Assembly (NCBI GenBank): GCA_015233115.1
Contig: JADFYJ010000012.1
Span: forward strand, 15,557-79,556
Reading direction: 5' to 3'
Source: Candidatus Omnitrophota bacterium
GTDB taxonomy: Bacteria > Omnitrophota > Gorgyraeia > Zapsychrales > Zapsychraceae
DNA: 64,000 bases
Shown: positions 1 through 64,000 of the stretch, piece after piece
Layout: each line of letters opens with the position of its first letter
How positions within the stretch are numbered: the stretch's first letter is position 1
The notes under the pieces: generated by a model
Database searches by the model: none
Told to the model about the DNA's origin: nothing
The model's input: the letters and a program-made list of their open reading frames with translations, nothing else
Translations under genes and position numbers: made by a program

Positions 1-1105
1 CCGTTTCAGAATAAGCCTGAATAATATTCCTCATACTGTCTTCTTTACCACCATCTGCCGCTATATTTGAATTCGTTGGATTTTCCGCACGTTGATGGTC
101 CTGAGAGCTCAAACTGACCATGCTGTCCAAATTCAACACATCACTAAATTCGTGTTTATTCTCCATAGTTCCTACGGCTGACCGATCCTTATTTTCTTTA
201 AGGTCCACCTGATCGCCGGAGCTCAAGATCGTTTTAGTATTAAGAAGCGTTCCATGACGGGAGGTTCCGGAATTGGTGTAACGAGCCCAAACCTTACATT
301 CATTCCAAAAATTATATTCAGAATACAATTTAACTTGAGGTTCATTGTCCGCATCGTTAAAGTAATCCAAAGGAAGACGGTTCCCCAGGCTGGAATCTTC
401 TCCTAAATAACCCGTTGCAGCCGTCGTAGTCACAAAATGCTCTTTCGGCGCAAAACCATGAGTGCTTACAACACTGCCGTACATATAATAATTGGAATCT
501 TTTTTAACTTTACCATCGCTAAAATAAACTCCTTTAGAATCATATTTGGTCATATATTGCGCTCCTGCTCTCATGCCAGGAGCATCTGCCGCGCCTTTAG
601 TCGTAATGTTAATAACACACTCAATGGCTCCTGGACCATAGGTAACAGATCCGGGACCCCGGACAATTTCTATCTTTTGAATATCATGCAGATCCCATTG
701 TTCAAGTTCTGCTTCCACGCCATTATGAGCGTTTGAATTAAGCCTCCGGCCGTTTACGAGAAGAATCATTTTATTATTACGGTCAGATATGATCCCGCGA
801 ATACCGACCTTAGGGCTTTCGGAATGGGTTAACCAGACAGCTCCAGGAACATAAATCTCCATCAAATCATAAATATTCCTCGCCGGAGTCATCTCAATTT
901 GTTCCGCAGTAATCGTAGTGACTGAAGCAGGCGCGTATGATGCATTACTAGACGTGGTAAGCATCCCGACAGGTGTACTTAAAAGACTGGCCATATCCTG
1001 ATTGATCAAAGTTTCCATGCTTGGAACTTGGGCTTTTACAGGAAAAGCCGTGAGACATATCATTGCAACACACCAAAATGCTACCCGTTGGATCATTCCC
1101 TTCAT
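1..1105 (-). CDS. TonB-dependent outer-membrane receptor, N-terminal part (signal peptide plus plug domain). The 3' end lies beyond the window start.
   Basis: Checked codon by codon: minus-strand frame is open from ATG at 1105 (SD GGGGGAG 6-9 nt upstream) down to position 2. Translation MKGMIQRVAFWCVAMICLTAFPVKAQ... has a signal peptide and plug-domain motifs (ITAEQIEMTPARNIYDLMEIYVPG; IEIVRGPGSVTYGPGAIECVINITTK). Absent from the ORF track because there is no in-window stop. Confidence 0.6.
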   Translation of the reverse strand, partial: MKGMIQRVAFWCVAMICLTAFPVKAQVPSMETLINQDMASLLSTPVGMLTTSSNASYAPASVTTITAEQIEMTPARNIYDLMEIYVPGAVWLTHSESPKVGIRGIISDRNNKMILLVNGRRLNSNAHNGVEAELEQWDLHDIQKIEIVRGPGSVTYGPGAIECVINITTKGAADAPGMRAGAQYMTKYDSKGVYFSDGKVKKDSNYYMYGSVVSTHGFAPKEHFVTTTAATGYLGEDSSLGNRLPLDYFNDADNEPQVKLYSEYNFWNECKVWARYTNSGTSRHGTLLNTKTILSSGDQVDLKENKDRSAVGTMENKHEFSDVLNLDSMVSLSSQDHQRAENPTNSNIAADGGKEDSMRNIIQAYSET

Positions 1106-1316
1106 ATTCTCCCCCTCTTTTTTGGTTGTATATTTTTATTGGATGAATACGCCTTCGATTTCTTAATTATAATTTTGTAATATTTAATAACAACACATTT
1201 ATTAAAAATTTTTAATTATTGAAACACTTTGAGGGAAACAGGGAGCCTTAAAAATAAAAAATACAAAAAAGGGAAGATTTAAAATGGAGAGACTTGCTCA
1301 AAATTGGATTATTTGT

Positions 1317-1640
1317 TTAAAAATTATAGAAGGGAGCCAATTCTACTAACAAAGGCTTTAGAAATTTCACACCAACATCCCACATATGATCATTGCGGAT
1401 CTTAGCCCATACGACATGACCTTCCAGCATAACCGGGGCATCTTGGCCAGGAACATGAATATTAACTTTCACCTGATCTCTATAAAAAAGCCGATTTTGA
1501 GTTTTAAGGCGGAGCCCGCTGGAACAAATTTCAGACAAAAACACCTGATCGCGAGCATGGGAGTCAGTATCGTGAAAAGATGCCGGCATAAAAAGAGCAT
1601 GACGCTCAAAAATTCGTTGTTCAGATGCTTGCTCTAACAT
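1317..1640 (-). CDS. PilZ-domain protein (c-di-GMP binding type)
   Basis: 107 aa. QRIFER...DTDSHA...EICSSGLRLKT...GHVVW resembles the RxxxR / DxSxxG PilZ signature. No obvious SD. Confidence 0.4.
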   Translation of the reverse strand: MLEQASEQRIFERHALFMPASFHDTDSHARDQVFLSEICSSGLRLKTQNRLFYRDQVKVNIHVPGQDAPVMLEGHVVWAKIRNDHMWDVGVKFLKPLLVELAPFYNF

Positions 1641-1743
1641 GATTTATGGCTTGATGGTTTTTGGTTGATGGTTCTTGGTTGATGGTTCTTGGTTGGCTGT
1701 TTCTAAAAACCAACAACTATCAACCATTAACTGTACAAAATTT
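1641..1743. repeat. Intergenic periodic repeat array (TTGATGGTTCTTGG x3) followed by an inverted partner (ACCAACAACTATCAACCAT); hairpin-forming.
   Basis: Direct reading of tggcttgatggtttttggttgatggttcttggttgatggttcttggttggctg...aaccaacaactatcaaccat between the two PilZ genes. Confidence 0.6.
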
Positions 1744-2079
1744 TTATTTAAAATAATTTGCTAATCTCGATTTAGAGCCTTGCAGCATCTCTTTAAAAGA
1801 TACCCCAATTCTGAACATTCCGTCTGATATGGGTGTGGCCCATTCCACTTCTCCCATAACAAGCACAGAATTACCATTATCGTCCAGATCTAACTCAATA
1901 GCCATTTTTTGATGAAGAGGAATTTCCTTACGCGAAACAATCCCTATTCCCCCCTTACTAAAATCAACTGTTTTTGATGTATCAAAAAAATTTCCTGCCT
2001 GTGCATCTACCGGCACCAAACAGGACAATCGTGGGCTTTTCCGTTTATTCAACAACTCACACCTTCTTTCTGAACACAT
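1744..2079 (-). CDS. PilZ-domain protein
   Basis: 111 aa. RKSPRLSCLVPV...DFSKGGIGIVS...GEVEW matches PilZ motifs (RxxxR, D/NxSxxG). Confidence 0.5.
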   Translation of the reverse strand: MCSERRCELLNKRKSPRLSCLVPVDAQAGNFFDTSKTVDFSKGGIGIVSRKEIPLHQKMAIELDLDDNGNSVLVMGEVEWATPISDGMFRIGVSFKEMLQGSKSRLANYFK

Positions 2080-2316
2080 TTTATCTTATCGGAAGCAATG
2101 AATGATTTCAATAAGTACATGATCTATTTTTTGCTTTTTTGTCATTCGTTTTCGCTTAATCTATTGCCTATTGCCTATGGCCTATGGCCTTATTTGTAAG
2201 CGCTTCCGTGATACCTAAATATAAAACATAAATCGTGATTTTGCAAACCTCATATCAAAAATATTTTTTTACCATTTATGTTGACTAATAGTTCAAAAAA
2301 TATATAAATATTAGTA

Positions 2317-3045
2317 ATGGATCAAATGACTGACAAAATAATGCTGGTGGTTATAAGTATTTGTTTCTTGATCGGCTGGCAAAAAGGATTTTTTAAGGCC
2401 ATCTTGGGCCCCATATCCCTCATCATCGGTTCCTTGATCAGCATAGCCTATTATGCCAAAACAAAAAATATGCTGTATTCCGCTCTGATCGGGCTTATCG
2501 CTCCGCTCGTCATCCAAATGGTTCTTTCAATTATATTTAACCCCTCGCGTCATAATCAAGAAAAAAAACCCAATTTAGCCATTTCTTTTTTAAGCCGGTT
2601 TTCTGGCGGCATCGTATCTGTGGCCTGGTCCGGAACCCTGGCTGTTTTTGTACTTGTTTTGATCACGCTTGTCCCTTTGCAAAATAATCTCTTTACTTCC
2701 ATGCAAAAAGACATCACCTCGTCTAAAACTTACCGCTTTTTAAATTTTTTATCCGGTCACAAACTCAAAAAAAACGCGGTTAATTTTGAACAATTGGAAA
2801 ACCTCTTAAAACAAGATAATGCCCGGGGAAATATTCAAAAATCAGAAGCCTATAAAAATTTAATGGATGATCCTGCCATAAAAAATATTGTCAGTGACAC
2901 ACAAACCATGGACAGCATCCAAAAACAAGATATTAAAAGCCTGCTTGGCAACCCCAAAATCACCGCCTTGATGAATGATCCCAACCTCATCAAAAAAATG
3001 ATGGATTTTCAAAAAGAAATCATTGAGAAATCGTCGGAAAAATAA
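2317..3045 (+). CDS. CvpA-family (colicin V production-like) membrane protein
   Basis: 242 aa. N-terminal TM helices (IMLVVISICFLIGWQKGFFKAILGPISLIIGSLISIAYY) in a CvpA-like layout, then a hydrophilic C-terminal tail. Confidence 0.4.
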   Translation: MDQMTDKIMLVVISICFLIGWQKGFFKAILGPISLIIGSLISIAYYAKTKNMLYSALIGLIAPLVIQMVLSIIFNPSRHNQEKKPNLAISFLSRFSGGIVSVAWSGTLAVFVLVLITLVPLQNNLFTSMQKDITSSKTYRFLNFLSGHKLKKNAVNFEQLENLLKQDNARGNIQKSEAYKNLMDDPAIKNIVSDTQTMDSIQKQDIKSLLGNPKITALMNDPNLIKKMMDFQKEIIEKSSEK

Positions 3046-3047
3046 CC

Positions 3048-3095
3048 CATGGACCACCGCGTCGGTGGACCAAAGGCCCACCGACGCGGTGATTT
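3048..3095. terminator. Bidirectional intrinsic terminator between convergent genes
   Basis: Perfect inverted repeat caccgcgtcggtgg / ccaccgacgcggtg with an aaaggc loop, flanked by T/A runs, between the CvpA-like stop and the mnmE stop. Confidence 0.55.
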
Positions 3096-4497
3096 ATTTT
3101 CCAATACAAAATTGATCAAAAATAGCGTCCAAGAGATCAGCATCGATATTGCGGCCAGTGATGGCGTCTAACGCATTGATGGCGGATTTGATGTGTTCGG
3201 AGATAAACTCGAGGGAAAGGTCCTGTGACAAACCTGACCGGGCATCTTGAATAGATTTTTGACATTCCTCTAACGAATGGATATGACGGATATTGCTGAC
3301 CAAAATTCCATGGGTGTCGACTTGAGACGAATGCCAGATTTTTTTGACAATCATGTCTTCTAATTGATCCAAACCTTCGCCAGTCACGGCGGAAATCCAT
3401 ACTTGCGGCGCATGAGGAAAAGCGGTTGAGATTTTTTTTTCGTCAACCTTATGCACCAAATCTTTTTTATTTAAAATGACAACCGCGTTTCGGTCTTTAA
3501 CTTGTTCGATGAGCGCTTCGTCTTCGGACGATAAAGGTTCACTCCCATCGAGTACCAGCAATACTAAATCCGCTCCCTTAATATACACATGACTGCGCTT
3601 GACTGCCTCTTCTTCAATCTTGTCACGCGGAGCAATCAAACCTGCGGTATCAACAAGCTGAAAAGGGATTCCTTTGATCTGGGCGGTTTCTTCAATCGGG
3701 TCACGAGTTGTTCCGGCGATATCTGCGACGATAGCTCGTTCCTGTTTAAGCAGTAAATTTAATAGGGAAGATTTTCCGACATTCGGCTTACCGCATAATA
3801 CGAGCCGGATGCCTTCTCTTAAAATGCGGCCATGATCGCTGGCGGATAATAAACCTTTAATCATAACGATAGCAGAATCCAAATGATTCTGTAACATCGT
3901 GGTCTTATCCGATGATGTATCATCCTCAGGAAAATTGACCAAAGCTTCAACTGAAACATACACACTCATGATTTCTTGGCGGATCTCGTCTAATTTTTGG
4001 GACAGGGAACCTTTGAGCTGATTATGGCTCACACGCAAATAAGCATCTGTCTTCGCCCGGATAACATCCAGTACAGCCTCAGCTTGGGCTAGATCAATGC
4101 GGCCGTTTAAAAAAGCACGTTTGGTAAACTCACCTGGTTCTGCTAATCGCCCGCCGCAATCAATCACTAACTGCAAAATTGCCCGCTGAGCCATCATCCC
4201 TCCATGACAGCTGATTTCAACCACATCTTCGCACGTATAACTTTTAGGTGCGCGCATAACTGTTAACAAAACTTCGTCAATAACCTCCCATTGATTGTGC
4301 ACCTTCCGGCCAATATCACCGTAGTGAACAGTGAAAGTCTTAAAATTCGATGGCAGAGCATTATTTTTCGATCGAAATATTTTATCCGCAATCGGCAACG
4401 CGTCCTGCCCGCTCAGACGGATAATGCCTAAGCCGCCCGCTCCAGCGGCAGTGGCAATGGCGACAATTGTGCCTTCTAAACCTTTGTACTGGTACAT
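3094..4497 (-). CDS. mnmE: tRNA modification GTPase MnmE (TrmE)
   Basis: 467 aa. N-terminal THF-binding domain, G-domain (GKPNVGKSSLLN, DTAG) and the C-terminal CIGK motif. GAGGA SD 6 nt upstream of ATG. Confidence 0.9.
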   Translation of the reverse strand: MYQYKGLEGTIVAIATAAGAGGLGIIRLSGQDALPIADKIFRSKNNALPSNFKTFTVHYGDIGRKVHNQWEVIDEVLLTVMRAPKSYTCEDVVEISCHGGMMAQRAILQLVIDCGGRLAEPGEFTKRAFLNGRIDLAQAEAVLDVIRAKTDAYLRVSHNQLKGSLSQKLDEIRQEIMSVYVSVEALVNFPEDDTSSDKTTMLQNHLDSAIVMIKGLLSASDHGRILREGIRLVLCGKPNVGKSSLLNLLLKQERAIVADIAGTTRDPIEETAQIKGIPFQLVDTAGLIAPRDKIEEEAVKRSHVYIKGADLVLLVLDGSEPLSSEDEALIEQVKDRNAVVILNKKDLVHKVDEKKISTAFPHAPQVWISAVTGEGLDQLEDMIVKKIWHSSQVDTHGILVSNIRHIHSLEECQKSIQDARSGLSQDLSLEFISEHIKSAINALDAITGRNIDADLLDAIFDQFCIGK

Positions 4498-4600
4498 ACA
4501 TTAATCCTCAAAAAACCGATTATTTTTATTACGGGCGATCAGGAGATCGACCCTACGAAAAAAATCGCGTGCATGAAAATTAGGTTTGGATTTAAATCTA

Positions 4601-4648
4601 ATCCCCGAGCGAGTTTCCTTGGCGCTTCGCCAAGGTTGTTTGAGCGAA
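4601..4648. repeat. Conserved hairpin element, copy 1 (TCCCCGAGCGAGTTTCCTTGGCGCTTCGCCAAGGTTGTTTGAGCGAAG), embedded in a locus-specific inverted flank.
   Basis: Near-identical to 10634..10681. The stem differs by a compensatory pair (G..C here, C..G in copy 2). Flanks gatttaaatctaatcc / ggattaggtttaaata are inverted repeats. Confidence 0.6.
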
Positions 4649-4709
4649 GGATTAGGTTTAAATACAAACCGTCCCAACCCACGCGCTATATCAACCGCGG
4701 CATACTCCG

Positions 4710-6050
4710 CTACGATATTATTTTTCGCGCTTGCGCGACGAGAAAAACCGAACCAACCACGGCGGTTAATTCTACGTCTCGTCTTTCCCTAATATAATCT
4801 AAAGCATCAACCGTAAACTGAAAAAAACTTACGGGCAGACCAGGAAAATTTTGTTTTAATTCTTCTTTGGTAAACGTGTGCGCCCGCTCATGAAAACCGT
4901 TGACCACGATGACTTCCCGCGCCACAGGTTTTAACTGATCACAAATTCCTTGAATATCTTTGTCTGACGAAATTCCAAGAATAACCACGGGCTTTTTTCC
5001 AGGGAACGCGCGGTTTAAAGTTTTCACAAATTCATGAACGGATTCTTTAGTGTGACACACATCCAAAATAAATAGTTGCTTGCCGCTGATAATTTCAAAC
5101 CGTCCCGGCCAGCTTACTGCAGCGGCTCCTTGAAAAACGGCATCATTTGAAATTTTTACCCCTTGTCCTCGTAATCCCTCGACCACGCATAAAGCGGCTG
5201 TCAAGTTAGCCCCCTGACAATCACCCAGCAAAGGCATTCGCAGACCCGTAAATTTTTGAAGGCCAATCATCACATCAATATCCTGGCCGGACCATGAAAC
5301 CTTATTAATTTTATAACCGATTTCATGGCCTATTCTAAAAACGTTAGTTGCTTTGACTTCTTCAATTTTTTGACGGATCACATGCTCGACTTCAGGATAT
5401 TGTTCGGCGATAACAACAAATTTATTGGAAGGTTTTATAATGGCCGCTTTTTCATAAGCAATTTTGCCTAAAGTATCGCCTAATATTTGTGTGTGTTCCA
5501 GGCCGATCGGAGTAATGACAGCGGCCCAGGAATCAACCACATTGGTCGCGTCCAAGCGTCCGCCCAACCCGGTTTCCAACACGACCCAGTCGACCTGTTG
5601 TTCAAAAAAACATAAAAACGCCGCGATAGTCAGCCACTCAAAATAGGTTAACTGCTCCCTTAAGGTCTCATCAAGCGTATTTTTGATATGAAAAATAATA
5701 CGGGCAAAATCATCCCTTGCTATTTCATCGCCGAAAATGCCGTCGGGTGTTTGTTTTTGGTGTGATAGAATCCTCATTCGCTCACGCATATCGTATAAAT
5801 GAGGAGAAGTATACAGCCCGGTCTTAAAACCTGCCGCCTTTAACATAGCCGCGATCATGGCTGCGGTGGATCCTTTGCCTTTAGATCCGGCTATATGAAC
5901 GCATTTGAGATTCGCGTGGGGATTTCCTAATTTCTGCAGAGCTTCCCGGACAATATTAAGTTTAAAATCCGCCGAACGCGCCTTATTGAGCATCCGCTCG
6001 AAATTGACATGGTGGTCTAGAAAAGTAAGAGATTCGGAATAATTGAACAT
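4710..6050 (-). CDS. folC: Folylpolyglutamate synthase / dihydrofolate synthase (Mur ligase family)
   Basis: 446 aa. P-loop HIAGSKGKGSTAAM, Mur-ligase middle and C-terminal domains. Confidence 0.85.
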   Translation of the reverse strand: MFNYSESLTFLDHHVNFERMLNKARSADFKLNIVREALQKLGNPHANLKCVHIAGSKGKGSTAAMIAAMLKAAGFKTGLYTSPHLYDMRERMRILSHQKQTPDGIFGDEIARDDFARIIFHIKNTLDETLREQLTYFEWLTIAAFLCFFEQQVDWVVLETGLGGRLDATNVVDSWAAVITPIGLEHTQILGDTLGKIAYEKAAIIKPSNKFVVIAEQYPEVEHVIRQKIEEVKATNVFRIGHEIGYKINKVSWSGQDIDVMIGLQKFTGLRMPLLGDCQGANLTAALCVVEGLRGQGVKISNDAVFQGAAAVSWPGRFEIISGKQLFILDVCHTKESVHEFVKTLNRAFPGKKPVVILGISSDKDIQGICDQLKPVAREVIVVNGFHERAHTFTKEELKQNFPGLPVSFFQFTVDALDYIRERRDVELTAVVGSVFLVAQARKIIS

Positions 6051-6054
6051 TTTA

Positions 6055-7611
6055 TTAATGTTTAAAGTGTCTCGCGCCTGTCATAACCATGACCATGCCA
6101 TATTTATCCGCGGCCTGGATGACATCGGGATCCGCGATAGAACCGCCGGTTTGAATGATGGCAGTAATGCCGGCTTTCGCGGCCAATTGCACATTATCCG
6201 TTTTAGGCAAAAACGCGTCGGAAACCATAATTGCTCCTTTGGCTTCTTTGCCGGCTTTCCGGACAGCGATATTAACGCTTTCCACGCGGCTGGTTTGTCC
6301 GCACCCTATACCGAGAACGCGCTGGCCTTTCACTAAAATGATCGCATTAGATTTAACTCCACGGACCACTTTCCATCCAAACAGCATGGACGTCAGTTGT
6401 ATTTTGGTAGGCTTTTTCTTTGATACCACTTTCAAATCTTTAGCCGTAATCTCCAGCTCATCCTTATCCTGCAATAAAAGACCGCCATACACTTTTTTAA
6501 AATCAACGCCGCCGCGCTTTAATCCTTTTAAATCAAATTCAATCAAACGCACATTTTTTTTCTGGGTCAAAATTTCTAACGCTGTTTTAGAAAATGCCGG
6601 TGCAATCACGCATTCCATAAAACCGCTTTTGCTGATAAGCTTGGCTGTCGCTTCGTCAACTGGACGGTTGACTCCGATAATTCCGCCGAATGCTGAAACA
6701 GGATCAGGCGCCAAGGCTTGTTTATAAGCCAGAGACAATTTGGCGTTCTCAGCCAAACCCGTAGGATTATTGTGTTTGATAATAACGGCCGCGGGATTCG
6801 CAAAATCTTTGATAAAATCAACCGCCGCGTTTAAATCCAAAATATTGTTAAACGATAATTCCTTGCCGTGAAGCTGTTTCAAATTCGCTAACCCGGTGAC
6901 CGGCCCTTGATCTTTATAAAAAGCGGCTTTCTGGTGAGGGTTCTCGCCATAGCGTAAATCCTGGACTTTGGTAAAATCAAACGCGATTTTCGACGGTAAG
7001 GTTGCTTCTGAAATTTTGGCCTCCAACATGCGTTCCGACAAAAACGACGCGATCGCCGAATCATACGCGGCAGTCCGCGCATAAACTTCCTGAGCTAAAA
7101 TAAAGCGAGTCGAATCTGCTACCACTCCTTTATTTTGTTTTAATTCTGCTAATACAGATTCATAACGGTTGGGATTGCAAATGACTGTCACACTGCGGTA
7201 ATTTTTCGCGGCAGAACGCAGCATAGACGGCCCACCGATATCAATATTTTCAATCGCGTGTTCCAAGGCGATCTTTTTATCTTTAATAACCTCTTCAAAC
7301 GGATATAAATTCACAACCACCAAATCAATCAGTCCGATACCATGCGCCGCAACCTGGGACATATGTTCCGGGTTATCCCGCAAGGCCAAAAGCCCGCCAT
7401 GGATTTTTGGATGCAAGGTCTTAACCCGTCCGCTCAACATTTCCGGAAAACCCGTGTAATCAGAAACCTCGATAACAGAAATTCCCGCGGAACGCAAAGC
7501 TAATGCCGTGCCTCCGGTGGATAAAATTTCTACTCCCAATTCCCGCAAACCCTTTACAAACGGGACTAATCCTGTTTTGTCGGAAACACTGATCAATGCG
7601 CGCTTTATCAT
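6055..7611 (-). CDS. purH: Bifunctional AICAR transformylase / IMP cyclohydrolase
   Basis: 518 aa. MGS-like N-terminus (ALISVSDKTGL...STGGT) and an AICARFT C-terminal domain, conserved throughout. Confidence 0.9.
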   Translation of the reverse strand: MIKRALISVSDKTGLVPFVKGLRELGVEILSTGGTALALRSAGISVIEVSDYTGFPEMLSGRVKTLHPKIHGGLLALRDNPEHMSQVAAHGIGLIDLVVVNLYPFEEVIKDKKIALEHAIENIDIGGPSMLRSAAKNYRSVTVICNPNRYESVLAELKQNKGVVADSTRFILAQEVYARTAAYDSAIASFLSERMLEAKISEATLPSKIAFDFTKVQDLRYGENPHQKAAFYKDQGPVTGLANLKQLHGKELSFNNILDLNAAVDFIKDFANPAAVIIKHNNPTGLAENAKLSLAYKQALAPDPVSAFGGIIGVNRPVDEATAKLISKSGFMECVIAPAFSKTALEILTQKKNVRLIEFDLKGLKRGGVDFKKVYGGLLLQDKDELEITAKDLKVVSKKKPTKIQLTSMLFGWKVVRGVKSNAIILVKGQRVLGIGCGQTSRVESVNIAVRKAGKEAKGAIMVSDAFLPKTDNVQLAAKAGITAIIQTGGSIADPDVIQAADKYGMVMVMTGARHFKH

Positions 7612-7636
7612 AGGAACCTTTCAACTTAAAATTTTG

Positions 7637-7785
7637 TAAGTCACAAAGACACAAAGTCACAAGGTCACAAAGGCAAATAAAGATAAAAGAATTAAAAACT
7701 AAAAAATCAAATCATTCGCTTTTTTAGTTTTTTTTATAAAATTTTTCCTTTGTGACCTTGTGTCCTTGTGACGCTGTGACCTTGT
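7637..7785. repeat. Inverted arrays of a 9-nt periodic repeat (GTCACAARG family) bracketing a ~65-nt AT-rich core; likely purH promoter region.
   Basis: Left arm gtcacaaagacacaaagtcacaaggtcacaaagg (7640-7673). Right arm cctttgtgaccttgtgtccttgtgacgctgtgaccttg (7747-7785) is its imperfect reverse complement. Confidence 0.7.
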
Positions 7786-7796
7786 AAAAAATAAAA

Positions 7797-7827
7797 AAGG
7801 GGCAATAAAAATATATTGCCCCCAAAT
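7797..7827 (-). terminator. Intrinsic terminator downstream of rpsU
   Basis: ggggcaat / attgcccc stem with an 8-nt loop, followed on the minus strand by a U-run (ttttttatttttt). Confidence 0.5.
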
Positions 7828-7840
7828 TTACTTAAACACC

Positions 7841-7999
7841 TTAATGTTTTTTTGCTTTATGACGTTTTTTTTCTGACGGTTTAGAGTAAAAACGGCGTTC
7901 TTTTAACTCCATTAAAAAACCGTCTTTCATACAAGCTTTTTTAAAAAGGCGCATAGCCTTTTCAAAATTCAATGAATCATTAACTTTTACTTCAATCAC
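7841..7999 (-). CDS. rpsU: 30S ribosomal protein S21 (bS21), GTG start
   Basis: 52-aa frame, so absent from the >=60-aa ORF track. VIEVKVNDSLNFEKAMRLFKKACMKDGFLMELKERRFYSKPSEKKRHKAKKH matches the S21 consensus (ALRRFKk.C.K.G.l.E.rrR.fYEKPSE.rKR). SD AAGGTGGTGA upstream of the GTG at 7999. Confidence 0.75.
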   Translation of the reverse strand: MIEVKVNDSLNFEKAMRLFKKACMKDGFLMELKERRFYSKPSEKKRHKAKKH

Positions 8000-8073
8000 G
8001 CGAAATCACCACCTTAAGATATTATTTATTTTGTGACAATGTAACAGTGTAACAGTGTGACAATGATTAAAAA

Positions 8074-8376
8074 CTATATCGCGCTCGCGCCGGTTTGGCC
8101 ATCGCGGATGCGGATTATATTCGACATATCAATTACGGCGATTTTTCCGTCGCCGGTAACACCGGTCCGGGCATACTTGCGGATCGTCTCGACAATTTTA
8201 TCTACTTGAAATTCATCCGCGTAAATATCCAGCTTCATTTTTTCCTGAAGGCCGTTGCGATGATGCCCAAATCCTTTCGCTTCAGTCACAGTCAATCCGC
8301 CAATGCCTGAGTCTTCCAGAGCTCGGAATACTTCTTCGAATTTTTCTTTTCTAACGATCGCTTCGATCTTTTTCAT
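8074..8376 (-). CDS. Nitrogen regulatory protein P-II family
   Basis: 100 aa. MKKIEAIVR...GLTVTEAKGFGHHRNG...DGKIAVIDMSNIIRIRDG matches GlnB/GlnK signatures. No adjacent amt or glnA. Confidence 0.8.
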   Translation of the reverse strand: MKKIEAIVRKEKFEEVFRALEDSGIGGLTVTEAKGFGHHRNGLQEKMKLDIYADEFQVDKIVETIRKYARTGVTGDGKIAVIDMSNIIRIRDGQTGASAI

Positions 8377-8517
8377 AATAACGCCTCTTTTCTAACCCTT
8401 ACGCTTTTCACCAATCGCTTTTTCTTCCCTCATCCATCATTTCCGTACTCTGTACTCTCTACTCTATACTTCTTTTCCACGATTGGGTCGATATAGTAAC
8501 ACAAAGAAAAAATACGG

Positions 8518-9177
8518 TCAACGCTTTTTAAGTACCCCGGCCTGTTTACACCAAACATTCACCGGACACTGCGAGCACAGAGGCGAAACAGGTTTACAAA
8601 TATTTTGGCCCCACACGACTAGCAGGGTATTGTATTCAATCCAATATTGGGAGGGAAGTTTTTCACGCAGGGCAAATTCAGTTTCTTCCGGTGTCTTGGT
8701 TTTTACATAACCCAAACGGTTTGAAATGCGGTGCACATGCGTATCAACGCAAATCCCTAATTTTCCGAAACCTTCGGTTAAAACCAAATTCGCGGTTTTC
8801 CGGCCTACCCCGTTAAAAGAAAGCAAAACATCCAAATCATCCGGAACTTTTCCTTTGAATTCATCAATTAGCCGCCGGCAAATACCCAGAATATTTTTCG
8901 CTTTGGTGTGATAAAATCCTACCGGATAAATCGCCTTTTCAATCTGTTTAACGGTCAATTGGGCCATTGAAAAAGGATCTTTCGCTAATTGAAATAATCG
9001 TTCCGCAGCCGGCAGGGTCGTCGCATCCTGAGTCCGTAAACTTAAAATACAGGATATCCAGACTAAAAAGGGGTCATGCCATCTTTTTCCCACCAAAGTG
9101 ACTGACGGATCAGGAAAATCTTTTTCCGCCTTGCGAAGGGTTTTGATAATGAGGGTAATAATTTGATTTGTCAGCAT
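8518..9177 (-). CDS. nth: Endonuclease III (DNA-(apurinic/apyrimidinic) lyase)
   Basis: HhH-GPD domain (LSFNGVGRKTANLVL) and a C-terminal 4Fe-4S cluster CKPVSPLCSQCPVNVWC. The track's start at 9216 would make the first 13 codons out of the intergenic GTCACAARG repeat array, so the start is moved to the in-frame ATG at 9177 (MLTNQ...). Confidence 0.8.
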   Translation of the reverse strand: MLTNQIITLIIKTLRKAEKDFPDPSVTLVGKRWHDPFLVWISCILSLRTQDATTLPAAERLFQLAKDPFSMAQLTVKQIEKAIYPVGFYHTKAKNILGICRRLIDEFKGKVPDDLDVLLSFNGVGRKTANLVLTEGFGKLGICVDTHVHRISNRLGYVKTKTPEETEFALREKLPSQYWIEYNTLLVVWGQNICKPVSPLCSQCPVNVWCKQAGVLKKR

Positions 9178-9190
9178 ACTGATAAATTTT

Positions 9191-9370
9191 GTTAAGTCAC
9201 AAGGACACAAGGACACAATGTCACAAAGAATAAAAAAAATTAAAACAAAACACTCAATAAAATCATAAAATTAAATTATAAAAAAATTGCGATTTGTTTA
9301 TATTTCCCAAATCGCCATTTTATTTTTCTGATCCTTTGTGACCTTGTGACATGTGACTTTGTGACCTTGT
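9191..9370. repeat. Second locus of the GTCACAARG inverted repeat arrays around a ~100-nt AT-rich core (nth promoter region).
   Basis: Left arm gttaagtcacaaggacacaaggacacaatgtcacaaag. Right arm cctttgtgaccttgtgacatgtgactttgtgaccttgtc. Confidence 0.7.
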
Positions 9371-9373
9371 CTG

Positions 9374-10306
9374 TCAAGCCACACTCTTTAAATCATATCC
9401 CTGATCAGCCAAAGATGACAGGTCATCACGCCAATCTTTTTCCACTTTCACGAAACACTCCAGAAAAACTTTGGTTCCTAATAACTCTTCCAGTTCGATG
9501 CGTGCTTCCGTGCCGATTTTCTTCAGCAAACTGCCGCCTTTGCCAATGACTATTTCTTTTTGCGTTTCGCGTTCAACGATAATAAGCGCTTTAATGTGCG
9601 TGGTTTTGACCCGTTTCGGCTGGATGTGTTCGATCATGACCGCTAAAGAATGAGGCAGTTCATCGCGCATTTCATTAAATAATTTTTCCCGGATAATATC
9701 CGCGATAGCCCAGCGCTGGGGATAATCCGTGACGATATCTGCTGGATATAATGCCGGACCTTCTGGAAGAAGATCAAACACCAGTTCAATCAGTTTCTCC
9801 ACATTCGTCCCTTTTTCGCCGGACAAAGGCAAAAGCGTGATATTCGGCATGTCGCTCAAATTTTTACCCATAATTCTCTCAAAAAATTCAATATATTCGG
9901 GAATCCTCGCGCCTTTTTTGATGTCAATCTTATTCATGGCCAAAATAACCGGCCCCTTAACTTTTTTAATTTTTTCTGCCAGATATTCTTCTTCTTGACC
10001 GGTCTGCCGGGTCGTATCAACTAAATAGATTACCACATCCACGTCGGAAAAAGTGCCTTCCGAGGCCCGGTTCATATATTTATCCAGCTTATCCCGTCCG
10101 ATATGCAGACCCGGGGTATCAATAAAAACAATTTGGCCGCGTTCATCCGTTAATATGCCGCGGATTTGCTGGCGGGTCGTTTGCGGGATCTTAGAAACTA
10201 TCGAAACTTTCTCTTCGCATATACTGTTGAGCAATGTCGACTTGCCCGTATTCGGACGGCCTACGATTGAAACCATCCCGCATTTTATTTTTTTTTCTTC
10301 AGTCAT
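9374..10306 (-). CDS. era: GTPase Era
   Basis: G-domain (GRPNTGKSTLLN, DTPG, NKID) plus a C-terminal KH domain. Start taken at ATG 10306 (MTEEKK, SD GGAAGTGGGGA), which forms an ATGA overlap with the upstream stop. Confidence 0.85.
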   Translation of the reverse strand: MTEEKKIKCGMVSIVGRPNTGKSTLLNSICEEKVSIVSKIPQTTRQQIRGILTDERGQIVFIDTPGLHIGRDKLDKYMNRASEGTFSDVDVVIYLVDTTRQTGQEEEYLAEKIKKVKGPVILAMNKIDIKKGARIPEYIEFFERIMGKNLSDMPNITLLPLSGEKGTNVEKLIELVFDLLPEGPALYPADIVTDYPQRWAIADIIREKLFNEMRDELPHSLAVMIEHIQPKRVKTTHIKALIIVERETQKEIVIGKGGSLLKKIGTEARIELEELLGTKVFLECFVKVEKDWRDDLSSLADQGYDLKSVA

Positions 10307-10569
10307 TTTCCCCACTTCCTATATTTTAATGTTGCAATAACAACGAACGTAAAAAATATCACATTCATGTAATTATATGTCCGCCAAACCATATCCGGAG
10401 AACGGAAACCCGCCGGAGCCATAAGAATAATACAGCCCCAAATCCCCAACGCCCACATCAGGCTAATATCTTCAGACGATTTCCGCTGGAACATTTTAAT
10501 AATCAACGGAATATTAAATAGAGGCATAGCCACTGCCGCGACAAAACCCATTTTTTCTATAAAATCCAT
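10303..10569 (-). CDS. PQ-loop / SemiSWEET-like small sugar transporter (3 TM)
   Basis: 88 aa, three hydrophobic helices, and a PQ-loop-like MPLFNIPLIIKMFQRKSSEDIS motif. Confidence 0.5.
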   Translation of the reverse strand: MDFIEKMGFVAAVAMPLFNIPLIIKMFQRKSSEDISLMWALGIWGCIILMAPAGFRSPDMVWRTYNYMNVIFFTFVVIATLKYRKWGK

Positions 10570-10633
10570 GCTTGCCCCCTTTTAATTAAACCTAAAGTTA
10601 CATTTAAAATTTTGCGAAATTGGCTTTTGTGTA

Positions 10634-10681
10634 TTCCCGAGCGAGTTTCCTTGCCGCTTCGGCAAGGTTGTTTGAGCGAAG
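10634..10681. repeat. Conserved hairpin element, copy 2 (TTCCCGAGCGAGTTTCCTTGCCGCTTCGGCAAGGTTGTTTGAGCGAAG).
   Basis: Matches copy 1 at 4601..4648 except for the compensatory G/C swap in the stem. Flanked by inverted repeats cttttgtgtatt / aatatacaaaag. Confidence 0.6.
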
Positions 10682-10723
10682 AATATACAAAAGTTAAATT
10701 CGTAAAATTTTACTTCTGCCAAT

Positions 10724-11626
10724 TTAAGCTTTCATAAACGCAGCATAAATTTTCTTACGATTTTCTATGTCTTGCAACGTCAGCTTAGCCGTCTTTTCCA
10801 TCGCAAAACCTTCCACATTAAATGACGAGCACATCGTCGCGTAAATGAGAGCTTTGCGGATTTCCTTTTCATTAATTTTCTTCACTTTACTCAAATATCC
10901 CATCAAGCCGCCGGCAAACGTATCGCCCGCGCCAGTCGGATCCACAACTTTTTCAACCGGGAAAGCGGGAAAACCACACATAAAAGCTTTAGAATAAAAC
11001 AGCACACCATGTTCGCCCTTTTTAACCACGACGAATTTCGGGCCTAAAGCAGCTAAGGCTTTCGCGGCCTTGATTAAATTTGTTTCACCCGTAATATCCT
11101 GCGCTTCTTTATCATTCGCGACGAACAAATCAACCTTTTTAATCAATTTAATCAGCGCGTCTTTCTTAATATTAATCCACAGATTCATACTGTCTAAACC
11201 GACCAGCCTGGGCAATTTCATCAGCGATAAAAATTCATCCTGCACTTCCGGATCAATATTGCCTAAAAACACATTCGGAATATTTTTTTGCGCTTCGGAA
11301 ACTACCGGCTTATATTGTCCTAACACGCCTAATACTGTCGCGTGCGTGATAGCCGCGTTTAAATTCTCTTTTTTATATTCCCCATCCCATTGAAACGTTT
11401 CACCTTCATAAACGATAACCGATGAAATATCTATGCCTTTGGTTTTTAAAAAATTCCAGTACTTCTTCGGGAAATCCTTCCCTACATTCGCCGCAATCGA
11501 CACCTTCGTAAACAAGCTGGCGCTCATGGAAAAATGAGACGCTGACCCGCCTAACAATCCCCTTTTTTCTCCAGCCGGTGTTTTTAAATTATCTAAAGCC
11601 ACTGTCCCTGTAACAATTAAACTCAT
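10724..11626 (-). CDS. PfkB-family carbohydrate kinase
   Basis: 300 aa. DPTGAGDTFAGG ATP-binding signature and ribokinase-like fold motifs. Confidence 0.7.
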   Translation of the reverse strand: MSLIVTGTVALDNLKTPAGEKRGLLGGSASHFSMSASLFTKVSIAANVGKDFPKKYWNFLKTKGIDISSVIVYEGETFQWDGEYKKENLNAAITHATVLGVLGQYKPVVSEAQKNIPNVFLGNIDPEVQDEFLSLMKLPRLVGLDSMNLWINIKKDALIKLIKKVDLFVANDKEAQDITGETNLIKAAKALAALGPKFVVVKKGEHGVLFYSKAFMCGFPAFPVEKVVDPTGAGDTFAGGLMGYLSKVKKINEKEIRKALIYATMCSSFNVEGFAMEKTAKLTLQDIENRKKIYAAFMKA

Positions 11627-11730
11627 AAATAATCCTTTTCGCTTTGTTTGAATATCTTCGGTTGATGGTTTTTAGTTTTTGGTCAATGATCTCGTAATCA
11701 ATCGCTTTTCTCAGTTACTCTGTTATTCGC

Positions 11731-12840
11731 TCACTTTGTTACTTTAAATTTCTCCCCTACCGCAATTCTTTCTTTTAACGGCGGATGATCATAAAAAAAT
11801 AATTTTTCCATGAGCGATGGATTCTCTTTGGCTAAATTCATCTCTCCCAGTTTTTTCATAAGAGAAATAAAATCCGCCGGCTTTTGCGTCATGGTCAGGC
11901 AAAACAAATCCGCCTGCTTTTCCAAATACCGGCTGAAAGCGTTCAGCGGAATGGCCGTGGCCAAACTGAACACCACGAAGGCTACCGTGATCATGGGCAA
12001 AAACGCGATATCATCAATCCCCCTTAAATGAAAAGCCCCGACTGAATAATTCAAAAATAACGCAATCAAATAAAATCCCACAAAAATGACGATCCCGTTC
12101 ACGATCAACAATTTAAAAATATCCCGATGTACATAATGCCCTAATTCGTGAGCTACCACCGCCTCGATTTCATCAACAGTGTATTGGTTTACCAATGTGT
12201 CCCCTAACACGACCCGGCGGGTACGGCCTATGCCACAAACAAACGCGTTAGCTTTTTTAGTTTTTTGCGACATATCAATCATGTAAACATCTTGTAAAAA
12301 AACTTTACATTTCTTGAACATGTCAAAGATGCGATCCTTTAAAGACGCGTTATTGATCGGCACATATTTGTAAAAAATCGGAATAATAACATTCGGCGTG
12401 ATCTTGGCCATGATGACCGCCATAAAAACCCAAAATATCCACGCGCAGATCCACCAACCAGAAGGAAAATGTCTCAAGAAAAAATATACGACTTCCACCA
12501 AAACCACGACCATCACTAAACCTAATGCCGACTGTTTGAGATCATCCGTCCACCATTGAAAAAAATTTTGGTTAGATAACTGAAATTTGTGTTCCCAGAT
12601 ATATCCGAGGAAGAAATTAAGCGGAAGATGCAAAAGATATAACAGTGACGAGAATAAAAAAACATACAGCCCATTCGCGATCCAAAAGTTGGACGATATG
12701 ACAAAAGTCCAATTACGGACGGTCAAACTCCAGCCCGCAAAGAAAAAAATCATTAAAAACGCGAAATCCAAAAATAACCCGGAAAAAAACATCCGGTTTT
12801 TAACGCGATGATATTGATCAGATCGAGCCGCTGGCATCAT
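11731..12840 (-). CDS. M48-family zinc metallopeptidase (HtpX/Ste24-like), polytopic membrane protein
   Basis: 369 aa. N-terminal TM helices and HELGHYVHRD (HExxH). ATGA overlap with the upstream TPR gene. Confidence 0.7.
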   Translation of the reverse strand: MMPAARSDQYHRVKNRMFFSGLFLDFAFLMIFFFAGWSLTVRNWTFVISSNFWIANGLYVFLFSSLLYLLHLPLNFFLGYIWEHKFQLSNQNFFQWWTDDLKQSALGLVMVVVLVEVVYFFLRHFPSGWWICAWIFWVFMAVIMAKITPNVIIPIFYKYVPINNASLKDRIFDMFKKCKVFLQDVYMIDMSQKTKKANAFVCGIGRTRRVVLGDTLVNQYTVDEIEAVVAHELGHYVHRDIFKLLIVNGIVIFVGFYLIALFLNYSVGAFHLRGIDDIAFLPMITVAFVVFSLATAIPLNAFSRYLEKQADLFCLTMTQKPADFISLMKKLGEMNLAKENPSLMEKLFFYDHPPLKERIAVGEKFKVTK

Positions 12841-13253
12841 ATATCGGTTGAATCCTCGACCATAATCTTATTTTTCAACCCACCTAAATAAGACTGGAAT
12901 CTATAATCTTTACGCAAATTATGCAAGTCTTCATCTTCTTGTAAAAAAGCAAAATCATCATACCCGCAAAGAATCGCCTTTTTAATGGTCTCAAGCGCCA
13001 AATCCACATAATTGAGCAATGAATAACTGCACGCTAAATTATAAAGGATATACGCGTCATCTGACCGCAATAAAGCCAGTTTCTCGTCAATCTTGAGACC
13101 CGCTTCAAACTCACCACTGAGCGTATAAACATCGCCGAGCGCGATCAGCGCCTCAATAAAATCAGGGGTTCTCTGCAATATCCCCTCATAAAACTTTTTT
13201 TCAAACTCGACGGCCTTTTTCTTCATTCCTCGTGCCATAACAGCCTCCACCAT
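12837..13253 (-). CDS. TPR-repeat protein
   Basis: 138 aa with helical-repeat periodicity (ALIALGDVYTLSGEFEAGL...LYNLACSYSLLNYVDLA). Confidence 0.4.
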   Translation of the reverse strand: MVEAVMARGMKKKAVEFEKKFYEGILQRTPDFIEALIALGDVYTLSGEFEAGLKIDEKLALLRSDDAYILYNLACSYSLLNYVDLALETIKKAILCGYDDFAFLQEDEDLHNLRKDYRFQSYLGGLKNKIMVEDSTDI

Positions 13254-14408
13254 TTATTTTAAAAACTTTTTAACCCGCGCCATCGCTTCTTTAAGAGCTT
13301 CAAAACTCGACGCGTAAGAAATACGAACATGTCCTTCTGCCGACGGGCCAAATGCCACACCCGGCACCAATGCTACTTTTTGTTCCTTAAGCAACTCCTG
13401 GGCAAAATCAATGGATGTCATAGATGTTTTTTTAATCGACGGAAAAGCATAAAACGCTCCTTGCGGCATATGACACTCCAGGCCCATTTCATTCAAAGAA
13501 TCAACGATAAATTGACGGCGGCGCTTGTATTCCGTCTTCATGGCCGCCACACTTTTATGGCCATTCACCAATGCTTCTTCCGCAGCCATCTGCCCATTAA
13601 TCGGCGCGCACAAGATAGTGTACTGATGAATCTTGGTCATACCCGCAATGACATTTTCCGGGCCGCACGCGAACCCGATCCTAAAACCAGTCATAGCGTA
13701 TGCCTTAGAAAAACCATTCATATAAATAACCCGCTCTTTCATTCCCGGCAAGGTAGCCAAAGGCACATGGTCAAAATCATACGTCAGATCATCATAAACC
13801 TCATCGCTGATTACCACCACATTGTTTTTTTTAATAACTTTAACTAAAGCCTCCAACTCTTTGCGGTTATATGACGCTCCGGTCGGATTAGACGGATAGT
13901 TGATCATCAAATATTTAATGCCCTCTTTTTTACAGATCTGGTCTAATTCTGCTGGCAGCATTTTAAAATGATTTTTTGTTTGAGTGACCATGCGGATCAC
14001 CCGGCCGCCTGCCATGTCAGCCAAAGGAGCGTAGGACACATAACAAGGCTCAGGCACTAGCACCTTATCACCCGGATTAATCAGAGTCCGCCAAGCTAAA
14101 TCAAGGCCTTCGCTGACGCCAACCGTAATCAATATTTCGGTTTCCGGATCATAGACCAAATCGAATTTGTGCTTCAAAAAATGCGCGATTTGTTTGCGGA
14201 GCGAGATTAATCCCTTATTCGACGTATAAGACGTATACCCTTCTTCATAAGCTGTAATCGCCTTTTCCCGTATGTTCCACGGCGTCACAAAATCAGGTTC
14301 ACCCACGCCAAGGGAAATAACATCTTTCATCCCCAGAACCAAATCAAAAAATGCCCTGATCCCCGAAGGGGCCATGTCATCCACTTTTTTAGAAATCTGT
14401 ATTTTCAT
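13254..14408 (-). CDS. Class I/II PLP-dependent aminotransferase (aspartate aminotransferase-like)
   Basis: 384 aa. GEPDF, NPSNPTG-like NYPSNPTGASY, and a PLP lysine in SKAYAMTGFRIGF. Confidence 0.8.
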   Translation of the reverse strand: MKIQISKKVDDMAPSGIRAFFDLVLGMKDVISLGVGEPDFVTPWNIREKAITAYEEGYTSYTSNKGLISLRKQIAHFLKHKFDLVYDPETEILITVGVSEGLDLAWRTLINPGDKVLVPEPCYVSYAPLADMAGGRVIRMVTQTKNHFKMLPAELDQICKKEGIKYLMINYPSNPTGASYNRKELEALVKVIKKNNVVVISDEVYDDLTYDFDHVPLATLPGMKERVIYMNGFSKAYAMTGFRIGFACGPENVIAGMTKIHQYTILCAPINGQMAAEEALVNGHKSVAAMKTEYKRRRQFIVDSLNEMGLECHMPQGAFYAFPSIKKTSMTSIDFAQELLKEQKVALVPGVAFGPSAEGHVRISYASSFEALKEAMARVKKFLK

Positions 14409-14418
14409 AATATTTTAT

Positions 14419-14599
14419 AGTGACCGAGTAACAGAGTAACCGAGTAACAAAGAAAAAGCTTAAAAACCAAAATGAAACAAAAAAATAATTAAAAAACACA
14501 AACAATAAAATCTCTAATTTTTTTACATTTAAATTCTTTATCGTCAATCGTTTTTCTCTGTCACTCGGTTACTCGGTTACTCGGTTACTTTGTTACTTG
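14419..14599. repeat. Inverted arrays of a 9-nt periodic repeat (GTAACCGAG family) bracketing a ~100-nt AT-rich core.
   Basis: Left arm tagtgaccgagtaacagagtaaccgagtaacaaag. Right arm ctctgtcactcggttactcggttactcggttactttgttacttg. Confidence 0.7.
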
Positions 14600-14601
14600 T
14601 T

Positions 14602-15087
14602 TTAATATGATATATTTAACCTTTTGCTCGTTTCTTTTTGCTTAAGCACGTGGCCGTCTTCTTTGTATTTTTTCAAAAGAAAATGCGTAGCCGTGCCGCG
14701 CACATTTTCCATAGGAGAAAGCTTCGACGCAATAAAGTTAGAGACTTTTTGAATATTTTCTCCCTCGACAATCAACAATAAATCATACGTCCCAGATACC
14801 AAATAGCAGCTCACCACTTCCGGAAAACTATAAATCCTTTCCGCGATATGATCAAACCCTACATCCTTTTGAGGAGTAACACTGACTTCTATTAAAGCGC
14901 GTACAAACGAATTGGATTCGCGCACTAAATCATGATTGATCAAAGTTTTGTACTGAACAATCACGCCGCTTTGTTCATATTTCTTAATCGCTTTTTGCAC
15001 CGCATCTTTTGATTTGCCGGTCATTTTCGCGATCTCGACCGGAGTCACGCGAGCGTCACCTGCCAATATGTCTAGTATTTCATCCAT
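14602..15087 (-). CDS. Lrp/AsnC-family transcriptional regulator
   Basis: HTH (ILDILAGDARVTPVEIAKMTGKSKDAVQKAI) and a C-terminal RAM/AsnC domain. Start moved to ATG 15087 (MDEIL, SD GGAGA), 11 nt after the upstream stop. The track start at 15171 overlaps the upstream CDS. Confidence 0.7.
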   Translation of the reverse strand: MDEILDILAGDARVTPVEIAKMTGKSKDAVQKAIKKYEQSGVIVQYKTLINHDLVRESNSFVRALIEVSVTPQKDVGFDHIAERIYSFPEVVSCYLVSGTYDLLLIVEGENIQKVSNFIASKLSPMENVRGTATHFLLKKYKEDGHVLKQKETSKRLNISY

Positions 15088-15097
15088 AAAATCTCCA

Positions 15098-16048
15098 TTA
15101 TCTTTTTTTCCGTTGAATAATTTCTTCACGTAAAAGCTGATTTTCTTTATCCAGCGCAATAATCTGTTCAACCAAAGCCTGATGGGACTTTTGCTGTTCT
15201 ATGGTATTCCGGACTGCTCCATCTAAATCCGAGTAGTCCCGTTCTAAGCCCTGCACTTCCAATTGCAAATCTTTTTTTTGTTTTTCTTTCTCCATCCTCT
15301 GTCTATCTATCTCCACCAAACGTTCATCTTTAAACGAAACTTTATCCTGTCTCGACACTTGTTGTTTTTGATCAATCAAATCCGCGTATTCTTTTTCCAA
15401 ATCTCCGATATCACCCGCCATTTTTTCTGCCGCCCCCAAAGCATCCCCGCGTTTACTTTCCCAATCATTAATCTCTAAAAGCACTTTCTTTTCTTTGTCT
15501 TTATAATCATCCAACTTGGCCCGCAAATCATTGACTTCAGCCGTACGCTCATGTTTTTTATTTTGAAGTCCCAATTCATTAATTTTGATATCCAATTCCA
15601 GCTTGCGTTTTTCATATTGTAAGTCAGCAAATTTCAATTTTAAAACCCGAGTCTCTTCTTCCAAATCCAGCATTTGTTTCTTTAAAGCCAAATTTTTTGC
15701 CTGATGAACCATCACATCATTCTCAACCGTGGCCACTTGTTTCCGGTATTCCGCAATCTTCTCTGTTTCCTGCGCCTGCATCGCCCGGATCACTTCCGAG
15801 GTTTCGGCCGAAGTTTGAGAATTTTTTTTAACGTCGGAAATTTGTTGCTCCAATGCGGCTTTTTGCTGCATCACTTGATCATATTCAGCTTGAAGTTTAT
15901 GATTCGCGGTTAAAGCAGCGCTGGATTTTTCTTTCAAAACCGTGATCGCGCGTAAAATCGAGCCATCCGGAACAGACTGCGCCCAAAGCGGCGAAGAACT
16001 GGCGCAAAAAATCGTAAATATAAATATTTTATATAATTTACATTTCAT
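15098..16048 (-). CDS. Secreted coiled-coil protein (hypothetical)
   Basis: 316 aa. Signal peptide MKCKLYKIFIFTIFCASSSPLWAQS, then a long heptad-rich, E/K/Q-rich sequence. Confidence 0.4.
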   Translation of the reverse strand: MKCKLYKIFIFTIFCASSSPLWAQSVPDGSILRAITVLKEKSSAALTANHKLQAEYDQVMQQKAALEQQISDVKKNSQTSAETSEVIRAMQAQETEKIAEYRKQVATVENDVMVHQAKNLALKKQMLDLEEETRVLKLKFADLQYEKRKLELDIKINELGLQNKKHERTAEVNDLRAKLDDYKDKEKKVLLEINDWESKRGDALGAAEKMAGDIGDLEKEYADLIDQKQQVSRQDKVSFKDERLVEIDRQRMEKEKQKKDLQLEVQGLERDYSDLDGAVRNTIEQQKSHQALVEQIIALDKENQLLREEIIQRKKR

Positions 16049-16105
16049 ATGAACAAATATTATACAGACTCAACCGCTTTTGGGCAAGTTAAATGAGCCG
16101 TGAGC

Positions 16106-17068
16106 TCATCTCTCCATATAGACCACATTTTCCGCAGTGAATATCGCGGTGTGGCGTGAAGGAACGCGCGTTTTTTTGCGCAAAGTATATGAGGGAACCA
16201 TTAAAACCGGGCGGAAAGATTCTTTGGTGGCTGTGAGATTCGGTATACCCGTATCATCCATCGCGTTCAATAATTTATATGGACGGACTTGTGCATCATT
16301 ACAAAATTCACGGAAAATATACGTCGGTAAACCCTTCATGGAAAGATCAGCCACTTCTAGAACTACGCAAAACATATCCTTGGTCAATGGGTACCCAAAA
16401 GTATACGCACAAATTTTACCTTCCACCTTAACGACTCGCCCTACCATCCCTAACAACTCAAAATTTTCAAAAACCGTTTTATTGACAGTAATATTTTCCT
16501 CCAGCATCAAATTATACAAATCATCCTGACCTGTTGAACCACGCTCCTCGGTCCAGTCCCGCAATAATTTCAGGCATTCGCCGGACATGGATTTTTCATA
16601 CGGCAAAAATTGACAAGACGGATAAACATTCACAAAGCGATTATATTCTGACCGTTTGGATTTATATCTATTCCCGACCAAACCGGCGATATCTTCCGTC
16701 CGGTAACAATATTCTTTTAATTTCAAAGACTGTTCATGTTTTTCCGGAGCAGAGCCGTAAGTCATGCCAATGCCCACATTTTCAATCCGGGTCACAGTTT
16801 TGTCTGTATTGCGCTCATTCATAATGCGAAAACAAGTTTTAATGGCTTCCGGATTGGGGGATGAGGCTAAAGGCGGAAAATATAAAAATGATCCCATATT
16901 ATTTTTCGCAAACACGCACAAACTTTCTTTAATGATTCTGAAATCAAACGCGAAGAAATCTTTCCATAAAAATAAATTCACAAACGACAAAGCCGATAAA
17001 TAATGCGGCTTACGCTGTAAATAAGTATTGATTAACGCGCGTTTTGAAAGTAAATCGTCGGTTGACAT
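16106..17068 (-). CDS. DUF2156-like protein (resembles the C-terminal domain of lysyl-phosphatidylglycerol synthases)
   Basis: 320 aa. Weak similarity only (LSALSFVNLFLWKDFF...). Treat as a hypothetical protein. Confidence 0.3.
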   Translation of the reverse strand: MSTDDLLSKRALINTYLQRKPHYLSALSFVNLFLWKDFFAFDFRIIKESLCVFAKNNMGSFLYFPPLASSPNPEAIKTCFRIMNERNTDKTVTRIENVGIGMTYGSAPEKHEQSLKLKEYCYRTEDIAGLVGNRYKSKRSEYNRFVNVYPSCQFLPYEKSMSGECLKLLRDWTEERGSTGQDDLYNLMLEENITVNKTVFENFELLGMVGRVVKVEGKICAYTFGYPLTKDMFCVVLEVADLSMKGLPTYIFREFCNDAQVRPYKLLNAMDDTGIPNLTATKESFRPVLMVPSYTLRKKTRVPSRHTAIFTAENVVYMER

Positions 17069-17193
17069 TTAAACCCCTATATTGCGTTATTCAAAGTTTT
17101 TGTTTGACTCCCGACGCATCGTTATGCATGCTCCGGCTTGGGTTTAACCCCGCAGGTTTGATTAAATCTCGGCAAGATTTAATCATGCGGTGG

Positions 17194-17685
17194 CTAGATG
17201 TTCACCTCAAACAAGTCTTCGAATTCTTCTTGATATCCCGGATAATCACCGGCCAAATGTTTATTTTGTTTTACAAAATTTTTTACGTCTGGTTTACTAA
17301 AAAATTCACGCAATTGCTTTTCATAATCCGCGAATTTTTGTGAATGCCGATACTCGACGACCATCGGGCAGCTCAGGTGAATACTCACCATCACTTTTTC
17401 GCCCCGCTTCATTAAAACGCACGGGTAAACCTGACATTCAAACGGCCGTGACGTGTAAATCGCGCAATAATGCTCATCCTTTTCCAGGCACACGCACAAA
17501 TGTTTTCCGTCGGATTCATCCGCCTTGATGTACGAACGGCCGTCTATCCGCTCAGCGCCGATGGCCTTAATCTCAACCTCGCCGCAACGCGGGCGCCAGC
17601 AACTGTCTTTTTCATAAAAACGGCAACAGCCATCACACTTTAAACATACATCAGATACCGCAAATGAAGGCACCCCTTCCAACAT
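17194..17685 (-). CDS. YkgJ-family Cys-cluster (putative Zn/Fe-chelating) protein
   Basis: 163 aa. CLKCDGCCRF and CAIYTSRPFECQVYPC match the UPF0153 CxxCxxCC signature. Confidence 0.55.
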   Translation of the reverse strand: MLEGVPSFAVSDVCLKCDGCCRFYEKDSCWRPRCGEVEIKAIGAERIDGRSYIKADESDGKHLCVCLEKDEHYCAIYTSRPFECQVYPCVLMKRGEKVMVSIHLSCPMVVEYRHSQKFADYEKQLREFFSKPDVKNFVKQNKHLAGDYPGYQEEFEDLFEVNI

Positions 17686-17811
17686 GAATTCTCCCTTACA
17701 CTTTATTTATATTTCAATTTAAAACAAAATCTATAAAAAATTAATATATTTTTAACAAACAGGCAAATAGTTATAAAAGGCGATAGGCCATAGACGATAG
17801 GTTTAAAAAAA

Positions 17812-18132
17812 TTAACTAACTCTACTTCCTAATGCCACCGGGCGTTCGATTGTTAATACGGATAATTGTTCCGTGTCTTTTACGGCTAAAAGCATGCCCT
17901 GCGATTCTTCTCCGCGTAATAGGGCAGGTTGTAAATTTTTAACCACCACCACTTTTTTGCCCACCAATTCTTCTTTAGTATAGAACTTACGGATCCCCGC
18001 CACAATCTGCCGTTTTTCTTCGCCTAAATCGACGAGCAATACATAAAGCCGGTCCGCGTTCGGGTGATCCTTGACTTCCAACACCTGCCCGAGAGCCAGC
18101 TCAACTTTCGCGAAATCTTCAATAGTAATCAT
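17812..18132 (-). CDS. tRNA-binding domain protein (CsaA/Trbp111-like, EMAP fold)
   Basis: MITIEDFAKVELALGQVLEVKDHPNADRLYVLLVDLGEEKRQIVAGI... Start set at ATG 18132 (SD AAAGGAAC). The track start 18258 extends into the ATGTAGT repeat array. Confidence 0.65.
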   Translation of the reverse strand: MITIEDFAKVELALGQVLEVKDHPNADRLYVLLVDLGEEKRQIVAGIRKFYTKEELVGKKVVVVKNLQPALLRGEESQGMLLAVKDTEQLSVLTIERPVALGSRVS

Positions 18133-18144
18133 ATTGTTCCTTTT

Positions 18145-18407
18145 GTAACGTATGTAGCATGTAGTATGTGGTATGTAGTAAAAAAATAAAATCCAAAAAC
18201 GAAAACAGCAAAAACAATACAGCTTAAAGATTTTTAAAAGATGAAATGTAGCACGCAAAAACTAAAATGTAAAATAAAAATTTTTATCTAAAAATATCAA
18301 AAAATATATTTAATTTTTTTAAAACAGGAAGCCCCGTAAATTACCGCTACGCCTTTTAAACCAATCAATTTTTTTACCACATACCACCTGCCACATACGA
18401 CATACTA
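18145..18407. repeat. Inverted arrays of an 8-nt periodic repeat (ATGTAGYA family) bracketing a ~195-nt AT-rich core.
   Basis: Left arm ttgtaacgtatgtagcatgtagtatgtggtatgtagta. Right arm ccacataccacctgccacatacgacatacta is its imperfect reverse complement. Confidence 0.65.
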
Positions 18408-18617
18408 TTTTTATTTTAGCCCCTTGGAGCGTGCGGATCGTTCAAAGGGTGCCGTCGAGAATCTAAGAAAGGATCAACTATTTTCATCTTCAAATGAATA
18501 AAAAATTTCAGAACATGAAAAAGCACGATCGCGGCAAGGGCCAATAATGTGACCGCGACACTGGCGAGACTTAATAAAATTTTGATTAGAGTGGTCATTT
18601 GTTTTTTTCCAATATTA

Positions 18618-20204
18618 TTAAAATATTGTAAAATCACTTTTATAAAATAATTGATGACGTAAATACCTCACCAAAGCCAAATCCGGAACAAACTTATACA
18701 TTTTATATTTTAAACGCTGACGATAATAATAACTCACTGGCCGGGCTACGGCTTGAGCTACGCCGCGCAATACCGGATTTTTTAAACTTCCCATGACATT
18801 ATGCAACGCATTCGACAAAATACTCATATAAGAAATATTTCCCAAATGCACCCGCTCTTTTTTGTTAAACCACGGACTGCGCAAACCTTTTAAATCATAA
18901 TCATCAAATATCCAGTCCGCCCATTCCTCGAGAGTTTGAGGCGGCTTCAGCCCATGTTTGACGGAAAGTTCAAAATCCGGCGTGCCAGGTAAAGGCGTAA
19001 AACAGGCCATGGTTTCAAACTGCGCCTCTGGATTCGCCTTTCTGATTTGATACGTTAAATCAATCGTCATGTTAATATCATCAAACGTTTCCGTAGGATA
19101 TCCAATCAATAACCCGAAACAGGGCGTGATGCCGTGCTTCATGCACCGCTCATTGGCTTCGCGTGTCTGCTCGACTCTGATCCCTTTATTCATCAGATCC
19201 AAAATCCGTTGGGATCCAGATTCCGCGCCGAATTTTAAAGTATGCGCTCCAGCCCGCTTTAATATATCAATGTCATAATCCGACGCTTTGGAAAACACAT
19301 CCACCCGCGTTCCCGACGTGTAAAAACTGATGTTGAGCTTTTCTTTCACGATGCCTTCACAGATCGCGGTCGCCCGCGCCCGGTCAATATAAAATTCATC
19401 GTCGCGCAGCCAAATGCCGTTGAGCTTAAACCGCCGGACATTTTCAACAATCAACTGCAAACTTTTTTCAATCGACATAGCGCGCCACTTACGGCCGCGG
19501 ATGGAAGCACTGCTACAAAACCCGCAGTTAAACGGACAACCCCGGCTGGTCTGGCCAATATCCAGTGCGCGGGAACTGCCGTGCAAATACATATCGCGGT
19601 GAATATAACGTTCTACATCGATCAACTCCCACGGCGTCGGCAATAATTGTTCCACATCCAACAACGGACGATATTCATTTTTTATAATAGCTGAGCCGTC
19701 TTTGTATGCCAGGCCAAGAACACCTTTTAAACTTTGCTTGTGTTCCAATTTTTGAACCAGCTCTAAGAGCGTGGCTTCCCCTTCACCCATAATGACCACA
19801 TCGACTAATTCATGCTGTAAAGTCTGCTCCGGCGCCACAGACGGATGACAGCCGCCCCAGACAATCGGCACTTTTCCGCCGGTTAAATTCCGGGCCATTT
19901 GCGCCAAATGCAGAGCATACCGGATTTGCGTCCCGGTCATGGTCGATATTCCAATACAAAGCAAATCCGTAGAAATATACGGCTTAAGATTTTCTTCCGT
20001 GATCATGTGAGCGCGCTGGTCAAGGATCGCGACTTTGTACCCGTGCTTTAATAATGGCGCGGCATTCGCCAAAAGCGCGTGCGGCGGAGCAATGGTGGAT
20101 CCAAAATCCATTCCTGTTTTCGGATACAACAAAAGGACATGCGGTTTTTGTTCTATATTCTGCATAATAAAATAAATACTGACAAAAAAAATAGTGCCTG
20201 TCAC
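18618..20204 (-). CDS. B12-binding radical SAM enzyme
   Basis: 528 aa. N-terminal cobalamin-binding Rossmann region ([12 protein letters not shown]...) and a radical-SAM CxxxCxxC motif ([12 protein letters not shown]). Exact start is uncertain: GTG and ATG candidates lie at 20165-20205. I could not reconcile the track start with the printed bases to within 1 nt. Confidence 0.75.
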
Positions 20205-20220
20205 TATTTATTTGATATAA

Positions 20221-21879
20221 TTGCGCATGTCTTTAAAATCAAAAATTACTTTTTCCCAATTTATCGAGAAGCATCTCAACATTATTTTTGTCATCCTCAC
20301 GCTTTTGACAGGGTTTTTCATTGTTTTACCATTTGCCAATTTTCAGGCTTATCTGGCTCAAGGAGATCATGGCCGCGACCTTTATGGTTACTGGATCGTT
20401 TATCAGGGCGGACTGCCTTACCGCGACTTCACCCATTTGTTCGGGCCGCTCATGCCGGAATATTACGCGCTCATGTTTAAATTGTTCGGAGTCAAAATTC
20501 AAAGTGTTTTACTCGGGCAGAATATTCTCATCGTATTAAACGGTTTTCTGGTTTATCAAATTTGCCGACAATTTGGAACTAATTTTTTCGCGTATACGTT
20601 TAGCTTGATGTATTGGGGATTCAGGGATATTGAATTTTTTTATACTTATAATCATACCGGCGGGTTAACGGCCATACTTCTCTTAGTATATGCTTTAATT
20701 CGGTACTTAAATTCTTACGAAATCCGCTATTTATACGTTGGATTTTTCAGCAGCACGCTTCTCATGTTAATTCGATTAAACATGGGCATCGCGTTTTGGT
20801 TTGGTTTTGGATTCTGCGTTTTATTGATTCATGGGATCAACCAAAAACCCATCACCCGAACCGTGATAAAACATTTATTGCGAAGCGCGATTATTTTCGT
20901 TATTCCGGTTATTTTCATTTACTGGCAATTGCTTCACGACTTACCGGATTATGTCCTCAGGCAAAGCTTTCCCTGGGGCAGTAATCAAAGGTCTGACGCC
21001 ACCTCTTCTCCCCTGCAAGCATTATTCCTTTTGAGACAATGGCTTTTGTTTTTCTTTACACAGTCCAAACTTTATATATTTGAAGGTTGGTTAATTATTT
21101 TGGGATTACTGTATACTGCCCAGCTCACTCTTACCAAAAAATTTAATAATCCTGAAGGCCGTAAACTGTTAACCCAGTTGGTTATTTTAGCTGCGTTAAT
21201 CACTATTGGTCTCCATGAATATCTCACGAGCGGAGTGCATTATCGCGTTGAGTGGGTGGGGCCCATCTGTTATGTTTTTTTAGCCTCTTTGTTAGCCAGC
21301 ATACTCCAAAAAGGGCACAAGATATTTAATCTAAAAATTATTCAAACCTTTATCCTTTTTGGAATCATCCTGTTTTCCTATTTAAAATTTTCAGGATATT
21401 ACGAAGTCATTACTAAGTCCAAAACTCCGGGACAATATTTAAATTGGAACGGAACTAAAATTTTTACGACTCAAGACCCTTCCTGGTTCAATACGGTATA
21501 TTCCACGTTAAATTTTATTGACCGCAACATTCCCGCGAATGAACCGATATTATGCGCACCGTATGACGCTCTTTATTTGTTTTTAACCCAGCACAAAAGC
21601 CCGTCACGCGAAGTCATGATATTTAAACATTTCCGCATATCGCCAGAACAAGATCAGGCCATAGCCGACAACCTGGAAAAAAAACATGTGAACTGGGTTA
21701 TTCTATCTAACCGTGCCATTTCCTCTGACCCTGGCTTAGGAATATTGGGAAAAGACTATTGCCCCAAACTGGAATCATATCTTGAGAAAAATTTTAAGAT
21801 TGCGGCTAAAATCGGGCCATGGAACGGGGAGGACAGCTGGGCATGGAATCATGGGACGAGGATATTGAAAAGAAAATGA
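20221..21879 (+). CDS. Polytopic membrane protein, GT-C-like (PMT/ArnT-type glycosyltransferase fold) candidate
   Basis: 552 aa, TTG start, at least 10 predicted TM helices, a first-loop motif QGDHGRDLYGYW...GGLPYRDF, and a C-terminal soluble domain. Confidence 0.35.
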   Translation: MRMSLKSKITFSQFIEKHLNIIFVILTLLTGFFIVLPFANFQAYLAQGDHGRDLYGYWIVYQGGLPYRDFTHLFGPLMPEYYALMFKLFGVKIQSVLLGQNILIVLNGFLVYQICRQFGTNFFAYTFSLMYWGFRDIEFFYTYNHTGGLTAILLLVYALIRYLNSYEIRYLYVGFFSSTLLMLIRLNMGIAFWFGFGFCVLLIHGINQKPITRTVIKHLLRSAIIFVIPVIFIYWQLLHDLPDYVLRQSFPWGSNQRSDATSSPLQALFLLRQWLLFFFTQSKLYIFEGWLIILGLLYTAQLTLTKKFNNPEGRKLLTQLVILAALITIGLHEYLTSGVHYRVEWVGPICYVFLASLLASILQKGHKIFNLKIIQTFILFGIILFSYLKFSGYYEVITKSKTPGQYLNWNGTKIFTTQDPSWFNTVYSTLNFIDRNIPANEPILCAPYDALYLFLTQHKSPSREVMIFKHFRISPEQDQAIADNLEKKHVNWVILSNRAISSDPGLGILGKDYCPKLESYLEKNFKIAAKIGPWNGEDSWAWNHGTRILKRK

Positions 21880-21951
21880 ATTGTTAAGCCTTGACCAAAT
21901 TAATATCAAATGATATCATTTGTTTACAAAAGATACCAAAGGGAGGATTTT

Positions 21952-22203
21952 ATGATAGCAGCAAATATGGTGGCTTTGGGCGCAAGAATACCTGCCGGAC
22001 TTAAAAATAATATTATGACCTATTGTGATCGCCATGGAATCAAACTTAGATTTTTTGTTGAACAAGCGCTCGAAGAGAAACTCCGGGAAGAACAGGAAAC
22101 ACAAGAAGACAATGCCGAAATTGATAAACGGCTTAAGAACGCCCACTATGCCGGAACCGAAGAACTAACAAAGTATATATCCTTACGAAAGAAACGGGCT
22201 TAA
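21952..22203 (+). CDS. Ribbon-helix-helix (CopG-like) antitoxin
   Basis: Start at ATG 21952 with a perfect SD AAGGGAGGA. Small helical protein whose stop overlaps the downstream RelE start (TAATG). Confidence 0.6.
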   Translation: MIAANMVALGARIPAGLKNNIMTYCDRHGIKLRFFVEQALEEKLREEQETQEDNAEIDKRLKNAHYAGTEELTKYISLRKKRA

Positions 22204-22460
22204 TGTATACCGTTTTAATTGAAAAACGCGTATTAAAAGATTTAGACCATTTCCCTTGCGCCGATGTCGAACGCATTCAAGGCATTATTATCGCTTTAAA
22301 AAACGAACCCCGGCCACAGGGCGTTCAAAAACTTCGCGGTTACGCGGCACGTTATCGTGTACGGCAAGGCAACTATCGAATTGTTTACGAGATTGATGAA
22401 AGAAACAAATCCGTGCGGGTTCTGTTAGCAGGACACCGCAAAGATATTTATCGTAAATAA
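22203..22460 (+). CDS. relE: RelE/ParE-family toxin (type II TA)
   Basis: 85 aa. RelE/StbE-like motifs (KLRGYAARYRVRQGNYRIVYEIDERNKSVRVLLAGHRKDIY). Start overlaps the antitoxin stop. Confidence 0.7.
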   Translation: MYTVLIEKRVLKDLDHFPCADVERIQGIIIALKNEPRPQGVQKLRGYAARYRVRQGNYRIVYEIDERNKSVRVLLAGHRKDIYRK

Positions 22461-22466
22461 AAAAAA

Positions 22467-25397
22467 TCAAAGACCCATAATCGGCAAAGGGCTTTGGATC
22501 GGGATGATCCGAAGAATTATTCCCTCAACGCCGGTAAAATTGCCTTTTTGAAATTCCGCGACCATAGCCGGGTCAACCGTCATTTGAACGCCTTTGCCTT
22601 CCTTGGAAATATCCAGACCCATATTCTTGGCGTTTAAATCAATACCCCCGTTCACCATCGCTTCATCGCCTTTCGCTGCCGCTTTATTCACAAACCGCAC
22701 AGACGATTCAGAGCTCCAAGTTTGGCCTGATTTTATTTTTACCAAATCCGCGTCAATGCCATGGAAATCCAAATACAACGCGCTCGGCGATGCGGGGATG
22801 CTTTGCCAGCTCATGGTATTTTCTAAACCAGCCATGCCAACTGGAATCCACAGCATACCGTTTTTCTCTTCCCGGCTAGGCTTAAATTGCATAATCTCAC
22901 CCGTTACATTATTTCTGAATTCCGCGACGACACCATCATTAACGTCAAAATCCAAATCTGTAAAAGGAATTTCAATCGATTCTTTTAAATCTTTTAAAGA
23001 AACCCAGTCATTAAAGTCCTGAGCCTGACCAATATTCTCAGCCGGCTGCAATAATGGTATTTTGTTTTTTGGATCGAGCTTCCAATATTTCTTCGCCTTA
23101 ACCCTGACTGACCAGTCATTGCGATCTGTCTTTGTTTTTTCATCTTTAGCGTCAAAAAATCCATGCAAGCCGCCGCTCCACGGAATAATTTGATCCTCTT
23201 CTACAACTGCGGGATTTAATTTTCCTTTGTTCTCAACTTCCCATTTATAATCATAACCGGATTCGGTCACCCAAAAAGTAAAAGTCACTTTGGCCTCACC
23301 AAAAACATCATTCTTTAAATCTTTATATTGCGGCAAAGTCGTGTCCACCGACATCTTGATAAAAGAACCCTTCGCGTCTTTGCCCTGTTCATCAATAGTC
23401 CAAAGCAAATTAACTTGCGAAAGGCCGTGCAAACCATGTTCAACTCCGTCGGAATCAGCCCAGGAACGGATTAAAGGATTACTTTTGAAATCCGCGGTCT
23501 TGGTTGTATGTAAAGTTTTAAATTGCGCAATTTTGTTAGGCAAACGGCCGGTCCAAAAAGCCATGAGCGGAATCCCCTTGCCCGGCACCAACCGTTCTTT
23601 GCCATTGATGATCAAAGATTCAATTTTTCCGTTTAAAGGATTTACAACAGAGGAATTCCCGGAATTTTGGTCCATAATCGTAATAGGTGTTTTTTGTATC
23701 CTAGCGGCGTCAGGCTGGTGAGATTGCGACACGTTATCAACTATCATGGCCATATCAATAATTTTTCCTTGTAAAAATTCAGCTAACTCATTATCACCTT
23801 TACCCGCATCGACCATTTCTAAAATAGTTTGTCGGATATTGGTCTCGCCCAATCTTTTCAAAATATTAAAAAAATCCTGATAATCAATTCTTTCAAAAAC
23901 TAATAAATTTCTCACTCTCCCGTTTATTTCCCGAGATGCCAAACCAAGAACGTGCGCCTCAGAACCATCACCCTTTATAATCTTACTTATTTCGTATCCA
24001 CGTATTTCTGAATGAGAAAAATCATCCCAAGGTAAACTAACTCCCTTTTGAGTTCTTTCGCCTTTATATTGACGCACGGCATTTCTTAAAAAAATTGTTT
24101 CAGTTTCTTGAAAAATGGCTTGGACTTCTTCGATCACGTTTGTATAAATAAATATATTTCCAACCATAAAACGATCATTATCTAATCCATGAATTAATCG
24201 ATTAGCATCATAAAAATTATAAAAATGTACAAATTTATGAAGTAATGTTTGTAAATTATTGTTATTAGCATAAAAGTTTTCCCAATAACGGTCATTCATA
24301 TCAAAAACATGTACTGGCGAATCCGCGCGGGAAGAATCCTTTTCCTTCACCAAAAAACTAATAAAATTCAACCATGCCATAAAATTATTTAAATCACTTT
24401 TTTTTCTATTTCTATTTCCATAAAATTTAGCTAATTTTTTATTTAAAGCATTTATCTTTAAATCCGTTAGCGTATTATATTTTTTTCCTTTATTGCTAGA
24501 ATCTCCAATGAGAGCGTTATCTATTATCGCTGCGCCAGGTAAGCCGTTGACCTTTGCCATATTTGTCTGGACCATAGCCATATCGCCAACCGCGGACATT
24601 GCTACTTTGTCTGACGGCGTTGCGATCTGCGCGCGGTCGAGAATTTTTGGGATGCCCATATCCGGAGCCAGCCCGCCGGAAAAATATTTGCGCGGGACGA
24701 TTTGCTGGCTGGATGCGTCGTATTCTTCCTTAATATAGTCAAACGTGCCTTTTTTAAATGACTGCAGATATTGATTATAAATTTTTTCTTTGACTGCCGG
24801 ATCATTGGACAAAACGCCGCTGGTCTTCCCTTTATTACTATAGACCTGATTTAACAACGCGTCTTTAAGCGCGAGCTTGTACCATGTAGCCAGGATCATG
24901 GAATAAAACATTTGACGCAATTGCGCGAAATGCTCACCCTGGTTCACTTCTTTTTCGATTTCGGGAATGATAATTTCTTTAATTATAGAAGTTAGAGGAT
25001 AGACGGGAGACGATAGATCAGAAGCGATTGATGCTGTTGTTTTGTTTTTTGTTGCTTGTCTATCTTCTATCTTCTCTTTTCTATTTTCTTGTGCCGCTAA
25101 ATAATCCTGCTCCAAAAGCACTTTCAAATGCGCGCCGACTACGTAGGCGGCATTATTTCTTTCCAGCACTTTGGCTTTGTCAGCGACGATCCAAACTTTG
25201 TTAAAAGTATCTGTGGGGATGTCAAAACCCCTCACCCTGCCCTCTCCCCGGAGGGGAGAGGAAGCGTAGATTTTACTATAAACGCGTTCCCAAAACTTCT
25301 TACCTAATTCTTTTTCTGGATACATGAGCGAGGCGGTTAATTGCTTGAAGATATAATCCTGCGCCAGCATGTCGCGGCCTAACTCAGTCTTGCCCAA
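22467..25397 (-). CDS. Large hypothetical protein (976 aa); probably the body of a secreted protein whose signal-peptide exon is ORF 25409..25783
   Basis: Long frame starting at TTG with no SD. No recognisable catalytic motif. The N-terminal part carries an in-frame GC-rich hairpin element at 25241-25261 encoding PLRGEGRVRG. Confidence 0.5.
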   Translation of the reverse strand: MGKTELGRDMLAQDYIFKQLTASLMYPEKELGKKFWERVYSKIYASSPLRGEGRVRGFDIPTDTFNKVWIVADKAKVLERNNAAYVVGAHLKVLLEQDYLAAQENRKEKIEDRQATKNKTTASIASDLSSPVYPLTSIIKEIIIPEIEKEVNQGEHFAQLRQMFYSMILATWYKLALKDALLNQVYSNKGKTSGVLSNDPAVKEKIYNQYLQSFKKGTFDYIKEEYDASSQQIVPRKYFSGGLAPDMGIPKILDRAQIATPSDKVAMSAVGDMAMVQTNMAKVNGLPGAAIIDNALIGDSSNKGKKYNTLTDLKINALNKKLAKFYGNRNRKKSDLNNFMAWLNFISFLVKEKDSSRADSPVHVFDMNDRYWENFYANNNNLQTLLHKFVHFYNFYDANRLIHGLDNDRFMVGNIFIYTNVIEEVQAIFQETETIFLRNAVRQYKGERTQKGVSLPWDDFSHSEIRGYEISKIIKGDGSEAHVLGLASREINGRVRNLLVFERIDYQDFFNILKRLGETNIRQTILEMVDAGKGDNELAEFLQGKIIDMAMIVDNVSQSHQPDAARIQKTPITIMDQNSGNSSVVNPLNGKIESLIINGKERLVPGKGIPLMAFWTGRLPNKIAQFKTLHTTKTADFKSNPLIRSWADSDGVEHGLHGLSQVNLLWTIDEQGKDAKGSFIKMSVDTTLPQYKDLKNDVFGEAKVTFTFWVTESGYDYKWEVENKGKLNPAVVEEDQIIPWSGGLHGFFDAKDEKTKTDRNDWSVRVKAKKYWKLDPKNKIPLLQPAENIGQAQDFNDWVSLKDLKESIEIPFTDLDFDVNDGVVAEFRNNVTGEIMQFKPSREEKNGMLWIPVGMAGLENTMSWQSIPASPSALYLDFHGIDADLVKIKSGQTWSSESSVRFVNKAAAKGDEAMVNGGIDLNAKNMGLDISKEGKGVQMTVDPAMVAEFQKGNFTGVEGIILRIIPIQSPLPIMGL

Positions 25398-25408
25398 ATC
25401 ATCGGTTA

Positions 25409-25783
25409 TTATACGATTTTTTTCATAAGGCGATAAATTGACCCATAGGTCTTCTTCTTTGATGGTGAGGGAAGCAAAAAATATTTGATAAGTTTTTGAG
25501 ATTCGGTTTTAAATGCGGGACTATTGACCTTTAGACCGGATTTTCCAGTGTCGATTATAAAATCAAAAAGCAGAGGATTATCAGGATGAACTTGCATGCC
25601 TTTCATCATAACCGGCATAAACGCGGGTGTGATTGTAATCATGGTGCCGGGAGCGGGTAAATTCAGCCCGTTGGCAAATATCTGGGCATTCGCAGGAGTA
25701 ACTGCTGAAACAATAAAACTGAAAATAATCCAGCAAGCTATCAATCGAAAAGTGAAGGTCTTTTTAAAAACACTTTTACGCAT
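25409..25783 (-). CDS. Signal-peptide-bearing N-terminal fragment (124 aa), likely once in-frame with 22467..25397
   Basis: MRKSVFKKTFTFRLIACWIIFSFIVSAVTPANAQ signal peptide. Stops at 25409. The downstream large ORF is open in the other frame across 25398-25508. Homopolymers T7 (25417-25423) and A6 (25476-25481) lie in the overlap. Confidence 0.4.
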   Translation of the reverse strand: MRKSVFKKTFTFRLIACWIIFSFIVSAVTPANAQIFANGLNLPAPGTMITITPAFMPVMMKGMQVHPDNPLLFDFIIDTGKSGLKVNSPAFKTESQKLIKYFLLPSPSKKKTYGSIYRLMKKIV

Positions 25784-25966
25784 AGTTTTTCCTTGTTGGG
25801 AGTAATATGCGGAAAGGATAACATATAAAATATAAAAATGCCAACCGAAGAGCCTAAAAATTTTATCCTAAAAATCGTTTTCTATAAGGTTAATTTACAC
25901 GGTAAGATAGCGCCATGAAAAAATTAAAAGCTAACTAAATAATATCAGTTCGATGCCCTGCGACGC

Positions 25967-26314
25967 TCATTTGTCATCTCCCCAAAACCACTCATCAATA
26001 TTTTTTTGCTTCCCATAGGATGATGCCCGCTGCCTAACTCTCCCTTGATGTTTCATCTGCTGGAGCGGACTGACCGGTACCTCTGGGATTAACGCGTTGA
26101 TATTTTCCATTAAATTTAAAGCGCGCATAATACGGATCAATTTTAATAACTGAATAGATTCCCCACTTTCAGCCCTTTGCACAGTCGCGATAGATACTCC
26201 CGCTTCCTGGGCTAATTCGGATTGTTTCATATTTTTATTAAGACGATACCTAGCCATCCGTTTCCCTATTTGGTTTAAAACAGCCGGGTCCGATGAAATG
26301 TTTATATGTTCCAT
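25967..26314 (-). CDS. XRE-family HTH transcriptional regulator
   Basis: HTH_3 signature MKQSELAQEAGVSIATVQRAESGESIQLLKLIRIMRAL. Confidence 0.65.
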   Translation of the reverse strand: MEHINISSDPAVLNQIGKRMARYRLNKNMKQSELAQEAGVSIATVQRAESGESIQLLKLIRIMRALNLMENINALIPEVPVSPLQQMKHQGRVRQRASSYGKQKNIDEWFWGDDK

Positions 26315-26414
26315 ATAATAACTCTTTTTTGATTTGTTATAGCATATTATACAGATAATATATCATTTTTGATGTTTTATGGTGAGTAATATTTGAAGAC
26401 ATGCGTGTAACGAT

Positions 26415-27026
26415 CTATATAACCCCTGCCGAAACAACGGCGATCCCAGCTTTTTGCATCTCGTCGATCGCGTACTTCACGTCACCGGCCGTTAAATCCA
26501 CACCTTTACACGCATCAACAATCAGTGAAGTTTTATATCCCAAATTGACCGCATCTAAAGCCGTAAATTTAACGCAATAATCTGTGGCCAATCCGACCAC
26601 AAAAACTTCTTCAACGCCCTGTTTTTTCAAATAATCATGAAGGCCCGTGTCTTTGATGTTGCCGTTATCAAAAAATCCGCTATAGCTGTCTATATTCGGA
26701 TCCAAGCCTTTTTGAAAAATACGTTGAATATTTTTACTGTCCAGATCTTGGCGCAATGCCGCGCCAGCTGATCCCTGCACACAATGGTCCGGCCATAACA
26801 CTTGAGTTAAACCGTTTAATGAAATAACCTCGCCGATATTTTTGCCTGGATGGTTGCTGGCGAAACTTTTATGATTCTTGGGGTGCCAGTCCTGGGTCGC
26901 AACTACGACGTCAAACCGCGGCAGTATTTTATTGATGATGGGGATGATTTTATCGCCATCTTTTACGGCTAAAGCACCTCCGGGGCAGAAATCGTTTTGG
27001 ACGTCGACAACAATTAATGCTTTCAT
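26415..27026 (-). CDS. pncA: Nicotinamidase / pyrazinamidase (isochorismatase family)
   Basis: MKALIVVDVQNDFCPGGALAV and the catalytic Cys region (...LIVDACKGVD...). Confidence 0.8.
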   Translation of the reverse strand: MKALIVVDVQNDFCPGGALAVKDGDKIIPIINKILPRFDVVVATQDWHPKNHKSFASNHPGKNIGEVISLNGLTQVLWPDHCVQGSAGAALRQDLDSKNIQRIFQKGLDPNIDSYSGFFDNGNIKDTGLHDYLKKQGVEEVFVVGLATDYCVKFTALDAVNLGYKTSLIVDACKGVDLTAGDVKYAIDEMQKAGIAVVSAGVI

Positions 27027-27039
27027 AGATTCCCCTTTA

Positions 27040-28500
27040 TTAAAGAACCGACTCCCTGGCTTGTAAAATTAGTTCCGTTCTTAGAGAATACAAAGATTTT
27101 TCTATGCCGACCGGGTACTGATGCGGGTTGATAAAACGTTTGACGCCGGAATGGAAACCTCCCAAACTTTTTTGAGCCAGATCTCTGATCGTGCCGATGT
27201 GGGGCAAATTATAAACACTTTTTCCCTGACGGAAAACCGGTTTTAGTAAATCTTCATGTTCGGTATCTGCCGCGATCCGCTTTTGCCGGGTCATATCCAG
27301 AGGATCAACCATGACGCACCCATCTTTTAAATCCGTTTTATCATCGTAAATGACATCCGCGATATATTCCCCTTTCCGCTGATAACGCCTGACCTGCTGG
27401 ATACCCGGATTGGAAACTTTAATCACCTGTTCAGAAACTTTCACCTTATATTGCCAAGCGCCTCCGGCATCACGGATCGCCGCCAATTTGTAAACACCGC
27501 CTAACGCCGGCTGATCATAAGCTGTGATCAATTTTGTTCCCACGCCCCAGACATTAATTTTGCCGCCCTGATCTTTGATGCTTTGAATAATATTTTCATC
27601 CAGATCATTCGTCGCGACAATCTTCGCTTTGGAAAATCCTGCCTCATCCAATAATTTTCTCGCCTCAACACTTAAATAAGCCAAATCACCGGAATCGAGC
27701 CTGATCCCGATCATCTCGTGGCCGTTTTCGCGGAGCCATTTTCCCACTTCAATGGCCCGTCTTACGCCCTCTAACGTGTCATAAGTATCGACGAGAAAAA
27801 TACAATTGTTCGGCATGGTTTTCGCGTAAGATTTAAAAGCCTCCAGTTCTTCGTCGAAAGACATGATCCAACTGTGCGCATGCGTTCCTCTCACCGGAAT
27901 ACCAAACATTTTCCCAGCCAGAACATTGGAGGTTGCCGCGCATCCGCCGATATAAGCAGCTCTGGACGCGGCTAAAGCGCCATCAAAGCCCTGCGCCCGC
28001 CTTAATCCAAATTCAAGGACCGGTTCTCCCTGAGCCGCTAAACATATTCTGGCGGCTTTGGTCGCGATCAGACTTTGAAAATTGATAATATTTAAAAGCG
28101 CGCTCTCTAAAATCTGACAATGAATGAGCGGGCCTTTTACCCTTATTAACGGTTCATGCGGCAGAACAATAGTCCCCTCAGGAATAGCGTCAATATCACA
28201 AGACAAATCCATTTTTCCGAGAAAGGAAAGAAAATCTTCTTCAAACAACGGCTTATCGTCATTGCCCTTTAAAGTACGGAGATAATTAATGTCGGACGAT
28301 TCAAACTTAAAATCTTTAAGAAAGTCCACCACATATTCCAACCCGCACGCAATCGTAAACCCGCCTTTAAAAGGATGCTGTCTAAAAAATAAATTAAAAA
28401 CCGCCTCCTTCTGCCCCATGCCTGCTTTCCAATACCCATAAGCCATGGTCAATTCGTATAAATCAGTCAATAGGGCTAGGGATTGCTGAGATTTATTCAT
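27040..28500 (-). CDS. pncB: Nicotinate phosphoribosyltransferase
   Basis: 486 aa, NAPRTase family signatures throughout (LTDLYELTMAYGYWK..., HAHSWIM). Confidence 0.85.
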   Translation of the reverse strand: MNKSQQSLALLTDLYELTMAYGYWKAGMGQKEAVFNLFFRQHPFKGGFTIACGLEYVVDFLKDFKFESSDINYLRTLKGNDDKPLFEEDFLSFLGKMDLSCDIDAIPEGTIVLPHEPLIRVKGPLIHCQILESALLNIINFQSLIATKAARICLAAQGEPVLEFGLRRAQGFDGALAASRAAYIGGCAATSNVLAGKMFGIPVRGTHAHSWIMSFDEELEAFKSYAKTMPNNCIFLVDTYDTLEGVRRAIEVGKWLRENGHEMIGIRLDSGDLAYLSVEARKLLDEAGFSKAKIVATNDLDENIIQSIKDQGGKINVWGVGTKLITAYDQPALGGVYKLAAIRDAGGAWQYKVKVSEQVIKVSNPGIQQVRRYQRKGEYIADVIYDDKTDLKDGCVMVDPLDMTRQKRIAADTEHEDLLKPVFRQGKSVYNLPHIGTIRDLAQKSLGGFHSGVKRFINPHQYPVGIEKSLYSLRTELILQARESVL

Positions 28501-28543
28501 GATGCGTCCTCTCTAATAAACTTTCAAGTAAAAGTATATTTGT

Positions 28544-28576
28544 GCCATTTTACCAAAAAATCACATGACTTGTAAA
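28544..28576 (-). promoter_or_regulatory. Putative sigma70 promoter of pncB-pncA
   Basis: On the minus strand: TTTACA, an 18-nt spacer, then TAAAAT, about 45 nt upstream of the GAGAGGA SD and ATG 28500. Confidence 0.3.
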
Positions 28577-28627
28577 ATAAATAGGGGAACGAGTATTAAT
28601 TTTCGAAAAAGACATGTTGACTGGAAT

Positions 28628-28962
28628 GCGACTAGATTGCCTTCGGCTTCGCCTGCGGATTGATTGCTTTTCTAAACTTACGTTTTGGAAGCAATCAATA
28701 GAACTCGCAAAATCCTACGGATTTTTGCGAAGCAATCTGTGGGCCAGCACCAAATATAAAAGCCCCCTCTCAAAAGAGGGGTAACATTTGAATTTTAACT
28801 CGATTTCGACTCGATTACCTTCGGCTTCGCCTGCGGATTGATTGCTTTTCTAAACTTACGTTTTGGAAGCAATCAATAGAACTCGCAAAATCCTACGGAT
28901 TTTTGCGAAGCAATCTGTGGGCCAGCACCAAATATAAAAGCCCCCTCTCAAAAGAGGGGGCT
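28628..28962. repeat. Perfect tandem duplication (period 178 nt; ~156-nt unit plus 22-nt spacer) of a hairpin-rich element, each unit ending in a terminator-like hairpin.
   Basis: Units 28628-28783 and 28806-28961 are identical over ~145 nt (ccttcggcttcgcctgcggattgattgcttt...gccccctctcaaaagagggg). Internal 11-bp stem gattgattgctt/aagcaatcaat and stem cgcaaaatcc/ggatttttgcg. Confidence 0.7.
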
Positions 28963-28971
28963 TTTATATTT
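28931..28971. terminator. Bidirectional intrinsic terminator after tRNA-Asp
   Basis: gccccctc-tcaaaa-gagggggc stem-loop with U-runs on both strands (ttttatattt), immediately 3' of the tRNA-Asp CCA end. Confidence 0.6.
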
Positions 28972-29048
28972 GGCGGACCCGACGAGATTTGAACTCGCGA
29001 TCTCAAGCGTGACAAGCTTGCATGTTAACCAGACTACACCACGGGTCC
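28971..29048 (-). tRNA. tRNA-Asp (anticodon GTC), CCA encoded
   Basis: Cloverleaf folded by hand: acceptor GGACCCG/CGGGTCC, anticodon stem CAAGC/GCTTG with loop TTGTCAC, T-loop TTCAAAT. 78 nt. Confidence 0.85.
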
Positions 29049-29075
29049 TGATATTTGTTCACTAGAGCGATTAAA

Positions 29076-29148
29076 TGGGCGGTGCTGGGCTCGAACCAAC
29101 GGCCGCCTGAATGTAAGTCAGGAGCTCTACCAACTGAGCTAACCGCCC
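29076..29148 (-). tRNA. tRNA-Val (anticodon TAC), CCA not encoded
   Basis: Acceptor GGGCGGT/ACCGCCC, D-arm GCTC-AGTTGGTA-GAGC, anticodon stem CCTGA/TCAGG with loop CTTACAT, T-loop TTCGAGC. 73 nt. Confidence 0.85.
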
Positions 29149-29231
29149 TAAAATTTTTCTATTGTTTTAGCAAACCACTACTTCCCAAAACGTGCGATAT
29201 ATTACAATATAAAACTTTTCCTGTCAATACC

Positions 29232-29630
29232 CTATTCCCACACAGCCTGTTTATAATATTTATGAATCCGTTCGTCCTTAGTCAACAATTTATGCCTATT
29301 AATCGCCGCTTGAGCCACAATAATTCTATCAAACGGGTCTCTGGTCCAGAAATGCGGCAATCCTTCTAAAATAATTTCATTAAAACCCGCCTCATCAATC
29401 TTCAACCCCACAGTTTCCTTAAGAACATTGATAATTTTTAAAGACTTGTCCGTAATTTTTTGAACTTCCTGGAGATATTGCAATTCGAGCATAACTATAG
29501 GCGAGATGACTAATTCATTATCTTCAAGCAAAGCTTTCGCTTTCTCACTCAACAATTTCACTTCACCATAATAAAGCCAAACAATAACGTGGGTATCGAG
29601 ATGGATTATCCGTTCCATTCTGATGTCCAA
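29232..29630 (-). CDS. vapC: PIN-domain ribonuclease toxin (VapC-like)
   Basis: 132 aa. LDTHVIVW...ISPIVMLEL...TRDPFDRIIVAQA PIN acidic-residue motifs. Confidence 0.7.
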   Translation of the reverse strand: MDIRMERIIHLDTHVIVWLYYGEVKLLSEKAKALLEDNELVISPIVMLELQYLQEVQKITDKSLKIINVLKETVGLKIDEAGFNEIILEGLPHFWTRDPFDRIIVAQAAINRHKLLTKDERIHKYYKQAVWE

Positions 29631-29824
29631 TCTAAATGAACAAGATCTTCGGGCTTCCCTTTTAACCCCGAACGTTTTTTTAAATGAGCCAATTTCTTTA
29701 TTTTTACCTCAGGAACAATCTTAAACCGCCGCCCCTTTCCCCCTATTTCTAAAGGAATACCGGTTTCAGCTATGCGATCCAAAAGTTTATAAATGTTCTG
29801 TCGAAAATGTGACGTTGTCATCAT
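29606..29824 (-). CDS. Phd/YefM-like antitoxin partner of the PIN toxin
   Basis: Start at ATG 29824 (SD AAGAGGA). Small protein MMTTSHFRQNIYKLLDRIAETGIPLEI... Overlaps the toxin start by 25 nt. Confidence 0.5.
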   Translation of the reverse strand: MMTTSHFRQNIYKLLDRIAETGIPLEIGGKGRRFKIVPEVKIKKLAHLKKRSGLKGKPEDLVHLDWTSEWNG

Positions 29825-29901
29825 GCTCTCATCCTCTTTTCTCACTCAAGGATAACAGCAAAAACGTACGTTGTCAAATATAAGGCGTACGTATTAGAAG
29901 G

Positions 29902-30627
29902 CTACACTGCAGGAGCCGCTTCAATCTCCCCCAGAATATCTTTCGCGGCCTGCACCGGATCTTTCGCATTTAATATCGGCCTTCCTACCACTAAATAATT
30001 ACTACCATTGCTAATCGCATCAAACGGCGTGGTAATTCTTTTTTGATCGCCCGCATCCGCGCCTTTCGGCCGTATGCCCGGAGTCACAATCACAAAATCT
30101 TGACCTAATTCATGACGCAGTAAAGCCGCCTCCTGACTCGACGCTACTACTCCATCCAGCCCCGCTTTCTTAGCTAATTGCGCCCGCTCCAAAACTAAAC
30201 TTGCCACCCCTTCGGTTTTTCCATCACTGGTTAAAACCGTTATTCCAACGATTAACGGTTTAATAACCCCCAATTGAAATGACATGTCGCGCGCGGCTTC
30301 TGCCGCCCGTTTCATCATTTCTACGCCGCCTTGTGTATGAACGGTGCACATAAAAATCGAATTTTGATTCTCGCCAATTTTAGCCATCTGAATAGCTGAC
30401 CCGACCGCGCTCGCGACAGTATTGGGGATATCATGAAATTTCAAATCCAAAAAAACTTTTTTCCCCTGACTTAACACATAACGCACTACCTCAGGCCCGC
30501 ACGCCGTAAAAAGCTGACTGCCGATTTTATAGATATCGACCACATCTTTCAACCGATTAATAACATCCTTGGCTTCTTCAAGCGTATACACGTCAAGAGC
30601 GAGAATTAATTTGTCTTTTGCTGTCAT
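29902..30627 (-). CDS. pyrF: Orotidine 5'-phosphate decarboxylase
   Basis: 241 aa. LILALDV...DLKFHDIPNT OMPdecase signatures. Confidence 0.9.
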   Translation of the reverse strand: MTAKDKLILALDVYTLEEAKDVINRLKDVVDIYKIGSQLFTACGPEVVRYVLSQGKKVFLDLKFHDIPNTVASAVGSAIQMAKIGENQNSIFMCTVHTQGGVEMMKRAAEAARDMSFQLGVIKPLIVGITVLTSDGKTEGVASLVLERAQLAKKAGLDGVVASSQEAALLRHELGQDFVIVTPGIRPKGADAGDQKRITTPFDAISNGSNYLVVGRPILNAKDPVQAAKDILGEIEAAPAV

Positions 30628-30640
30628 CAGATTTTCCCCT

Positions 30641-30686
30641 CATCCCTGCTCACGCAGGACCCCTTCTCCCCAGAGGGGAGAAGAAA
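30641..30686. repeat. GC-rich hairpin element (CCCCTCATCCCTGC...CTTCTCCCC-AGA-GGGGAGAAG) in the pyrD-pyrF spacer
   Basis: 9-bp perfect stem with a 3-nt loop plus an inner cctgc/gcagg hairpin. A close relative lies in-frame inside CDS 22467..25397 at 25226-25261. Confidence 0.55.
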
Positions 30687-30709
30687 TATCTTATATTTAT
30701 ATTTTATTC

Positions 30710-31621
30710 TTATTTTATAAACCCAATCAAATCTTTTATGTCATTTATTTTATGTTTACGCATGTAGACTTTAATGCCATCTAAAACTTTAATAGCTGTA
30801 TTCGGATCAATAAAACTCATCGTACCAACCGCGACCATGGTGGCTCCGGCGATTAAAAATTGCAACGCGTCTTCCGCGTTGGATATGCCGCCCATGGCCA
30901 TGATAGGGATTTTAATTCGTTGCGCGGTTTGATAAACCATATTGACCGCTATCGGACGGATCGCAGGGCCGCTTAAACCTCCCGTAAAATTTCCGATCAT
31001 GGATTTGCGTTTTTCCACGTCAATCACCATCGCCTGAAAAGTATTCACCATGCTGACCGCGTCAGCGCCTGCCGCTTCTGCCGCAGCCGCGATATCCGCG
31101 ATACTGGTGACGTTGGGTGACAATTTAGCAATAATAGGCTGATTCACAATTTTTCTGACCAAAGCCACAACCTGCTGAGTCGCTCCGGCATCTTGCGCCA
31201 CCAAAACTTTATGTTTTAAATTGGGGCAGGATAAATTCAGCTCAATGGCAGACACAGACGATAAACCGGCTAATTTTTCCGCCATAATTTGAAACTCTTC
31301 GTCGCTTTTTCCTGAAATACTGACAATCACTGGCACGCCGATTTTCGCATACATGGACAATTTATTTTCGATAAACGCGTCAATGCCGTCATTTTCAATG
31401 CCGATCGCGTTGACCATGCCTGACGGGGTTTCAACAATGCGCGGCGGCAGATTACCCTGTTGAGGAAGCAAAGTCACTGTTTTAGGAACAATCGCGCCTA
31501 ATTGTTTGGCCGCTTTAAGATCCCAACATTCCCCCACAGCGCCAAATGTTCCGGACGCCACAGTGACAGGATTAGAAAATTTTAAATTAGCAATTTTAAC
31601 GGATAAATTCATATTCACCAC
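30710..31621 (-). CDS. pyrD: Dihydroorotate dehydrogenase (class 1B catalytic subunit)
   Basis: 303 aa, a FMN-binding TIM-barrel with DHOD family motifs. Confidence 0.9.
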   Translation of the reverse strand: MVNMNLSVKIANLKFSNPVTVASGTFGAVGECWDLKAAKQLGAIVPKTVTLLPQQGNLPPRIVETPSGMVNAIGIENDGIDAFIENKLSMYAKIGVPVIVSISGKSDEEFQIMAEKLAGLSSVSAIELNLSCPNLKHKVLVAQDAGATQQVVALVRKIVNQPIIAKLSPNVTSIADIAAAAEAAGADAVSMVNTFQAMVIDVEKRKSMIGNFTGGLSGPAIRPIAVNMVYQTAQRIKIPIMAMGGISNAEDALQFLIAGATMVAVGTMSFIDPNTAIKVLDGIKVYMRKHKINDIKDLIGFIK

Positions 31622-32394
31622 ACGATTTCATGTAAATCAAATACTGGGCCGTCATGGCACACAGTTTTATAACCCGCTGTCGTCTTAACCACACAACCTA
31701 AACATACGCCTACGCCGCAGGCCATGACTTCTTCGCAGGAGCATTGACCTTTTAATCCGTGCTCTTGCGCGAATTTTTGAACGGAGGCCATCATGGGGCG
31801 GGGTCCGCAGGTATAAAGCATGGTTGTGTCAGGATTTATTTCAATTTTATCAAATAGTTCAGATACCCGGCCTTTCACGCCAACAGACCCGTCATCCGTT
31901 GAAATAAAAACTTTACACCCGTTCTTTTTAAACTCAGCCATATTAAAGGTAAATTCTTTTGACCTGCCGCCGTAAAGTAAAAGCAAATCATGCCCGCGGT
32001 TTTTTAAAGCATCGGATAAAGCCATAAACGGCGCCACGCCTATTCCTCCGCCGATCATCACGACTTGTTTAATTTTTTTAGCAGGTAAAGTAAATGCTGT
32101 TCCCAGCGGACCCATCACATCCAGCATCGCGCCTTTAACTTGAGAGGACAAAATCCCTGTGCCTTTTCCCCTGACCTCATAAAAAATTTCCACAGCTTTC
32201 TGACTACGGAACACGCTAAAAGGCCGGCGGAAAAACGGCTCTAAGCTCTCTTGTATCCTCACCTCTACAAATTGGCCCGGCTTAACTTGCGCGGCTAATT
32301 TTCCGTGTTCAAGGACCAGATGATACAATTTATCTGTAATTTTTTTATTGGATATGATTTTGAGTTGATGTTGAATTTTCATAATATTTGACAT
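31615..32394 (-). CDS. pyrK: Dihydroorotate dehydrogenase electron-transfer subunit
   Basis: 259 aa. FAD/NAD-binding domain and a C-terminal 2Fe-2S cysteine cluster (CGVGVCLGCVV...C). Confidence 0.85.
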   Translation of the reverse strand: MSNIMKIQHQLKIISNKKITDKLYHLVLEHGKLAAQVKPGQFVEVRIQESLEPFFRRPFSVFRSQKAVEIFYEVRGKGTGILSSQVKGAMLDVMGPLGTAFTLPAKKIKQVVMIGGGIGVAPFMALSDALKNRGHDLLLLYGGRSKEFTFNMAEFKKNGCKVFISTDDGSVGVKGRVSELFDKIEINPDTTMLYTCGPRPMMASVQKFAQEHGLKGQCSCEEVMACGVGVCLGCVVKTTAGYKTVCHDGPVFDLHEIVW

Positions 32395-33209
32395 TTCTCA
32401 CAATAAAACGTACTGCGCTGGGCTTGGACTATTTTCTTAATGAGTTGGCCGCATTTCAGACACGGCTTCCCACCCCGTCCGTAAACTTTCAGACGTCCGG
32501 CGAATTGGCCGTGTTCGCCTGACGCGTCGCGGTAATTCCGCAGGGTTGTCCCCCGATGCAAAACCGCGTATTCCAAAATTTTCTTAACCGCCTTTACCAG
32601 CAAGCTGATTTGCGCCGGCTTTAAAGAACAAGCCGTTGTCCGCGGATCAATTTTCGCCTCAAACAAAATCTCCGACGCGTAAATGTTTCCGATCCCTGCC
32701 ACAAATTTCCCGTCCATTAATAAAACTTTAACCGCGATCCGCCGTCCGGCAATATTTTTTTCAACATAATCTTTATTAAAATCTGCCAATAACGGCTCAG
32801 GGCCCAAAGATCGAAAATATTTTACTTCATCTAAACTCCCGGCTAAACGTATCCGTCCGAACATGCGCTGATCATTATAAATTAACTTCGCGCCATTAGA
32901 AAGCTTAAATATAACTTTGGCAAATTTTACATCATCCCCATCTTGAGCATTTTCCCGCGCTGGAACCAAAACTAACTGTCCGGTCATACCCAGCTGAATG
33001 ATCAAAAATAATTTATCCAGTTCAAATACCAGCGCTTTACCTCGCCGGTAAATATTTAAAATGTGTAATTTTTTTAATCGGTAAGATAATTGTGCGGAAG
33101 TCATTCCACCGCAAACTCTTTGTTCATTGACCTGCACAGATACAATGGTCTGCCCAACAATTTTCCGCAAATCCCGCGCGATCGTCTCTACTTCAGGAAG
33201 TTCTGGCAT
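32379..33209 (-). CDS. mutM: Formamidopyrimidine-DNA glycosylase (Fpg/MutM)
   Basis: Real start at ATG 33209 (MPELPEVETIARDL, SD AGGGGA). C-terminal zinc finger CLKCGQ...CEKCQ. The track start 33341 is an upstream extension. Confidence 0.8.
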   Translation of the reverse strand: MPELPEVETIARDLRKIVGQTIVSVQVNEQRVCGGMTSAQLSYRLKKLHILNIYRRGKALVFELDKLFLIIQLGMTGQLVLVPARENAQDGDDVKFAKVIFKLSNGAKLIYNDQRMFGRIRLAGSLDEVKYFRSLGPEPLLADFNKDYVEKNIAGRRIAVKVLLMDGKFVAGIGNIYASEILFEAKIDPRTTACSLKPAQISLLVKAVKKILEYAVLHRGTTLRNYRDASGEHGQFAGRLKVYGRGGKPCLKCGQLIKKIVQAQRSTFYCEKCQIL

Positions 33210-33290
33210 GTTCTGTCCCCTATAAAAAGCTTCTAATCTTATATGACCAATATAATGTAGCAGTGTAACAATGTGACAATGCCAAGAACA

Positions 33291-33320
33291 AAAAATGCAA
33301 AGCGGGGCAAGTGCATTTTT
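33291..33320 (-). terminator. Terminator/attenuator-like hairpin between pyrC and mutM
   Basis: aaaaatgca / tgcattttt 9-bp stem, followed on the minus strand by ttgttcttgg. Confidence 0.35.
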
Positions 33321-33490
33321 GCTCGTTCGCATAATTTCCAAATTATATTTTTAAAATTAATTATCATTCCGCTTTTTCTGCTTTAAGTTTTTTCCTGAAT
33401 TCCCTTTTAAACTCCGTGTCACCGATAAACCTTCCCCGGGCATTTATCATGATAAGTTGAAAGGATCACATGATGGGCACTGCTAAACAA

Positions 33491-34771
33491 TTACTCTACG
33501 TTATATACCACATTTCCGCCGCAAATAGTGGCTAAAACTAGTCCTTTTAATGTCTTCCCTATAAAAGGAGAGTTTTTTGATTTGGACGCAAAACCCGCCG
33601 CTTTCACCTGCCACGGAGCCTCGGAATCAAAAACCGTTAAATCCGCGTCCATGCCTTCAGCTATTTTGCCTTTAGCAGAAAGGCCGGTTATTTTTGCCGG
33701 AGATGCGGACATTTTGTCAATCAGCTGGGGTAACGTTAAAATTTTAGCGTCTACCAACTCAGTAATTCCCAGCCCAAACGCGGTTTCCAGGCCAATCATG
33801 CCTGAAGGAGCCTGATCGAAATCCAATTCTTTTTCCTCCTGGCTATGCGGGGCATGATCAGTCGCTATACAATCTATTGTCCCATCTTTTAATCCGCGCT
33901 TAATCTCAGCCACATCTTCTTCCGAACGCAGAGGCGGTTTGACTTTCAAATTCGTGTTAAAAGATCTGATCTCTTTTTCCGTCAATGAAAAATGATGCGG
34001 ACACGCTTCCGCTGAAACTTTCACGCCATCCGTTTTCGCGCGGCGGATCAATTCAACTGAACGCTTGGTGCTCACATGCGCGAAATGAATACGGCAATCC
34101 AAATAATGCGCCAGCTCTATATCCCGGCTGATAATGGTGGTTTCCGACACTGCCGGATCGCCTTTCATGCCCAACAATGTAGAAAAATAGCCTTCATTGA
34201 CTACTCCCGTTTTACTGAGCAAAGGATCTTCACAATGCTCAGAAATCAAAATACCAACCATCTGACTGTATTGCAAAGCCATACGCATTAAGTGCGAATT
34301 ATGAACTGATTTCCCATCGTCAGATAACATCAGGCAGCCCGCCCTGCGCATTTCAAACATATCGGTTAATTCTTCATCCTGCTGTCCTTTGGTGATAGCG
34401 CCAACTGGGTAAACATTTACCAGCCCAACCCGCTTGCCTTCTCTAATGATAAAATCCACCAAAGCGATATTATCAATCGGGGGCTTGGTATTCGGCATGC
34501 AAAATACCGACGTAAACCCGCCTTTAGCCGCTGCCGCGGAACCGGTTTCAATGGTCTCTTTGTATTCCTGCCCGGGCTGACGGAAATGAGCGTGAAGATC
34601 TATGAAGCCAGGAGAAACGAATTTCCCCTTGGCATCAATAATGTCGGCCCCATCACTCTTTAAGTTTTCACCGATTTTTACAATTTTCCCGTCTTGAATC
34701 AGTATATCTTTAATCCGGTCATCTATCCCATCAGAGTTGACTATTTTCGCGTTTTTGATTAACAACATCAT
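33491..34771 (-). CDS. pyrC: Dihydroorotase
   Basis: 426 aa. Amidohydrolase metal-binding motif DLHAHFRQPG and the DHOase family. Confidence 0.85.
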   Translation of the reverse strand: MMLLIKNAKIVNSDGIDDRIKDILIQDGKIVKIGENLKSDGADIIDAKGKFVSPGFIDLHAHFRQPGQEYKETIETGSAAAAKGGFTSVFCMPNTKPPIDNIALVDFIIREGKRVGLVNVYPVGAITKGQQDEELTDMFEMRRAGCLMLSDDGKSVHNSHLMRMALQYSQMVGILISEHCEDPLLSKTGVVNEGYFSTLLGMKGDPAVSETTIISRDIELAHYLDCRIHFAHVSTKRSVELIRRAKTDGVKVSAEACPHHFSLTEKEIRSFNTNLKVKPPLRSEEDVAEIKRGLKDGTIDCIATDHAPHSQEEKELDFDQAPSGMIGLETAFGLGITELVDAKILTLPQLIDKMSASPAKITGLSAKGKIAEGMDADLTVFDSEAPWQVKAAGFASKSKNSPFIGKTLKGLVLATICGGNVVYNVE

Positions 34772-34811
34772 TTAAAATCCTTTCTGCGTTCTACTCTATA
34801 CTCTGTACTTT

Positions 34812-35738
34812 TTACTCCTTAGCCCCTAACGCCAGATATAATACCGCCATGCGTACAGCTACGCCGTTGGTGACTTGTTCTAAAATTAATGATTGCGGGC
34901 CGTCAGCTACGTCGGAGGAAATTTCTATGCCGCGGTTCATGGGGCCGGGATGCATGATGAGAAGCTCTTTTTTCCCTTTTTTCAATCTTTCCGCATTTAC
35001 ACCGAACTCCATCGCGTATTCTCTAATCGAAGGAAAATAATTTTCTTTTTGCCTTTCTTTTTGAATACGCAGGAGCATTAAGACATCGCTGCGTTTAATC
35101 ACTTCCTCAACGCTATAGCAAACCTTGGCTCCTAATTTTTCAATTCCAAACGGGATCAAAGTTGACGGTCCGCATACCGTGACTTCCACGCCCATTTTCG
35201 TCAAGCCCACCACATTGGAACGGGCCACGCGCGAATGCATGATGTCGCCGACAATTCCCACTTTTATCCCTTCCAGCTTGCCTAATTTTTCTTTAATGGT
35301 AAACATATCCAGAAGAGCCTGCGTTGGATGAGACCGGCAGCCGTCTCCCGCGTTAATAATAGACGATTTTAAATTGTTAGCCAATATCTGCGGCACGCCT
35401 GATGACCCATGCCGCACCACAATCGCGTCCACATTCATGGCTTCCACATTCCGCGCCGTATCTAAAATCGTTTCGCCTTTAGACATCGAGCTAGAACTGA
35501 CCGCGATATTAATCGTGTCCGCGGAAAGCCGCTTGGCTGCCAGCTCAAAAGATGTCCGAGTTCTCGTAGACGGTTCAAAAAATAGCATCACCACAGTTTT
35601 ACCCCTTAAAGCCGGCACTTTTTTAACATCCCGCGAAGACACTTCCTTAAATGATTTGGCTGTATCCAAGACCTGCTGAATTTCCTCTTTGGTCAACTCT
35701 TCTACATCCAGTAAATGACGTTTATTCCATTCCACCAT
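34812..35738 (-). CDS. pyrB: Aspartate carbamoyltransferase catalytic subunit
   Basis: 308 aa. STRTR carbamoyl-phosphate binding motif and an HPGP-type aspartate-binding motif. Confidence 0.9.
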   Translation of the reverse strand: MVEWNKRHLLDVEELTKEEIQQVLDTAKSFKEVSSRDVKKVPALRGKTVVMLFFEPSTRTRTSFELAAKRLSADTINIAVSSSSMSKGETILDTARNVEAMNVDAIVVRHGSSGVPQILANNLKSSIINAGDGCRSHPTQALLDMFTIKEKLGKLEGIKVGIVGDIMHSRVARSNVVGLTKMGVEVTVCGPSTLIPFGIEKLGAKVCYSVEEVIKRSDVLMLLRIQKERQKENYFPSIREYAMEFGVNAERLKKGKKELLIMHPGPMNRGIEISSDVADGPQSLILEQVTNGVAVRMAVLYLALGAKE

Positions 35739-35739
35739 A

Positions 35740-36400
<661 letters not shown>

Positions 36401-36423
36401 AAAAGTTAAACTTCACTTTTAAA

Positions 36424-36452
36424 AATATACCATCTTACAACGGAAAAGTCAA
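36424..36452 (-). promoter_or_regulatory. sigma70-type promoter of the pyr operon
   Basis: Minus strand: TTGACT (36447-36452), 17-nt spacer, TATATT (36424-36429), directly downstream of the giant-gene stop. Confidence 0.5.
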
Positions 36453-36494
36453 AAATTTTTTCTCGTCCGGTGATATGAACTTGATCCTAAAAAC

Positions 36495-39400
36495 CTAAGA
36501 TTTAAAAATCTCGCCTCTGACAAATCTATTTTTAAATCCTAAAATATCCTCCTGGCTGAAATGCTTGTAAAATTTACGAAGCGCATCCAGCACCTTATCC
36601 TGTTTTTCTCGATCACCGATTATTTTCAAAGCTTCCCGATAATAACGCGAAGAAATGTTCATTAAAAATTTTTTGTTGCTCAAAGACTGACCTTCCATGC
36701 TGGCAAACATTTCTACTACCACACATCGATAAATAAGACTCTCGTAAAGATTGCGATAAACATGTATTTTCTTCCATCTGGCTTGCTCAAAAAACTTTGA
36801 ACCCTTCTTCGTCCCTTCTGGAAATAATAAAACTGTCATTGCCTCTGTCATGATTTCATTCAGAATAAACTGCGCGTGTAACCATTCTAATTGATCATAC
36901 TTCAATTGTTCCGTAAAAATTTTCGTAAATTCTCTGTCTAAACTTAAATATTGTTCTTTCAACCAGGCCTGAAGCTGATTCTGCGGATGCTTCAACTGCA
37001 CAGATGAATAACCATTTCTGTTTAAAATAAAATGACATGATTCATGCCTTATCGTGTAAGGAACGGAGTGAATAGCATCTAGGGGGCTAAATCGTTCATT
37101 TGCCAAATTAATCTTCATTTCCGTTCCAGGATCATTAACCGCAAATAAAAAGCTCACCCGCGAACACACTAAATGCATTACGATATCTTCAGGGAAATAT
37201 TTGTTTGCGAGAATATCTTTGAAATACCGATAAAACAGTCTTGGTGTCCAGCCCAGACGGAAAGCAGGCTCAAAAGAATCATCATATGTCAAAAATTTTA
37301 GAAGGTTTTCTGATGATAATCGGGCTCCTTCACTCAAATAAAATCTTTGCGCAGCTAAACCATTCTTCTCATTCGATTGATATTCATAAATATCAATCTG
37401 CTCTTTAGTAAAAACAATGATTTCTTCGGGGTAACCAAGGCTCCCCAGAAAATGTTGAACACACTGCAAAACTTGTTCCCGTTTCAAATTCCAAAGTTCA
37501 TTCGTAAAAATTTCCAAATTTTCATAATTTGTTTTACTGAGTCCTTTAGACAAACTATTTAAAAATTCTTTCGTAGGGAGCTCGGTGAATTTATCGCTCT
37601 TTTTCAAATATTCCACCAAAGCCAAATCGCGCAAGGCTCGCAAAAATCCTTTATATAATTTAATTTTGTCTACGGACAATCCCCTTTTGCCTATCAAAAA
37701 ACACATCAGGCTTTTTTGAGATTTAAATGTCATGCCATGCGTTAGGATGTTTTGTAACGACACTTCGGCAGACAAAGGCTCAAGCAGCCGTTGATCGAAA
37801 AGAGTTGATTCATTGGCTAAATCGAGCGCATTTTGAATCCTGATAAATTCTTCACAATATGCCAGAATTTCACCTGTATCCTCAATCAAAATAATCCCTT
37901 CTTGGGCAAGCCGCGGATGCATGTGTTCTTCAAAATCGAGCACAGTCCGGATCATTTTTTCCGCTTCATCAATACTTTGCAATTGCCACATCTGCTCACT
38001 CAACTCACAGAATAACTGATAATCTTCGTTAAACCTGCGCTCATCTTTCTGTTTTAATGCTTGGACTCTGTGCTCGCGCTCTTGACGAGCTTGTTCTTTC
38101 TGTCGCAACATATTCTCAGTCTTTAACCTTACCAAACGATCCGCCTCAGCCGTTGCTTCTGTCTGTTTCTGAACCCGATCCCGATTTCTTTGTTCATCTG
38201 CTATAGCGGTGCGCCATTTCTTAATCTGTCGGGTAATGTTGCGGATATCTGCCGGACGAAAATCTATTTCTCCCAAACCCGCCTCGATTTGTTCCAATTC
38301 TTCTTTCAGTCCTGCTAAATCATGCGTTTTGATATTTTGAAAAATCTTTTTTAATCCCTCTACTTTTTGCAGGAAATTTAATTTTTGCTCTGCTTTTTTA
38401 TTTTGTATTTGCTTTTCTTTTTTAGCTTCAAATTTTTTGACAAACCGCGCCCAATATTCTTTCCCATCTGAAAACATAAAAATTCCCGCAAGAAATACCA
38501 AAACGAATAAAGCAACGACGACAGTGATATTTTTTGTAACCATTAAAGAACCAAAGATAACCCCCGCAACAACTATCACAAAAAGCAAAGCATTTAATAT
38601 CGAACCGGTTTGACCGGAATGAAAACTTCTTGATCCTGCTAAAATGGCACACCGGGCATTTAATTTTTTTTGTGCTTGATCGATCTCTTCCATCTTTTTA
38701 TTAAAATCAGGAACAATTTCCTGCGGCGGGACCAAAGACAAAATCAATTCTTTAATCATCTGTGATATGCCAGATTGCGGCTTGGAAGAAACAGCCAATT
38801 TTCTCGTTGTTTTAAAATAGGTAACGGCTGATGATGTCGCGAATCCTAACCATAATGAATAAAAAATAATTCGCTGTAAAACTGTCGGGCTTGCCGTTAA
38901 CATTGGCAAAGCAAACAACGCGCCGAACATGGCGAACAGCACCATGCCATACGAATGAAGCATTGTATCTCCGGCCTTATGTATCTCTAATGCTTCCCAC
39001 GTTTGGATCATGGATTCCGCTTGTAAAATTTCTTGGGGACTATTACAAGAATAAAATTTGTCTTTCTCATCAAGATTTGCCACCGTAACTGTCATATTGC
39101 GCCGTCGCATCTCTTTTAGAATCTCCCCCACTGAAAAACTTTTTTGGCTGTCCGCAAAATAAGCCAAGACTTCTAATAATTTTGACTTTGTAAAAAGGAT
39201 GACATTAGTGTTGCATTCTTTAATGGCCTTAACTTCAGACATAGGAATATCCTGCTCGAATATTGTCCCCTTGCCGATTGCGATAGATGTCTCATTAAAT
39301 CTGGAGGGTTCAACTATTTGATAAAAAGAACCATTGGATTGGCGGATTACTCTTCCAAAATTCAATGGTTCTTGGTTGTGAACAGTTAAAACAACAGCCG

Positions 39401-42400
39401 CTTGCTCACGGCATTGAGTTTGGATCATCGTCGTAATAAAAACATCATTCGGATAAATATCATCCAAATTCATGACCAAAACATATTCACAGGGATCAGC
39501 CGCTAGCGCGTCTTGAATAAATAAAAAATTATTTCCCGTATTGATCAGACCCGTTCCATCCGGAGCGGATACGCGATGAAAACACGGAGCATTTTTACCG
39601 TAACGATTTATAATACTTTGTTCTAGAGCCGGAGCACCAAATCCTGTTATAATAGTGACTGGTATTTCAAGTTTAAGCAATTTATCGAGCGTGTACGAGT
39701 AGATAGGACGACCATTAACCTCAATTAAGGGTTTAGGCATGTTTATGGTCGCTCTGGCTCTTTTGCCTCGCCCTGCTCCTAACACATAAGCCCGGACAGA
39801 TAAACCACTCTCTCTTTTCAAAAATTCCTTAATGTAACTCGCGCTCCCCGCAAAACCAATTTTCCCTCTAATATAAAGCTGTTCTCCTAGCTTAACCAAG
39901 GCCTTGGCCTCTTCTAAAGATGTAACATTAACCCACCTGTAATCACTGCTGGGAATTTCGCAATACGCGTGCTTCGACGAGCTCATGGCCTCAATCGAAT
40001 CAAAAAGCTGTCTGGTATTTTTCAGCATAAAGTTAAAGGTTTTGTCCATGACCGGATACGGCACCACAATATAATTGCCCTCGCCTGCCTGCTTAGCGGC
40101 CCATTGCAATACTTTTTCTCCGATTCCCTGCCTGGTATCCTGGACCCTAAAAACATGAACCATTAATCGCATTTCTTTGTGACCGGTGATCAGCCGGGCT
40201 TCCACAAAACCTATAACGGTGCCGTATTTTTCCAAAAAATATAATTCTTTGGCAAAAGGTTTCATAATCAAACCATCTGCCAAATCAACTTTACTTCCGG
40301 ACAATGCTGAACCAAACTGGGGTGGGGCCTGGGTTCTATAAGCAGAAAAACATTCTTGAAGCGTTTCTAGAGGAGAACACTCTGACCATTCCTGCACGAG
40401 TAATTCCATAATATGCGGCATATCCGCTGTTACTATCTTACTGCTCAACCAAATCAGACGTTCAATAATTTCCGCGATAGCCGCTTTTTTAAATTCATCG
40501 GTATCTTGCTGATGAAGGATTTTGAAAATTAGCGAGGCGCATATTTCAAGAAGCAATGGTTCCTCTTCACAAATTTTCGCGATATCCATGGTCATGCCAT
40601 GATGAATACAACACGGCTGCCAGGTAAAATCCACGGCGAGTTTTATGATGCTCTCGATCGCCTCAAACAAACGCTCTGTCAACTGTCCGCGAAATAATTG
40701 GACTACATGCTCAACGATTTGCTTATGGTCATCCAAACCCTTCCATGATTGGATCCGGGAAAACTCATCTAAAGGTTCTGCCCATTCGCGTAAAATTTGT
40801 CCGACCCGTGCTATTTCCTCGTCACACTTTCCCGCGAAATTCATTTGCAGATATTTCAGGTATATTTGATACAGCTCAAACAAGGCTTCCGGATCCTGGC
40901 GCAAACCTTCGCTATTCGCCGCATCATGCGACAGGTGGTTAACTTGTTCAAGTGTGGCATGAAGCAACACAGCCTGAGTGAGCCGTGTTTTTCCTGATCG
41001 GGTCGAATCTTTGATGGCGTTTAGGAAATATTGTTCCCAAAGACAATCTGAGAAGAAAAACTGTAACTGTCCGTCTACAAAACGTTCCCAAATAAAAACC
41101 GGCGGAGCGCGTTCACTTTTTTTGTTAAAAGCATAAACGTTGGGTTGTACATCTTTATCAATTGTAAGCCAATCCTTTTCAACTGGCATGACCTCTACAT
41201 TTTTCAAACTTTGCGCCGAAACGTTCAGTTCCTGTTCCGCGTTTTCAGACACGTTGCCGAATATACCGGCCATGCCAAACCAGCGGCGTTTCGCTTTTTG
41301 GACGGGATTAATAACCTGGTCGTATTCCTGCACAATTTCCTGGACTCCCCTGCATCCTGGCTGGCCATGCCATTTAGTATCAATCACCTGCTCCATCACC
41401 CGGATAAAATTATTTCCGATTTTGTCACGATTACGGGCGGATAAAATTAACTGCACCATTGGCTCTTTGTAAATACCCTGCAAATCACACAAACTAATAA
41501 CCAATTCGCCATCTTCAAAAAAAACCGTCACATAAAAATTCCGCAAAACCTTATTCCAAGAAAATTGTTTATAAAATTTTGGCTCGATATAAAGAGTGCT
41601 CCGATAGTTAGCGTGTTTTTCAGTAATCTGTTCGACTATTGCGTTGAATTGATCCAAAGTAAGAATGTTGTTATCAGGTAATTTTTTAAAAACCAAATTT
41701 TTGTTTACAAGGGGAACACCTAAAAATTCTTCCAACCAGGTTATTGGTTCCAAATGACGCCGATAGGGCACTGCCACCACTTGAGCCTCAAACGCGCCAG
41801 TCTGCAATGCCGGGACAGAAACCAGTAAAACATTTCCCATGGAATCCATTATCCGTATATCTCCCAATTCATTGGCCGCTTTCCTCGATGAAAAACTATC
41901 CTCATTCATAGCCACATGAATCCCCAAAATCAACCGTTCCTTTTGACGGGCCAAGTCGGAATTTTCGTCAGTCAAAAGGCCGCCGGCGGATTGATCCGGA
42001 TTCCATACTGACGTACCCCCGCCTTCAAAAACCAATTTAAAGGTATCCTCAAAAAATTTCGCCGAAGCCGTCATCTCAACTGAAATAAAATCTAAAATTT
42101 CCTTAGCTATCATTTCTTCGGAAATCAAATCTTCCCGATCCTTTAATTCTGTTAAGAACTCAAAAAGTTGCCCCACAAAATCATGCAAACTATTCTGGGT
42201 TATAAGCGGCCGCCCGTATAATATATCCAACTTGTGTTGTTTATCAAAAAATGCATCGAGTTGATGGCGGATTTTTACCAAAAAAATGCTCCGTAAAACA
42301 GGTATACTTTTTGTTTCACTCACCATATCCCAAACCTGTGTTGTTATTTCCAACAATGCCATACAAAGCCGCAAGTCATTTTTAATTTTTTGTTCAATTA

Positions 42401-45400
42401 TCTTCAATTCTTCAATCATTAGCGCGTGTTTGGGAATAGATCCGACCAAATAAGCTCTATGACTCAAATCTTCATAAAATACCAACCTAGCGTTTTCAAT
42501 GATAAACCGGGCGATTTCCAAAACTTTGGGATGGAAACGGTAATATCTGGCCCACAAAACCGGCAAACTTTCACCTGTTGCATTTGCCAAGCCCTTTAAC
42601 CGTTCATTAAATGCGCGGGCCTCGTTAATTTCAGTCCGTTCTTTTTCAGATTTCGCGGCTTCTGGTGATTTACCGGACAATACCTGTAAAGAATGCCACA
42701 AAGCCGGACCGCCAAAGACGGGCCGCGTAAGCCAGTTCATTTTATCTTCTTTTTTGGTTCTAATCCCGACAGATGTGGTTTGTTTAGGCAGCGACGGATC
42801 ATACTGAAATAATGACTGGAGAAATAAGTATTCACTTTTTCCAGCTAAAAAAACCAGCTCGAACTTCTGTCCGGACCGCGGTAAATCTCTTAAATAATCA
42901 AAAATCTCAACAGTAAATCCGCCTTCTAAAACCGGAGTATATGGAGAGGGCATTTCACCCGGCCATAATTTTTTGCGCGCAAAAATATCGCCGGCAATAA
43001 CCGCGCGCTTATACCCTTGGCTAATCAACCAATCAACCGCGGATTTTAAACGGCTGAGATGCCCATGGGGCTGGCTGATAAACACGTCTCGGTCAACCGT
43101 GTGATAAGCTAAATTACTGATCCATCTGCGGTATATATGATCCAACTCTCTCAAACGCGTTAAATCATATTCGGTGGCCCGCACATCAACATTCTTGACT
43201 TCATATTTGACGCGAGCCGGCCTGTTCATAGATTTCTGTAATAGAATTTCAATGGTATTGATATCATTGAATTTTAACTCGTATTTAGTTCTTGCTGTTG
43301 TGTTCAAGGCTTTTCGCAATATAACAGCAATTTTATTTATATCTTTTGGCTTCAACTTATTAATAGCCTCTATAATCTGCTCTTTGCTCTTTTTATTTAA
43401 ATTTAAACGCACCTGTCGAAAAGATATTTTCCCCCAAACAGTATTTTGGGTATCCGGATCTAAAACCGTGCCTTTCAGCGACTTGATTTTTATAAGAGAC
43501 GCTTTCTTAACGACCTCGTAACTCGCCCCCGCGTTTTCTTTTCGAATAACTTTTATAGCTTCAAAAACCTTATCTGTAATTAGCCGAAGCTGGACTTTAC
43601 GATCAATGACATTGCTCTGGTCAGTGCCTTGATCCGCGATAATGAGCACCAGAGCACTTTTTGTGATACGGGCTAAAGCGGCCCGGGTCTCTTCCATAAT
43701 TTTACTGACATGCACGTTGCCGCGAATCACTAAAACAGCTTCAGAACGTTCATCCGGCGTTTCTATACCAACAACTTGCGGTTCGTTATCTTCACCTTTT
43801 AACCATTCTCTCCATCGGCAAGGCTGTCCTTCAATAATATAACGTCCATGGACGTACCCGCTGATCATGTTATCGATTTCTGCTGGCGTTAATTTTGTTC
43901 TGCGGCGGGAAACGGGATAATAATATCCGCTGGCAGTTCTCCGTTCCCCCCTCAGCTTTACAAAATAAGTCGCTAAAGATGAAAAATACATTGTGTATAA
44001 CAATAGACCAAAAACATATCCCAGCGATACAGGCGTAACTGGAAATCCAAATAAAAAGCCTATCATTAACCCGCCCGAAATAAACAAAAGCTTTTTAGCC
44101 ATCGGATAACAAAACGTCATTTGTACCGCAAATGTTTCATCCCGGAAGCCCATAAGATAATGCAAAGTGGCGTGAAAATAGATAATTTTTTGAATAAACG
44201 GCGGAACAAAGCGCATAGCTTTAAAATCAATAAACATTTCACCAAAACCCCGGCTGAACTTGACATACTCAATTTTATGAAGAGATTCCGGATCGCGTTC
44301 ATAAAGATCGCGGATATCGCGCGCCTTGTGTAAATCCTTAAATTCAGGAATAAGTTCGTAATTGTTTCGCTGGAACCAGAAGTTATTCAAACGGAAATCC
44401 ATTGCCGACTCAATGAAACTTGCCGTAGCTAAGGGAAGAATGATCATGGAAGCCAAAACACTTAAGCAAGTGACATCCACCCATAATGCGCAGGGGATCA
44501 AAAAACGGGCAACGCCGTATATTAAAAAACCCACATATCCGGCATACGCACCGTAGCGGATACTCTCGTCTATGGCATTGCCTGTAGACGGCTCTTCTTC
44601 TGGGAACATCTGCGAATTTTTCACCAGCCATTTTGACGCGGTTAAATTTTTATCCGCAAGTGCTTTTGAAAAATATATTTGCTTTTTAAAATCCCATTCA
44701 TCTTGTTCGCCAATATACGTTTTTTTAGGATAATAACCTAACCAGTCATACAAAGCTTTTTGATCTTCACCTTTGGTAATATCAATCAATACAAAATCAT
44801 CTAACTCCTGTTCAAAATACCACTGTAAATATTCGATCCTGGCGATCGGTAATGGCTGACGGTCATCATTCGCGGTGAGCTTATCATCACTCTTTTGTCC
44901 TGGATAACCGGCAGAAAATTGGCCGTCTGTAAAGCTTAAATAAAATTTGCGTTTTTCAAATATAACTTCCAGCCACTGATGGAAATACTGTCGCGAACGG
45001 TCCCAGCCATCTTTCCGGGTTAATGTTATTCGAGGGCCAAAACGATTTTGTAAAATAAGCTCTGAAAGGCCTGAAGCATAGACACAGGTACGTGGATAAG
45101 TAAGGCCGTGTGAACCATCTGCCAAAAGAACTTCGCTTCCGGCGATAAGCTCGTATTGGACCGGTCGGTTTATCTCACGGATAAACGCTATCAGCTGTGA
45201 TGCGGAAGAAATTTCCATCAAATACGCGTTTAATTCCTGCTCTACAGCCAAAAACGAAAATTTGTATTCTTTTGCATGCGTTTCTTCATGAGTTATTATG
45301 GCCTGTCGAACAGCGGTGGGTAAGAAATAAAATGCCGGATGGTAATAAATTTTCCCGTCGATGGTCTGGGCCATTTCAAAGAAAGCAAATCTAGTTTCCA

Positions 45401-48400
45401 CAGGCGGCGCCCAATAACCAAACGTTATGGCTTTCAAAAAATAATATATCGCCAACGCGGAAATAATACACCCATCGTGCCATAAAAGTTGAGCCAAACC
45501 GCGCCAGCCTGTTTCCCTATGGATATCGTGCCACAGCGAAAACCAGGCAAAAACCCGACGAGCCATGATTATGGGTGCCAGATCCAACAACGCCGGATCT
45601 GAAAATTCGCCTTGCTGACCGTTACCACGGTTCACGCTGACCCAAACCGCATCAAATTTTTTGAAAGGCAGCTTCCCGGCAAAAGGATGAATGGGTTCTA
45701 GATAAAAAGGTGAATCTCGCTGAATATCGCAGCCAAAAGATAACTCCAGAGTATATTCCGACAAATATACCGCCATACTGTTACTTATACTTTCTACGTC
45801 CTGTGCGTAGGCCCAATAATCGATTAAAAACAAGGGGCAAACGCTCTCGCTTTGTCCTATCGAAGCGGTATCTAAAGATTTGATAACAATTTTAATGATT
45901 CTTTTTTTATTCTCCCCTCGTGGTTTAAATACGGCAACATGATCAAGATTTTTGACGTAAACTGAATTTTTCGGCAATGCCAACAATTTATGTAGCAAAT
46001 CACCAAAAACAATTGCAGATGCGTCCTTCCATCCAGTCAAACCCTTCCGATGATTAATCGCCGAATCCAAGACCTCATTAATTTCTTTGGTCATAAAAAA
46101 TTCAACAAATCCGGAGTTAACTTGTTCTATATTGATCTTCATTTCCGGCACTAAATCCACATAAAGTTCAACCGCGCATCCAGCCCCCCTGACTAAAGTT
46201 TGCACGACGCTGAATATGTCCTTCGCTACAGCTGATGTCAACAAAGCGTAATCCAGCACAAAAATATTTTTGTCGAAAAATTCCGCTTGATCGGCCACAT
46301 ATTCAGCTAAATTATCAAAACCAAATTTATCTAAATACTGGCGGACCTCGGCCATCATGTTGACCCGGTTAATGCCCATGTCCCCATTACAGCAGATTTC
46401 ATCCCGACTATTTTTCATAGACTCTTCATATTGTCGGATCATTTCGCGGCGTAAATGCTGAAGTAAAACAATCAATGGACTTACTTCGTCCTTTTTGTGC
46501 TCTGGGCAAACCAAAACAGCAAACGCGCTCTCTCGTGCATGAAGGCTCCCTTTTAGATCAAGCAAGCCTAAATCCCGACGTTCTTCATCGGGAATTTGAC
46601 AGTTCTTTTTAGCTTGTTTTTCAATTTCTTCATCAATAGCTTTACGTAATTCCGGGCTCTCTTCATATCCAGCTTCCCGGAAAGCGCCATAAGCCTCATG
46701 GGCTAATACTTCCTGCCTTAAATCTCTCGGCGCTTTATACCAAAGCCCTTCTGCGACCCATATCTGAATTTTTTTATGATCCTCATCTATACTCCTCGTC
46801 GCAAAGATATCTCGTCCAGGAGCAAAATCCTCAGCCGGAAAATCCTCGTTCTGTAGCACGCCCAACCCATATGTTTTTCCCCGCGTCCCTGTAGATAAAG
46901 GCGACACGACCATATAAGATATGTTCCATCCGTTCGCGAAATTTTCTAAATCGGCCGCATTAATACCCCGCTTTCTTAAGCCATCTAAAATAAACTGCCA
47001 ATAAGTTTTTTTAAAATCATTAGAGTGGATTAATGCTTTTTTGAAAATTGTATCCATAATCCGTTCCGCCACAGCCTGAACCTTTCGAGGGAGCTGATAT
47101 CCGCAGGCCGACACGGCGCCTCGCGATCCAAACACTACACAAATATCTGTTAGATAATACCGGCGGGCACCTGGAAAACGCTCTTTAAGGTCTAATGAGA
47201 AAACAACTTCTTTTACGGCCTGGCCCTGCCAGTCAAAAGGCTGGTCATAAATAATCTTGATCCTGGTTTCTTCACCATTATTAGATGAAATTATTTTTTT
47301 GCGGCCCTCTTTCAACATGCGCGCTATTATATCTGGAGTTTCTGGAGCAGTACTTATTCTTATTCCCTCTGCCTCCCTGCCGCGTACTCTAAAAGCAAGA
47401 CGAATATTAGACAACACCTTATCGTGCTCACCATTAATATCTAAAGAGAAATCTGACCGACGAATTGATTTTCGCCAATACCAAAAATAGAAATCTCTTA
47501 ATTCTCCCCTTTTATACCGGTTATTTTTACCAAATAAGGGGAACGCATTAATAATTTCCCATACCTTCCCTTGCTCGGAATCTTTTCTTAAAGAAACGCC
47601 CACATGCATAAACTCAATACCAAAACGGCCAGACTCATCTTCGGTTAAAAAATAACGATAGCAATCATCACCCGACAATGTATTAGTGTGGTAACCTTTT
47701 TCTAAAGTCAAAAGAATTAAACCCAGGATCTGATGGTCAGAAAGATGTTGAGGAAAAATAGAATCACCGCTCGGACGTAAAAGTTTCCCTGCTATAGTAT
47801 GACGAGCCAAGATATGACGCCAGCCCTTTGTTGAAGCCGCGCCTTGTTTAAGAATAAATTGTTGCTGCTTATTATTGTATTCACGCGTTAACGAAAACAC
47901 TTCCTGCTCCATAAAGTCACGCGTAATAAGAACTTCATTGTCCCGGTTCACTGGTTCCGGTCCTTTACTTTCAGCGGAGACTTCTTCTGGCTCAGTATTT
48001 TCCTTATTTTCAGTAGATAAAGGCTGACTCTTTATAAAGGTATTTTTATTAGTGAACCGGTATTTAATTAACGTCCAAATCGCGCTGACACCATCGATCC
48101 AGTTAATGGATTTGCCCTGTTCAATGGTCCGGGGAGTCCATTGAATTTGTTTTTCAATTATTTTGTGCCCTAAACGAAGCACTTTGGCAGTAATTTCTGG
48201 CTCTAATTCAAAGTGCTCGCCTTTTAAAACTAACTGTCGTAGAAGACGAGTCCGATAGAGTTTATATCCAGTCGGTTCATCAGTAATTTGAGAACGGTAT
48301 AAGAAATTTGTCAACCAGGTCAAAAGCCGGCCGCCAAAATAAAATCTCATATACGGGACGTTTTCGGGTTCATGTTCTAGACGGCGGGAACCATAAACCA

Positions 48401-51400
48401 CGTCCACGTTAGGCTGTTCAAACAATTCCACTAAACCCGGAATATCGTTCGGATCATATTCACCGTCGCTATCCTGAACCACGAAAATCTCTCCCGTAGC
48501 CGCCTGAAGCGCGGAGCGGACGGTCATGCCTTTTCCCATATTGGAAGGATGCTCAATAACCACGACATTAGGCTGATTTGCCAAAGAGCGTAACTGGTTT
48601 AAAATAGCCGGGTTGGCCTTATTCACTCCGTCGATAACAATAATAATTTCTTTGTTGATAGGAAGGGCTTGCACGTGTTCGAAAACAGAAAATATAGTGA
48701 TTCGCTTAGCGCGCGACGGCATCACAATAGAAATTTTTACTTGCGGTAATGCCATCAATGCTGACCTGGTTGGTGATCCAGATAACCCCGCGTCATGCTT
48801 GCCAAACATTTTGACTAAAGCATCTCTCCTGAGCTTTAAGGCAAACTTAATATATTCCGCCAAACCTCCAGCTTTGATAGCGGCATGGAAGGTATTTATG
48901 GGTGCCATGCGTTGATAACGAGCTTTACGATTCCAGCGTCCGGCTTTATTTTCTGTTTCCAATTGCCTAATCCACTGAGCGAGGATGGCAAGGCCCTGTT
49001 CTCCTGAGGGCATTCCTGACCTATCCACAATCGTGGCGATTTGTTCATCCGTAATCGAGCCGATGCGCTCTACCAAGGCGGAAAGATAATGTTCGTTTTG
49101 CGCCGCGAATCCATAAGCTTCATTGACAATATCTCTTGAGCCTAAACGGGGCGAACGTAAAATATCCTGCATAATCAATGCGTCCATGCTCGCGGGAAAA
49201 GGTAAAAATCCACCTGTGGCGCGGAACATTAAAGAACAACCAAAATCAATGTGCAGAACCGGCGGACCGCGTATGTCATCCGAACGTTTAAAAAGCATAT
49301 TTTTAGGAACACGATCCCTCTCTCCTAGTAATAAACTTAAAATAAATGCGCCTTGTATTTCAGCAGTATGATGAAAAGGCGCATCCAACCATAATCCTCC
49401 CATACGGTAACCTTCGGCATATTCCATGGCCAAGACATCAGCCATATCTGGTTCCGCGTTAGTCGTCTGCTGTAATTTACCAAACCGGTCCCTTTGTTGC
49501 ACCTTGACACGCTGCATTTTAACAACCGGCAATCCTAATAATGCGAAAAACTTATGGGCGATAATCTCGGTCCAGATCAAATAATCAACGCCGCTCTTAA
49601 TAAGAATTTTTTCGCCGGCCAGTGAATCCGTGTGCACATCAATGGGGTTAGTAAAAAACCGAGTGACGTCTAAAGGCTTTACAAATGAAAATCTCGAATC
49701 TAATTTGCCTCTGTCATCCGCGTAATTTCCTTCGGCTAAATGAATAAGTTCTTCACCTTTAATAGCGGCAATAGCTTCCGGAGTCCTTAAACCTTGTAAA
49801 AGATCCTGTTCTGTTGGAGCGGAATACCGTCGGATCAGCATTCGTCCTTCCCGTCCGTACAATTTAACCATGGCATCATCAATCGTTTGCCGCGCTTCCG
49901 GATCTTTAACCTGTTGGAGAGCCTGCCTCATATAGCGTCGAATCGAAACTTTAACCGGCCGCATTTCTCCTAATATAAAAGCCGCGCTTTCCACAATCCA
50001 CGGTTGGCGGGACAATAAATTCTGACGAAGAACTTTAACCAGCGTCGGGTTTTCCAGTTTTCCGCGCACCGGAATGATGGCTTCGATAACCGCGATCCAC
50101 GCTTCTTTTTCCGCTTCCCGTTGAAAGGAATCGAGGCACCGTTTAAACGCCGGCGCCCAAATTTCAAAATCAAAACTCTCCAACATTTCCGTTAATATTT
50201 CCTTGGCGTTTTTCCATAAATCTTCGTCTAAGGTTTTATGAATTAAGACCGCGAAAATTTTTTCTAAAATTTCAAAACGTTCCCCCCTGTTCAGCTCGCC
50301 AAAATATCTTGATCGTATCGCCCACAAATGCGCTATCCGGTTTGATAAAACGTCACCTGCGCCTGCTGTTGGCTCAGAAGCCCAATTAAAATAATATGCC
50401 GCTCTAGGATTTTTATTAAAATGCTCCCGGTAACTCAACACTAATTGTGCCGAGTTCCACACGTACTGTTGATCCGCGTTATAAAAACTTGGAACACGCA
50501 GCTTTAGAAAATTCCGGTATATAAAAAATTGGGCAAACAACTCTTTTGCATAAACATAACCGTGCATAGCCGTGATGATAATCGGAATAAACCAAGAAGC
50601 CGCTATTGTCAATAAACTTCCTGGATACATTTTTTGCCGTAACCGCATTAACCGGCTCAACATAATCGGCGCGTCTTTTTCCAGATCAACCGACGTGCCT
50701 TTTTTGTCTTCATTCCAAACAATAGGAACCTCTTTTAAACGGTATCCTGCTATAGCGGCTAAAAACAAAAGCTCGACATCAAAAGACATTTGCCGGTCTT
50801 CCGCACGACTTAAAATATCTTCCAGCGCTTCTCTCGAAAATGCTTTAAACCCGCATTGCGTATCCGAGACCCGCTTTAAGGGAGGGAATAAACTATGAAT
50901 AAAAAAATTAAAAACAAAACTGGATAAGCGAGCCTGTTCTGATCGGCCTTGCGTTTTAGCATCCTTGACATAACGCGATCCGAACACCACATCCGCGGTC
51001 TGTTTGACCAAACTATCGAGTAAGAGATGAATTTGTTTTAAATCTGTCGATAAATCTGTATCCGTGTAAAACACATAATCCGCTCCATTTCTAAGTGCGT
51101 CACGCATTCCATATAAAACCGCCCCACCTTTTTTTGATTCGTCAACTGAACTTAACCCCTCTTGGGCCAAAACATCTTCCAGCGCCAAAGTCCGCACTTG
51201 ATGATTTTTAACAAATTCCGCGAAATCTGGATTAGACCTTAAAATCTGATCAATAAGTTGTTTCGTTTCCTGTAAGGGAGACCCATCATCAACAAACACA
51301 ACTTCCCACACTGTGTCAACATGGTTCCGGAAAGCTTCCTTCATTTGCGCTAATTTTTCATAAAGAGAATTTTGTCCGTCAACATGAAAATTGGGATGCC

Positions 51401-54400
51401 ATAAACGGGCGCCGCTCCGGCAGGGAACGATCACACTAATCTTTTTGCGCGCGGCTATTTCTCGGGCCGCTTCTTTTTGAATACCCAATAAAATCTCCGC
51501 GATGATCTCCCGCCATCCGTCAGAGCCGACGAAAATAGTCCCATCCCAAGCCCATATAACTAATTGTGGATTAATGCGGTTAATAATTTCCTTAAATTTT
51601 GCTTCGTCCGTAAAATCTTTTATGATGATGGCGCTTGGATTGACTTCTAATAATTTTTCCGCGTCTTTTGACTGACGGGCCACAGCAATAAATGGTAATC
51701 CCAAATCTTTAGCTAAACGCGCGTCTTGCCTGCCGTCGCCAATGGACAAAACTCGCCGAGGATCAATTTGCTGTTGTTTGATAACCGCTTCAACGATTTT
51801 CTTTTTATCAAAAAGAGCCACACCCAAAGCCAAAGAACTCGGGCTCAGCTCAGCATAAACTTCTTCAAAATATTGCCGAACATTTAACGCGGCCAATTCC
51901 CAGACTTTATGTTCAATCGGCCCGCCGGAAACTAAAACCATTGGCGCAGACATGCTTCGCAAAAATTCCAGAAAATTTTCAACACCTTTGGCCAATGGTT
52001 TTTCAACTTCCCATAATGAAGATTTGGATTTTTTTAATTCCAATGTTCGCTCATTAAAAATTTGATAATATTCCCCGGCCGATTTCAGCGCCCGCGCCCC
52101 TTTTGTTTTTAAATAATCCAAAACCCATTCAATTTGCTCCAGAGGAAGAGATTTAGGATTTTGGCTCAGTTCCCCCGACCACGACCCCATTAAATCCCGC
52201 GCCTTTGTCCTCGCAGTCTTTTCTGTCAATTCAAATTTTAAAGCACTTTCCGAAGAAAAAACAAAAAAACGGTCTGTAAGATCACCCGTGTTTCTGGCAA
52301 TCAGATTATTATTCTGTAATAATTCTATGGTGAGGGGTTCCGCGTCTCGTTCTTTCAATCTTAACAACGCGTGCAGAATAAATTCATGGTGAGCCATGAT
52401 CTGGGAATATTTTAAGGACACATCGTTCGACAAATGCACGGCCTGAATATGGACAGCATTCTCAACGTAATCATACCACATCGACGAAGCATTAATTTCC
52501 GCAGGTTCGATAATGATATTTGTTTTAAGCGGCGGCCCGGTTACATAATGTGACATAAAGCCCATAATTTCTTTTAACCGTTCCTGATAAGCCGGATTCA
52601 TTTGGGCCCATAAAGTCTCATCCCATTTAAAATTATTTTTCCCGCGAATAATGACTTGGCCTAAAGGCACAGGTGTAAAACCGGCCACATCCGCGGGGAT
52701 TGCCATAACTTTATCCGGCGCGTTCACACGTGTCTGGTCTAAAAACTCCTTAATGTATGCCACCGTCAGCCGCTTGGTTTCCTTTAATCGGTTAAGCCCG
52801 TAAATCAATTTACCTTGGGGATCTACGCCATCAATTCTGGCATCGTGAGTCCAGGCCGGATCTTCATAAGGCAAGAAATCACCATGCGCGGTAATATCCT
52901 GAAGCGCGTGTACGCCCCGTCCTAAATAATAAAAAATTTGATAATGAGATGTGCCTTTTTGAGCAGCCGTTTCAAGGGCTTTTTCCAACATTTCTTTCGC
53001 AAAGATTATCCGTGAATCATTTTCCTGATCTCCTGCCCCATTAGGTTTACGGTTCATGTTCATATGCATACGTAGATATTGATATTCAGCGCTGCGATAA
53101 AATGGCACAAAATTCAGATAAGAATCGGTGGTGATGCAAGCGGAAGCCAGAAGTCGAGCTTCCCATTTATCGAATCCTGCTTTTAATGCCCACGCATAAG
53201 TTGAATCTACATAATACCGGTTGAAAAGCGGCACACCATAATGAATTTGGTTGGCTGCCCAATTAATCATAATGCGTCGGTCAAAATGTCCCCAATGATT
53301 GACCGGACAAATATAAAAAATAAATCCAATCGCCCGGCGTAAAAGGCTATAAATAAAACCATTGAGCAAAAGTAAATATTCGTGAATACGGTCAACAGCA
53401 TGGGAAGGCAAGATATCTCTGCTGATAATCCCTGGCGGTTGATTTTTGAATAAACGAAATATTTTAACTTTGTGGTGAAAATCTTCAATCAGTGCGACTA
53501 CGAAAAATTTCCACAATGCCCTTTGGATCGAGTATCCATAAATCATAAATCCCACAAAAAATATCACCGCAAACAGTCCGATAGGAATCGCAATGCACCC
53601 CAATGCGGCCCAGTCCAAGTCATTTCCTGCGAGAGAATCAACATACATTGTTCTGGTCCAGGCTTTTGATGAAACAGCCATGAACGCGGCCATGAAAATA
53701 AATTTAACAACAGAATACCCGTTGCTTCCCCCTGCCGTTTTTATCGCTTCAAATTTTATTTGTCTCAAAAGCCAGCCGGTTGCTTCAGCTCTTTTTAATT
53801 TACAGATTAAAGATACCGGTATTTGGTTTTCAGATTCATAATCATACCTATTAACCGAAAAACTTCCTTTCCCAACTAATAAAGAATGGTCAACAGCTTC
53901 TTTTTCTGCCATATCTCCAATTTTCACGACTTTATCTAATTCTAAACTAGTGTCTTTTAAAAAATGCTTTAAAGCTGTTCCCTTATTTAATCCTTTGGAT
54001 GAAATAGTTATTGATCCTGAAGTTTCTATTGAACTGCTGCGTAAAGCGGTTAGCGGTAGTCCTGACAAATCAAACAACTGATTAATTCTTTGGACCATAT
54101 TCATTTGATTCCCAGGTTTTTTAGGCCAAATATGTATTTTATATTTACTCACGGAATAATCTTCATCATAGGCCAAAATATATGTTCTCAATAATGAGAT
54201 GGCGGCTTGGGTAACATATGCGGGTATGGTTTTTTCATAAAATTTACTAACAGATCCTCTATCTAAACGATAACCATACGCGCCATTGACAGGATAAATA
54301 TAGAAAAATGGTAAAGTATGAAGATTGCAGCGAGCATGATTTAGAATTAGATTTAAAAATTTATTACGCAAAGAATCATCCGTACGTGCTGTAATAATAC

Positions 54401-57400
54401 CTACATAAATTTTTTTATTTGCTAAATCCACTAATTGATCAACGATAAATTCTGGCAATTTACCTCGTTCATCCGTCAAAGTTTCATCCACGTCAACCAC
54501 AACACCTTGATAACCCTGCGCCAAATATTCATTAAAACGATATAAATATCGGTCAATGTTTTCCGGCGAAACCTGGCTTGCTTGTTCATCATTTTTGATT
54601 GAATTCAATGCGTCAAAAATCAATTGCTTATTTATGGACGCTTTTCTGCCATTGTTTGCCTTATTTCGCATCAAATAATAATACTGCTGCACTTGAGCGG
54701 CTTCTTCTTGAGTATTAAAACCAATCACTTCATATGGATCAGAACAAGCAATTCCTATAACCGTCTCACCTAAACGAGTTAACAAAGGAATGATTTTTAA
54801 AAAATTTAATTCTGAGATTTTACCATCCATAACCCCGGAATCATTGATAAGCTTTTGATTATAAGCAAACACTTTTCGCTTATCAAAAATGAACACGCTA
54901 CTATCATGCTCACCAAATAAACGTTTTTGTTCAGGGTGTTCTTTGGTTAGAAAAATACCCTCGACCTCCCCTTGGTCATTTCGGGTTAATCCGGCATACG
55001 GCTCTCGTTCCCAAACCGTAGGCATGGTCATAACCGTATGATCTAATAACTGGTGAACAGCCAAAGCGGTTTTTAAAGTCTTATCTTGAATATTTGTAAT
55101 ATCACCCCACATCAGCAATACGTCTCCATCGAAATCTTTTAAAATGCGTTCACTGCTCATCAACGCAACGGCTGTTCCGGGGAGAGTTTTAACCACTACA
55201 ACTTCCACTTGATACTTTGGATAAGTGGTTAAGAAATCGTTGATCGCGAACTCGTCTTCTTCCCTTACAACTAAGACTGGTTTAGTATCAATATTTTTAG
55301 TTGCTTCTAAAAGATGCGCCAAATTAGGACGTCCGGCTATGGGATACAACACTTTAGGTTTATCCGACTGCAGACGGGAAGCTTTTCCTGATGCTAAAAT
55401 AACCACGCGTACAGGCCGAAGGGGTCGGTATTGCCCAATGTCCTTAATGCCGGCCAAATCGCAAATAATATTTTTAATTTTTCCTTCATAGTCATCAAAT
55501 AAAATTGGATTATTTAATAAATACCTTAATTGATCTTTGGCCTTTGCCACCAAATCATACAGATTTTTATGGGTTAACCGTCCTTTAAAAATTCTATATC
55601 CAAGATCATCCAAACCCTCCAGACTACACAAAATTTCAGCCGTTAAATGCGAATCATGCTTCCCGCCCTTGCTAATCGCCGCTTTTATCGGTTCAATGCC
55701 CATAGAACAAATATATTCGTCATCAATCGGTATATGATGAGCTTGCACGACACCATCTGTCCGGTTTCCGTGATAATCCACCAAGACATAATCAAGGACA
55801 GAATCAACCCCCGTGTCTTTTCCGTCATTGAGATACTGCTGCAATTGACGCATATTTTCACCTACCGTCAATTTCCCCCTTTCACGGACTAAATTAGCTA
55901 CGACTATTTTTAAACATTTTTTTTCCCGTACCGCCTGCGCAATGCCCTGGGTTATTAATGTGGGCGACAAGCTGGAGTCAAAAGTCGTGGGAGCAAACAC
56001 AATCGCGTTAGTCCCTTTTATCGCGTCCAGTGCTACTTGCTCCGCCTGAGGATAAATGGCAAAGCGGTTCTTCATAAAAGCTTTCTTTTCGACGATAGAA
56101 CAGCACGCGTTGAACTCTGCCATTTCATATTGATCAAGAGTTTTTCGTACTAAATATATAGCCGAAATTTCATCTTCCAAATTGCGGTCAACAATCTCCG
56201 CTTCACAATTTAATAATTGTCCCTGCTCAGTAATAGCCACCAGCCATAAAGGTTCCTGGTTATTTAAAACAATACTCCCTTTCAAATTAAAATCCTTAAT
56301 CATTCGATTAATAGCCTGGTGATAATCTCCACCATAAAAATAAAATGCGCCCACAAAAATTATGTTGCGCACACCGTAATCCCTCAAATCATATGTTTTT
56401 CCATTTTGCTGTTCCCATTCATCTAGTCTGGCGTTAAACGCACTTAAATAATTTAAAATAATTCGCCGCATTGACGGGTTAAGTTTGTCGACCAATCTCC
56501 CCAGCTCATTACTTAGATTCCGTTCTGCCGTGACATCCATGATCATTTGACGATAATAATTAACTGAACCTGTCCGCCCCAATCTGTGCTCTAATAGCTG
56601 AGTCATATCCGGGTGCAGATCTTGAAATAAAACCACCCAATTTTTCGCAATGTCTGACGGTCCCAACAAACCAAAATTTTTTCTTATATCCCCAGTACTC
56701 TTGCCATCATCATAAGCATTTAAAAGCATTACCGGGTTTACCCCTTGACCGAGTAACCCTGTGGTCAATTTGTTTGAGCCTGTTCCTCCCGAAAATATAA
56801 CCATAGAATTTTGACTATTTAATTTTTGCGCAAAAATTATTTCATATATCTTTACAAATTCTTCTTCTTTTTTATCCTCATTTGGACCTTTTTGAACGTT
56901 GGCCAGTTTTGCCCTCAAAACCCGTAAAACATCTTCTCTATTTTTTAAAATAGAGTGTTGTTCGATATAAGAAAATAGTTCCTGTCTACCCTGTGAACAA
57001 ACCTCCAACAAACTAGTCTTATTTAAACAAGGCCTAACACTGACTAAATTTAATTTTTGAACGGTTTCCAATATTTGTTGTTCGTACATATCATTTTCGA
57101 TAACGCTTTCCTGAGCACTACCAAAAAGGCCATCTGCTTTTTTTTCCTGCCCATATAAAATACTTGTTAACGGTCTCCGGTCCACGCCAAGACCAGAACC
57201 TTTTCTGGTCTTCGCGGTTAATAGTTTATTTTGTTCCGCGGCCACATATTGCTGCACATCCGCGCTGGAACCTAAAAGCATGGCATCGACAATTTCTAAT
57301 TCATCAAAAAGCTTCACGACATCATACAAACCTAGTTCATCTTTTTCCTCCGGATTGCCGCGCAAAGATATTTGGACAATTTTTCCGTTTTTATTTAAGC

Positions 57401-60400
57401 CAATGATCGACATCGCGAACCGCGCTACATTTTTATCCCAAGTCGCCTCGTGTTGAGCTATGTGAGGACAAGCTTTTTGAATTTCGGATATGCGGTTCTC
57501 ACCGTTAACCCTTAAAAGCGGTCCGGTCAGTGCGTTTTTAATATCATAAATGTCTTCTACTGCGGCACCATTTCTTATCGTCACCTTGCGGAAGCCTAAA
57601 TTATTCGAGTCCAAAACAAAAAACACATACTCACCATTTAATGGCGTGAATTCCTGCTGGCCAATGCCATGCGCAGTTTTTGAGATAATTTGTCCGTCAA
57701 CAATTAACAAAGTATTCGCCAAATAAAAATTCCCTTGATGTCCATTAACCGCAAAAATTAAATCCTTATTAGCCACAAATTCTTCTACGGTTAAACCCGG
57801 AAATTCCTTAAATTGCAACCCGTGATCCACCGCGAATTTTTCCAAAACAGCATACCGCGAAAAATCATACGCGCGTCCTTCCGGATCAAACCAAAGTTTC
57901 AAATCAATTTTAACGGGATCGAAAACTATCACCCTGCCTTGCGCAGCCTGATTATCCTTTTCAAATGAAACATCAGAAATCACAACACCATTGCCGGCTG
58001 GCCGATTCTCAGAAATATTAAATAGTGATAATGCATTAACATTTTGTAATAATTTTTTTCTATATATTTTTTCCTGTTCTTCCAAAAATAATATATGCCC
58101 AGCTCCTTCCTCCACAACCATCCCTGTACTGACATCCATTTTAATGAGCTCATACAATAATGGATAAAGCCGATGGTTAAAAACAGCGGCCAATTTCTCA
58201 AATGAAACTTTAGGATCCCGTACCACTCCACCAAAACAATGATTGTTTACCAGCCATGTTACATCGCGTACGACCCCGGCCCCAAAGCCTATTTCTCTTA
58301 ATATACGACGGGTCATAACCGCTGAATATCGATTATGCTGTCTGCCTTTTTGATCCTTAAATGATTTCTGCCCGTCCGCATCTATTTTCTGCAACGCGGG
58401 ATGTCCTTTTGAAATGTCGTGGAAAAGAACAGCCAGTTGTAAAATAAACTTGCTTTCTCCCAAAATCAGTTTAGGAAAATGATTAAATAGATGAATCGTA
58501 TGCTGTAGCGCGTCACCTTCAAAATGAAATTTATAACCCTGATGCGCGCCGTCCAGTATAGATAAAAAGGGTAGTAAAGATGTCAACAGCCCATTCGTTC
58601 TTAAAATCTGCAGCGTTTGCCCAACATGAGGTGTCTTGAAAATATGTTCAATATTCAACCTAATATTGCCGGCATCTACAATCCCAATGCTGGCTAGTTC
58701 TCTTTGGATTTGTTTTAAATATAAACAGGTCTTATTAACTCCGGCTTCTTGTTTATCCGCAGGCCGTCCCGGTTCTTGAATAATAACGGCCATCCGCGTG
58801 TGATCAAATTCAAAACCATGGACGCTGAACTGAGCCAGAAGCAAAGTTTCATTTTCTTTGACCTCTATATCTTTAATCTCAACCGCCTGAACATTGGATA
58901 CCTGCGCATTCGCTGTGCCTCCCTTAACCAAAATAGCTTCTATGCGGCTTCGCCCATCTTTATTATGCTGATGCATGGCCTCTTGGCCCGTTGCTTCTTT
59001 AATTCCCACTCCGATCGCCGCGGATTTAGGAGTAATGAGCGCCATTTTCGACGGCATAGCCATAGTTTCTCTATAAATTGACGCCAGCAACAACCCGTCC
59101 TGATCCCGGTAAACTTCAGCGGCAATTGCCCCATCCCGTATTATAAATCGGCCGTCCGCGGTTTCCTGTTCCCCCTCGATCATTTCGTGTCTGTCCGCGA
59201 CAACCGCTAGCTCGTCAGTCTGCCGGTAAACCAAATATTCTGAATCTTTGGCAAAAGTCAGATCCATATGGCTAAAGGACGCGATAATATCCCCCGCTTT
59301 GACCAGGAATTCCCGACCATCCGCTTTAATTTTAACTACTGCCTCGCCGCTCTTTAAATAAATGACAGCCTCATATTTCTCATTCGCAAAACCGGTCATT
59401 GATGAACCGCTTCGATACGATCCGGTTTCTATCTGAATCGGATCATTAATACTGGTTCGCGCTTTATTACCTACCTTAATCTTTATCGCCACGTCTTCAT
59501 CTTCAACTTCCACCAACTGCATCATGCCAATTTCTTGTTTCACTTGATCAACAGCGGCTTGGATATCCGTCGGAAGCTTACCGCGATCAACACCCTCGAA
59601 TGATAAAGCCGGAATATAATTAAATCTCGGCTTAGCATAAATTTCTAATTTCTCGGCTTCATCAATTAAAGTTGCCAGATAATCAAGATCATCTAATAAA
59701 TCCCCCTCAGGAATAAATGCCGCGCGGTTGAATGCTTTGACATCCGGATATTTAGTTCTAAACCATTTATCAAAAGTTAAGCCCATTCTTCTTTGCAAAG
59801 GCGGTTGTTGAATGAGAATCACCTTGTCTACCGGTAATCCTAAAAATTCAATCTTGTCGCGGGCTAATTCAACATTTTCCTGGCAATTGCGGGACTCAGT
59901 TACAAGATAAAGTTTTATGTTATTAATTTCAGCTTCACTCAAACCTTCTCCCCTAAGATATGCCCTGAACACTTGCTCCATAATTTCCGCCTCCGCCAAC
60001 CCGGAAAGCTTATCCGTAGATATCTGAAGATATTTTGCCGCCTCTTCCACCAAATTCACTGTCGAATGCCCAATCCCGCCGACAAACATAATGGCATCCG
60101 CCTTACCATCCAAATATAAACGAGCCGTTTCAAAAACCGTTTCAAGATATTCGTTGCCGAAAGCCATAATCCAATCAACCTTGGCGGGCAGCGCGTCTCT
60201 TTGGGCGAGAAAAGAAACTAAAAAGTTTTTAGCTAAGGACGCGATACCAGCTACGGTTATAGTGCGCCTTATTACTTCTTCTTTTTTATCATTTAAAACT
60301 GTAATAACCCCTGGACCATTTTGAATTTTTCTGAAAATAGCATTTTCAACCGCGGATGGCTTTTCAGTAGGAACTTCAGATTCGATAAACTTAATATCTA

Positions 60401-63400
60401 CAAAACCTTCTTGTTGCGTTGCCGGTGGAGCGTTAGCTTGAACAACATTTTTAGTCTGCTCTAATATTGCGTCGATTTTTGTTTGGTAACAAGCTTTACT
60501 ATTTGCACCGGTCAGCATCAAAACAACATGTTTAACACCGATACGAATTAAGTATTCTTTCAAGTTTTGTAAAGCCACATAAGGAGTAACGGCTCCTCCT
60601 TCTGCGGCAATTCCCGCAAACAAAAACTCTTTTGCCGCATCATAAATATGTTTTGACGATACTGTGATCACCCCGTCACTTAAGGCGTTGAGTACTTCAA
60701 ATGCTGTTGGCTCCAAAACTTTTGTATCCAAACTATCCTCTGCTAATCTTCCGGAATAATCAGTATAATAACCAACCAATTTCCCTGCTTTTAATGAACA
60801 ATATGCATGTTTAGTTCTTTCGGTCTGAACAAGAAAAATCTTAGTCCGCGAATTTTCTCGTTTAAAAGCCAGCGTAACACCGCTGGCAAATCCACCAGAA
60901 CCAACCGGCGCGATAACAACTGCTCGATTCAAATCCATATTTTTTAATTTTAATTGTCGTATAATATTTTCATTCAATGCGGCATATCCAGCAATAGTAA
61001 ACTCATTGGCATGTCGTACAAAATACCTGTTCTCTTCCAGTTTAGACTGAGTTAACGCAGCATCATAAGCTTCTTCATAATTCATAAATTTTTGGTCTGT
61101 ATTATCTTTATATTGAACAACTTTTGCGCCTAGCTCTCTCATTTTTAATATTTTAGTTTCCGGAGTATTTGCTCCCACATAAATAATTGCCTCTAATTTC
61201 CTCCCCAACTTTTCTCCTACAACCTTTACAATATAGCTCATGGCAATTCCTTGATTTCCAGTAGTAGCAGTTACAAAACTATCTATTTTGGAATTGCTCC
61301 TGGCAATCTTGATCATCTCATATCCGGACCAAGACTTAAACGACCCTGTAGGTTGTTCACCCAACTCAACAACAACAGTGTTTAAATCTTCACTTTGAAA
61401 AATTTCAGAAATCTTAACTTCAGATAAACCTAATACGTCACCCAATACTACCTTAGCCTCATCTACATCAAAAATACTGTCTAATTCTCCATAATTATCC
61501 TCACCATCTCTGACTAAAAAACTAAAATCTAGGTTTTCAGTATGGATTTTAAACTGTGGTTTTGATAAATAACGCACACTCCTTAACAATTTGTCCAACC
61601 GATCACTTCTTCCTATTAGTTCTCCCAATGAATAATATTCATCTTCCGCACATTCTAAATATTTATCTCTTATTTCATTAAAAAATTCCCGGCCTTTTGA
61701 TCCGCCAAAATAATATTCATATGCCAAATATTTTAAAATATATTTTCGTGGATTATCCTTTAAGGTGAACTGCTTGGAAACCAACCTACCGCTTTGATCA
61801 TGATGTCTGATCCAAAATAAAGAATCGAATTCACTTGCCCTCTCGATTAAATAATCTCTAATTTGTTCCCTTAGGTCAAGGTCAGTTAAATTGGCTTGAT
61901 CAAAATACCTAAAGAAAAAATCAACTTCTTTTATAAACATCGTACCAAACGATATATCGGCAATCGATCGTTCCGGTATCATTCGTTTAATGTTCTCAAA
62001 ATTCATATCCCATTCTTTAATGAATCCATTTAAAGTTTGAGCGAAAAACTCAAGCATGTTGTCAACATCTTCATCCGCGGCATCTCTAAGCAAATTAACA
62101 TTAAAATCAAAATCTCCAAATTTCTCTACCCCTATTTTTTTTAATCCAGCCGCCAAAAAATCCAAACTCCCCCCAACCTCAATCGATATCAATTGAGGAT
62201 ATATTTCCTTTGTTTTTTCAGAGCTAATTCGAACAGCTTTTGAAAAAACGGCACATGGGAATGATTTTCTGTCCGTTAAATTATAACCATGATCGACTAA
62301 AGAAATACTTGCACGCATGAATTCTAATGTTTTTATTTTTAAGCGCCGGACAGCTTCTTCAATCACCTCATCAGCCACAATGCCATAAAACGCACCGTGA
62401 TCCAACTCCTCTATCGTCGCGTCTAAATTATCTTTATTATCTTTGAATTTTTGAATTGTACTCGCGCAATTTATAGAAGCCTGACCTTGAATATCAGATC
62501 TTTTTTTAATTATTTTTCCCATATTTACTAAATAAGCTTCCTTTTCACTTGCCCCTTCAAGATGTGCTTGCTCATGCACATCAATGGCTTGTTGATAAAG
62601 CCTCGACAAATGTTTAAACGCGATATCGTGTGAATTAGGCGTAGCCAGCGGAGCTGTTAACGCTTTATAAAAACCTTTGAATAATCCATATTCCTTGATA
62701 AACGCTTTTAATATTTCTACCGCTTGCCGCAGAAGACTCCTGCCCCCTCTTCGCAAGAAATAAATACCAAACCATACTGTTCCCCAAAAACATACCGCAC
62801 TATTCATCCAAATTTTTATATGTTCATAAACCACTAATACTTCTTTTAATTGTTCTTCTTTTTTGAGTTGTTCCTCTTTTGGCAGATGAGTATTCTTATC
62901 TCTATGCAATTCTTTGGCTAATTTATTTCGCGCGGCCTTCACTTCTGCCCAAGACGCGCCTTTTTGCAAACCTAAAACTTCAAAAGCAGGTGCTTCATGA
63001 CCGTTATTTCTGCTTCTGCGCTGATTTTTTTGCTCTTCGGATTTCTTTTCTTCTTCGTGTTGTCGCTTTTCCTCTCGCTTTCTTCGCTCCTCCTGCTCTT
63101 GTCGTTCTTTTTCTTCGCGTTTTGCTCTTTGCTGCTGTTCACGCTCTCGGTTGGCCTTATCTCTTTCTCTTTCCTGATTTAAAATTTTTTCATTATAAAT
63201 ACTGACTAAAATTTTATTAAATTTCCCAATATCCTCTCCACCTTCTAAATTATAAGCTTCAAAAAATTCATTATTAAATACTTTTTCGCAATCAATATTT
63301 TGCTCATGCAATCTATTTAAAAAATCAAGAATAAATTCAACCCGTGGCTGTACTTCATGCTTTTTAGAAGAATAAAGAGCTATTTCTAAAACTAAGCCCT

Positions 63401-64000
63401 GCAATATCGTCGACATCCAGCTATTCGTTTGCGTCTGAATGCGCTTTAAAGCATCTAATATTTCTTTTTCCCCTTCAGGTTTGCCCTTTGACCCGTATTT
63501 TTCATTCAAATAATTTTCTACAAGTAACCGCTGTTGCTTTGAAAGATCGGCAAAAAGATCTTGGTCTGGTCTTTCTTTCGCTTTCCCTTTATTCCCGCTT
63601 TTTTGCTCTCGTATATATTTTTCATAAATGGTTCGTAATAATTCAAAAAATTGAATGTCCGTGTCTGTACCATTCAAAGCACTCAGCTCCACAAAAAGAA
63701 CTTGTTCCCAATCAATGCCTTGTTCACGGATTCTAAAAAACACATCTATCAAAGCAACAAGCCTCACTTTTACTCTATCCAGAGGTATTGTTAAACCTCT
63801 GGCCGCAATTTCGAAGAAAATCAAACCTATCGAAGGGGATATCCCAAAATTAGTCGCTAAAATAAAATTCAATTCCATGATTTGTTTTTCAAATTCTACT
63901 TCAGCGTCCTCAGTTGACTTCCTCTCTGCCTGGAGAGCGCCGTCCAACTTATTTTTTTTATAAATATTAAAAAATCCAGCAATGATCAAAAGCCCAACAC
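36495..64000 (-). CDS. Giant multidomain polytopic membrane megaprotein (>=9,164 aa). The 5' end runs off the window; the first in-window start-like codon is TTG at 63989 and the frame is still open to position 64000.
   Basis: Single uninterrupted 27.5-kb reading frame, impossible by chance in ~40% GC DNA. Recognisable enzyme motifs at many positions (listed as sub-features below). More than 10 hydrophobic helices. No recognisable adhesin or RTX-type repeats. Confidence 0.8.
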   Translation of the reverse strand, partial: VGLLIIAGFFNIYKKNKLDGALQAERKSTEDAEVEFEKQIMELNFILATNFGISPSIGLIFFEIAARGLTIPLDRVKVRLVALIDVFFRIREQGIDWEQVLFVELSALNGTDTDIQFFELLRTIYEKYIREQKSGNKGKAKERPDQDLFADLSKQQRLLVENYLNEKYGSKGKPEGEKEILDALKRIQTQTNSWMSTILQGLVLEIALYSSKKHEVQPRVEFILDFLNRLHEQNIDCEKVFNNEFFEAYNLEGGEDIGKFNKILVSIYNEKILNQERERDKANREREQQQRAKREEKERQEQEERRKREEKRQHEEEKKSEEQKNQRRSRNNGHEAPAFEVLGLQKGASWAEVKAARNKLAKELHRDKNTHLPKEEQLKKEEQLKEVLVVYEHIKIWMNSAVCFWGTVWFGIYFLRRGGRSLLRQAVEILKAFIKEYGLFKGFYKALTAPLATPNSHDIAFKHLSRLYQQAIDVHEQAHLEGASEKEAYLVNMGKIIKKRSDIQGQASINCASTIQKFKDNKDNLDATIEELDHGAFYGIVADEVIEEAVRRLKIKTLEFMRASISLVDHGYNLTDRKSFPCAVFSKAVRISSEKTKEIYPQLISIEVGGSLDFLAAGLKKIGVEKFGDFDFNVNLLRDAADEDVDNMLEFFAQTLNGFIKEWDMNFENIKRMIPERSIADISFGTMFIKEVDFFFRYFDQANLTDLDLREQIRDYLIERASEFDSLFWIRHHDQSGRLVSKQFTLKDNPRKYILKYLAYEYYFGGSKGREFFNEIRDKYLECAEDEYYSLGELIGRSDRLDKLLRSVRYLSKPQFKIHTENLDFSFLVRDGEDNYGELDSIFDVDEAKVVLGDVLGLSEVKISEIFQSEDLNTVVVELGEQPTGSFKSWSGYEMIKIARSNSKIDSFVTATTGNQGIAMSYIVKVVGEKLGRKLEAIIYVGANTPETKILKMRELGAKVVQYKDNTDQKFMNYEEAYDAALTQSKLEENRYFVRHANEFTIAGYAALNENIIRQLKLKNMDLNRAVVIAPVGSGGFASGVTLAFKRENSRTKIFLVQTERTKHAYCSLKAGKLVGYYTDYSGRLAEDSLDTKVLEPTAFEVLNALSDGVITVSSKHIYDAAKEFLFAGIAAEGGAVTPYVALQNLKEYLIRIGVKHVVLMLTGANSKACYQTKIDAILEQTKNVVQANAPPATQQEGFVDIKFIESEVPTEKPSAVENAIFRKIQNGPGVITVLNDKKEEVIRRTITVAGIASLAKNFLVSFLAQRDALPAKVDWIMAFGNEYLETVFETARLYLDGKADAIMFVGGIGHSTVNLVEEAAKYLQISTDKLSGLAEAEIMEQVFRAYLRGEGLSEAEINNIKLYLVTESRNCQENVELARDKIEFLGLPVDKVILIQQPPLQRRMGLTFDKWFRTKYPDVKAFNRAAFIPEGDLLDDLDYLATLIDEAEKLEIYAKPRFNYIPALSFEGVDRGKLPTDIQAAVDQVKQEIGMMQLVEVEDEDVAIKIKVGNKARTSINDPIQIETGSYRSGSSMTGFANEKYEAVIYLKSGEAVVKIKADGREFLVKAGDIIASFSHMDLTFAKDSEYLVYRQTDELAVVADRHEMIEGEQETADGRFIIRDGAIAAEVYRDQDGLLLASIYRETMAMPSKMALITPKSAAIGVGIKEATGQEAMHQHNKDGRSRIEAILVKGGTANAQVSNVQAVEIKDIEVKENETLLLAQFSVHGFEFDHTRMAVIIQEPGRPADKQEAGVNKTCLYLKQIQRELASIGIVDAGNIRLNIEHIFKTPHVGQTLQILRTNGLLTSLLPFLSILDGAHQGYKFHFEGDALQHTIHLFNHFPKLILGESKFILQLAVLFHDISKGHPALQKIDADGQKSFKDQKGRQHNRYSAVMTRRILREIGFGAGVVRDVTWLVNNHCFGGVVRDPKVSFEKLAAVFNHRLYPLLYELIKMDVSTGMVVEEGAGHILFLEEQEKIYRKKLLQNVNALSLFNISENRPAGNGVVISDVSFEKDNQAAQGRVIVFDPVKIDLKLWFDPEGRAYDFSRYAVLEKFAVDHGLQFKEFPGLTVEEFVANKDLIFAVNGHQGNFYLANTLLIVDGQIISKTAHGIGQQEFTPLNGEYVFFVLDSNNLGFRKVTIRNGAAVEDIYDIKNALTGPLLRVNGENRISEIQKACPHIAQHEATWDKNVARFAMSIIGLNKNGKIVQISLRGNPEEKDELGLYDVVKLFDELEIVDAMLLGSSADVQQYVAAEQNKLLTAKTRKGSGLGVDRRPLTSILYGQEKKADGLFGSAQESVIENDMYEQQILETVQKLNLVSVRPCLNKTSLLEVCSQGRQELFSYIEQHSILKNREDVLRVLRAKLANVQKGPNEDKKEEEFVKIYEIIFAQKLNSQNSMVIFSGGTGSNKLTTGLLGQGVNPVMLLNAYDDGKSTGDIRKNFGLLGPSDIAKNWVVLFQDLHPDMTQLLEHRLGRTGSVNYYRQMIMDVTAERNLSNELGRLVDKLNPSMRRIILNYLSAFNARLDEWEQQNGKTYDLRDYGVRNIIFVGAFYFYGGDYHQAINRMIKDFNLKGSIVLNNQEPLWLVAITEQGQLLNCEAEIVDRNLEDEISAIYLVRKTLDQYEMAEFNACCSIVEKKAFMKNRFAIYPQAEQVALDAIKGTNAIVFAPTTFDSSLSPTLITQGIAQAVREKKCLKIVVANLVRERGKLTVGENMRQLQQYLNDGKDTGVDSVLDYVLVDYHGNRTDGVVQAHHIPIDDEYICSMGIEPIKAAISKGGKHDSHLTAEILCSLEGLDDLGYRIFKGRLTHKNLYDLVAKAKDQLRYLLNNPILFDDYEGKIKNIICDLAGIKDIGQYRPLRPVRVVILASGKASRLQSDKPKVLYPIAGRPNLAHLLEATKNIDTKPVLVVREEDEFAINDFLTTYPKYQVEVVVVKTLPGTAVALMSSERILKDFDGDVLLMWGDITNIQDKTLKTALAVHQLLDHTVMTMPTVWEREPYAGLTRNDQGEVEGIFLTKEHPEQKRLFGEHDSSVFIFDKRKVFAYNQKLINDSGVMDGKISELNFLKIIPLLTRLGETVIGIACSDPYEVIGFNTQEEAAQVQQYYYLMRNKANNGRKASINKQLIFDALNSIKNDEQASQVSPENIDRYLYRFNEYLAQGYQGVVVDVDETLTDERGKLPEFIVDQLVDLANKKIYVGIITARTDDSLRNKFLNLILNHARCNLHTLPFFYIYPVNGAYGYRLDRGSVSKFYEKTIPAYVTQAAISLLRTYILAYDEDYSVSKYKIHIWPKKPGNQMNMVQRINQLFDLSGLPLTALRSSSIETSGSITISSKGLNKGTALKHFLKDTSLELDKVVKIGDMAEKEAVDHSLLVGKGSFSVNRYDYESENQIPVSLICKLKRAEATGWLLRQIKFEAIKTAGGSNGYSVVKFIFMAAFMAVSSKAWTRTMYVDSLAGNDLDWAALGCIAIPIGLFAVIFFVGFMIYGYSIQRALWKFFVVALIEDFHHKVKIFRLFKNQPPGIISRDILPSHAVDRIHEYLLLLNGFIYSLLRRAIGFIFYICPVNHWGHFDRRIMINWAANQIHYGVPLFNRYYVDSTYAWALKAGFDKWEARLLASACITTDSYLNFVPFYRSAEYQYLRMHMNMNRKPNGAGDQENDSRIIFAKEMLEKALETAAQKGTSHYQIFYYLGRGVHALQDITAHGDFLPYEDPAWTHDARIDGVDPQGKLIYGLNRLKETKRLTVAYIKEFLDQTRVNAPDKVMAIPADVAGFTPVPLGQVIIRGKNNFKWDETLWAQMNPAYQERLKEIMGFMSHYVTGPPLKTNIIIEPAEINASSMWYDYVENAVHIQAVHLSNDVSLKYSQIMAHHEFILHALLRLKERDAEPLTIELLQNNNLIARNTGDLTDRFFVFSSESALKFELTEKTARTKARDLMGSWSGELSQNPKSLPLEQIEWVLDYLKTKGARALKSAGEYYQIFNERTLELKKSKSSLWEVEKPLAKGVENFLEFLRSMSAPMVLVSGGPIEHKVWELAALNVRQYFEEVYAELSPSSLALGVALFDKKKIVEAVIKQQQIDPRRVLSIGDGRQDARLAKDLGLPFIAVARQSKDAEKLLEVNPSAIIIKDFTDEAKFKEIINRINPQLVIWAWDGTIFVGSDGWREIIAEILLGIQKEAAREIAARKKISVIVPCRSGARLWHPNFHVDGQNSLYEKLAQMKEAFRNHVDTVWEVVFVDDGSPLQETKQLIDQILRSNPDFAEFVKNHQVRTLALEDVLAQEGLSSVDESKKGGAVLYGMRDALRNGADYVFYTDTDLSTDLKQIHLLLDSLVKQTADVVFGSRYVKDAKTQGRSEQARLSSFVFNFFIHSLFPPLKRVSDTQCGFKAFSREALEDILSRAEDRQMSFDVELLFLAAIAGYRLKEVPIVWNEDKKGTSVDLEKDAPIMLSRLMRLRQKMYPGSLLTIAASWFIPIIITAMHGYVYAKELFAQFFIYRNFLKLRVPSFYNADQQYVWNSAQLVLSYREHFNKNPRAAYYFNWASEPTAGAGDVLSNRIAHLWAIRSRYFGELNRGERFEILEKIFAVLIHKTLDEDLWKNAKEILTEMLESFDFEIWAPAFKRCLDSFQREAEKEAWIAVIEAIIPVRGKLENPTLVKVLRQNLLSRQPWIVESAAFILGEMRPVKVSIRRYMRQALQQVKDPEARQTIDDAMVKLYGREGRMLIRRYSAPTEQDLLQGLRTPEAIAAIKGEELIHLAEGNYADDRGKLDSRFSFVKPLDVTRFFTNPIDVHTDSLAGEKILIKSGVDYLIWTEIIAHKFFALLGLPVVKMQRVKVQQRDRFGKLQQTTNAEPDMADVLAMEYAEGYRMGGLWLDAPFHHTAEIQGAFILSLLLGERDRVPKNMLFKRSDDIRGPPVLHIDFGCSLMFRATGGFLPFPASMDALIMQDILRSPRLGSRDIVNEAYGFAAQNEHYLSALVERIGSITDEQIATIVDRSGMPSGEQGLAILAQWIRQLETENKAGRWNRKARYQRMAPINTFHAAIKAGGLAEYIKFALKLRRDALVKMFGKHDAGLSGSPTRSALMALPQVKISIVMPSRAKRITIFSVFEHVQALPINKEIIIVIDGVNKANPAILNQLRSLANQPNVVVIEHPSNMGKGMTVRSALQAATGEIFVVQDSDGEYDPNDIPGLVELFEQPNVDVVYGSRRLEHEPENVPYMRFYFGGRLLTWLTNFLYRSQITDEPTGYKLYRTRLLRQLVLKGEHFELEPEITAKVLRLGHKIIEKQIQWTPRTIEQGKSINWIDGVSAIWTLIKYRFTNKNTFIKSQPLSTENKENTEPEEVSAESKGPEPVNRDNEVLITRDFMEQEVFSLTREYNNKQQQFILKQGAASTKGWRHILARHTIAGKLLRPSGDSIFPQHLSDHQILGLILLTLEKGYHTNTLSGDDCYRYFLTEDESGRFGIEFMHVGVSLRKDSEQGKVWEIINAFPLFGKNNRYKRGELRDFYFWYWRKSIRRSDFSLDINGEHDKVLSNIRLAFRVRGREAEGIRISTAPETPDIIARMLKEGRKKIISSNNGEETRIKIIYDQPFDWQGQAVKEVVFSLDLKERFPGARRYYLTDICVVFGSRGAVSACGYQLPRKVQAVAERIMDTIFKKALIHSNDFKKTYWQFILDGLRKRGINAADLENFANGWNISYMVVSPLSTGTRGKTYGLGVLQNEDFPAEDFAPGRDIFATRSIDEDHKKIQIWVAEGLWYKAPRDLRQEVLAHEAYGAFREAGYEESPELRKAIDEEIEKQAKKNCQIPDEERRDLGLLDLKGSLHARESAFAVLVCPEHKKDEVSPLIVLLQHLRREMIRQYEESMKNSRDEICCNGDMGINRVNMMAEVRQYLDKFGFDNLAEYVADQAEFFDKNIFVLDYALLTSAVAKDIFSVVQTLVRGAGCAVELYVDLVPEMKINIEQVNSGFVEFFMTKEINEVLDSAINHRKGLTGWKDASAIVFGDLLHKLLALPKNSVYVKNLDHVAVFKPRGENKKRIIKIVIKSLDTASIGQSESVCPLFLIDYWAYAQDVESISNSMAVYLSEYTLELSFGCDIQRDSPFYLEPIHPFAGKLPFKKFDAVWVSVNRGNGQQGEFSDPALLDLAPIIMARRVFAWFSLWHDIHRETGWRGLAQLLWHDGCIISALAIYYFLKAITFGYWAPPVETRFAFFEMAQTIDGKIYYHPAFYFLPTAVRQAIITHEETHAKEYKFSFLAVEQELNAYLMEISSASQLIAFIREINRPVQYELIAGSEVLLADGSHGLTYPRTCVYASGLSELILQNRFGPRITLTRKDGWDRSRQYFHQWLEVIFEKRKFYLSFTDGQFSAGYPGQKSDDKLTANDDRQPLPIARIEYLQWYFEQELDDFVLIDITKGEDQKALYDWLGYYPKKTYIGEQDEWDFKKQIYFSKALADKNLTASKWLVKNSQMFPEEEPSTGNAIDESIRYGAYAGYVGFLIYGVARFLIPCALWVDVTCLSVLASMIILPLATASFIESAMDFRLNNFWFQRNNYELIPEFKDLHKARDIRDLYERDPESLHKIEYVKFSRGFGEMFIDFKAMRFVPPFIQKIIYFHATLHYLMGFRDETFAVQMTFCYPMAKKLLFISGGLMIGFLFGFPVTPVSLGYVFGLLLYTMYFSSLATYFVKLRGERRTASGYYYPVSRRRTKLTPAEIDNMISGYVHGRYIIEGQPCRWREWLKGEDNEPQVVGIETPDERSEAVLVIRGNVHVSKIMEETRAALARITKSALVLIIADQGTDQSNVIDRKVQLRLITDKVFEAIKVIRKENAGASYEVVKKASLIKIKSLKGTVLDPDTQNTVWGKISFRQVRLNLNKKSKEQIIEAINKLKPKDINKIAVILRKALNTTARTKYELKFNDINTIEILLQKSMNRPARVKYEVKNVDVRATEYDLTRLRELDHIYRRWISNLAYHTVDRDVFISQPHGHLSRLKSAVDWLISQGYKRAVIAGDIFARKKLWPGEMPSPYTPVLEGGFTVEIFDYLRDLPRSGQKFELVFLAGKSEYLFLQSLFQYDPSLPKQTTSVGIRTKKEDKMNWLTRPVFGGPALWHSLQVLSGKSPEAAKSEKERTEINEARAFNERLKGLANATGESLPVLWARYYRFHPKVLEIARFIIENARLVFYEDLSHRAYLVGSIPKHALMIEELKIIEQKIKNDLRLCMALLEITTQVWDMVSETKSIPVLRSIFLVKIRHQLDAFFDKQHKLDILYGRPLITQNSLHDFVGQLFEFLTELKDREDLISEEMIAKEILDFISVEMTASAKFFEDTFKLVFEGGGTSVWNPDQSAGGLLTDENSDLARQKERLILGIHVAMNEDSFSSRKAANELGDIRIMDSMGNVLLVSVPALQTGAFEAQVVAVPYRRHLEPITWLEEFLGVPLVNKNLVFKKLPDNNILTLDQFNAIVEQITEKHANYRSTLYIEPKFYKQFSWNKVLRNFYVTVFFEDGELVISLCDLQGIYKEPMVQLILSARNRDKIGNNFIRVMEQVIDTKWHGQPGCRGVQEIVQEYDQVINPVQKAKRRWFGMAGIFGNVSENAEQELNVSAQSLKNVEVMPVEKDWLTIDKDVQPNVYAFNKKSERAPPVFIWERFVDGQLQFFFSDCLWEQYFLNAIKDSTRSGKTRLTQAVLLHATLEQVNHLSHDAANSEGLRQDPEALFELYQIYLKYLQMNFAGKCDEEIARVGQILREWAEPLDEFSRIQSWKGLDDHKQIVEHVVQLFRGQLTERLFEAIESIIKLAVDFTWQPCCIHHGMTMDIAKICEEEPLLLEICASLIFKILHQQDTDEFKKAAIAEIIERLIWLSSKIVTADMPHIMELLVQEWSECSPLETLQECFSAYRTQAPPQFGSALSGSKVDLADGLIMKPFAKELYFLEKYGTVIGFVEARLITGHKEMRLMVHVFRVQDTRQGIGEKVLQWAAKQAGEGNYIVVPYPVMDKTFNFMLKNTRQLFDSIEAMSSSKHAYCEIPSSDYRWVNVTSLEEAKALVKLGEQLYIRGKIGFAGSASYIKEFLKRESGLSVRAYVLGAGRGKRARATINMPKPLIEVNGRPIYSYTLDKLLKLEIPVTIITGFGAPALEQSIINRYGKNAPCFHRVSAPDGTGLINTGNNFLFIQDALAADPCEYVLVMNLDDIYPNDVFITTMIQTQCREQAAVVLTVHNQEPLNFGRVIRQSNGSFYQIVEPSRFNETSIAIGKGTIFEQDIPMSEVKAIKECNTNVILFTKSKLLEVLAYFADSQKSFSVGEILKEMRRRNMTVTVANLDEKDKFYSCNSPQEILQAESMIQTWEALEIHKAGDTMLHSYGMVLFAMFGALFALPMLTASPTVLQRIIFYSLWLGFATSSAVTYFKTTRKLAVSSKPQSGISQMIKELILSLVPPQEIVPDFNKKMEEIDQAQKKLNARCAILAGSRSFHSGQTGSILNALLFVIVVAGVIFGSLMVTKNITVVVALFVLVFLAGIFMFSDGKEYWARFVKKFEAKKEKQIQNKKAEQKLNFLQKVEGLKKIFQNIKTHDLAGLKEELEQIEAGLGEIDFRPADIRNITRQIKKWRTAIADEQRNRDRVQKQTEATAEADRLVRLKTENMLRQKEQARQEREHRVQALKQKDERRFNEDYQLFCELSEQMWQLQSIDEAEKMIRTVLDFEEHMHPRLAQEGIILIEDTGEILAYCEEFIRIQNALDLANESTLFDQRLLEPLSAEVSLQNILTHGMTFKSQKSLMCFLIGKRGLSVDKIKLYKGFLRALRDLALVEYLKKSDKFTELPTKEFLNSLSKGLSKTNYENLEIFTNELWNLKREQVLQCVQHFLGSLGYPEEIIVFTKEQIDIYEYQSNEKNGLAAQRFYLSEGARLSSENLLKFLTYDDSFEPAFRLGWTPRLFYRYFKDILANKYFPEDIVMHLVCSRVSFLFAVNDPGTEMKINLANERFSPLDAIHSVPYTIRHESCHFILNRNGYSSVQLKHPQNQLQAWLKEQYLSLDREFTKIFTEQLKYDQLEWLHAQFILNEIMTEAMTVLLFPEGTKKGSKFFEQARWKKIHVYRNLYESLIYRCVVVEMFASMEGQSLSNKKFLMNISSRYYREALKIIGDREKQDKVLDALRKFYKHFSQEDILGFKNRFVRGEIFKS
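38010..38957 (-). other. C-proximal four transmembrane helices followed by a ~150-aa coiled coil, aa ~8345-8660
   Basis: GMVLFAMFGALFALPMLTA, IIFYSLWLGFATSSAVTYF, ILNALLFVIVVAGVIFGSLMV, VVVALFVLVFLAGIFMF, then the E/K/Q/R heptad-rich run KKEKQIQNKKAEQKLNFLQKVEGLKK...REHRVQALKQKDERR. Confidence 0.5.
39090..39800 (-). other. Sugar-phosphate nucleotidyltransferase domain no. 2, aa ~8064-8300
   Basis: VRAYVLGAGRGKRARATINMPKPLIEVNGRPIYSYTLDKL. Confidence 0.6.
40020..40292 (-). other. GNAT-like acetyltransferase motif region, aa ~7900-7990
   Basis: VHVFRVQDTRQGIGEKVLQWAAKQA resembles GNAT motif A (Q/R-x-x-G-x-G/A). Confidence 0.35.
43950..44558 (-). other. Second transmembrane cluster (~4 helices), aa ~6478-6680
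   Basis: YGAYAGYVGFLIYGVARFLIPCALWVDVTCLSVLASMIILPLATASFI; KKLLFISGGLMIGFLFGFPVTPVSLGYVFGLLLYTMYFSSLATYFV. Confidence 0.5.
48090..48737 (-). other. GT2 glycosyltransferase domain no. 2 (DPM1-like), aa ~5085-5300
   Basis: KISIVMPSRAKR...IIIVIDGVN...GKGMTVRSALQAATGEIFVVQDSDGEYDP...VVYGSRR...TGYKLYRTRLL. The nucleotide mapping was verified (DSDGEYD equals 48453-48473). Confidence 0.75.
50730..51443 (-). other. GT2 glycosyltransferase domain no. 1 (DPM1/GtrB-like polyprenyl-phosphate glycosyltransferase type), aa ~4183-4420
   Basis: KISVIVPCRSG...VVFVDDGSP...YGMRDALRNGADYVFYTDTDLS...VVFGSRY...DTQCGFKAF...EVPIVW. Confidence 0.75.
53310..53717 (-). other. Cluster of ~4 transmembrane helices, aa ~3425-3560
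   Basis: VVKFIFMAAFMAVSS, ALGCIAIPIGLFAVIFFVGFMIYGY, YLLLLNGFIYSLLRRAIGFIFYI. Confidence 0.5.
53850..54512 (-). other. HAD-superfamily phosphatase domain (Cof/IIB-like), aa ~3160-3380
   Basis: VVVDVDETLT (DxDxT motif I)...GIITARTDDS...KIGDMAEKEAV (motif IV). Confidence 0.55.
54690..55418 (-). other. Sugar-phosphate nucleotidyltransferase domain no. 1, aa ~2858-3100
   Basis: VRVVILASGKASRLQSDKPKVLYPIAGRPNLAHLLE (GxGxRL plus a PK..l.i.g.P fingerprint). Confidence 0.65.
55710..56807 (-). other. CofD / YvcK (UPF0052) family domain, aa ~2395-2760
   Basis: MVIFSGGTGSNKLTTGL...NAYDDGKSTGDIRKNFGLLGPSDIAKN parallels GGGTG...DDGGSSGrLR...PGDiRN of YvcK/CofD. Confidence 0.65.
58140..58547 (-). other. 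HD-domain metal-dependent phosphohydrolase, aa ~1815-1950
   Basis: QHTIHLFNH...LQLAVLFHDISKGHP (H...HD...K pattern). Confidence 0.65.
60420..61382 (-). other. PLP-dependent enzyme domain of the tryptophan-synthase-beta / cysteine-synthase fold (PALP), aa ~870-1190
   Basis: PTGSFKSWSG (PLP lysine), TATTGNQGIAMSY, VIAPVGSGGFASGVTLAFK. Confidence 0.7.
62844..62984 (-). other. J-like domain (DnaJ N-terminal domain with HRD instead of HPD), aa ~336-382 of the giant protein
   Basis: FEVLGLQKGASWAEVKAARNKLAKELHRDKN follows the J-domain consensus (YeiLGv...As..eIKkAYrkLA.kyHPDKN). Preceded by an E/R/K-rich low-complexity stretch (aa 271-330). Confidence 0.5.

Follow-up and report, generated by a model that had tools for sequence, protein, structure and literature searches.

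The window, as the whole analyzed stretch of 64,000 nucleotides is called here, carries two copies of what is best read as a previously uncatalogued dispersed palindromic hairpin. In the preferred reading, to which a probability of roughly 0.4 is assigned, this is a dispersed palindromic insertion element in which an invariant module of ~48 nt caps a stem unique to each locus and which ends as a gene-end hairpin. Within the module, a closing C-G pair is followed by an irregular, purine-rich internal loop, with C / CG / AG in its 5' strand and AG / CG / AA in its 3' strand, then by a 5-bp helix rich in G·U pairs and last by an apical hairpin whose sequence is free.

The two window copies, W1 and W2, are identical at 46 of 48 bases. 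The first-pass annotation had located copy 1 at 4601-4648 and copy 2 at 10634-10681; the second was read at exactly that position, while the first exists but lies one base further on, at 4602-4649. A 45-nt pattern that tolerates the swapped base pair matches the window exactly twice and gives no match in 100 dinucleotide shuffles, and no third copy was found in the 64-kb window by pattern, repeat and fuzzy searches or with a covariance model. As had been claimed, the sole difference inside the core is a swap of G4622/C4630 for C10654/G10662, which leaves the 8-bp apical stem intact; the second difference between the copies (c4603 versus t10635) falls within the outer stem and is likewise compensated. 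The locus-specific inverted flanks are also real (22 nt, 91% complementary, at W1; 32 nt, 84%, at W2), and each copy forms a rod hairpin of about 90-105 nt in which the 48-base module caps an inverted repeat of 22-32 bp peculiar to that copy (Table 1). The gene context had been named correctly as folC-mnmE and pfkB-...-era, except that the 88-aa ORF called a SemiSWEET has no Pfam match. The MnmE encoded in the window is 100% identical to that of a Candidatus Omnitrophica/Omnitrophota MAG, which identifies the host.

Table 1. Positions of the element copies, their parts and the related loci; positions without a prefix are those of the window.
Feature	Position	Strand	Size or sequence	Basis or remark
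W1 whole rod hairpin (5' arm, conserved center, 3' arm)	4583..4670	+		folding, inverted repeat
W1 inverted repeat	4583-4604 with 4649-4670		22 nt, 91% complementary	inverted-repeat search
W1 conserved center	4604..4649	+		exact pattern match; covariance model R1 78.9 bits; RNAalifold concordant
W1 apical hairpin	4617..4635	+	CCTTGGCG-CTT-CGCCAAGG, 8 bp	G-C at swapped pair
folC-mnmE spacer holding W1	4498..4709		212 nt	not present in nearest relative
W2 whole rod hairpin, 32-nt arms	10605..10712	+		folding, inverted repeat
W2 inverted repeat	10605-10636 with 10681-10712		32 nt, 84% complementary	inverted-repeat search
W2 conserved center	10636..10681	+		exact pattern match; R1 74.9 bits
W2 apical hairpin	10649..10667	+	CCTTGCCG-CTT-CGGCAAGG	C-G at swapped pair
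pfkB / 88-aa ORF spacer holding W2	10570..10723		154 nt	10 nt in relative
Element copy L029	L029:1218-1300			Saccharibacteria MAG
Element copy L091A	L091:5256-5358	-		GC-rich 305-kb metagenome contig
Element copy L091B	L091:5425-5530	+		same GC-rich 305-kb contig; adjoins L091A, divergent orientation
Element copy L107	L107:6783-6860			marine contig; assigned to Acidimicrobiales via its MFS protein
Group 2 repeat	L024 4486-4554			
Group 2 repeat	L009 1729-1791			
Group 2 repeat	L005			
Group 2 repeat	L001			
Group 2 repeat	L065			
Group 2 repeat, plasmid NZ_CP025783.1 (L133)	about 1908-2203 and 7812-8159			

Relatives were sought with one exact-pattern scan each of the GTDB species genomes and of JGI metagenome contigs, the pattern being CCGAGCGAG, a gap and TTTGAGCGAAG. 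Together with a scan of viral contigs this returned about 120 loci, nearly all of them chance matches in coding DNA. Four further elements of the same architecture were recovered from the public scans, which brings the known copies to six. The first-pass annotation had named absence of the element elsewhere as grounds against its reading; relatives are in fact present in other phyla, and the distribution is sporadic (Omnitrophota, Saccharibacteria, Acidimicrobiales and one GC-rich contig). A covariance model built from the six copies, R1, scores the members at 52-79 bits and all other pattern matches at 31 bits or less. No diverged copies were detected in about 0.87 Mb by fuzzy search and R1, and no true member occurs among the viral contigs with either the exact or a relaxed core pattern. 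Furthermore, BLAST of the element against the PLSDB plasmids gave 19-nt chance matches only, and a literature search on the core strings returned unrelated primers only. Rfam 15, at gathering as well as permissive thresholds, holds no family that matches the element in the window or the related loci; its best match on the element is a plant miRNA model (E = 0.055, 19.8 bits against a gathering score of 117), and the only Rfam matches in the window are two tRNAs. Since the 20 bases of the search pattern are identical by construction, their conservation is not evidence, and the family may be more variable than the six copies show.

All copies have the arrangement C-CG-AG-CGAGU ... GUUUG-AG-CG-AA around a variable apical hairpin, with a different outer stem in each. 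From base to tip, the rod consists of the outer stem, a C bulge, CG:CG, a 2x2 AG/AG loop, CGAGU:GUUUG, a small U-rich loop and the apical hairpin. The CGAGU:GUUUG helix has 5 bp, three of them wobble pairs, and the AA faces the C bulge; W1 runs accordingly through the closing C-G pair, C bulge, CG:CG, AGxAG, CGAGU:GUUUG, apical hairpin and AA. RNAalifold and the hand-drawn structure are concordant. Outside the search pattern, the closing C-G pair is found in all six copies, while UUY after GAGCGAG and KUG before UUUG each recur in five of six. The apical hairpin keeps its place and changes its sequence each time, and the outer stems, 14-36 bp long in every copy, are of unrelated sequence, giving whole rods of about 90-120 nt. 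In one copy, L091B, two Watson-Crick pairs of the apical stem appear by eye to be replaced by a tandem G·A/A·G.

When the six copies are aligned, pairing is present in 85.7% of cells and both partners have changed in 12 of 21 pairs, a result that none of 500 shuffles matches; in slid registers the paired fraction falls to 29-44%. The claim of a structured element therefore holds much more strongly across genomes than within the window, both the apical and the outer stems covarying. The G-C/C-G swap had been presented as a covariation signature of a selected structure. A selected, repeated structure beyond chance resemblance is indeed found, but the swap on its own is no signature of selection at the RNA level and is weak evidence, since a single template-switch event during replication is enough to make a change of this kind (PMC8794818). 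Several known motifs were compared by eye and rejected: a kink-turn or L7Ae-type site, which in the standard register has a C-stem, a 3-nt bulge, tandem sheared G·A and A·G pairs and an NC-stem, as the loop here has a bulge of only 1-2 nt before GA and AA instead of GA beside the outer stem, and loop E, hammerhead, boxA/nut and the d(GCGAAGC) mini-hairpin, none of which fits in register. Read by eye, the core is not coding sequence either, its frame and stop position varying among copies.

The history of the element emerges from three loci at which a relative is comparable. The folC/mnmE spacer of 212 nt corresponds to a 26-nt overlap of the two genes (L035) in the nearest genome, GCA_015233195.1, whose MnmE is 77% identical. 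In the same relative (L130), 10 nt separate the pfkB stop from the ATG of the orthologous small ORF, compared with 154 nt in the window. In Acidimicrobiales, the MFS and DnaJ-like genes are 179 nt apart in L107/L125 and show a 4-nt stop overlap in L129, which is 84% identical; the element-bearing spacer occurs in five samples of one population, L107 among them, and more distant relatives have another overlapping gene at the site and no hairpin. Arms and center are thus both missing from the relatives at all three sites. Comparison of filled with empty sites shows that the element, together with its arms, was inserted where genes of compact operons meet.

These empty sites also bear on the proposal that the 48-nt center is a tiny mobile hairpin which inserts into the loops of existing long hairpins such as terminators, the locus-specific flanks being the stem of the old hairpin. 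The insertion sequences IS1397 and ISKpn1 insert into REP loops in this manner. The center has its own closing C-G pair and stacks coaxially on the outer stem, the copies occupy terminator-type positions, and long terminator-like hairpins free of the center exist in the window (21 bp at 28928-28973, 17 bp at 3055-3091). Nevertheless, the proposal is decidedly unlikely: with neither spacer nor hairpin in the relatives at 3/3 loci it needs a two-step history each time, and the 27-36 bp stems of the L091 copies are longer than natural terminators. Because the arms are gone together with the center, the latter was not dropped into a pre-existing terminator at these loci.

Five of the six copies begin 0-40 nt past the stop codon of a gene and are oriented against it. 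L091A, with 27 nt between it and the GBBH-like_N (DUF971) gene downstream, is the neighbor of L091B, which itself follows a gene for an Xer-type recombinase. Of the additional spacer sequence, the longer part always precedes the hairpin when the element is read in its sense direction. Neither a target-site duplication nor a shared flank was recognized around the insertions. At the empty site of L129, GGAACTCGCTT is identical to the core strand over 9 nt (p about 0.006 by our own estimate); as a single case after several looks, it is given no weight. One other repeat-carrying spacer of the window, 104 nt at 11627-11730, can be compared with L130 9579-9998, where yjbQ stands between the M48 peptidase gene and pfkB.

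The origin of the arms can be approached through the age of the copies. The apical stem differs between L091A and L091B within one genome and again in every phylum; as it varies this freely and W1 and W2 are nonetheless almost the same, the two window copies are young duplicates. They share the 48-52 nt center only, their arms and the remainder of their spacers showing no similarity, and the arms of L091A and L091B are likewise dissimilar. Recent duplicates with unrelated arms imply that the arms were not inherited from a donor copy, and they were probably made or acquired at insertion. Elsewhere in the window no significant donor sequence for the arms was found, nor do they derive from the coding sequence on either side. 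Spacer-like captured DNA was rejected as their source: the viral contigs of IMG/VR gave no exact match to the arm consensus of W1, W2 or L091A. One candidate donor, 16653-16676 within a gene for an LPG-synthase-like protein (LPG_synthase_C), matches 20 of the 22 bases of the W1 5' arm, followed by CCCGA; its 31.5 bits reach only the 95th percentile of dinucleotide-shuffled spacers, and it is therefore treated as chance. Short third copies of arm segments were seen just outside some hairpins (W2, GCCAATTT at 10718-10725; L107, 6690-6709; L029, a second GCTTACG..CCGAGCGA). Between the two copies of the GC-rich contig, L091 5400-5426 reads TTGAGCGACGCACCCACCGAGTTCCGC and resembles a degenerate 3'-strand plus 5'-strand junction of the core; it is also similar to the junction of the group 2 repeats described below and may be the remnant of an older or nested copy.

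In the mechanism considered most likely, the self-folding center would prime fold-back or template-switch DNA synthesis behind it during insertion, so that a reverse-complement arm is made in one event. A single event of template switching is documented to yield a perfect stem or a compensatory change, without selection (PMC8794818). The outer stems of the L091 copies are perfect over 27-36 bp. Insertion would split genes that were formerly coupled or overlapping. No gene for a transposase, a reverse transcriptase or an HUH/RAYT protein was found in the window by Pfam analysis of its 29 ORFs. Also weighing against this selfish-insertion reading are the apparently low copy number (six copies only, 1-2 per 64-300 kb), which is unusual for a selfish repeat, and the conserved, non-complementary purine-rich loop with its invariant G·U pairs, which would suit a protein- or RNA-recognition surface better than selfish DNA.

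The strands of the element are not equivalent. In the orientation CCGAGCGAG...GAGCGAAG, termed sense, five of the six copies fold better than on the other strand. As plus-strand RNA, the W1 rod has a minimum free energy of -44.5 kcal/mol (z = -7.7), against -36.7 for the minus strand, and the W2 rod -46.9 (z = -8.6) against -28.9, with four G·U pairs possible on the plus strand only. The corresponding sense and opposite values are -57.2 and -45.4 for L107, -103.5 and -88.9 for L091A, and -80.2 and -73.0 for L091B; in L029 the two are about equal. The outer stems contain 13 G·U pairs in the core-sense orientation and 2 in the opposite one, or roughly 14 to 3 with L029 counted by eye (two-sided binomial p about 0.01, by hand arithmetic). 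In the window the core-sense strand is the plus strand, which is C-rich (GC skew negative throughout) and opposite to the flanking genes. Ordinary deamination bias would favor the strand other than the observed one. The G·U bias, running against that direction, thus points to selection on the single-stranded plus strand or to a footprint of arm synthesis; template-switch synthesis of the arms would leave G·T mispairs on one strand only, as in the observed bias. The earlier suggestion of an attenuator or processing site in the flanking mRNAs is weakened, though not overturned, by the better pairing of the plus strand, which lies opposite the operons.

Selection on the plus strand would fit a family of small structured non-coding RNAs, antisense to their neighbors, in which the purine-rich loop and the G·U helix bind a protein or RNA. 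On this view, helical form is all that the apical hairpin and long outer stem would have to keep, both being free to covary, and the copies would have arisen by duplication. Such a family would account for the better folding of the sense strand (5/6 copies), most marked in W2, for the G·U bias contrary to the expectation from gene orientation and GC skew, for the invariant CGAGU:GUUUG helix, which can form on the sense strand alone, and for the pairs of both stems that change on both sides. The longer part of the spacer also lies where a promoter would sit, 5' of the hairpin in the sense direction, and from reading of the letters TAAAAT (W2) and GAAAAT (W1) hexamers stand ~13 nt upstream of the main stem; however, in a promoter scan the region upstream of W1 held no convincing site and that of W2 only a weak one. 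The sense strand has neither a terminator nor a U-tract after the hairpin, the perfect stems of L091 exceed the usual need of an RNA and resemble fresh DNA palindromes, the loci are not kept in relatives (empty in 3/3), and Rfam has no match. In addition, covariation and a one-strand G·U bias are both obtainable from template switching (PMC8794818). Taken together, an antisense RNA family is judged somewhat unlikely, and it and selfish palindromic insertion are not mutually exclusive.

As for the function of the inserted element, a rod 0-40 nt past a stop codon would, in the preferred reading, provide a gene-end hairpin that could act as a terminator, an insulator or a 3'-end stabilizer. No U-tract consistently follows the hairpin in either orientation, and terminator activity is accordingly put forward as a suggestion: beyond the hairpin, the mRNA strand continues with UUUU at W2 and with UAAUUUUC at W1, and the GC-rich copies have no U-tract. 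A terminator scan of the plus strand flags the inner hairpin plus TTGTTTG alone, which is enclosed in the longer helix.

Another explanation is that the copies are ordinary intrinsic (bidirectional) terminators or classical REP/REPIN sequences whose shared center has no special meaning. REPs have been described from just such positions, past the ends of genes where the ORFs run in one direction or converge (PMC3733652); in addition, the inner hairpin with TTGTTTG is flagged as terminator-like, and A- and T-tracts flank W2 on both sides. The repeated occurrence of one non-palindromic loop of 20+ nt, in an unchanged architecture, in at least three phyla plus a GC-rich contig is hard to reconcile with this, as are the missing GTAG or CGTC tag, the non-conserved arms, the lack of a U-tract at W1, L091, L107 and L029, and the burial of the inner hairpin in a longer helix. 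The explanation is thus considered very improbable.

More far-reaching readings would be a cross-phylum mobile module that makes a new 14-36 bp stem at each insertion by fold-back or template-switch synthesis, or else a family of hairpin RNAs armed with guides; this pair of options is regarded as quite unlikely. As a mobile module, only the 48-nt center may be inherited, which would be an undescribed mode of spread. As a guide RNA, the conserved loop may recruit a factor while the variable arms serve as locus- or target-specific guides.

Further repeats came to light during the analysis. A second family (group 2), of the form CCGAGCGAGGAAC...TGTTTGAGCGAAGCGAGTTCC or with GAGCGAG variants, is intergenic, unannotated and multi-copy in Iodobacter. 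Its members are genuine repeats and have both core strands in common with the element, but their architecture is different and R1 gives them only 18-21 bits. Within the window, a 168-nt tandem duplication (28614-28781 and 28792-28959) is 96% identical between its units and without an Rfam match. The tandem unit ends in a perfect 21-bp hairpin at 28928-28973 that abuts tRNA-Asp (28971-29048), and the region 28614-28973 could represent a duplicated ncRNA or terminator module. Other intergenic families consist of short tandem units facing their own complement (14420-14600, 11710-11744, 1651-1731 and 11648-11683): (GAGTAAC)n at 14420-14455 faces (CGGTTACT)n at 14556-14600, (TTGATGGTTYTTGG)n at 1651-1700 faces 1708-1731, and copies of both the (GAGTAAC)n and the (TTGATGGTTYTTGG)n families occur in the 11627-11730 spacer. 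Finally, the minus strand carries a single giant ORF of 9164 aa at 36495-63989, whose start at 63989 lies 11 bases short of the window end.

Should the insertion reading be correct, compact genomes such as those of Omnitrophota, CPR bacteria and marine Actinobacteria would have a one-step route to new intergenic spacers and to the separation of translationally coupled genes. The element would then represent a class of palindromic elements that inherits the tip of a hairpin and makes its stem anew, and a natural case of sequence-seeded hairpin creation by template switching. It would also call for caution in RNA-motif discovery, as perfect long-stem covariation and even a G·U strand bias may reflect the making of DNA and not selection on RNA. 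If the element were instead an antisense structured RNA, its invariant purine-rich loop would mark a hitherto unrecognized RNA-protein interaction common to very distant phyla.

Among known elements, the closest comparison is with the RAYT-associated REPs and REPINs, which are likewise short extragenic palindromes that form hairpins in ssDNA or mRNA, with wobble pairs or mismatches on one strand, and are presumed to be non-autonomous mobile DNA (PMC3733652, PMC3116915). They are found mostly downstream of coding regions, between genes in the same direction or convergent, just as five of the six copies here stand 0-40 nt past a stop codon. In REPs, however, the whole 20-40 bp palindrome is conserved, an unpaired GTAG/CGTC tag is present and the copies number tens to hundreds (PMC3733652, PMC3116915). 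The arms of a REPIN are the repeat itself, whereas here a non-palindromic center is conserved and the long arms are unique per locus. Neither GTAG/CTAC nor CGTC/GACG occurs in the conserved center, a single CGTC being found beside W1 only, and the 64 kb of genome covered hold two copies, with no transposase among the Pfam matches of the 29 ORFs. The earlier description of the element as REP-like is thus apt for its gene-end location between same-strand or convergent ORFs and fails for the tag and the conserved palindrome.

MITEs resemble the element as intergenic insertions of ~100-200 bp that form long hairpins, can supply terminators or promoters and vary in presence between relatives. MITEs, including Correia/NEMIS, RPE and the small dispersed repeats of cyanobacteria, share terminal inverted repeats and have direct target-site duplications (for a review, see PMC3184786). 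In the element, by contrast, it is the middle that the copies have in common, their inverted repeats differ, and target-site duplications were not seen. Hairpins made by template switching (quasipalindrome mutagenesis) are similar in their perfect arms from one event, their compensatory changes and their strand-asymmetric pairs (PMC8794818). Template switching accounts for the arms but not for the recurring 48-nt non-complementary center, for which a donor copy and targeting or selection are also needed. The attC sites of integrons have conserved boxes (R''/L'' and L'/R') at the base and a variable tip. They are similar to the element in being strand-specific folded single strands, partly conserved and partly specific to the locus or cassette, at gene ends. 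The element has the reverse layout, with a conserved tip, and stands in no integrase or array context, although L091 adjoins the Xer-type recombinase gene. As the defining features of REPs and MITEs are missing and the attC layout is inverted, the element is classed as a variant among palindromic intergenic elements.

Follow-up and report, generated by a model that had tools for sequence, protein, structure and literature searches.

Inverted arrays of short tandem repeats at gene junctions of a Candidatus Omnitrophota genome: a candidate family of dispersed palindromic elements

REP units are palindromic, GC-rich sequences of 20-40 bp that carry a GTAG/CGTC tag, and BIME-1/RIP elements have a linker with an IHF site. 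For Xanthomonas, Rehm et al. (2015, PMC4692102) described arrays of the heptamer GGGAATC, mostly of ~4 units and ~90% intergenic, each genome having 70-75 inverted (convergent) intergenic pairs of such arrays. Repeats with 5-11-nt units have been termed LSSRs (Mrazek 2007) and the heptamer repeats of cyanobacteria STRRs (Mazel 1990), as outlined in two later papers (PMC4679880 and PMC4692102). In marine Beggiatoaceae, direct repeats of TAACTGA in 2-6 copies precede start codons (MacGregor 2015, PMC4679880); they often occur where the Shine-Dalgarno sequence is missing and have been proposed as the binding site of a translational regulator (PMC4679880). The 5'-UTR of the Haemophilus influenzae gene hmw1A forms an (ATCTTTC)n hairpin that is processed by RNase III (PMC12721329).

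The window analysed here is a 64-kb stretch of a Candidatus Omnitrophota MAG, and all array counts given below refer to it. The flagged feature, located between rpsU and purH, is interpreted as one member (B1) of a probable family of palindromic repeats lying between genes. The whole of B1 (7629-7785) is a single long imperfect palindrome, with the rpsU terminator on one side and the purH ribosome-binding site on the other. Its parts and the terminator are as follows (unstranded unless a strand is given).

7629-7639: gene-proximal flank of B1, AAATTTTGTAA, kept in B2 (9184-9195)
7640-7674: gene-proximal arm of B1, octamer GTCACAAR (variant GACACAAR), 4.4 copies
7675-7747: core of B1, 73 nt, 86% A+T, palindromic itself
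7748-7785: distal arm of B1, inverted octamers, 4.5 copies
7798-7823, minus strand: intrinsic terminator of rpsU, a 10-bp stem followed by a T-run

On the plus strand, the gene-proximal arm reads G-TCACAAAG-ACACAAAG-TCACAAGG-TCACAAAG-GC and the distal arm CTTTGTGA-CCTTGTGT-CCTTGTGA-CGCTGTGA-CCTTGT, and the core between them consists of an A-rich half followed by a T-rich half. TRF assigns a period of 8 to both arms (4.4 and 4.5 copies with 85 and 78% matches, respectively), and the arms match themselves at 0.77-0.81 at lag 8 but only 0.27-0.28 at lag 9; the unit is therefore an octamer, and the period of 9 nt given in the first-pass annotation is wrong. The same annotation was right in describing the two arrays upstream of purH as imperfect reverse complements, the complementarity being 91% over 23 nt (75% over 59 nt if extended into the core), and in calling the core AT-rich, but the core is longer than the 65 nt it had reported. 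The variant GACAC unit is displaced between the two arms, indicating a register shift in the sequence. The rpsU terminator lies outside B1 and forms the conserved upstream boundary of the insertion, its hairpin being present also at the sister locus (L014). On the purH side, the B1 stem leaves out the last 28 nt up to the ATG, and with them the ribosome-binding site GAAAGG. The long RNA stem that had been envisaged is predicted, but it encloses the AT-rich core only and not the 5' UTR.

Four further elements of the same architecture (hereafter brackets) were identified in the window (all unstranded).

9184-9228: gene-proximal flank and arm of B2, 18 nt before the ATG of nth (9177)
9229-9333: core of B2, 105 nt, 82% A+T
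9334-9370: distal arm of B2, beginning 3 nt past the era stop codon
14420-14597: B3, arms at 14420-14449 and 14560-14597, octamer GAGTAACC / GTNACNNN
18150-18405: B4, heptamer arms at 18150-18180 (GTATGTA) and 18375-18405 (TACCACA/TACATAC)
1650-1731: B5, asymmetric heptamer arms, between two PilZ genes

The arrays of B2 (9196-9228 and 9334-9370) belong to the unit family of B1, in agreement with the reported recurrence of the repeat upstream of nth. In a BLAST comparison among intergenic regions, 7629-7672 of B1 and 9184-9228 of B2 were 89% identical over 45 nt. The proximal arms of the two elements align at 40 of 47 positions, whereas complementarity within each element is only 78 and 69%; like-positioned arms together with the 11-nt flank are 85-89% identical, which exceeds the match between the arms of one and the same element. 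B1 and B2 are homologous copies. Their AT-rich cores gave no alignment beyond low complexity. The two lie only 1.5 kb apart, and the pair may have arisen by local ectopic duplication. B3, with a core of 110 nt (81% A+T), fills the junction between an asnC-family gene and an aminotransferase gene, and B4, located upstream of a gene for a tRNA-binding-domain protein, has an AT-rich core of 194 nt. In B5, one arm (1650-1697) contains ~7 units of TTGATGG/TTCTTGG with a 14-nt higher-order period and the other (1710-1731) ~3 units.

Inverted pairs of the same family account for five of the six intergenic regions of the window that hold two arrays, and all brackets of the window lie between co-directional genes. 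The arms are complementary at 69-78% over 44-48 nt and thus constitute terminal inverted repeats; they contain 50-65% A+T, and the centres 77-86%. Lag-8 self-match across the arrays is 0.66-0.90, and in the octamer brackets GTNAC is invariant every 8 nt.

The arrays are non-random and almost exclusively intergenic. The window contains 16 arrays of period 7 or 8 with at least three copies, whereas 30 dinucleotide shuffles gave 0.13 on average; 15 of the 16 fall in the non-coding 8.7% of the window as delimited after correction of over-extended ORF starts, the sole array within an ORF being that at 25059-25089. At the scale of the window, the earlier description of a recurrent non-coding motif enriched in intergenic DNA therefore holds. 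The motif GTCACAARG, with up to one mismatch, has 30 matches in the window (16 ± 4 in shuffles), of which 16 sit inside B1 and B2. The array units are GTCACAAR, GAGTAACC, TTGATGG, CTATGGC, GTACTCT, and GTATGTA, none of which contains a G-run. Array density per 10 kb is 2.5 in the window and ~4 in its first 36 kb, compared with 0-1.5 in relatives. Because higher-order periods of 14 and 16 nt and unequal arm lengths are present, tandem duplication by slippage appears to be continuing.

Besides the brackets, ~7 solo arrays are present in other intergenic regions. These and a mixed case are listed below (all unstranded).

8030-8062: octamer array TGTRACAN, in the spacer separating rpsU from the P-II gene
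33254-33281: octamer array, between a putative terminator and the fpg/mutM start (33209)
8445-8470: heptamer array GTACTCT, in the spacer separating nth from the P-II gene
34792-34817: heptamer array of the GTACTCT family, pyrB-pyrC junction
2161-2190: heptamer array CTATKGC, divergent intergenic region
17778-17801: heptamer array ATAGGCG/ATAGGCC, inside an insertion of ~62 nt relative to the sister
11645-11725: degenerate TTGATGG-family and GAGTAAC-family units, adjoining in one intergenic region, as read from the sequence

Four unit families other than that of B1 and B2 recur, at loci up to 25 kb apart. The arrays at 8030-8062 and 33254-33281 are homologous (93% identity over 28 nt), those at 8445-8470 and 34792-34817 belong to one unit family, and that at 2161-2190, which is missing in the orthologous spacer of the sister, shares its family with the array at 17778-17801 in inverted orientation. 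The units at 11645-11725 are not inverted. The hairpin and T-run beside 33254-33281 were read as a terminator by eye only. The window also contains a second class of palindromic insert, with a conserved 46-nt core and locus-specific complementary outer arms.

The closest relative (the sister referred to above) shares 83-84% protein identity and the same gene order with the window. The spacer between the rpsU terminator and purH is 229 nt in the window and 65 nt in the sister, with both sides (the terminator and GAAAGGTTC-ATG) conserved; the flank at 7629-7639 is missing in the sister spacer and is thus part of the inserted segment. The asnC-aminotransferase junction measures 193 nt in the window; the sister (L016) has 2 nt there, and the outgroups L017 and L018 have 12 and 72 nt, respectively. 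The two pilZ genes are 103 nt apart in the window, whereas this distance is 5 nt in the outgroup L015 and 1 nt in the sister. The junctions at the sites of B3 and B5 are thus short in outgroups as well. B1, B3, B5, and the array at 17778 are missing at the syntenic junctions of the sister. Because the junctions of the relatives at the sites of B1, B3, and B5 are only 1-72 nt long, these brackets are recent, lineage-specific, derived insertions, gained after the split from the nearest sequenced relative; the suggestion that the motif is genome-specific is borne out accordingly at these three sites. The closest relative has no B1 before purH, so that the element is not a conserved control region of this gene. 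The same architecture, built from different units, is found in other Omnitrophota, at the purH-folE (L001) and purH-folC (L015) junctions. A search of IMG/VR with CACAAGGTCACAAAGG gave 38 matches, all within unrelated coding-like sequence including a collagen-like repeat, and a protein search with the array-encoded peptide (VTRSQGHK)n matched only spurious ORFs. Two contigs from the latter search are marine ones from Tara Oceans, and one of them (L059) contains a long (GGTYACAA)n array with a single called gene in 5 kb and is unrelated to the host organism.

The predicted hairpins of the brackets are far more stable than those of shuffled sequences (z of -4 to -10) and extend from 1-12 nt past the stop codon (in B1, from after the terminator) to 3-26 nt before the start codon. 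ZTP riboswitches are common before purH. In an Rfam cmscan of positions 1-37000 (E<=1), nothing was found at B1 or B2, and B3 gave only a plant miRNA-precursor match far below threshold (30 bits with a cut-off of 135); a riboswitch or other known RNA before purH was rejected on this basis. An IHF site in the core, as in BIME-1 or Correia elements, was likewise rejected, the IHF consensus WATCAANNNNTTR being absent from every bracket core. Integron attC sites do not agree with the arms, which by inspection do not fit RYYYAAC/GTTRRRY, or with the syntenic housekeeping genes that flank them. Iterons of a plasmid or chromosomal origin were discarded because the loci are too many and all have housekeeping genes on either side, and because the unit is a mere 8 bp.

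Several explanations of the brackets have to be weighed. In the first-pass annotation, the arms were likened to CRP/FNR-family sites, for which a cognate repeat-binding regulator was to be sought; on this view, the arrays would be iteron-like or CRP/FNR-like regulator sites that bracket a core promoter and control purH, nth, and other genes. The location of arrays 10-30 nt upstream of start codons, the usual place of promoters and operators, the invariant GTNAC, and the promoter-like sites on the minus strand in the core of B4 (two weak sigma-70-like sites) would suit such a role, as would the gene-proximal ends, which by inspection share GTSAC-TWA-YAAAAT-WTT, resembling a -10 box. However, TGTGA-N6-TCACA, with one mismatch allowed, has two matches in the window (1.1 expected) and none in or near an array; the half-sites are direct repeats at 8-nt spacing, with the inverted partner more than 70 nt away, and a CRP/FNR operator was therefore rejected. 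The -35/-10 proposed for purH in the core did not materialize: no sigma-70-like pair (16-18 nt apart), by a consensus that may not be that of Omnitrophota, was found on the minus strand, on which the gene lies, in 7612-7840 or in the cores of B2 and B3. GTNAC is not enriched outside the arrays (129 occurrences, ~31 of them inside arrays, against 114 ± 10 expected) and, being neither enriched nor avoided globally, was also dismissed as a methylation or restriction motif. The end motif TACAAAATTTT has three exact matches, two of which adjoin arrays, but it is AT-rich and of low complexity (136 occurrences at <=2 mismatches against 107 expected) and was rejected as a shared signal, being a hint only. 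Moreover, there are at least five unrelated unit families, the brackets at 14.4, 18.2, and 1.65 kb using units other than that of B1, which counts against one cognate regulator; with a spacing of 8 bp, neighbouring sites do not share a face of the helix; the would-be targets are unrelated housekeeping genes, and close relatives lack the element before them. Regulator binding is thus very improbable. A function of the brackets in RNA was considered as well, in which the arrays would pair in read-through or polycistronic mRNA into a stem of 30-40 bp, and RNase III-type processing or a block to exonucleases would set how the flanking cistrons compare in expression or stability. It would agree with the predicted folds, which are very stable and somewhat more so in the sense than in the antisense orientation (-61 vs -54.4 and -55.9 vs -45.6 kcal/mol), with the span from just past a stop codon to just before a start codon, with the co-directional genes on both sides of all window brackets, and with the experimental precedent of a tandem-heptamer arm in the RNase III-cleaved 5'-UTR hairpin of hmw1A (PMC12721329). 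Against it, sense-strand mismatches over 8 brackets comprise 15 G·U and 14 A·C, with no wobble excess of the kind that would point to selection on RNA pairing, and such selection was rejected on this count; B1 and B2 show no compensatory changes, like-positioned arms being more alike than paired arms; the sister, which lacks the elements, implies that they are not needed for ancestral expression; B1 lies downstream of a canonical terminator; and no Rfam match was obtained. We consider this possibility decidedly unlikely.

The brackets might instead act at the DNA level, as supercoil sinks or insulators between transcription units. An AT-rich centre between G+C-richer inverted arms is the arrangement from which cruciforms extrude most easily under negative supercoiling, and BIMEs, the analogy on which this idea draws, bind gyrase or IHF. 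The base composition of centres and arms, the predicted DNA fold of B1 (-35.4 kcal/mol, z -8.2), the lack of strand asymmetry among mismatch types, and the position between transcription units, right after a terminator in B1 and after the terminator read by eye at 33254, are compatible with it. Arms that are only 69-78% complementary disfavour stable cruciforms, solo arrays are unable to form any, and the cores lack the IHF consensus, leaving a topological device scarcely probable. Growth in place of non-mobile sequences, by local slippage expansion with intrastrand template switching (quasi-palindrome correction or extension) mirroring the arms from a seed of small intergenic hairpins or repeats, would dispense with transposition. 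It would account for the 14- and 16-nt higher-order periods, the strongly unequal arms of B5, and the shifted GACAC variant in B1, for the failure to find either a target-site duplication or a transposase, and for the second insert class, as outward extension of a palindrome would give; moreover, among the long SSRs of bacteria heptamers are the commonest class, for which polymerase slippage has been held responsible (Mrazek 2007, as related in PMC4679880). The same families recur at separate loci, however, together with their variant units and even with the 11-nt flank; several ancestral junctions of 1-2 nt offered no seed, and by inspection the units do not resemble the flanking coding sequence. 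On these grounds, growth in place is unlikely, while retaining some weight. Finally, the brackets may be 'self-excluding' insertions, only single hairpin inserts running from stop to start surviving in a compact genome. The ancestral junctions, which overlap or measure 1-2 nt, imply translational coupling, and folding of the mRNA would leave no more than ~15-30 nt between the stop codon and a start lacking a Shine-Dalgarno sequence, so that termination-reinitiation coupling would be preserved, as a bacterial counterpart to ribosome shunting past a hairpin. As a companion process, active palindrome-building in the lineage (slippage plus template switching) may make such inserts de novo, which would explain the second insert class with its conserved core and locus-specific arms. 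Taken together, this proposal and its companion have a small chance of being correct.

We put at about even the chance that the brackets are members of a dispersed, slippage-prone, lineage-specific family of intergenic palindromic repeat elements. The best reading is that they would be LSSR-type arrays in inverted pairs, similar to those of Xanthomonas and behaving like MITEs or REPINs. Each element comprises two inverted arms of 3-7 tandem 7- or 8-nt units around an A-rich and then T-rich palindromic centre, and because both the arms and the centre are palindromic, RNA or single-stranded DNA of the whole insert could fold into one long hairpin, and the insert could also adopt a cruciform. The elements may have spread into AT-rich gene junctions as MITE/REPIN-like non-autonomous DNA or by ectopic copying, subsequently evolved by slippage, and been tolerated because of their capacity to fold back. 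If purH or nth is affected at all, this would occur by way of nucleic-acid structure and not by a sequence-specific regulator, e.g. through hairpins in read-through transcripts open to RNase III-type processing, mRNA stabilization, or cruciform extrusion. Comparison of the brackets with the empty sites of the sister yielded no unambiguous target-site duplication, the flanks being runs of A/T and the ends of the arms (...AC) making the boundary hard to place. No transposase or RAYT gene was found among the window ORFs scanned, a set that leaves out several short ORFs and most of a giant ORF. The combination of many unit families with one architecture would be awkward for a single transposase recognizing sequence-specific terminal inverted repeats.

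If the dispersed-family reading is correct, the MAG captures a recent burst of hairpin-forming repeats invading the tight junctions of a small Omnitrophota genome and provides a natural experiment on the birth and spread of short tandem repeats and palindromes in bacteria. It would likewise bear on how operons tolerate structured inserts of 100-200 nt between once-coupled cistrons and on the question whether these inserts take on promoter, processing, or stability functions at a later stage. Such arrays should not be taken for transcription-factor sites or conserved regulatory regions. They also mislead ORF callers: the longest nth ORF begins within the B2 array, and spurious short ORFs cross arrays.

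Among known systems, MITEs and other palindromic repeats, a likeness that draws partly on what is reported in PMC3116915, PMC3184786, and PMC3733652, share with the window elements terminal inverted repeats and presence or absence at orthologous sites. Like Correia/ERIC and REPIN/BIME sequences, the elements are non-coding, intergenic, 100-200 bp long, and presumably co-transcribed with their neighbours, have inverted arms predicted to fold into long hairpins, and differ in presence among relatives; unlike MITEs and REPINs, they have tandem-array arms in place of unique terminal inverted repeats or GC-rich REP hairpins, no GTAG/CGTC tag, no IHF site, and cores that are not conserved. The hmw1A hairpin resembles them in being long, in lying upstream of a gene, and in having a tandem heptamer array as one of its arms, but its other arm is a non-repeat G-rich sequence, and it is a conserved regulatory device at a phase-variable adhesin locus rather than a dispersed insertion. 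The TAACTGA repeats of Beggiatoaceae are likewise heptamer arrays a few nt before start codons, comparable to those before nth, the aminotransferase gene, and pilZ here; they consist, however, of a single unit genome-wide with one indirect repeat in 170 sets, whereas the window has many families and inverted pairs. LSSRs and STRRs, as outlined in the papers cited above, are over-represented, mostly intergenic, dominated by heptamers, and phylogenetically sporadic, with a proposed origin by slippage. The window arrays correspond to them in having head-to-tail 7- or 8-nt units in 3-7 copies that are mostly intergenic, but LSSRs and STRRs are described there as direct arrays, and inverted pairing around an AT-rich core falls outside that definition. 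The Xanthomonas arrays are also short tandem arrays of a 7-nt unit in close pairs of opposite orientation, capable of forming stem-loops or cruciforms, and their presence and length vary among related species. They differ in being built from one G-rich, quadruplex-capable unit, whereas the window has at least five families that are not G-rich, with units of 7 and 8 nt, and only the window elements have an AT-rich palindromic core, span the distance from stop to start codon, and are demonstrably inserted into once-tight operon junctions.

The flagged segment (B1; 7629-7785) lies among genes that are all carried by the minus strand and occupies part of the 229-nt rpsU-purH spacer. It is a bracket, i.e. 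two tandem arrays of 7- or 8-nt units (the arms) in mirror image around an AT-rich core, with a near arm proximal to the downstream gene and a far arm distal to it. A second bracket (B2; 9184-9370) lies between era and nth.

6055-7611, minus strand: purH (NCBIfam equivalog, 711 bits)
7640-7674: B1 near arm, plus-strand reading G-TCACAAAG-ACACAAAG-TCACAAGG-TCACAAAG-GC
7675-7747: B1 core, 73 nt, 86% A+T
7748-7785: B1 far arm, plus-strand reading CTTTGTGA-CCTTGTGT-CCTTGTGA-CGCTGTGA-CCTTGT
7823-7798, minus strand: canonical intrinsic terminator of rpsU, immediately past the B1 far arm
7841-7999, minus strand: rpsU
8074-8376, minus strand: P-II gene
8518-9177, minus strand: nth-like glycosylase gene
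9196-9228 and 9334-9370: B2 arms, enclosing an AT-rich core of 105 nt
9374-10315, minus strand: era

Read on the plus strand, B1 opens with AAATTTTGTAA. Tandem Repeats Finder (TRF) assigned a period of 8 to both arms, and the self-match of B1 is maximal at lag 8 (0.77-0.81) and at background level at lag 9; the 9-nt period proposed in the first-pass annotation is therefore to be corrected to 8. The second array locus that it placed upstream of nth is present as B2, which spans from the era stop to the nth start region. The arms of B1 are 91% complementary over 23 nt, and the complementarity runs on into the core (75% over 59-nt arms located 23 nt apart), so that B1, core included, forms a single long imperfect palindrome rather than a pair of arrays enclosing unrelated sequence. 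The arrays also confuse ORF calling: the longest nth ORF begins at a GTG within the B2 array (MSLCPCDL..., 9178-9216), and spurious 33-aa ORFs cross arrays (7724-7825) as ...VT(R/K)SQGHK... peptides.

All intergenic regions of the window were surveyed using TRF and by direct reading, and three mirror-image brackets made of other units (B3-B5) were identified in addition to B1 and B2, together with solo arrays, which have no inverted partner.

14420-14449 and 14560-14597: arms of B3, octamer GAGTAACC
18150-18180 and 18375-18405: arms of B4, heptamers GTATGTA and TACCACA
1650-1697 and 1710-1731: arms of B5, heptamers TTGATGG and TTCTTGG, ~7 units opposite ~3
2161, 8030, 8445, 17778, 33254 and 34792: solo arrays
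11645-11725: a mixed, degenerate case

With the same cut-offs applied throughout (period 7 or 8, three or more copies and two or more G/C per unit), 16 arrays were found in the window versus a mean of 0.13 in thirty dinucleotide shuffles, which bears out, within these 64 kb, the earlier suggestion that such arrays recur in intergenic DNA. Thirteen are located entirely within non-coding DNA, which makes up 8.7% of the window; the others comprise one that merely overlaps the pyrB end, one inside an ORF that was called with too early a start (fpg in fact begins at 33209) and one within an ORF (25059-25089). Five of the six intergenic regions containing two arrays carry inverted pairs of one family, indicating that pairing is a property of the element rather than a coincidence.

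For both PurH and the aminotransferase, 100% matches carry the name of Candidatus Omnitrophota MAG proteins. The nearest relative, GCA_015233195.1, is syntenic in its two loci (L014 and L016; PurH 83% and aminotransferase 84% identical), and three outgroup loci (L015, L017 and L018) show ~70% identity. Three bracket-containing junctions compare as follows.

rpsU-purH (B1): window, 229 nt; sister, 65 nt
asnC stop to aminotransferase start (B3): window, TAA, 193 nt, ATG; sister, TAA at ATG; outgroups, 12 and 72 nt
pilZ-pilZ (B5): window, 103 nt; relatives, 1 nt and 5 nt

The sister rpsU-purH spacer consists, in order, of the terminator, TTTTTTCTTTC and GAAAGGTTCAT-ATG; the window keeps this terminator and GAAAGGTTCCT-ATG, with the ~160-nt bracket inserted between them. 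The arrays at 2161 and 17778 likewise reside within extra sequence specific to the window. Per 10 kb, the window averages 2.5 arrays, rising to ~4 over its first 36 kb; the nine loci compared with it, related or control, have 0-1.5, and the sister's only array match is a coding repeat. The bracket architecture is not unique to the window's genome. On the distant Omnitrophota chromosome CP070837, the purH stop is followed by (TAGTATC)x4, an AT core, an inverted array and the ATG of the next gene, which we take to be folE from its translated N-terminus, read by eye; the purH-folC junction, 4 nt long in the window, is filled in L015 by a 127-nt palindrome with ~7-nt units. The short junctions in relatives and the same architecture at other junctions elsewhere show that brackets are derived, each lineage having acquired them on its own and at junctions of its own, with what appears to be a burst in the window lineage. 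An octamer array of ~15 units, (GGTTACAA/GGTCACAA)n, was also observed in a Tara Oceans marine metagenome contig (L059, 4760-4880); its unit is that of the window's arms, and the context, possibly eukaryotic and unrelated to the window, is a contig of 5 kb on which one gene was called.

All-versus-all BLAST of the intergenic regions revealed that unit families reappear at separate loci, pairing B1 with B2 (89% over 45 nt), 33254-33281 with 8038-8065 (93%), 17777-17793 with 2191-2175 (inverted) and 34790-34802 with 8458-8470. The near arm plus flank matches between B1 and B2 at 40 of 47 positions (85%), exceeding the arm complementarity within either element (78% in B1 and 69% in B2), and both share a GACAC variant unit. 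Beyond the array they have a further 11 nt in common, AAATTTTGT(T)AAG, and this flank is missing from the sister's rpsU-purH spacer. Judged from this near-arm match, variant and flank, B1 and B2 are homologous copies of a pre-formed element, as opposed to local expansions that arose separately. When the three octamer brackets are aligned, GTNAC is invariant every 8 nt and the inner and outer ends are similar, which suggests one diverging superfamily. Higher-order periods of 14, 15 and 16 nt in the arrays, the offset of the variant unit by one register between the B1 arms, and the unequal arms of B5 (7 units opposite 3) point to tandem duplication and deletion continuing inside each copy.

Our preferred reading, in which we place about even confidence, is that B1 belongs to a dispersed, lineage-specific palindromic intergenic repeat family with short-tandem-repeat arms. 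It has been demonstrated that the elements are non-random and almost entirely restricted to intergenic DNA, that they are derived insertions, that copies are homologous and that slippage has acted on them. They may have spread by transposition or ectopic copying; the 64-kb window showed no unambiguous target-site duplication at them and no transposase among the ORFs scanned. The inserts would be tolerated because they fold back on themselves, with possible structural side-effects on transcripts or DNA topology. Growth in place by slippage and template switching is unlikely, and is kept in play by a second class of palindromic intergenic insert, whose two copies (4604-4649 and 10636-10681; full hairpins, ~4583-4670 and ~10605-10712) combine a conserved 46-nt core with locus-specific outer arms. 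The cores (CCGAGCGAGTTTCCTTG[G/C]CGCTTCG[C/G]CAAGGTTGTTTGAGCGAAG) share 96% identity and differ in their central hairpins by one compensatory G-C/C-G exchange, and the ~30-nt outer arms are complementary inside each copy and unrelated between copies. On the plus strand they fold with energies of -44.5 and -52.1 kcal/mol (z of -6.6 and -10.4, respectively), the junctions concerned are overlapping or 10 nt in relatives, and no match was found in Rfam.

For each spacer with a bracket, the predicted fold is a single hairpin, beginning 3-12 nt past the upstream stop codon (for B1, just past the rpsU terminator) and ending 3-26 nt ahead of the next start, with folding energies ~4-10 SD below shuffles (B1 as DNA, -35.4 kcal/mol, z -8.2) and somewhat better predicted folds on the sense than on the antisense strand. 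Such a hairpin could be functional, serving RNase III processing or stability, and the heptamer-armed, RNase III-cleaved 5'-UTR hairpin of hmw1A is the sole experimentally dissected action of such a structure (PMC12721329); we regard this explanation as doubtful. A direct count of non-Watson-Crick positions on the sense strand (15 G·U versus 14 A·C) gave no sign that RNA pairing has been under selection; with a small sample and young elements, this is not proof against such selection. A cruciform-based insulator, another way to account for these palindromes, has a very slight probability. Hardly more probable is a regulator-binding promoter module, as the first-pass annotation had envisaged with CRP/FNR-like sites and a purH promoter in the core. 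The arrays and their surroundings contain no CRP-type TGTGA-N6-TCACA site, and a promoter scan using sigma-70 rules, which may not be Omnitrophota's and make this weak evidence, detected no -35/-10 on the gene strand of the B1-B3 cores, including that of purH, and two weak promoter-like sites in the B4 core. The IHF consensus is absent from every core, GTNAC is not globally enriched in the window, and no Rfam family matches the brackets, specifically no ZTP riboswitch before purH. What argues most strongly against a dedicated regulator is that the window contains several unit families unrelated to one another and that the elements are missing upstream of the same genes in relatives.

Several further features were observed in the window. 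A 125-nt insert (17069-17193) between the CxxCxxCC-domain and LPG-synthase-C genes, where the sister's stop codon directly abuts the start codon (TAG-ATG), contains several small hairpins and no tandem array. The colicin-V-like and mnmE genes, which converge, are separated by a GC-rich palindrome (3046-3093; CCACCGCGTCGGTGG ... CCACCGACGCGGTG) that is probably a bidirectional terminator; the sister carries a different palindrome in that position. A GC-rich hairpin motif of the type CTCCCC-N-GAGGGGAGA occurs twice (25236-25272 and 30640-30690); the former copy appears to be translated, being inside ORF 22467-25397 (976 aa, unknown function), which also holds the only in-ORF heptamer array. At 28629-28959, a 178-nt unit (x1.9, 98% identity) directly adjoins the genes for tRNA-Asp (28971-29048) and tRNA-Val (29076-29148); each copy ends in a hairpin followed by a T-run (read by eye), one overlaps a sub-threshold Thr_leader match (38 bits; cut-off, 55), and the repeat may have arisen by duplication of a tRNA-flanking segment or be the scar of an integration event. 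A PyrR-binding-site-like RNA (36298-36409, minus strand; 49.6 bits, just missing the gathering score of 54) immediately precedes a phosphoribosyltransferase (pyrR-like) gene, after which come pyrB and pyrC (33491-36297), and probably represents a true pyr attenuator. Omnitrophota are known for unusually large genes, and a giant ORF (36495-63989, minus strand, >9164 aa) runs past the window end; its C-terminal-most 2999 aa (36495-45494) gave just a weak NTP_transf_3 match (26.3 bits, below the 27-bit cut-off).

The elements are similar to MITEs and REPINs in behaviour, being non-coding, hairpin-forming, intergenic and polymorphic for presence/absence, and to long simple sequence repeats in substance. 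The closest published description to the brackets is that of the Xanthomonas GGGAATC intergenic heptamer arrays, which occur at 70-75 per genome as convergent inverted pairs and whose function is unknown (PMC4692102). The broader class of such arrays comprises Mrazek's LSSRs and the cyanobacterial STRRs (both as summarised in PMC4679880), and in Beggiatoaceae the TAACTGA repeats that precede start codons are an analogue by position (PMC4679880). Full-text searching connected Omnitrophota to tandem repeats in no more than two papers; one of them, which by its title and abstract deals with lake microbial communities, mentions each term once. Unlike the known systems, the window genome possesses several unit families, some of 7 and others of 8 nt and none G-rich, and its elements are distinguished by an AT-rich palindromic centre, a stop-codon-to-start-codon geometry, and comparisons with relatives that directly show recent insertion where operon junctions were once 1-2 nt long.

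Follow-up and report, generated by a model that had tools for sequence, protein, structure and literature searches.

What is the bracketed stretch of about 190 nt that fills the junction between an Lrp/AsnC-family regulator gene and an aminotransferase gene in this genome of Candidatus Omnitrophota, and what might it do there? The question was addressed within a window of 64,000 nt, meaning the whole stretch of DNA that was analysed. The element spans from 5 nt past one stop codon to 10 nt short of the next start codon. The sense strand here is the minus strand, and the parts in the order of reading are as follows.

14602 to 15087, minus strand: Lrp/AsnC-family regulator gene, the upstream context, 89% identical to its orthologue in the relative L008
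14551 to 14598: distal arm, five 8-nt units, sense strand GTAACAAA GTAACCGA GTAACCGA GTAACCGA GTGACAGA G plus AAAAA, beginning 5 nt beyond the Lrp stop codon (14602-14604)
14458 to 14550: AT-rich core, 93 nt, about 19% GC (17-19%)
14419 to 14457: proximal arm, four 8-nt units, sense strand TTTTTC TTTGTTAC TCGGTTAC TCTGTTAC TCGGTCAC, ending 10 nt before the aminotransferase ATG (14408)
13254 to 14408, minus strand: class I/II aminotransferase gene, the downstream context

A preliminary description of this DNA had placed both arms correctly, with the sequence as it quoted them, and an AT-rich core between an Lrp-like gene and an aminotransferase gene; the core and the identity of both genes are confirmed. 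Its 9-nt unit has to be revised, as TRF gives a period of 8 in both arms, GAGTAACA three times (14419-14449) and ACTCGGTT 4.4 times (14563-14597), and the quoted 9-mers overlap by one base. The repeat unit is GTNAC followed by three variable bases. An inverted-repeat search pairs 14419-14457 with 14551-14589, that is, 39 nt at 90% complementarity and 93 nt apart, and ACTC boxes at 8-bp spacing lie within the arms. The core has 17-19% GC against 41% for the whole window; on the gene-sense strand it starts with the motif GAAAAACGATTGA, common to a locus at 11.7 kb, and an A-rich half is followed by a T-rich half. The RNA fold of the locus reaches -64.5 kcal/mol (z = -8.1), a value that none of 200 shuffles equals.

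Within 14409-14601, an intrinsic-terminator scan found no terminator-like site or U-tract and a consensus scan no convincing sigma-70 promoter, and there is no Shine-Dalgarno sequence between the proximal arm and the ATG. The focal locus thus differs from an intrinsic terminator, with its GC-rich hairpin and U-tract, which some of the sister loci described below contain or adjoin (the core of bracket B, and the metagenome locus L416). A T-tract and TATAAT-like strings in the core, and TATAAA 5 nt before the ATG, were seen by eye and are not relied on. Among curated RNA families, Rfam 15 at the gathering score matched only two tRNAs in the window and nothing in sixteen metagenome loci; at a relaxed threshold, there were only far sub-threshold matches to plant miRNA-precursor hairpins. 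An assembly artefact was considered and rejected, because the arrays are shorter than the sequencing read length and the architecture recurs in many independent assemblies.

The focal element does not stand alone. The window holds about 16 arrays, all with a period of 7 or 8 and about four units each, and essentially all of them fall within non-coding DNA, which makes up 8.8% of the window. With a strict array detector, 8 arrays are found, all non-coding, against none in each of 30 Markov shuffles, and GTRACNNN repeated four times with at most one mismatch has 6 matches in the window against 0 expected. The structure is real and far from chance. Random low complexity, against which the preliminary description had set its proposal, does not describe arrays that recur, are intergenic only and all have a period of 7 or 8. 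The other members are listed here.

1646 to 1735: bracket E, a period-7/14 array at 1646-1695 (TTGATGG TTCTTGG) with an adjacent inverted partner at 1707-1735; the unit occurs again at 11660-11692
2161 to 2190: single array, period 7, CTATGGC, with an inverted sister at 17778-17801
7638 to 7785: bracket A, arms 7638-7672 and 7750-7785, unit GTCACAAG, 77-nt core of 17% GC, with the intrinsic terminator of rpsU (7823-7798) on one side and the start of purH (7611) on the other
8032 to 8062: single array, period 8, between a stop codon at 8074 and rpsU
8445 to 8470: single array, period 7, GTACTCT, with a sister at 34792-34817
9198 to 9370: bracket B, arms 9198-9238 and 9336-9370, same unit family as bracket A, flanked by the stop codon of era and the start of endonuclease III (about 9176); its core holds a hairpin and then a T-run
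11698 to 11733: related degenerate half-array, sense strand GTGAGCGA ATAACAGA GTAACTGA then GAAAAGCGATTGA, directly past an M48 peptidase stop codon and about 90 nt upstream of the pfkB start
17778 to 17801: single array, period 7, directly past the stop codon of a tRNA-binding gene
18150 to 18405: bracket D, period-7 arms 18150-18180 and 18375-18405, unit ATGTAGY, upstream of a tRNA-binding-domain gene (start 18132)
33254 to 33281: single array, period 8, after a terminator-like hairpin
34792 to 34817: single array, period 7, taking up an operon junction of 40 nt, where the stop codon is followed by the array, a Shine-Dalgarno sequence and the ATG

At five loci the arrays form an inverted pair, with one unit family per locus, and at least six families coexist within 36 kb. 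The preliminary description had spoken of at least six families, each at two or more loci. The number stands, although its own list has seven; recurrence is borne out for the pairs 1650/11660, 2161/17779, 8032/33254 and 8445/34790, and CCTATKGC does occur in opposite orientation as it said, whereas ATGTAGYA is one locus with two arms. The half-array it had noticed at 11713-11733 upstream of pfkB is also real: it is 88% like the focal arm, and the adjoining motif GAGAAAAGCGATTGA is common to both. The motif GAAAARCGATTGA has 16 matches where 10 are expected; the two copies in the 11.7-kb and 14.5-kb loci are exact, and as a sign of core homology it may be taken as suggestive only. The arrays at 8032 and 33254 are near-copies in which even the order of the unit variants is alike.

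The position of the arrays relative to genes is regular. At seven loci they end 10-33 nt upstream of start codons, and this applies to period-7 and period-8 arrays alike, so that the link between unit period and start-codon position that the preliminary description had wanted checked is not seen. A Shine-Dalgarno sequence is present at several array-preceded genes (A, D and 34792), and at every locus checked the ribosome-binding site and start codon lie outside the stem. In four brackets, the folding z-scores lie between -5.8 and -8.1. The sense strand of the core, taken relative to the downstream gene, runs from A-rich to T-rich in all four AT-core brackets. Only one ribbon-helix-helix-like gene was identified by eye in the window, an antitoxin of the toxin-antitoxin kind.

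Comparison with relatives suggests how the junction came to look as it does. The closest relative, L008, has an aminotransferase 84% identical and 11 syntenic genes, and no arrays at the junction. Between the Lrp and aminotransferase genes, L008 has 2 nt, L001 has 10 nt and L009 has 72 nt, in each case without arrays, and six loci examined in relatives (L001, L002 and L008-L011) lack arrays. Across the 11 syntenic genes, the gaps that bear arrays are expanded; the intergenic region holding the array at 17778-17801, for example, measures 126 nt here and 64 nt in L008. Since the closest relative has a 2-nt gap and no arrays, the focal element is a lineage-specific insertion at a formerly tight Lrp-aminotransferase operon junction. 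Several unrelated repeat types have also enlarged intergenic regions of the same genome.

Does the element behave like a mobile one? It has the terminal inverted repeats of a MITE, with arms of 39 nt at 90% complementarity. Comparison with the empty site of L008 shows a possible TAAAA target-site duplication at the focal locus, in an AT-rich context, and none is evident at brackets A and B. The core homology expected of a MITE is weak or absent: A and B share an arm family, but an alignment of their cores does not exceed that of shuffles (z = 1.5), and other core pairs are weakly similar, in sequence of biased composition.

The arms were compared further within and between loci. In 5 of 5 bracket loci of the window, both arms are inverted copies of one unit family, as the preliminary description had thought worth checking. 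It had also proposed a system for generating locus-specific palindromes; the palindromes are specific to the family instead, as between locus A (7.7 kb) and locus B (9.3 kb) arms pair at 88% and 100%, against 85% and 89% within a locus. Locus-specific co-evolution of the arms is rejected on this ground, and a shared origin, instead of selection, may account for the pairing. The two arms do not mirror each other in their unit variants, and most arm mismatches are transversions. On the sense strand in the window, G:U mismatches outnumber A:C mismatches by 9 to 3, which is not significant (p about 0.07), and the co-directional metagenome set has 27 and 21, without an excess.

To see how far the architecture extends, we turn to the metagenome survey. 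The strict bracket pattern occurs at at least 120 metagenome loci, where fewer than one is expected by chance, and none of the 120 brackets listed is fully contained in an ORF of 100 aa or more. Among the matches listed, there are 56 core clusters on contigs of 0.32-0.71 GC, and the arms abut or overlap stop codons. The context of the clusters, again among the matches listed, is convergent in 25, co-directional in 9 and divergent in 3, a convergent-gene enrichment that rests on simple ORF calls, some of them in high-GC contigs. The bracket-bearing loci listed contain 79 extra arrays, with periods of 7 and 8 only. Four units make up 54 of 99 arms among the matches listed. The unit numbers of paired arms are correlated in the same matches (rho 0.55; equal in 62% against 35% on permutation), a correlation inflated by one family of 45 members. 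Copy numbers differ within the orthologous pairs L378 and L452, where L452 has one extra unit in each arm, and L370 and L421. Core orientation is the same in all orthologous pairs, which are few and were judged by eye. At L416, the arrays flank a canonical bidirectional terminator between cstA and AP-endonuclease genes; at L455, the bracket lies downstream of an intrinsic terminator and before a gene start.

Single arrays are a different matter. In viral contigs, fourfold GTRAC arrays occur at at least 120 loci and the control cores CTRAG and TCRGA at 115 and 110; the controls match about as often, which means that a single octamer array is common whatever its unit. For the bracket pattern and two control patterns, there were 1, 0 and 0 matches in the viral contigs, too few to compare. 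A stop-codon orientation rule, considered because GTRAC contains TAA/TGA, was rejected: the first orientation counts of 32:8 and 24:3 were misleading because the ORF definition confounds them, a fair recount gave 13:10, and a separate orientation count was also weak.

These features have counterparts in the literature. Long simple-sequence repeats with 7-8-nt units, about four copies, a place beside stop codons, inverted pairs and copy differences between close strains have been described (PMC4692102, PMC4679880, PMC2670836). The GGGAATC heptamers of Xanthomonas are intergenic, prefer about four units near or overlapping the upstream stop codon and include 70-75 cases of two convergently oriented arrays with potential stem-loops; the arrays are transcribed and differ in length between related genomes (Rehm et al. 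2015, PMC4692102). They are also G-rich, with one family per genome and 83% conservation between species, and were interpreted as G-quadruplexes (PMC4692102). The focal locus is like them in its two opposite-strand arrays of one unit, with 4-5 units beside the upstream stop codon. It is unlike them in its 8-nt GTNAC unit (elsewhere in the window, varied 7-mers) without G-tracts, in the at least six families of this one genome, in the AT-rich core between the arms and in the absence of the arrays from the nearest relatives. The units AGTAACCG, GTCACAAG and similar ones have no G-tracts and are unlike the G-rich GGGAATC, which can form a G-quadruplex.

The cyanobacterial STRR heptamers are intergenic tandem repeats of about 7 nt, some of which form hairpins between co-transcribed genes such as hupS-hupL, and roles in transcript stability, translational coupling or termination have been proposed for them (PMC2670836). 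Both they and the present arrays are intergenic tandem repeats of about 7 nt with hairpin potential, although the STRR belong to another phylum and have other units; we found no systematic description in the literature of STRR as brackets around a spacer of about 100 nt. TAACTGA repeats occur in marine Beggiatoaceae, Cyanobacteria and Bacteroidetes, in 2-6 copies and mostly a few nucleotides from starts without a Shine-Dalgarno sequence; these heptamers form a single family in fixed forward orientation, with 169 direct sets against one inverted (PMC4679880). The present arrays are likewise short and intergenic, with a sporadic phylogenetic spread and a unit that resembles GTAAC(C/T)GA, and they differ in the period of 8, the inverted pairs and the presence of GTTACTCG beside the ATG.

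Among other systems, the Correia/NEMIS MITEs of Neisseria are intergenic insertions of 100-150 bp with inverted ends, which can carry promoter elements and whose transcript stem is cleaved by RNase III; their terminal repeats are unique and 26 bp long, their core is conserved, they duplicate a TA target and they exist in hundreds of almost identical copies. They offer an analogy for a possible mode of action, whereas the ends here are tandem 8-mers, the cores are unconserved and there is no clear duplication. The foldback transposons of Drosophila and other eukaryotes have terminal inverted repeats of short tandem subrepeats around an unrelated middle, and the inverted ends built from subrepeats are alike; foldback elements are eukaryotic and kilobase-sized, and mobility here is putative. 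In ribbon-helix-helix operator arrays, 2-10 units of 7-8 bp follow one another in direct or inverted orientation beside promoters, with one unit per protein and the cognate regulator nearby. The tandem 7-8-bp units are shared, but there are many families here and no such regulator was found beside the loci.

Taken together, the arrays have what defines the STRR/LSSR type: a tandem unit of 5-11 nt beyond chance, a mainly intergenic location and a sporadic, lineage-specific distribution. The focal locus belongs to a population of intergenic long simple-sequence repeats of this type that is specific to the lineage, and is one of its copies. Nothing points to the dedicated generating system that the preliminary description had envisaged, and the features match those of the published repeats.

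We tentatively propose that the focal element is a slippage-born, hairpin-forming pair of simple-sequence repeats marking a transcript boundary, its origin and its function both being inferred. The arrays would arise and stay alike through slipped-strand or template-switch copying, which would explain the 7-8-nt period, the typical four units, the copy-number differences between strains and the families common to several loci. The element would most likely act in RNA: when the junction is transcribed, the arms may pair into a stem of about 39 bp and leave the start region single-stranded. Such a stem might mark the transcript boundary by protecting or terminating the upstream message; alternatively, it could be a processing site for a double-stranded RNase that uncouples the two cistrons. 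The AT-rich spacer, A-rich and then T-rich, probably provides the downstream gene with a promoter or leader. An intrinsic terminator precedes bracket A and L455, and transcripts with both of their arms may therefore be rare.

A different account, to which we give a lower though substantial probability, is that the element has no function: a neutral or selfish by-product of slippage and template-switching, or a non-autonomous foldback/MITE-like element, persisting where it is harmless between a stop codon and a ribosome-binding site. The absence of arrays from all relatives examined, the expansion of intergenic regions in the same genome by several unrelated repeat types and the copy-number differences between close strains in the metagenome pairs speak for it, as does the lack of locus-specific arm co-evolution, of a clear G:U signal and of a rule for array orientation with respect to genes. 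Gaps between convergent genes are a classic place for repeats to settle without harm, and the near-identical arrays at 8032 and 33254, 25 kb apart, imply copying. A neutral origin sits less well with arms that are always of one unit family (5/5), with about four units recurring across phyla (PMC4692102), with correlated arm copy numbers and with the consistent A-to-T polarity of the core relative to the downstream gene; for a MITE, moreover, the cores are not conserved (A vs B) and no convincing target-site duplication was seen. At the opposite end, paired 4-unit arrays of 7-8-nt units may be a cross-phylum, functionally selected boundary element (an RNA/DNA insulator, terminator or processing signal) with arms of any unit sequence, coded by family, and a common recognition factor or templated copying behind the rules of about four units, period 7/8, abutting stop codons and matched arm lengths. 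We regard this as improbable; if true, a 4-unit preference without G-tracts would overturn the G-quadruplex explanation for Xanthomonas.

It is also conceivable that the arms act as DNA. Binding of Lrp to the AT-rich core was one candidate considered. Ribbon-helix-helix proteins bind tandem units, such as the 8-bp met boxes of MetJ, the 7-bp heptads of omega and the ACTC+4 boxes of ParG, and an oligomerising protein could coat the 7-8-bp units flanking a core promoter and repress, loop or act as a roadblock. The periods, the 4-5 tandem units, the pseudo-palindromic GTNAC, the ACTC boxes at 8-bp spacing and a core polarity fitting a promoter or leader agree with this, and A and L455 have a terminator on one side and a gene start on the other, a position in which one would expect a promoter. 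We nevertheless consider operators unlikely: at least six unit families in 36 kb would call for an equal number of specificities, the enrichment of the class between convergent genes places it where one would not expect a promoter, and close relatives have kept the same genes without the arrays. No candidate regulator lies beside the loci, the focal core has no convincing promoter, and the sole ribbon-helix-helix-like gene seen in the window is the antitoxin mentioned above. Less probable again is that the array acts as single-stranded RNA motifs in the 5' leader, to which a ribosomal protein or another RNA-binding protein would attach to drive or tune the translation of genes without a Shine-Dalgarno sequence, a role proposed for the TAACTGA repeats of Beggiatoaceae, which are mostly just upstream of start codons (MacGregor 2015, PMC4679880). 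The proximal arm does end 10 nt before an ATG that lacks a Shine-Dalgarno sequence, arrays at seven loci end 10-33 nt upstream of starts, and the unit GTAACCGA resembles TAACTGA; yet the start-proximal arm reads GTTACTCG, which is the TAAC-type unit in reverse complement, several genes that follow an array (A, D, 34792) have a Shine-Dalgarno sequence, and the inverted partner and the convergent-gene enrichment would be unexplained. That the arms are recombinase sites and the core an inverton, flipping to switch the downstream gene on and off, is very doubtful. Inverted repeats around an AT-rich segment of about 100 nt directly upstream of genes would suit it, but no recombinase gene was seen near the bracket loci, the targets are housekeeping genes (purH, endonuclease III, aminotransferase), the few metagenome orthologue pairs, judged by eye, all have one core orientation, tandem 8-mers are not typical recombinase sites and the class is enriched between convergent genes.

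In some bacterial genomes, few unexplained repeats are as abundant as long simple-sequence repeats with 7-8-nt units, which have no demonstrated function. An intergenic class of such repeats able to form long hairpins was known; what is new is an Omnitrophota example with an 8-nt unit. In Omnitrophota, the arrays are a recent arrival that splits tight operon junctions and pairs by unit family. The rules of about four units, a place beside stop codons and inverted pairs are common to Xanthomonas and cyanobacteria despite unrelated units, which argues against sequence-specific explanations such as G-quadruplexes; the evidence argues for a structural or mutational rule. If that rule is functional, it would define a common transcript-boundary device, and if it is neutral, these arrays would provide a clean case of repeat-driven intergenic expansion.

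The intergenic region 14409-14601 holds two inverted tandem arrays (arms) around a core, here called bracket C:

14602-15087, minus strand, Lrp/AsnC regulator gene
14551-14589 and 14419-14457, arms of bracket C, 39 nt each, 90% complementary, spacing 93 nt
13254-14408, minus strand, class I/II aminotransferase gene

On the sense strand, AACAA directly follows the Lrp stop codon; then come the distal arm (GTAACAAA GTAACCGA GTAACCGA GTAACCGA GTGACAGA G), a 93-nt core of 19% GC, the proximal arm (C TTTGTTAC TCGGTTAC TCTGTTAC TCGGTCAC) and, before the aminotransferase ATG, TATAAAATATT. The RNA fold of the region has an energy of -64.5 kcal/mol, whereas shuffles give -31.7 ± 4.1 (z = -8.1). A scan inside 14409-14601 gave no convincing promoter or terminator, and arrays and brackets match no Rfam family. 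The feature is real and its preliminary description largely correct, except for the period and some book-keeping: Tandem Repeats Finder gives 8 nt (GAGTAACA x3, ACTCGGTT x4.4), and the 9-nt unit claimed for 14419-14599 is wrong because the quoted 9-mers share one overlapping base.

The source organism is a Candidatus Omnitrophota MAG. In the closest relative examined (L008, GCA_015233195.1; aminotransferase 84% identical, 11 genes in conserved order), the Lrp stop codon lies 2 nt from the aminotransferase ATG; the gap measures 10 nt in relative L001, 72 nt in L009 and about 130 nt in L002, and arrays are absent from it in all four. Bracket C, about 190 nt long, was therefore gained in this lineage, at a tight operon junction. 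Other array-bearing gaps are also wider than in L008 (126 vs 64 nt), and another, of 104 nt, has a gene in its place there. Two genes of L008 are missing from the corresponding places of the window: one of the YjbQ family, between those for the M48 peptidase and pfkB (L008 12677-13096), and one of 1406 aa, between those for era and endonuclease III (L008 15410-19630). Both places are taken up by array-bearing intergenic regions.

Bracket C is one of five inverted pairs in the window; the other four are listed here, followed by the single arrays:

7638-7672 / 7750-7785, arms of bracket A
9198-9238 / 9336-9370, arms of bracket B
18150-18180 / 18375-18405, arms of bracket D, period 7
1646-1695 / 1707-1735, arms of bracket E
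8032/33254, 8445/34792, 2161/17778 and 1650/11660, single arrays and their sisters elsewhere in the window (1650 falls within the 1646-1695 arm of bracket E)

Four of the five brackets were folded, with z from -5.8 to -8.1. A strict periodicity detector found 8 arrays, all of period 7 or 8, and none in any of 30 Markov shuffles; Tandem Repeats Finder at lower stringency added about the same number again. With one weak exception, the arrays fall in non-coding DNA, which makes up 8.8% of the window, and all those of period 8 are built on a GTNAC core. They start 3-17 nt after a stop codon, except in bracket A, which follows the rpsU terminator, and end 10-33 nt short of a start codon, so that they never cover the ribosome-binding region. 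The rpsU gene itself (7841-7999, minus; ribosomal protein S21, 52 aa) is unlisted, with a GTG start and a good Shine-Dalgarno sequence, and bracket A begins right after the T-tract of its intrinsic terminator (7798-7823, minus). An orientation giving stop codons in all three frames was rejected on an unbiased recount (13 vs 10).

The preliminary interpretation is partly right, in that arms pair recurrently within a family: both belong to the same unit family in 5/5 brackets, with at least six families coexisting in the window. Its locus-specific palindromes do not stand, however. Across loci, complementarity is 88% between A's distal and B's proximal arm and 100% over 18 nt between B's distal and A's proximal arm; within A and B it is 85% and 89%. 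Arm complementarity is family-specific, not locus-specific, and the dedicated palindrome-generating system does not hold. Unit variants are not mirrored between the two arms of a bracket, and cores show no conservation, even between A and B (z = 1.5); all 4 AT-rich cores run from A-rich to T-rich on the downstream gene's sense strand. The motif GAGAAAARCGATTGA adjoins an arm at both bracket C and a degenerate half-array upstream of pfkB (11698-11733), TTGTGACTTA(A)CAAAATTT is common to the proximal ends of A and B, and the order of unit variants is identical in the 8032 and 33254 arrays; therefore, some dispersal of arrays through copying is likely. The motif GAAAARCGATTGA (minus strand; exact at 11698-11710 and 14544-14556, at most 2 mismatches at 7712, 8411 and 16070; 16 matches in total vs 10 expected) is found repeatedly between genes on the gene-sense strand, at two loci directly 3' of the distal arrays; it could represent a promoter element of the -35/UP type or what is left of a copied element.

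Metagenome contigs were searched with GTAACNNNGTRACNNNGTRAC-N{85,115}-GTYACNNNGTYACNNNGTYAC, for which we estimate a chance expectation far below one match in the collection and which found nothing in shuffled versions of the window. At least 120 loci matched. The matches listed lie on contigs of GC 0.32-0.71 and form 56 clusters by core similarity, the largest with 45 members from rumen and gut samples; among them, no bracket lies entirely within an ORF of 100 aa or more, and arms frequently abut or overlap stop codons. For clusters with both neighbouring ORFs at most 150 nt away, the context was convergent in 25, co-directional in 9 and divergent in 3, and Pfam verified real flanking genes at several loci. 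At L416, the intergenic region separating cstA from an AP-endonuclease-fold gene has a textbook bidirectional terminator with (GGTAACTA)3 and (ACCTAGTC)9-10 on either side. L455 has the unit family of bracket C and, in its order of terminator, arm, core of about 100 nt, arm and gene start, resembles bracket A. On the bracket-bearing contigs listed, 79 further arrays have period 7 (n=43) or 8 (n=36), and only 16 have another period from 5 to 12. Arms most often have four units (54/99 arms listed), and unit numbers of paired arms are correlated (rho 0.55) and equal in 62% vs 35% on permutation, the rho and the 62% being inflated by the 45-member family. Between close strains, arms differ in length by whole units: L452 exceeds L378 by one unit in both arms, and L421 exceeds L370 by one unit in one arm.

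The rumen/gut element (L348, L353, L359, L361, L371, L377, L386, L458, L461, L463 and about 35 more loci) is highly conserved, with 4+4 GTAAC/GTGAC octamers and the palindrome AGAATATATAATAATTATAATTATTATATATTCT in its core. It lies in larger non-coding regions adjoining genes for HU-HIG DNA-binding proteins and N6/N4 DNA methylases, as is typical of mobile elements in Bacteroidales. Octamer arrays of many unit sequences are also common in IMG/VR viral contigs (L012-L131; about 110 to at least 120 matches for each 4-unit pattern tried), many less than 100 nt from contig ends, probably where assembly breaks at repeats; in L022 (3169-3501), inverted GTAAC arrays enclose about 270 nt of core. Single four-unit arrays of GTRAC (at least 120) are no commoner there than those of CTRAG (115) or TCRGA (110). 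Outside the window's genome, nothing special about the GTNAC core can be demonstrated.

Several other elements were noted in the window. In a second kind of intergenic element (4575-4680 and 10605-10712), a GC-rich core of about 46 nt is conserved, CCCGAGCGAGTTTCCTTG[G/C]CGCTTCG[C/G]CAAGGTTGTTTGAGCGAAG; it contains a UUCG-loop hairpin with a compensatory G/C to C/G change between the copies. The inverted arms that enclose each copy are non-repetitive and specific to the locus (32 nt, 84% complementary at 10605/10681); the element has no Rfam match, and the orthologous gap measures 10 nt in L008. A single 9164-aa ORF (36495-63989, minus) occupies the last 27.5 kb; giant genes are known from Omnitrophota. 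A 178-bp unit (28629-28959; 1.9 copies, 98% identity), with several internal hairpins per copy and a terminator-like stem at its end, directly adjoins the tRNA-Asp (28971-29048) and tRNA-Val (29076-29148) genes. Judged by eye, a small two-gene cassette at ~21952-22465 (plus) has a putative ribbon-helix-helix antitoxin, the only such gene noticed, ahead of a putative RelE/ParE-type toxin.

Heptanucleotide-rich long simple-sequence repeats (long SSRs) are a recognised class, sporadic across phylogeny (Mrazek 2007, as cited in PMC4679880). In Xanthomonas, intergenic GGGAATC heptamer arrays prefer about 4 units, lie close to the upstream ORF's stop codon or overlap it, form 70-75 convergent-orientation pairs with stem-loop potential, differ in length between species and are mostly transcribed, a description that fits bracket C (Rehm et al., PMC4692102). 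Cyanobacterial heptamers (short tandemly repeated repetitive sequences) form hairpins between hupS and hupL, with proposed roles in transcript stability, translational coupling or termination (PMC2670836). Beggiatoaceae TAACTGA arrays, just 5' of start codons without Shine-Dalgarno sequences (PMC4679880), resemble our GTAAC(C/T)GA unit; they are direct repeats of one family. Bracket C is a paired inverted long-SSR element, recently gained at an operon junction, and follows the rules seen in the Xanthomonas and cyanobacterial repeats. The 4-unit preference occurs here without any G-tract, which speaks against G-quadruplexes as the explanation for Xanthomonas and suggests a rule independent of sequence.

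We tentatively propose, giving the reading as a whole slightly less than an even chance, that bracket C provides a hairpin stem at a transcript boundary. The arrays would expand and remain alike via slippage or template switching; the co-transcribed arms would form a stem of about 39 bp, marking the boundary by 3'-end protection, termination or double-strand-specific processing, and the polar AT-rich spacer may supply the downstream gene with its own promoter or leader. Sense-strand mismatches of the G:U and A:C types number 9:3 in the window (p about 0.07) and 27:21 in the metagenome loci, no firm signal of RNA-level selection in either set. A neutral or selfish repeat, although less likely, is a serious rival. 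Operator arrays acting at the DNA level are improbable, and an RNA-binding-protein site or an inverton still more so.
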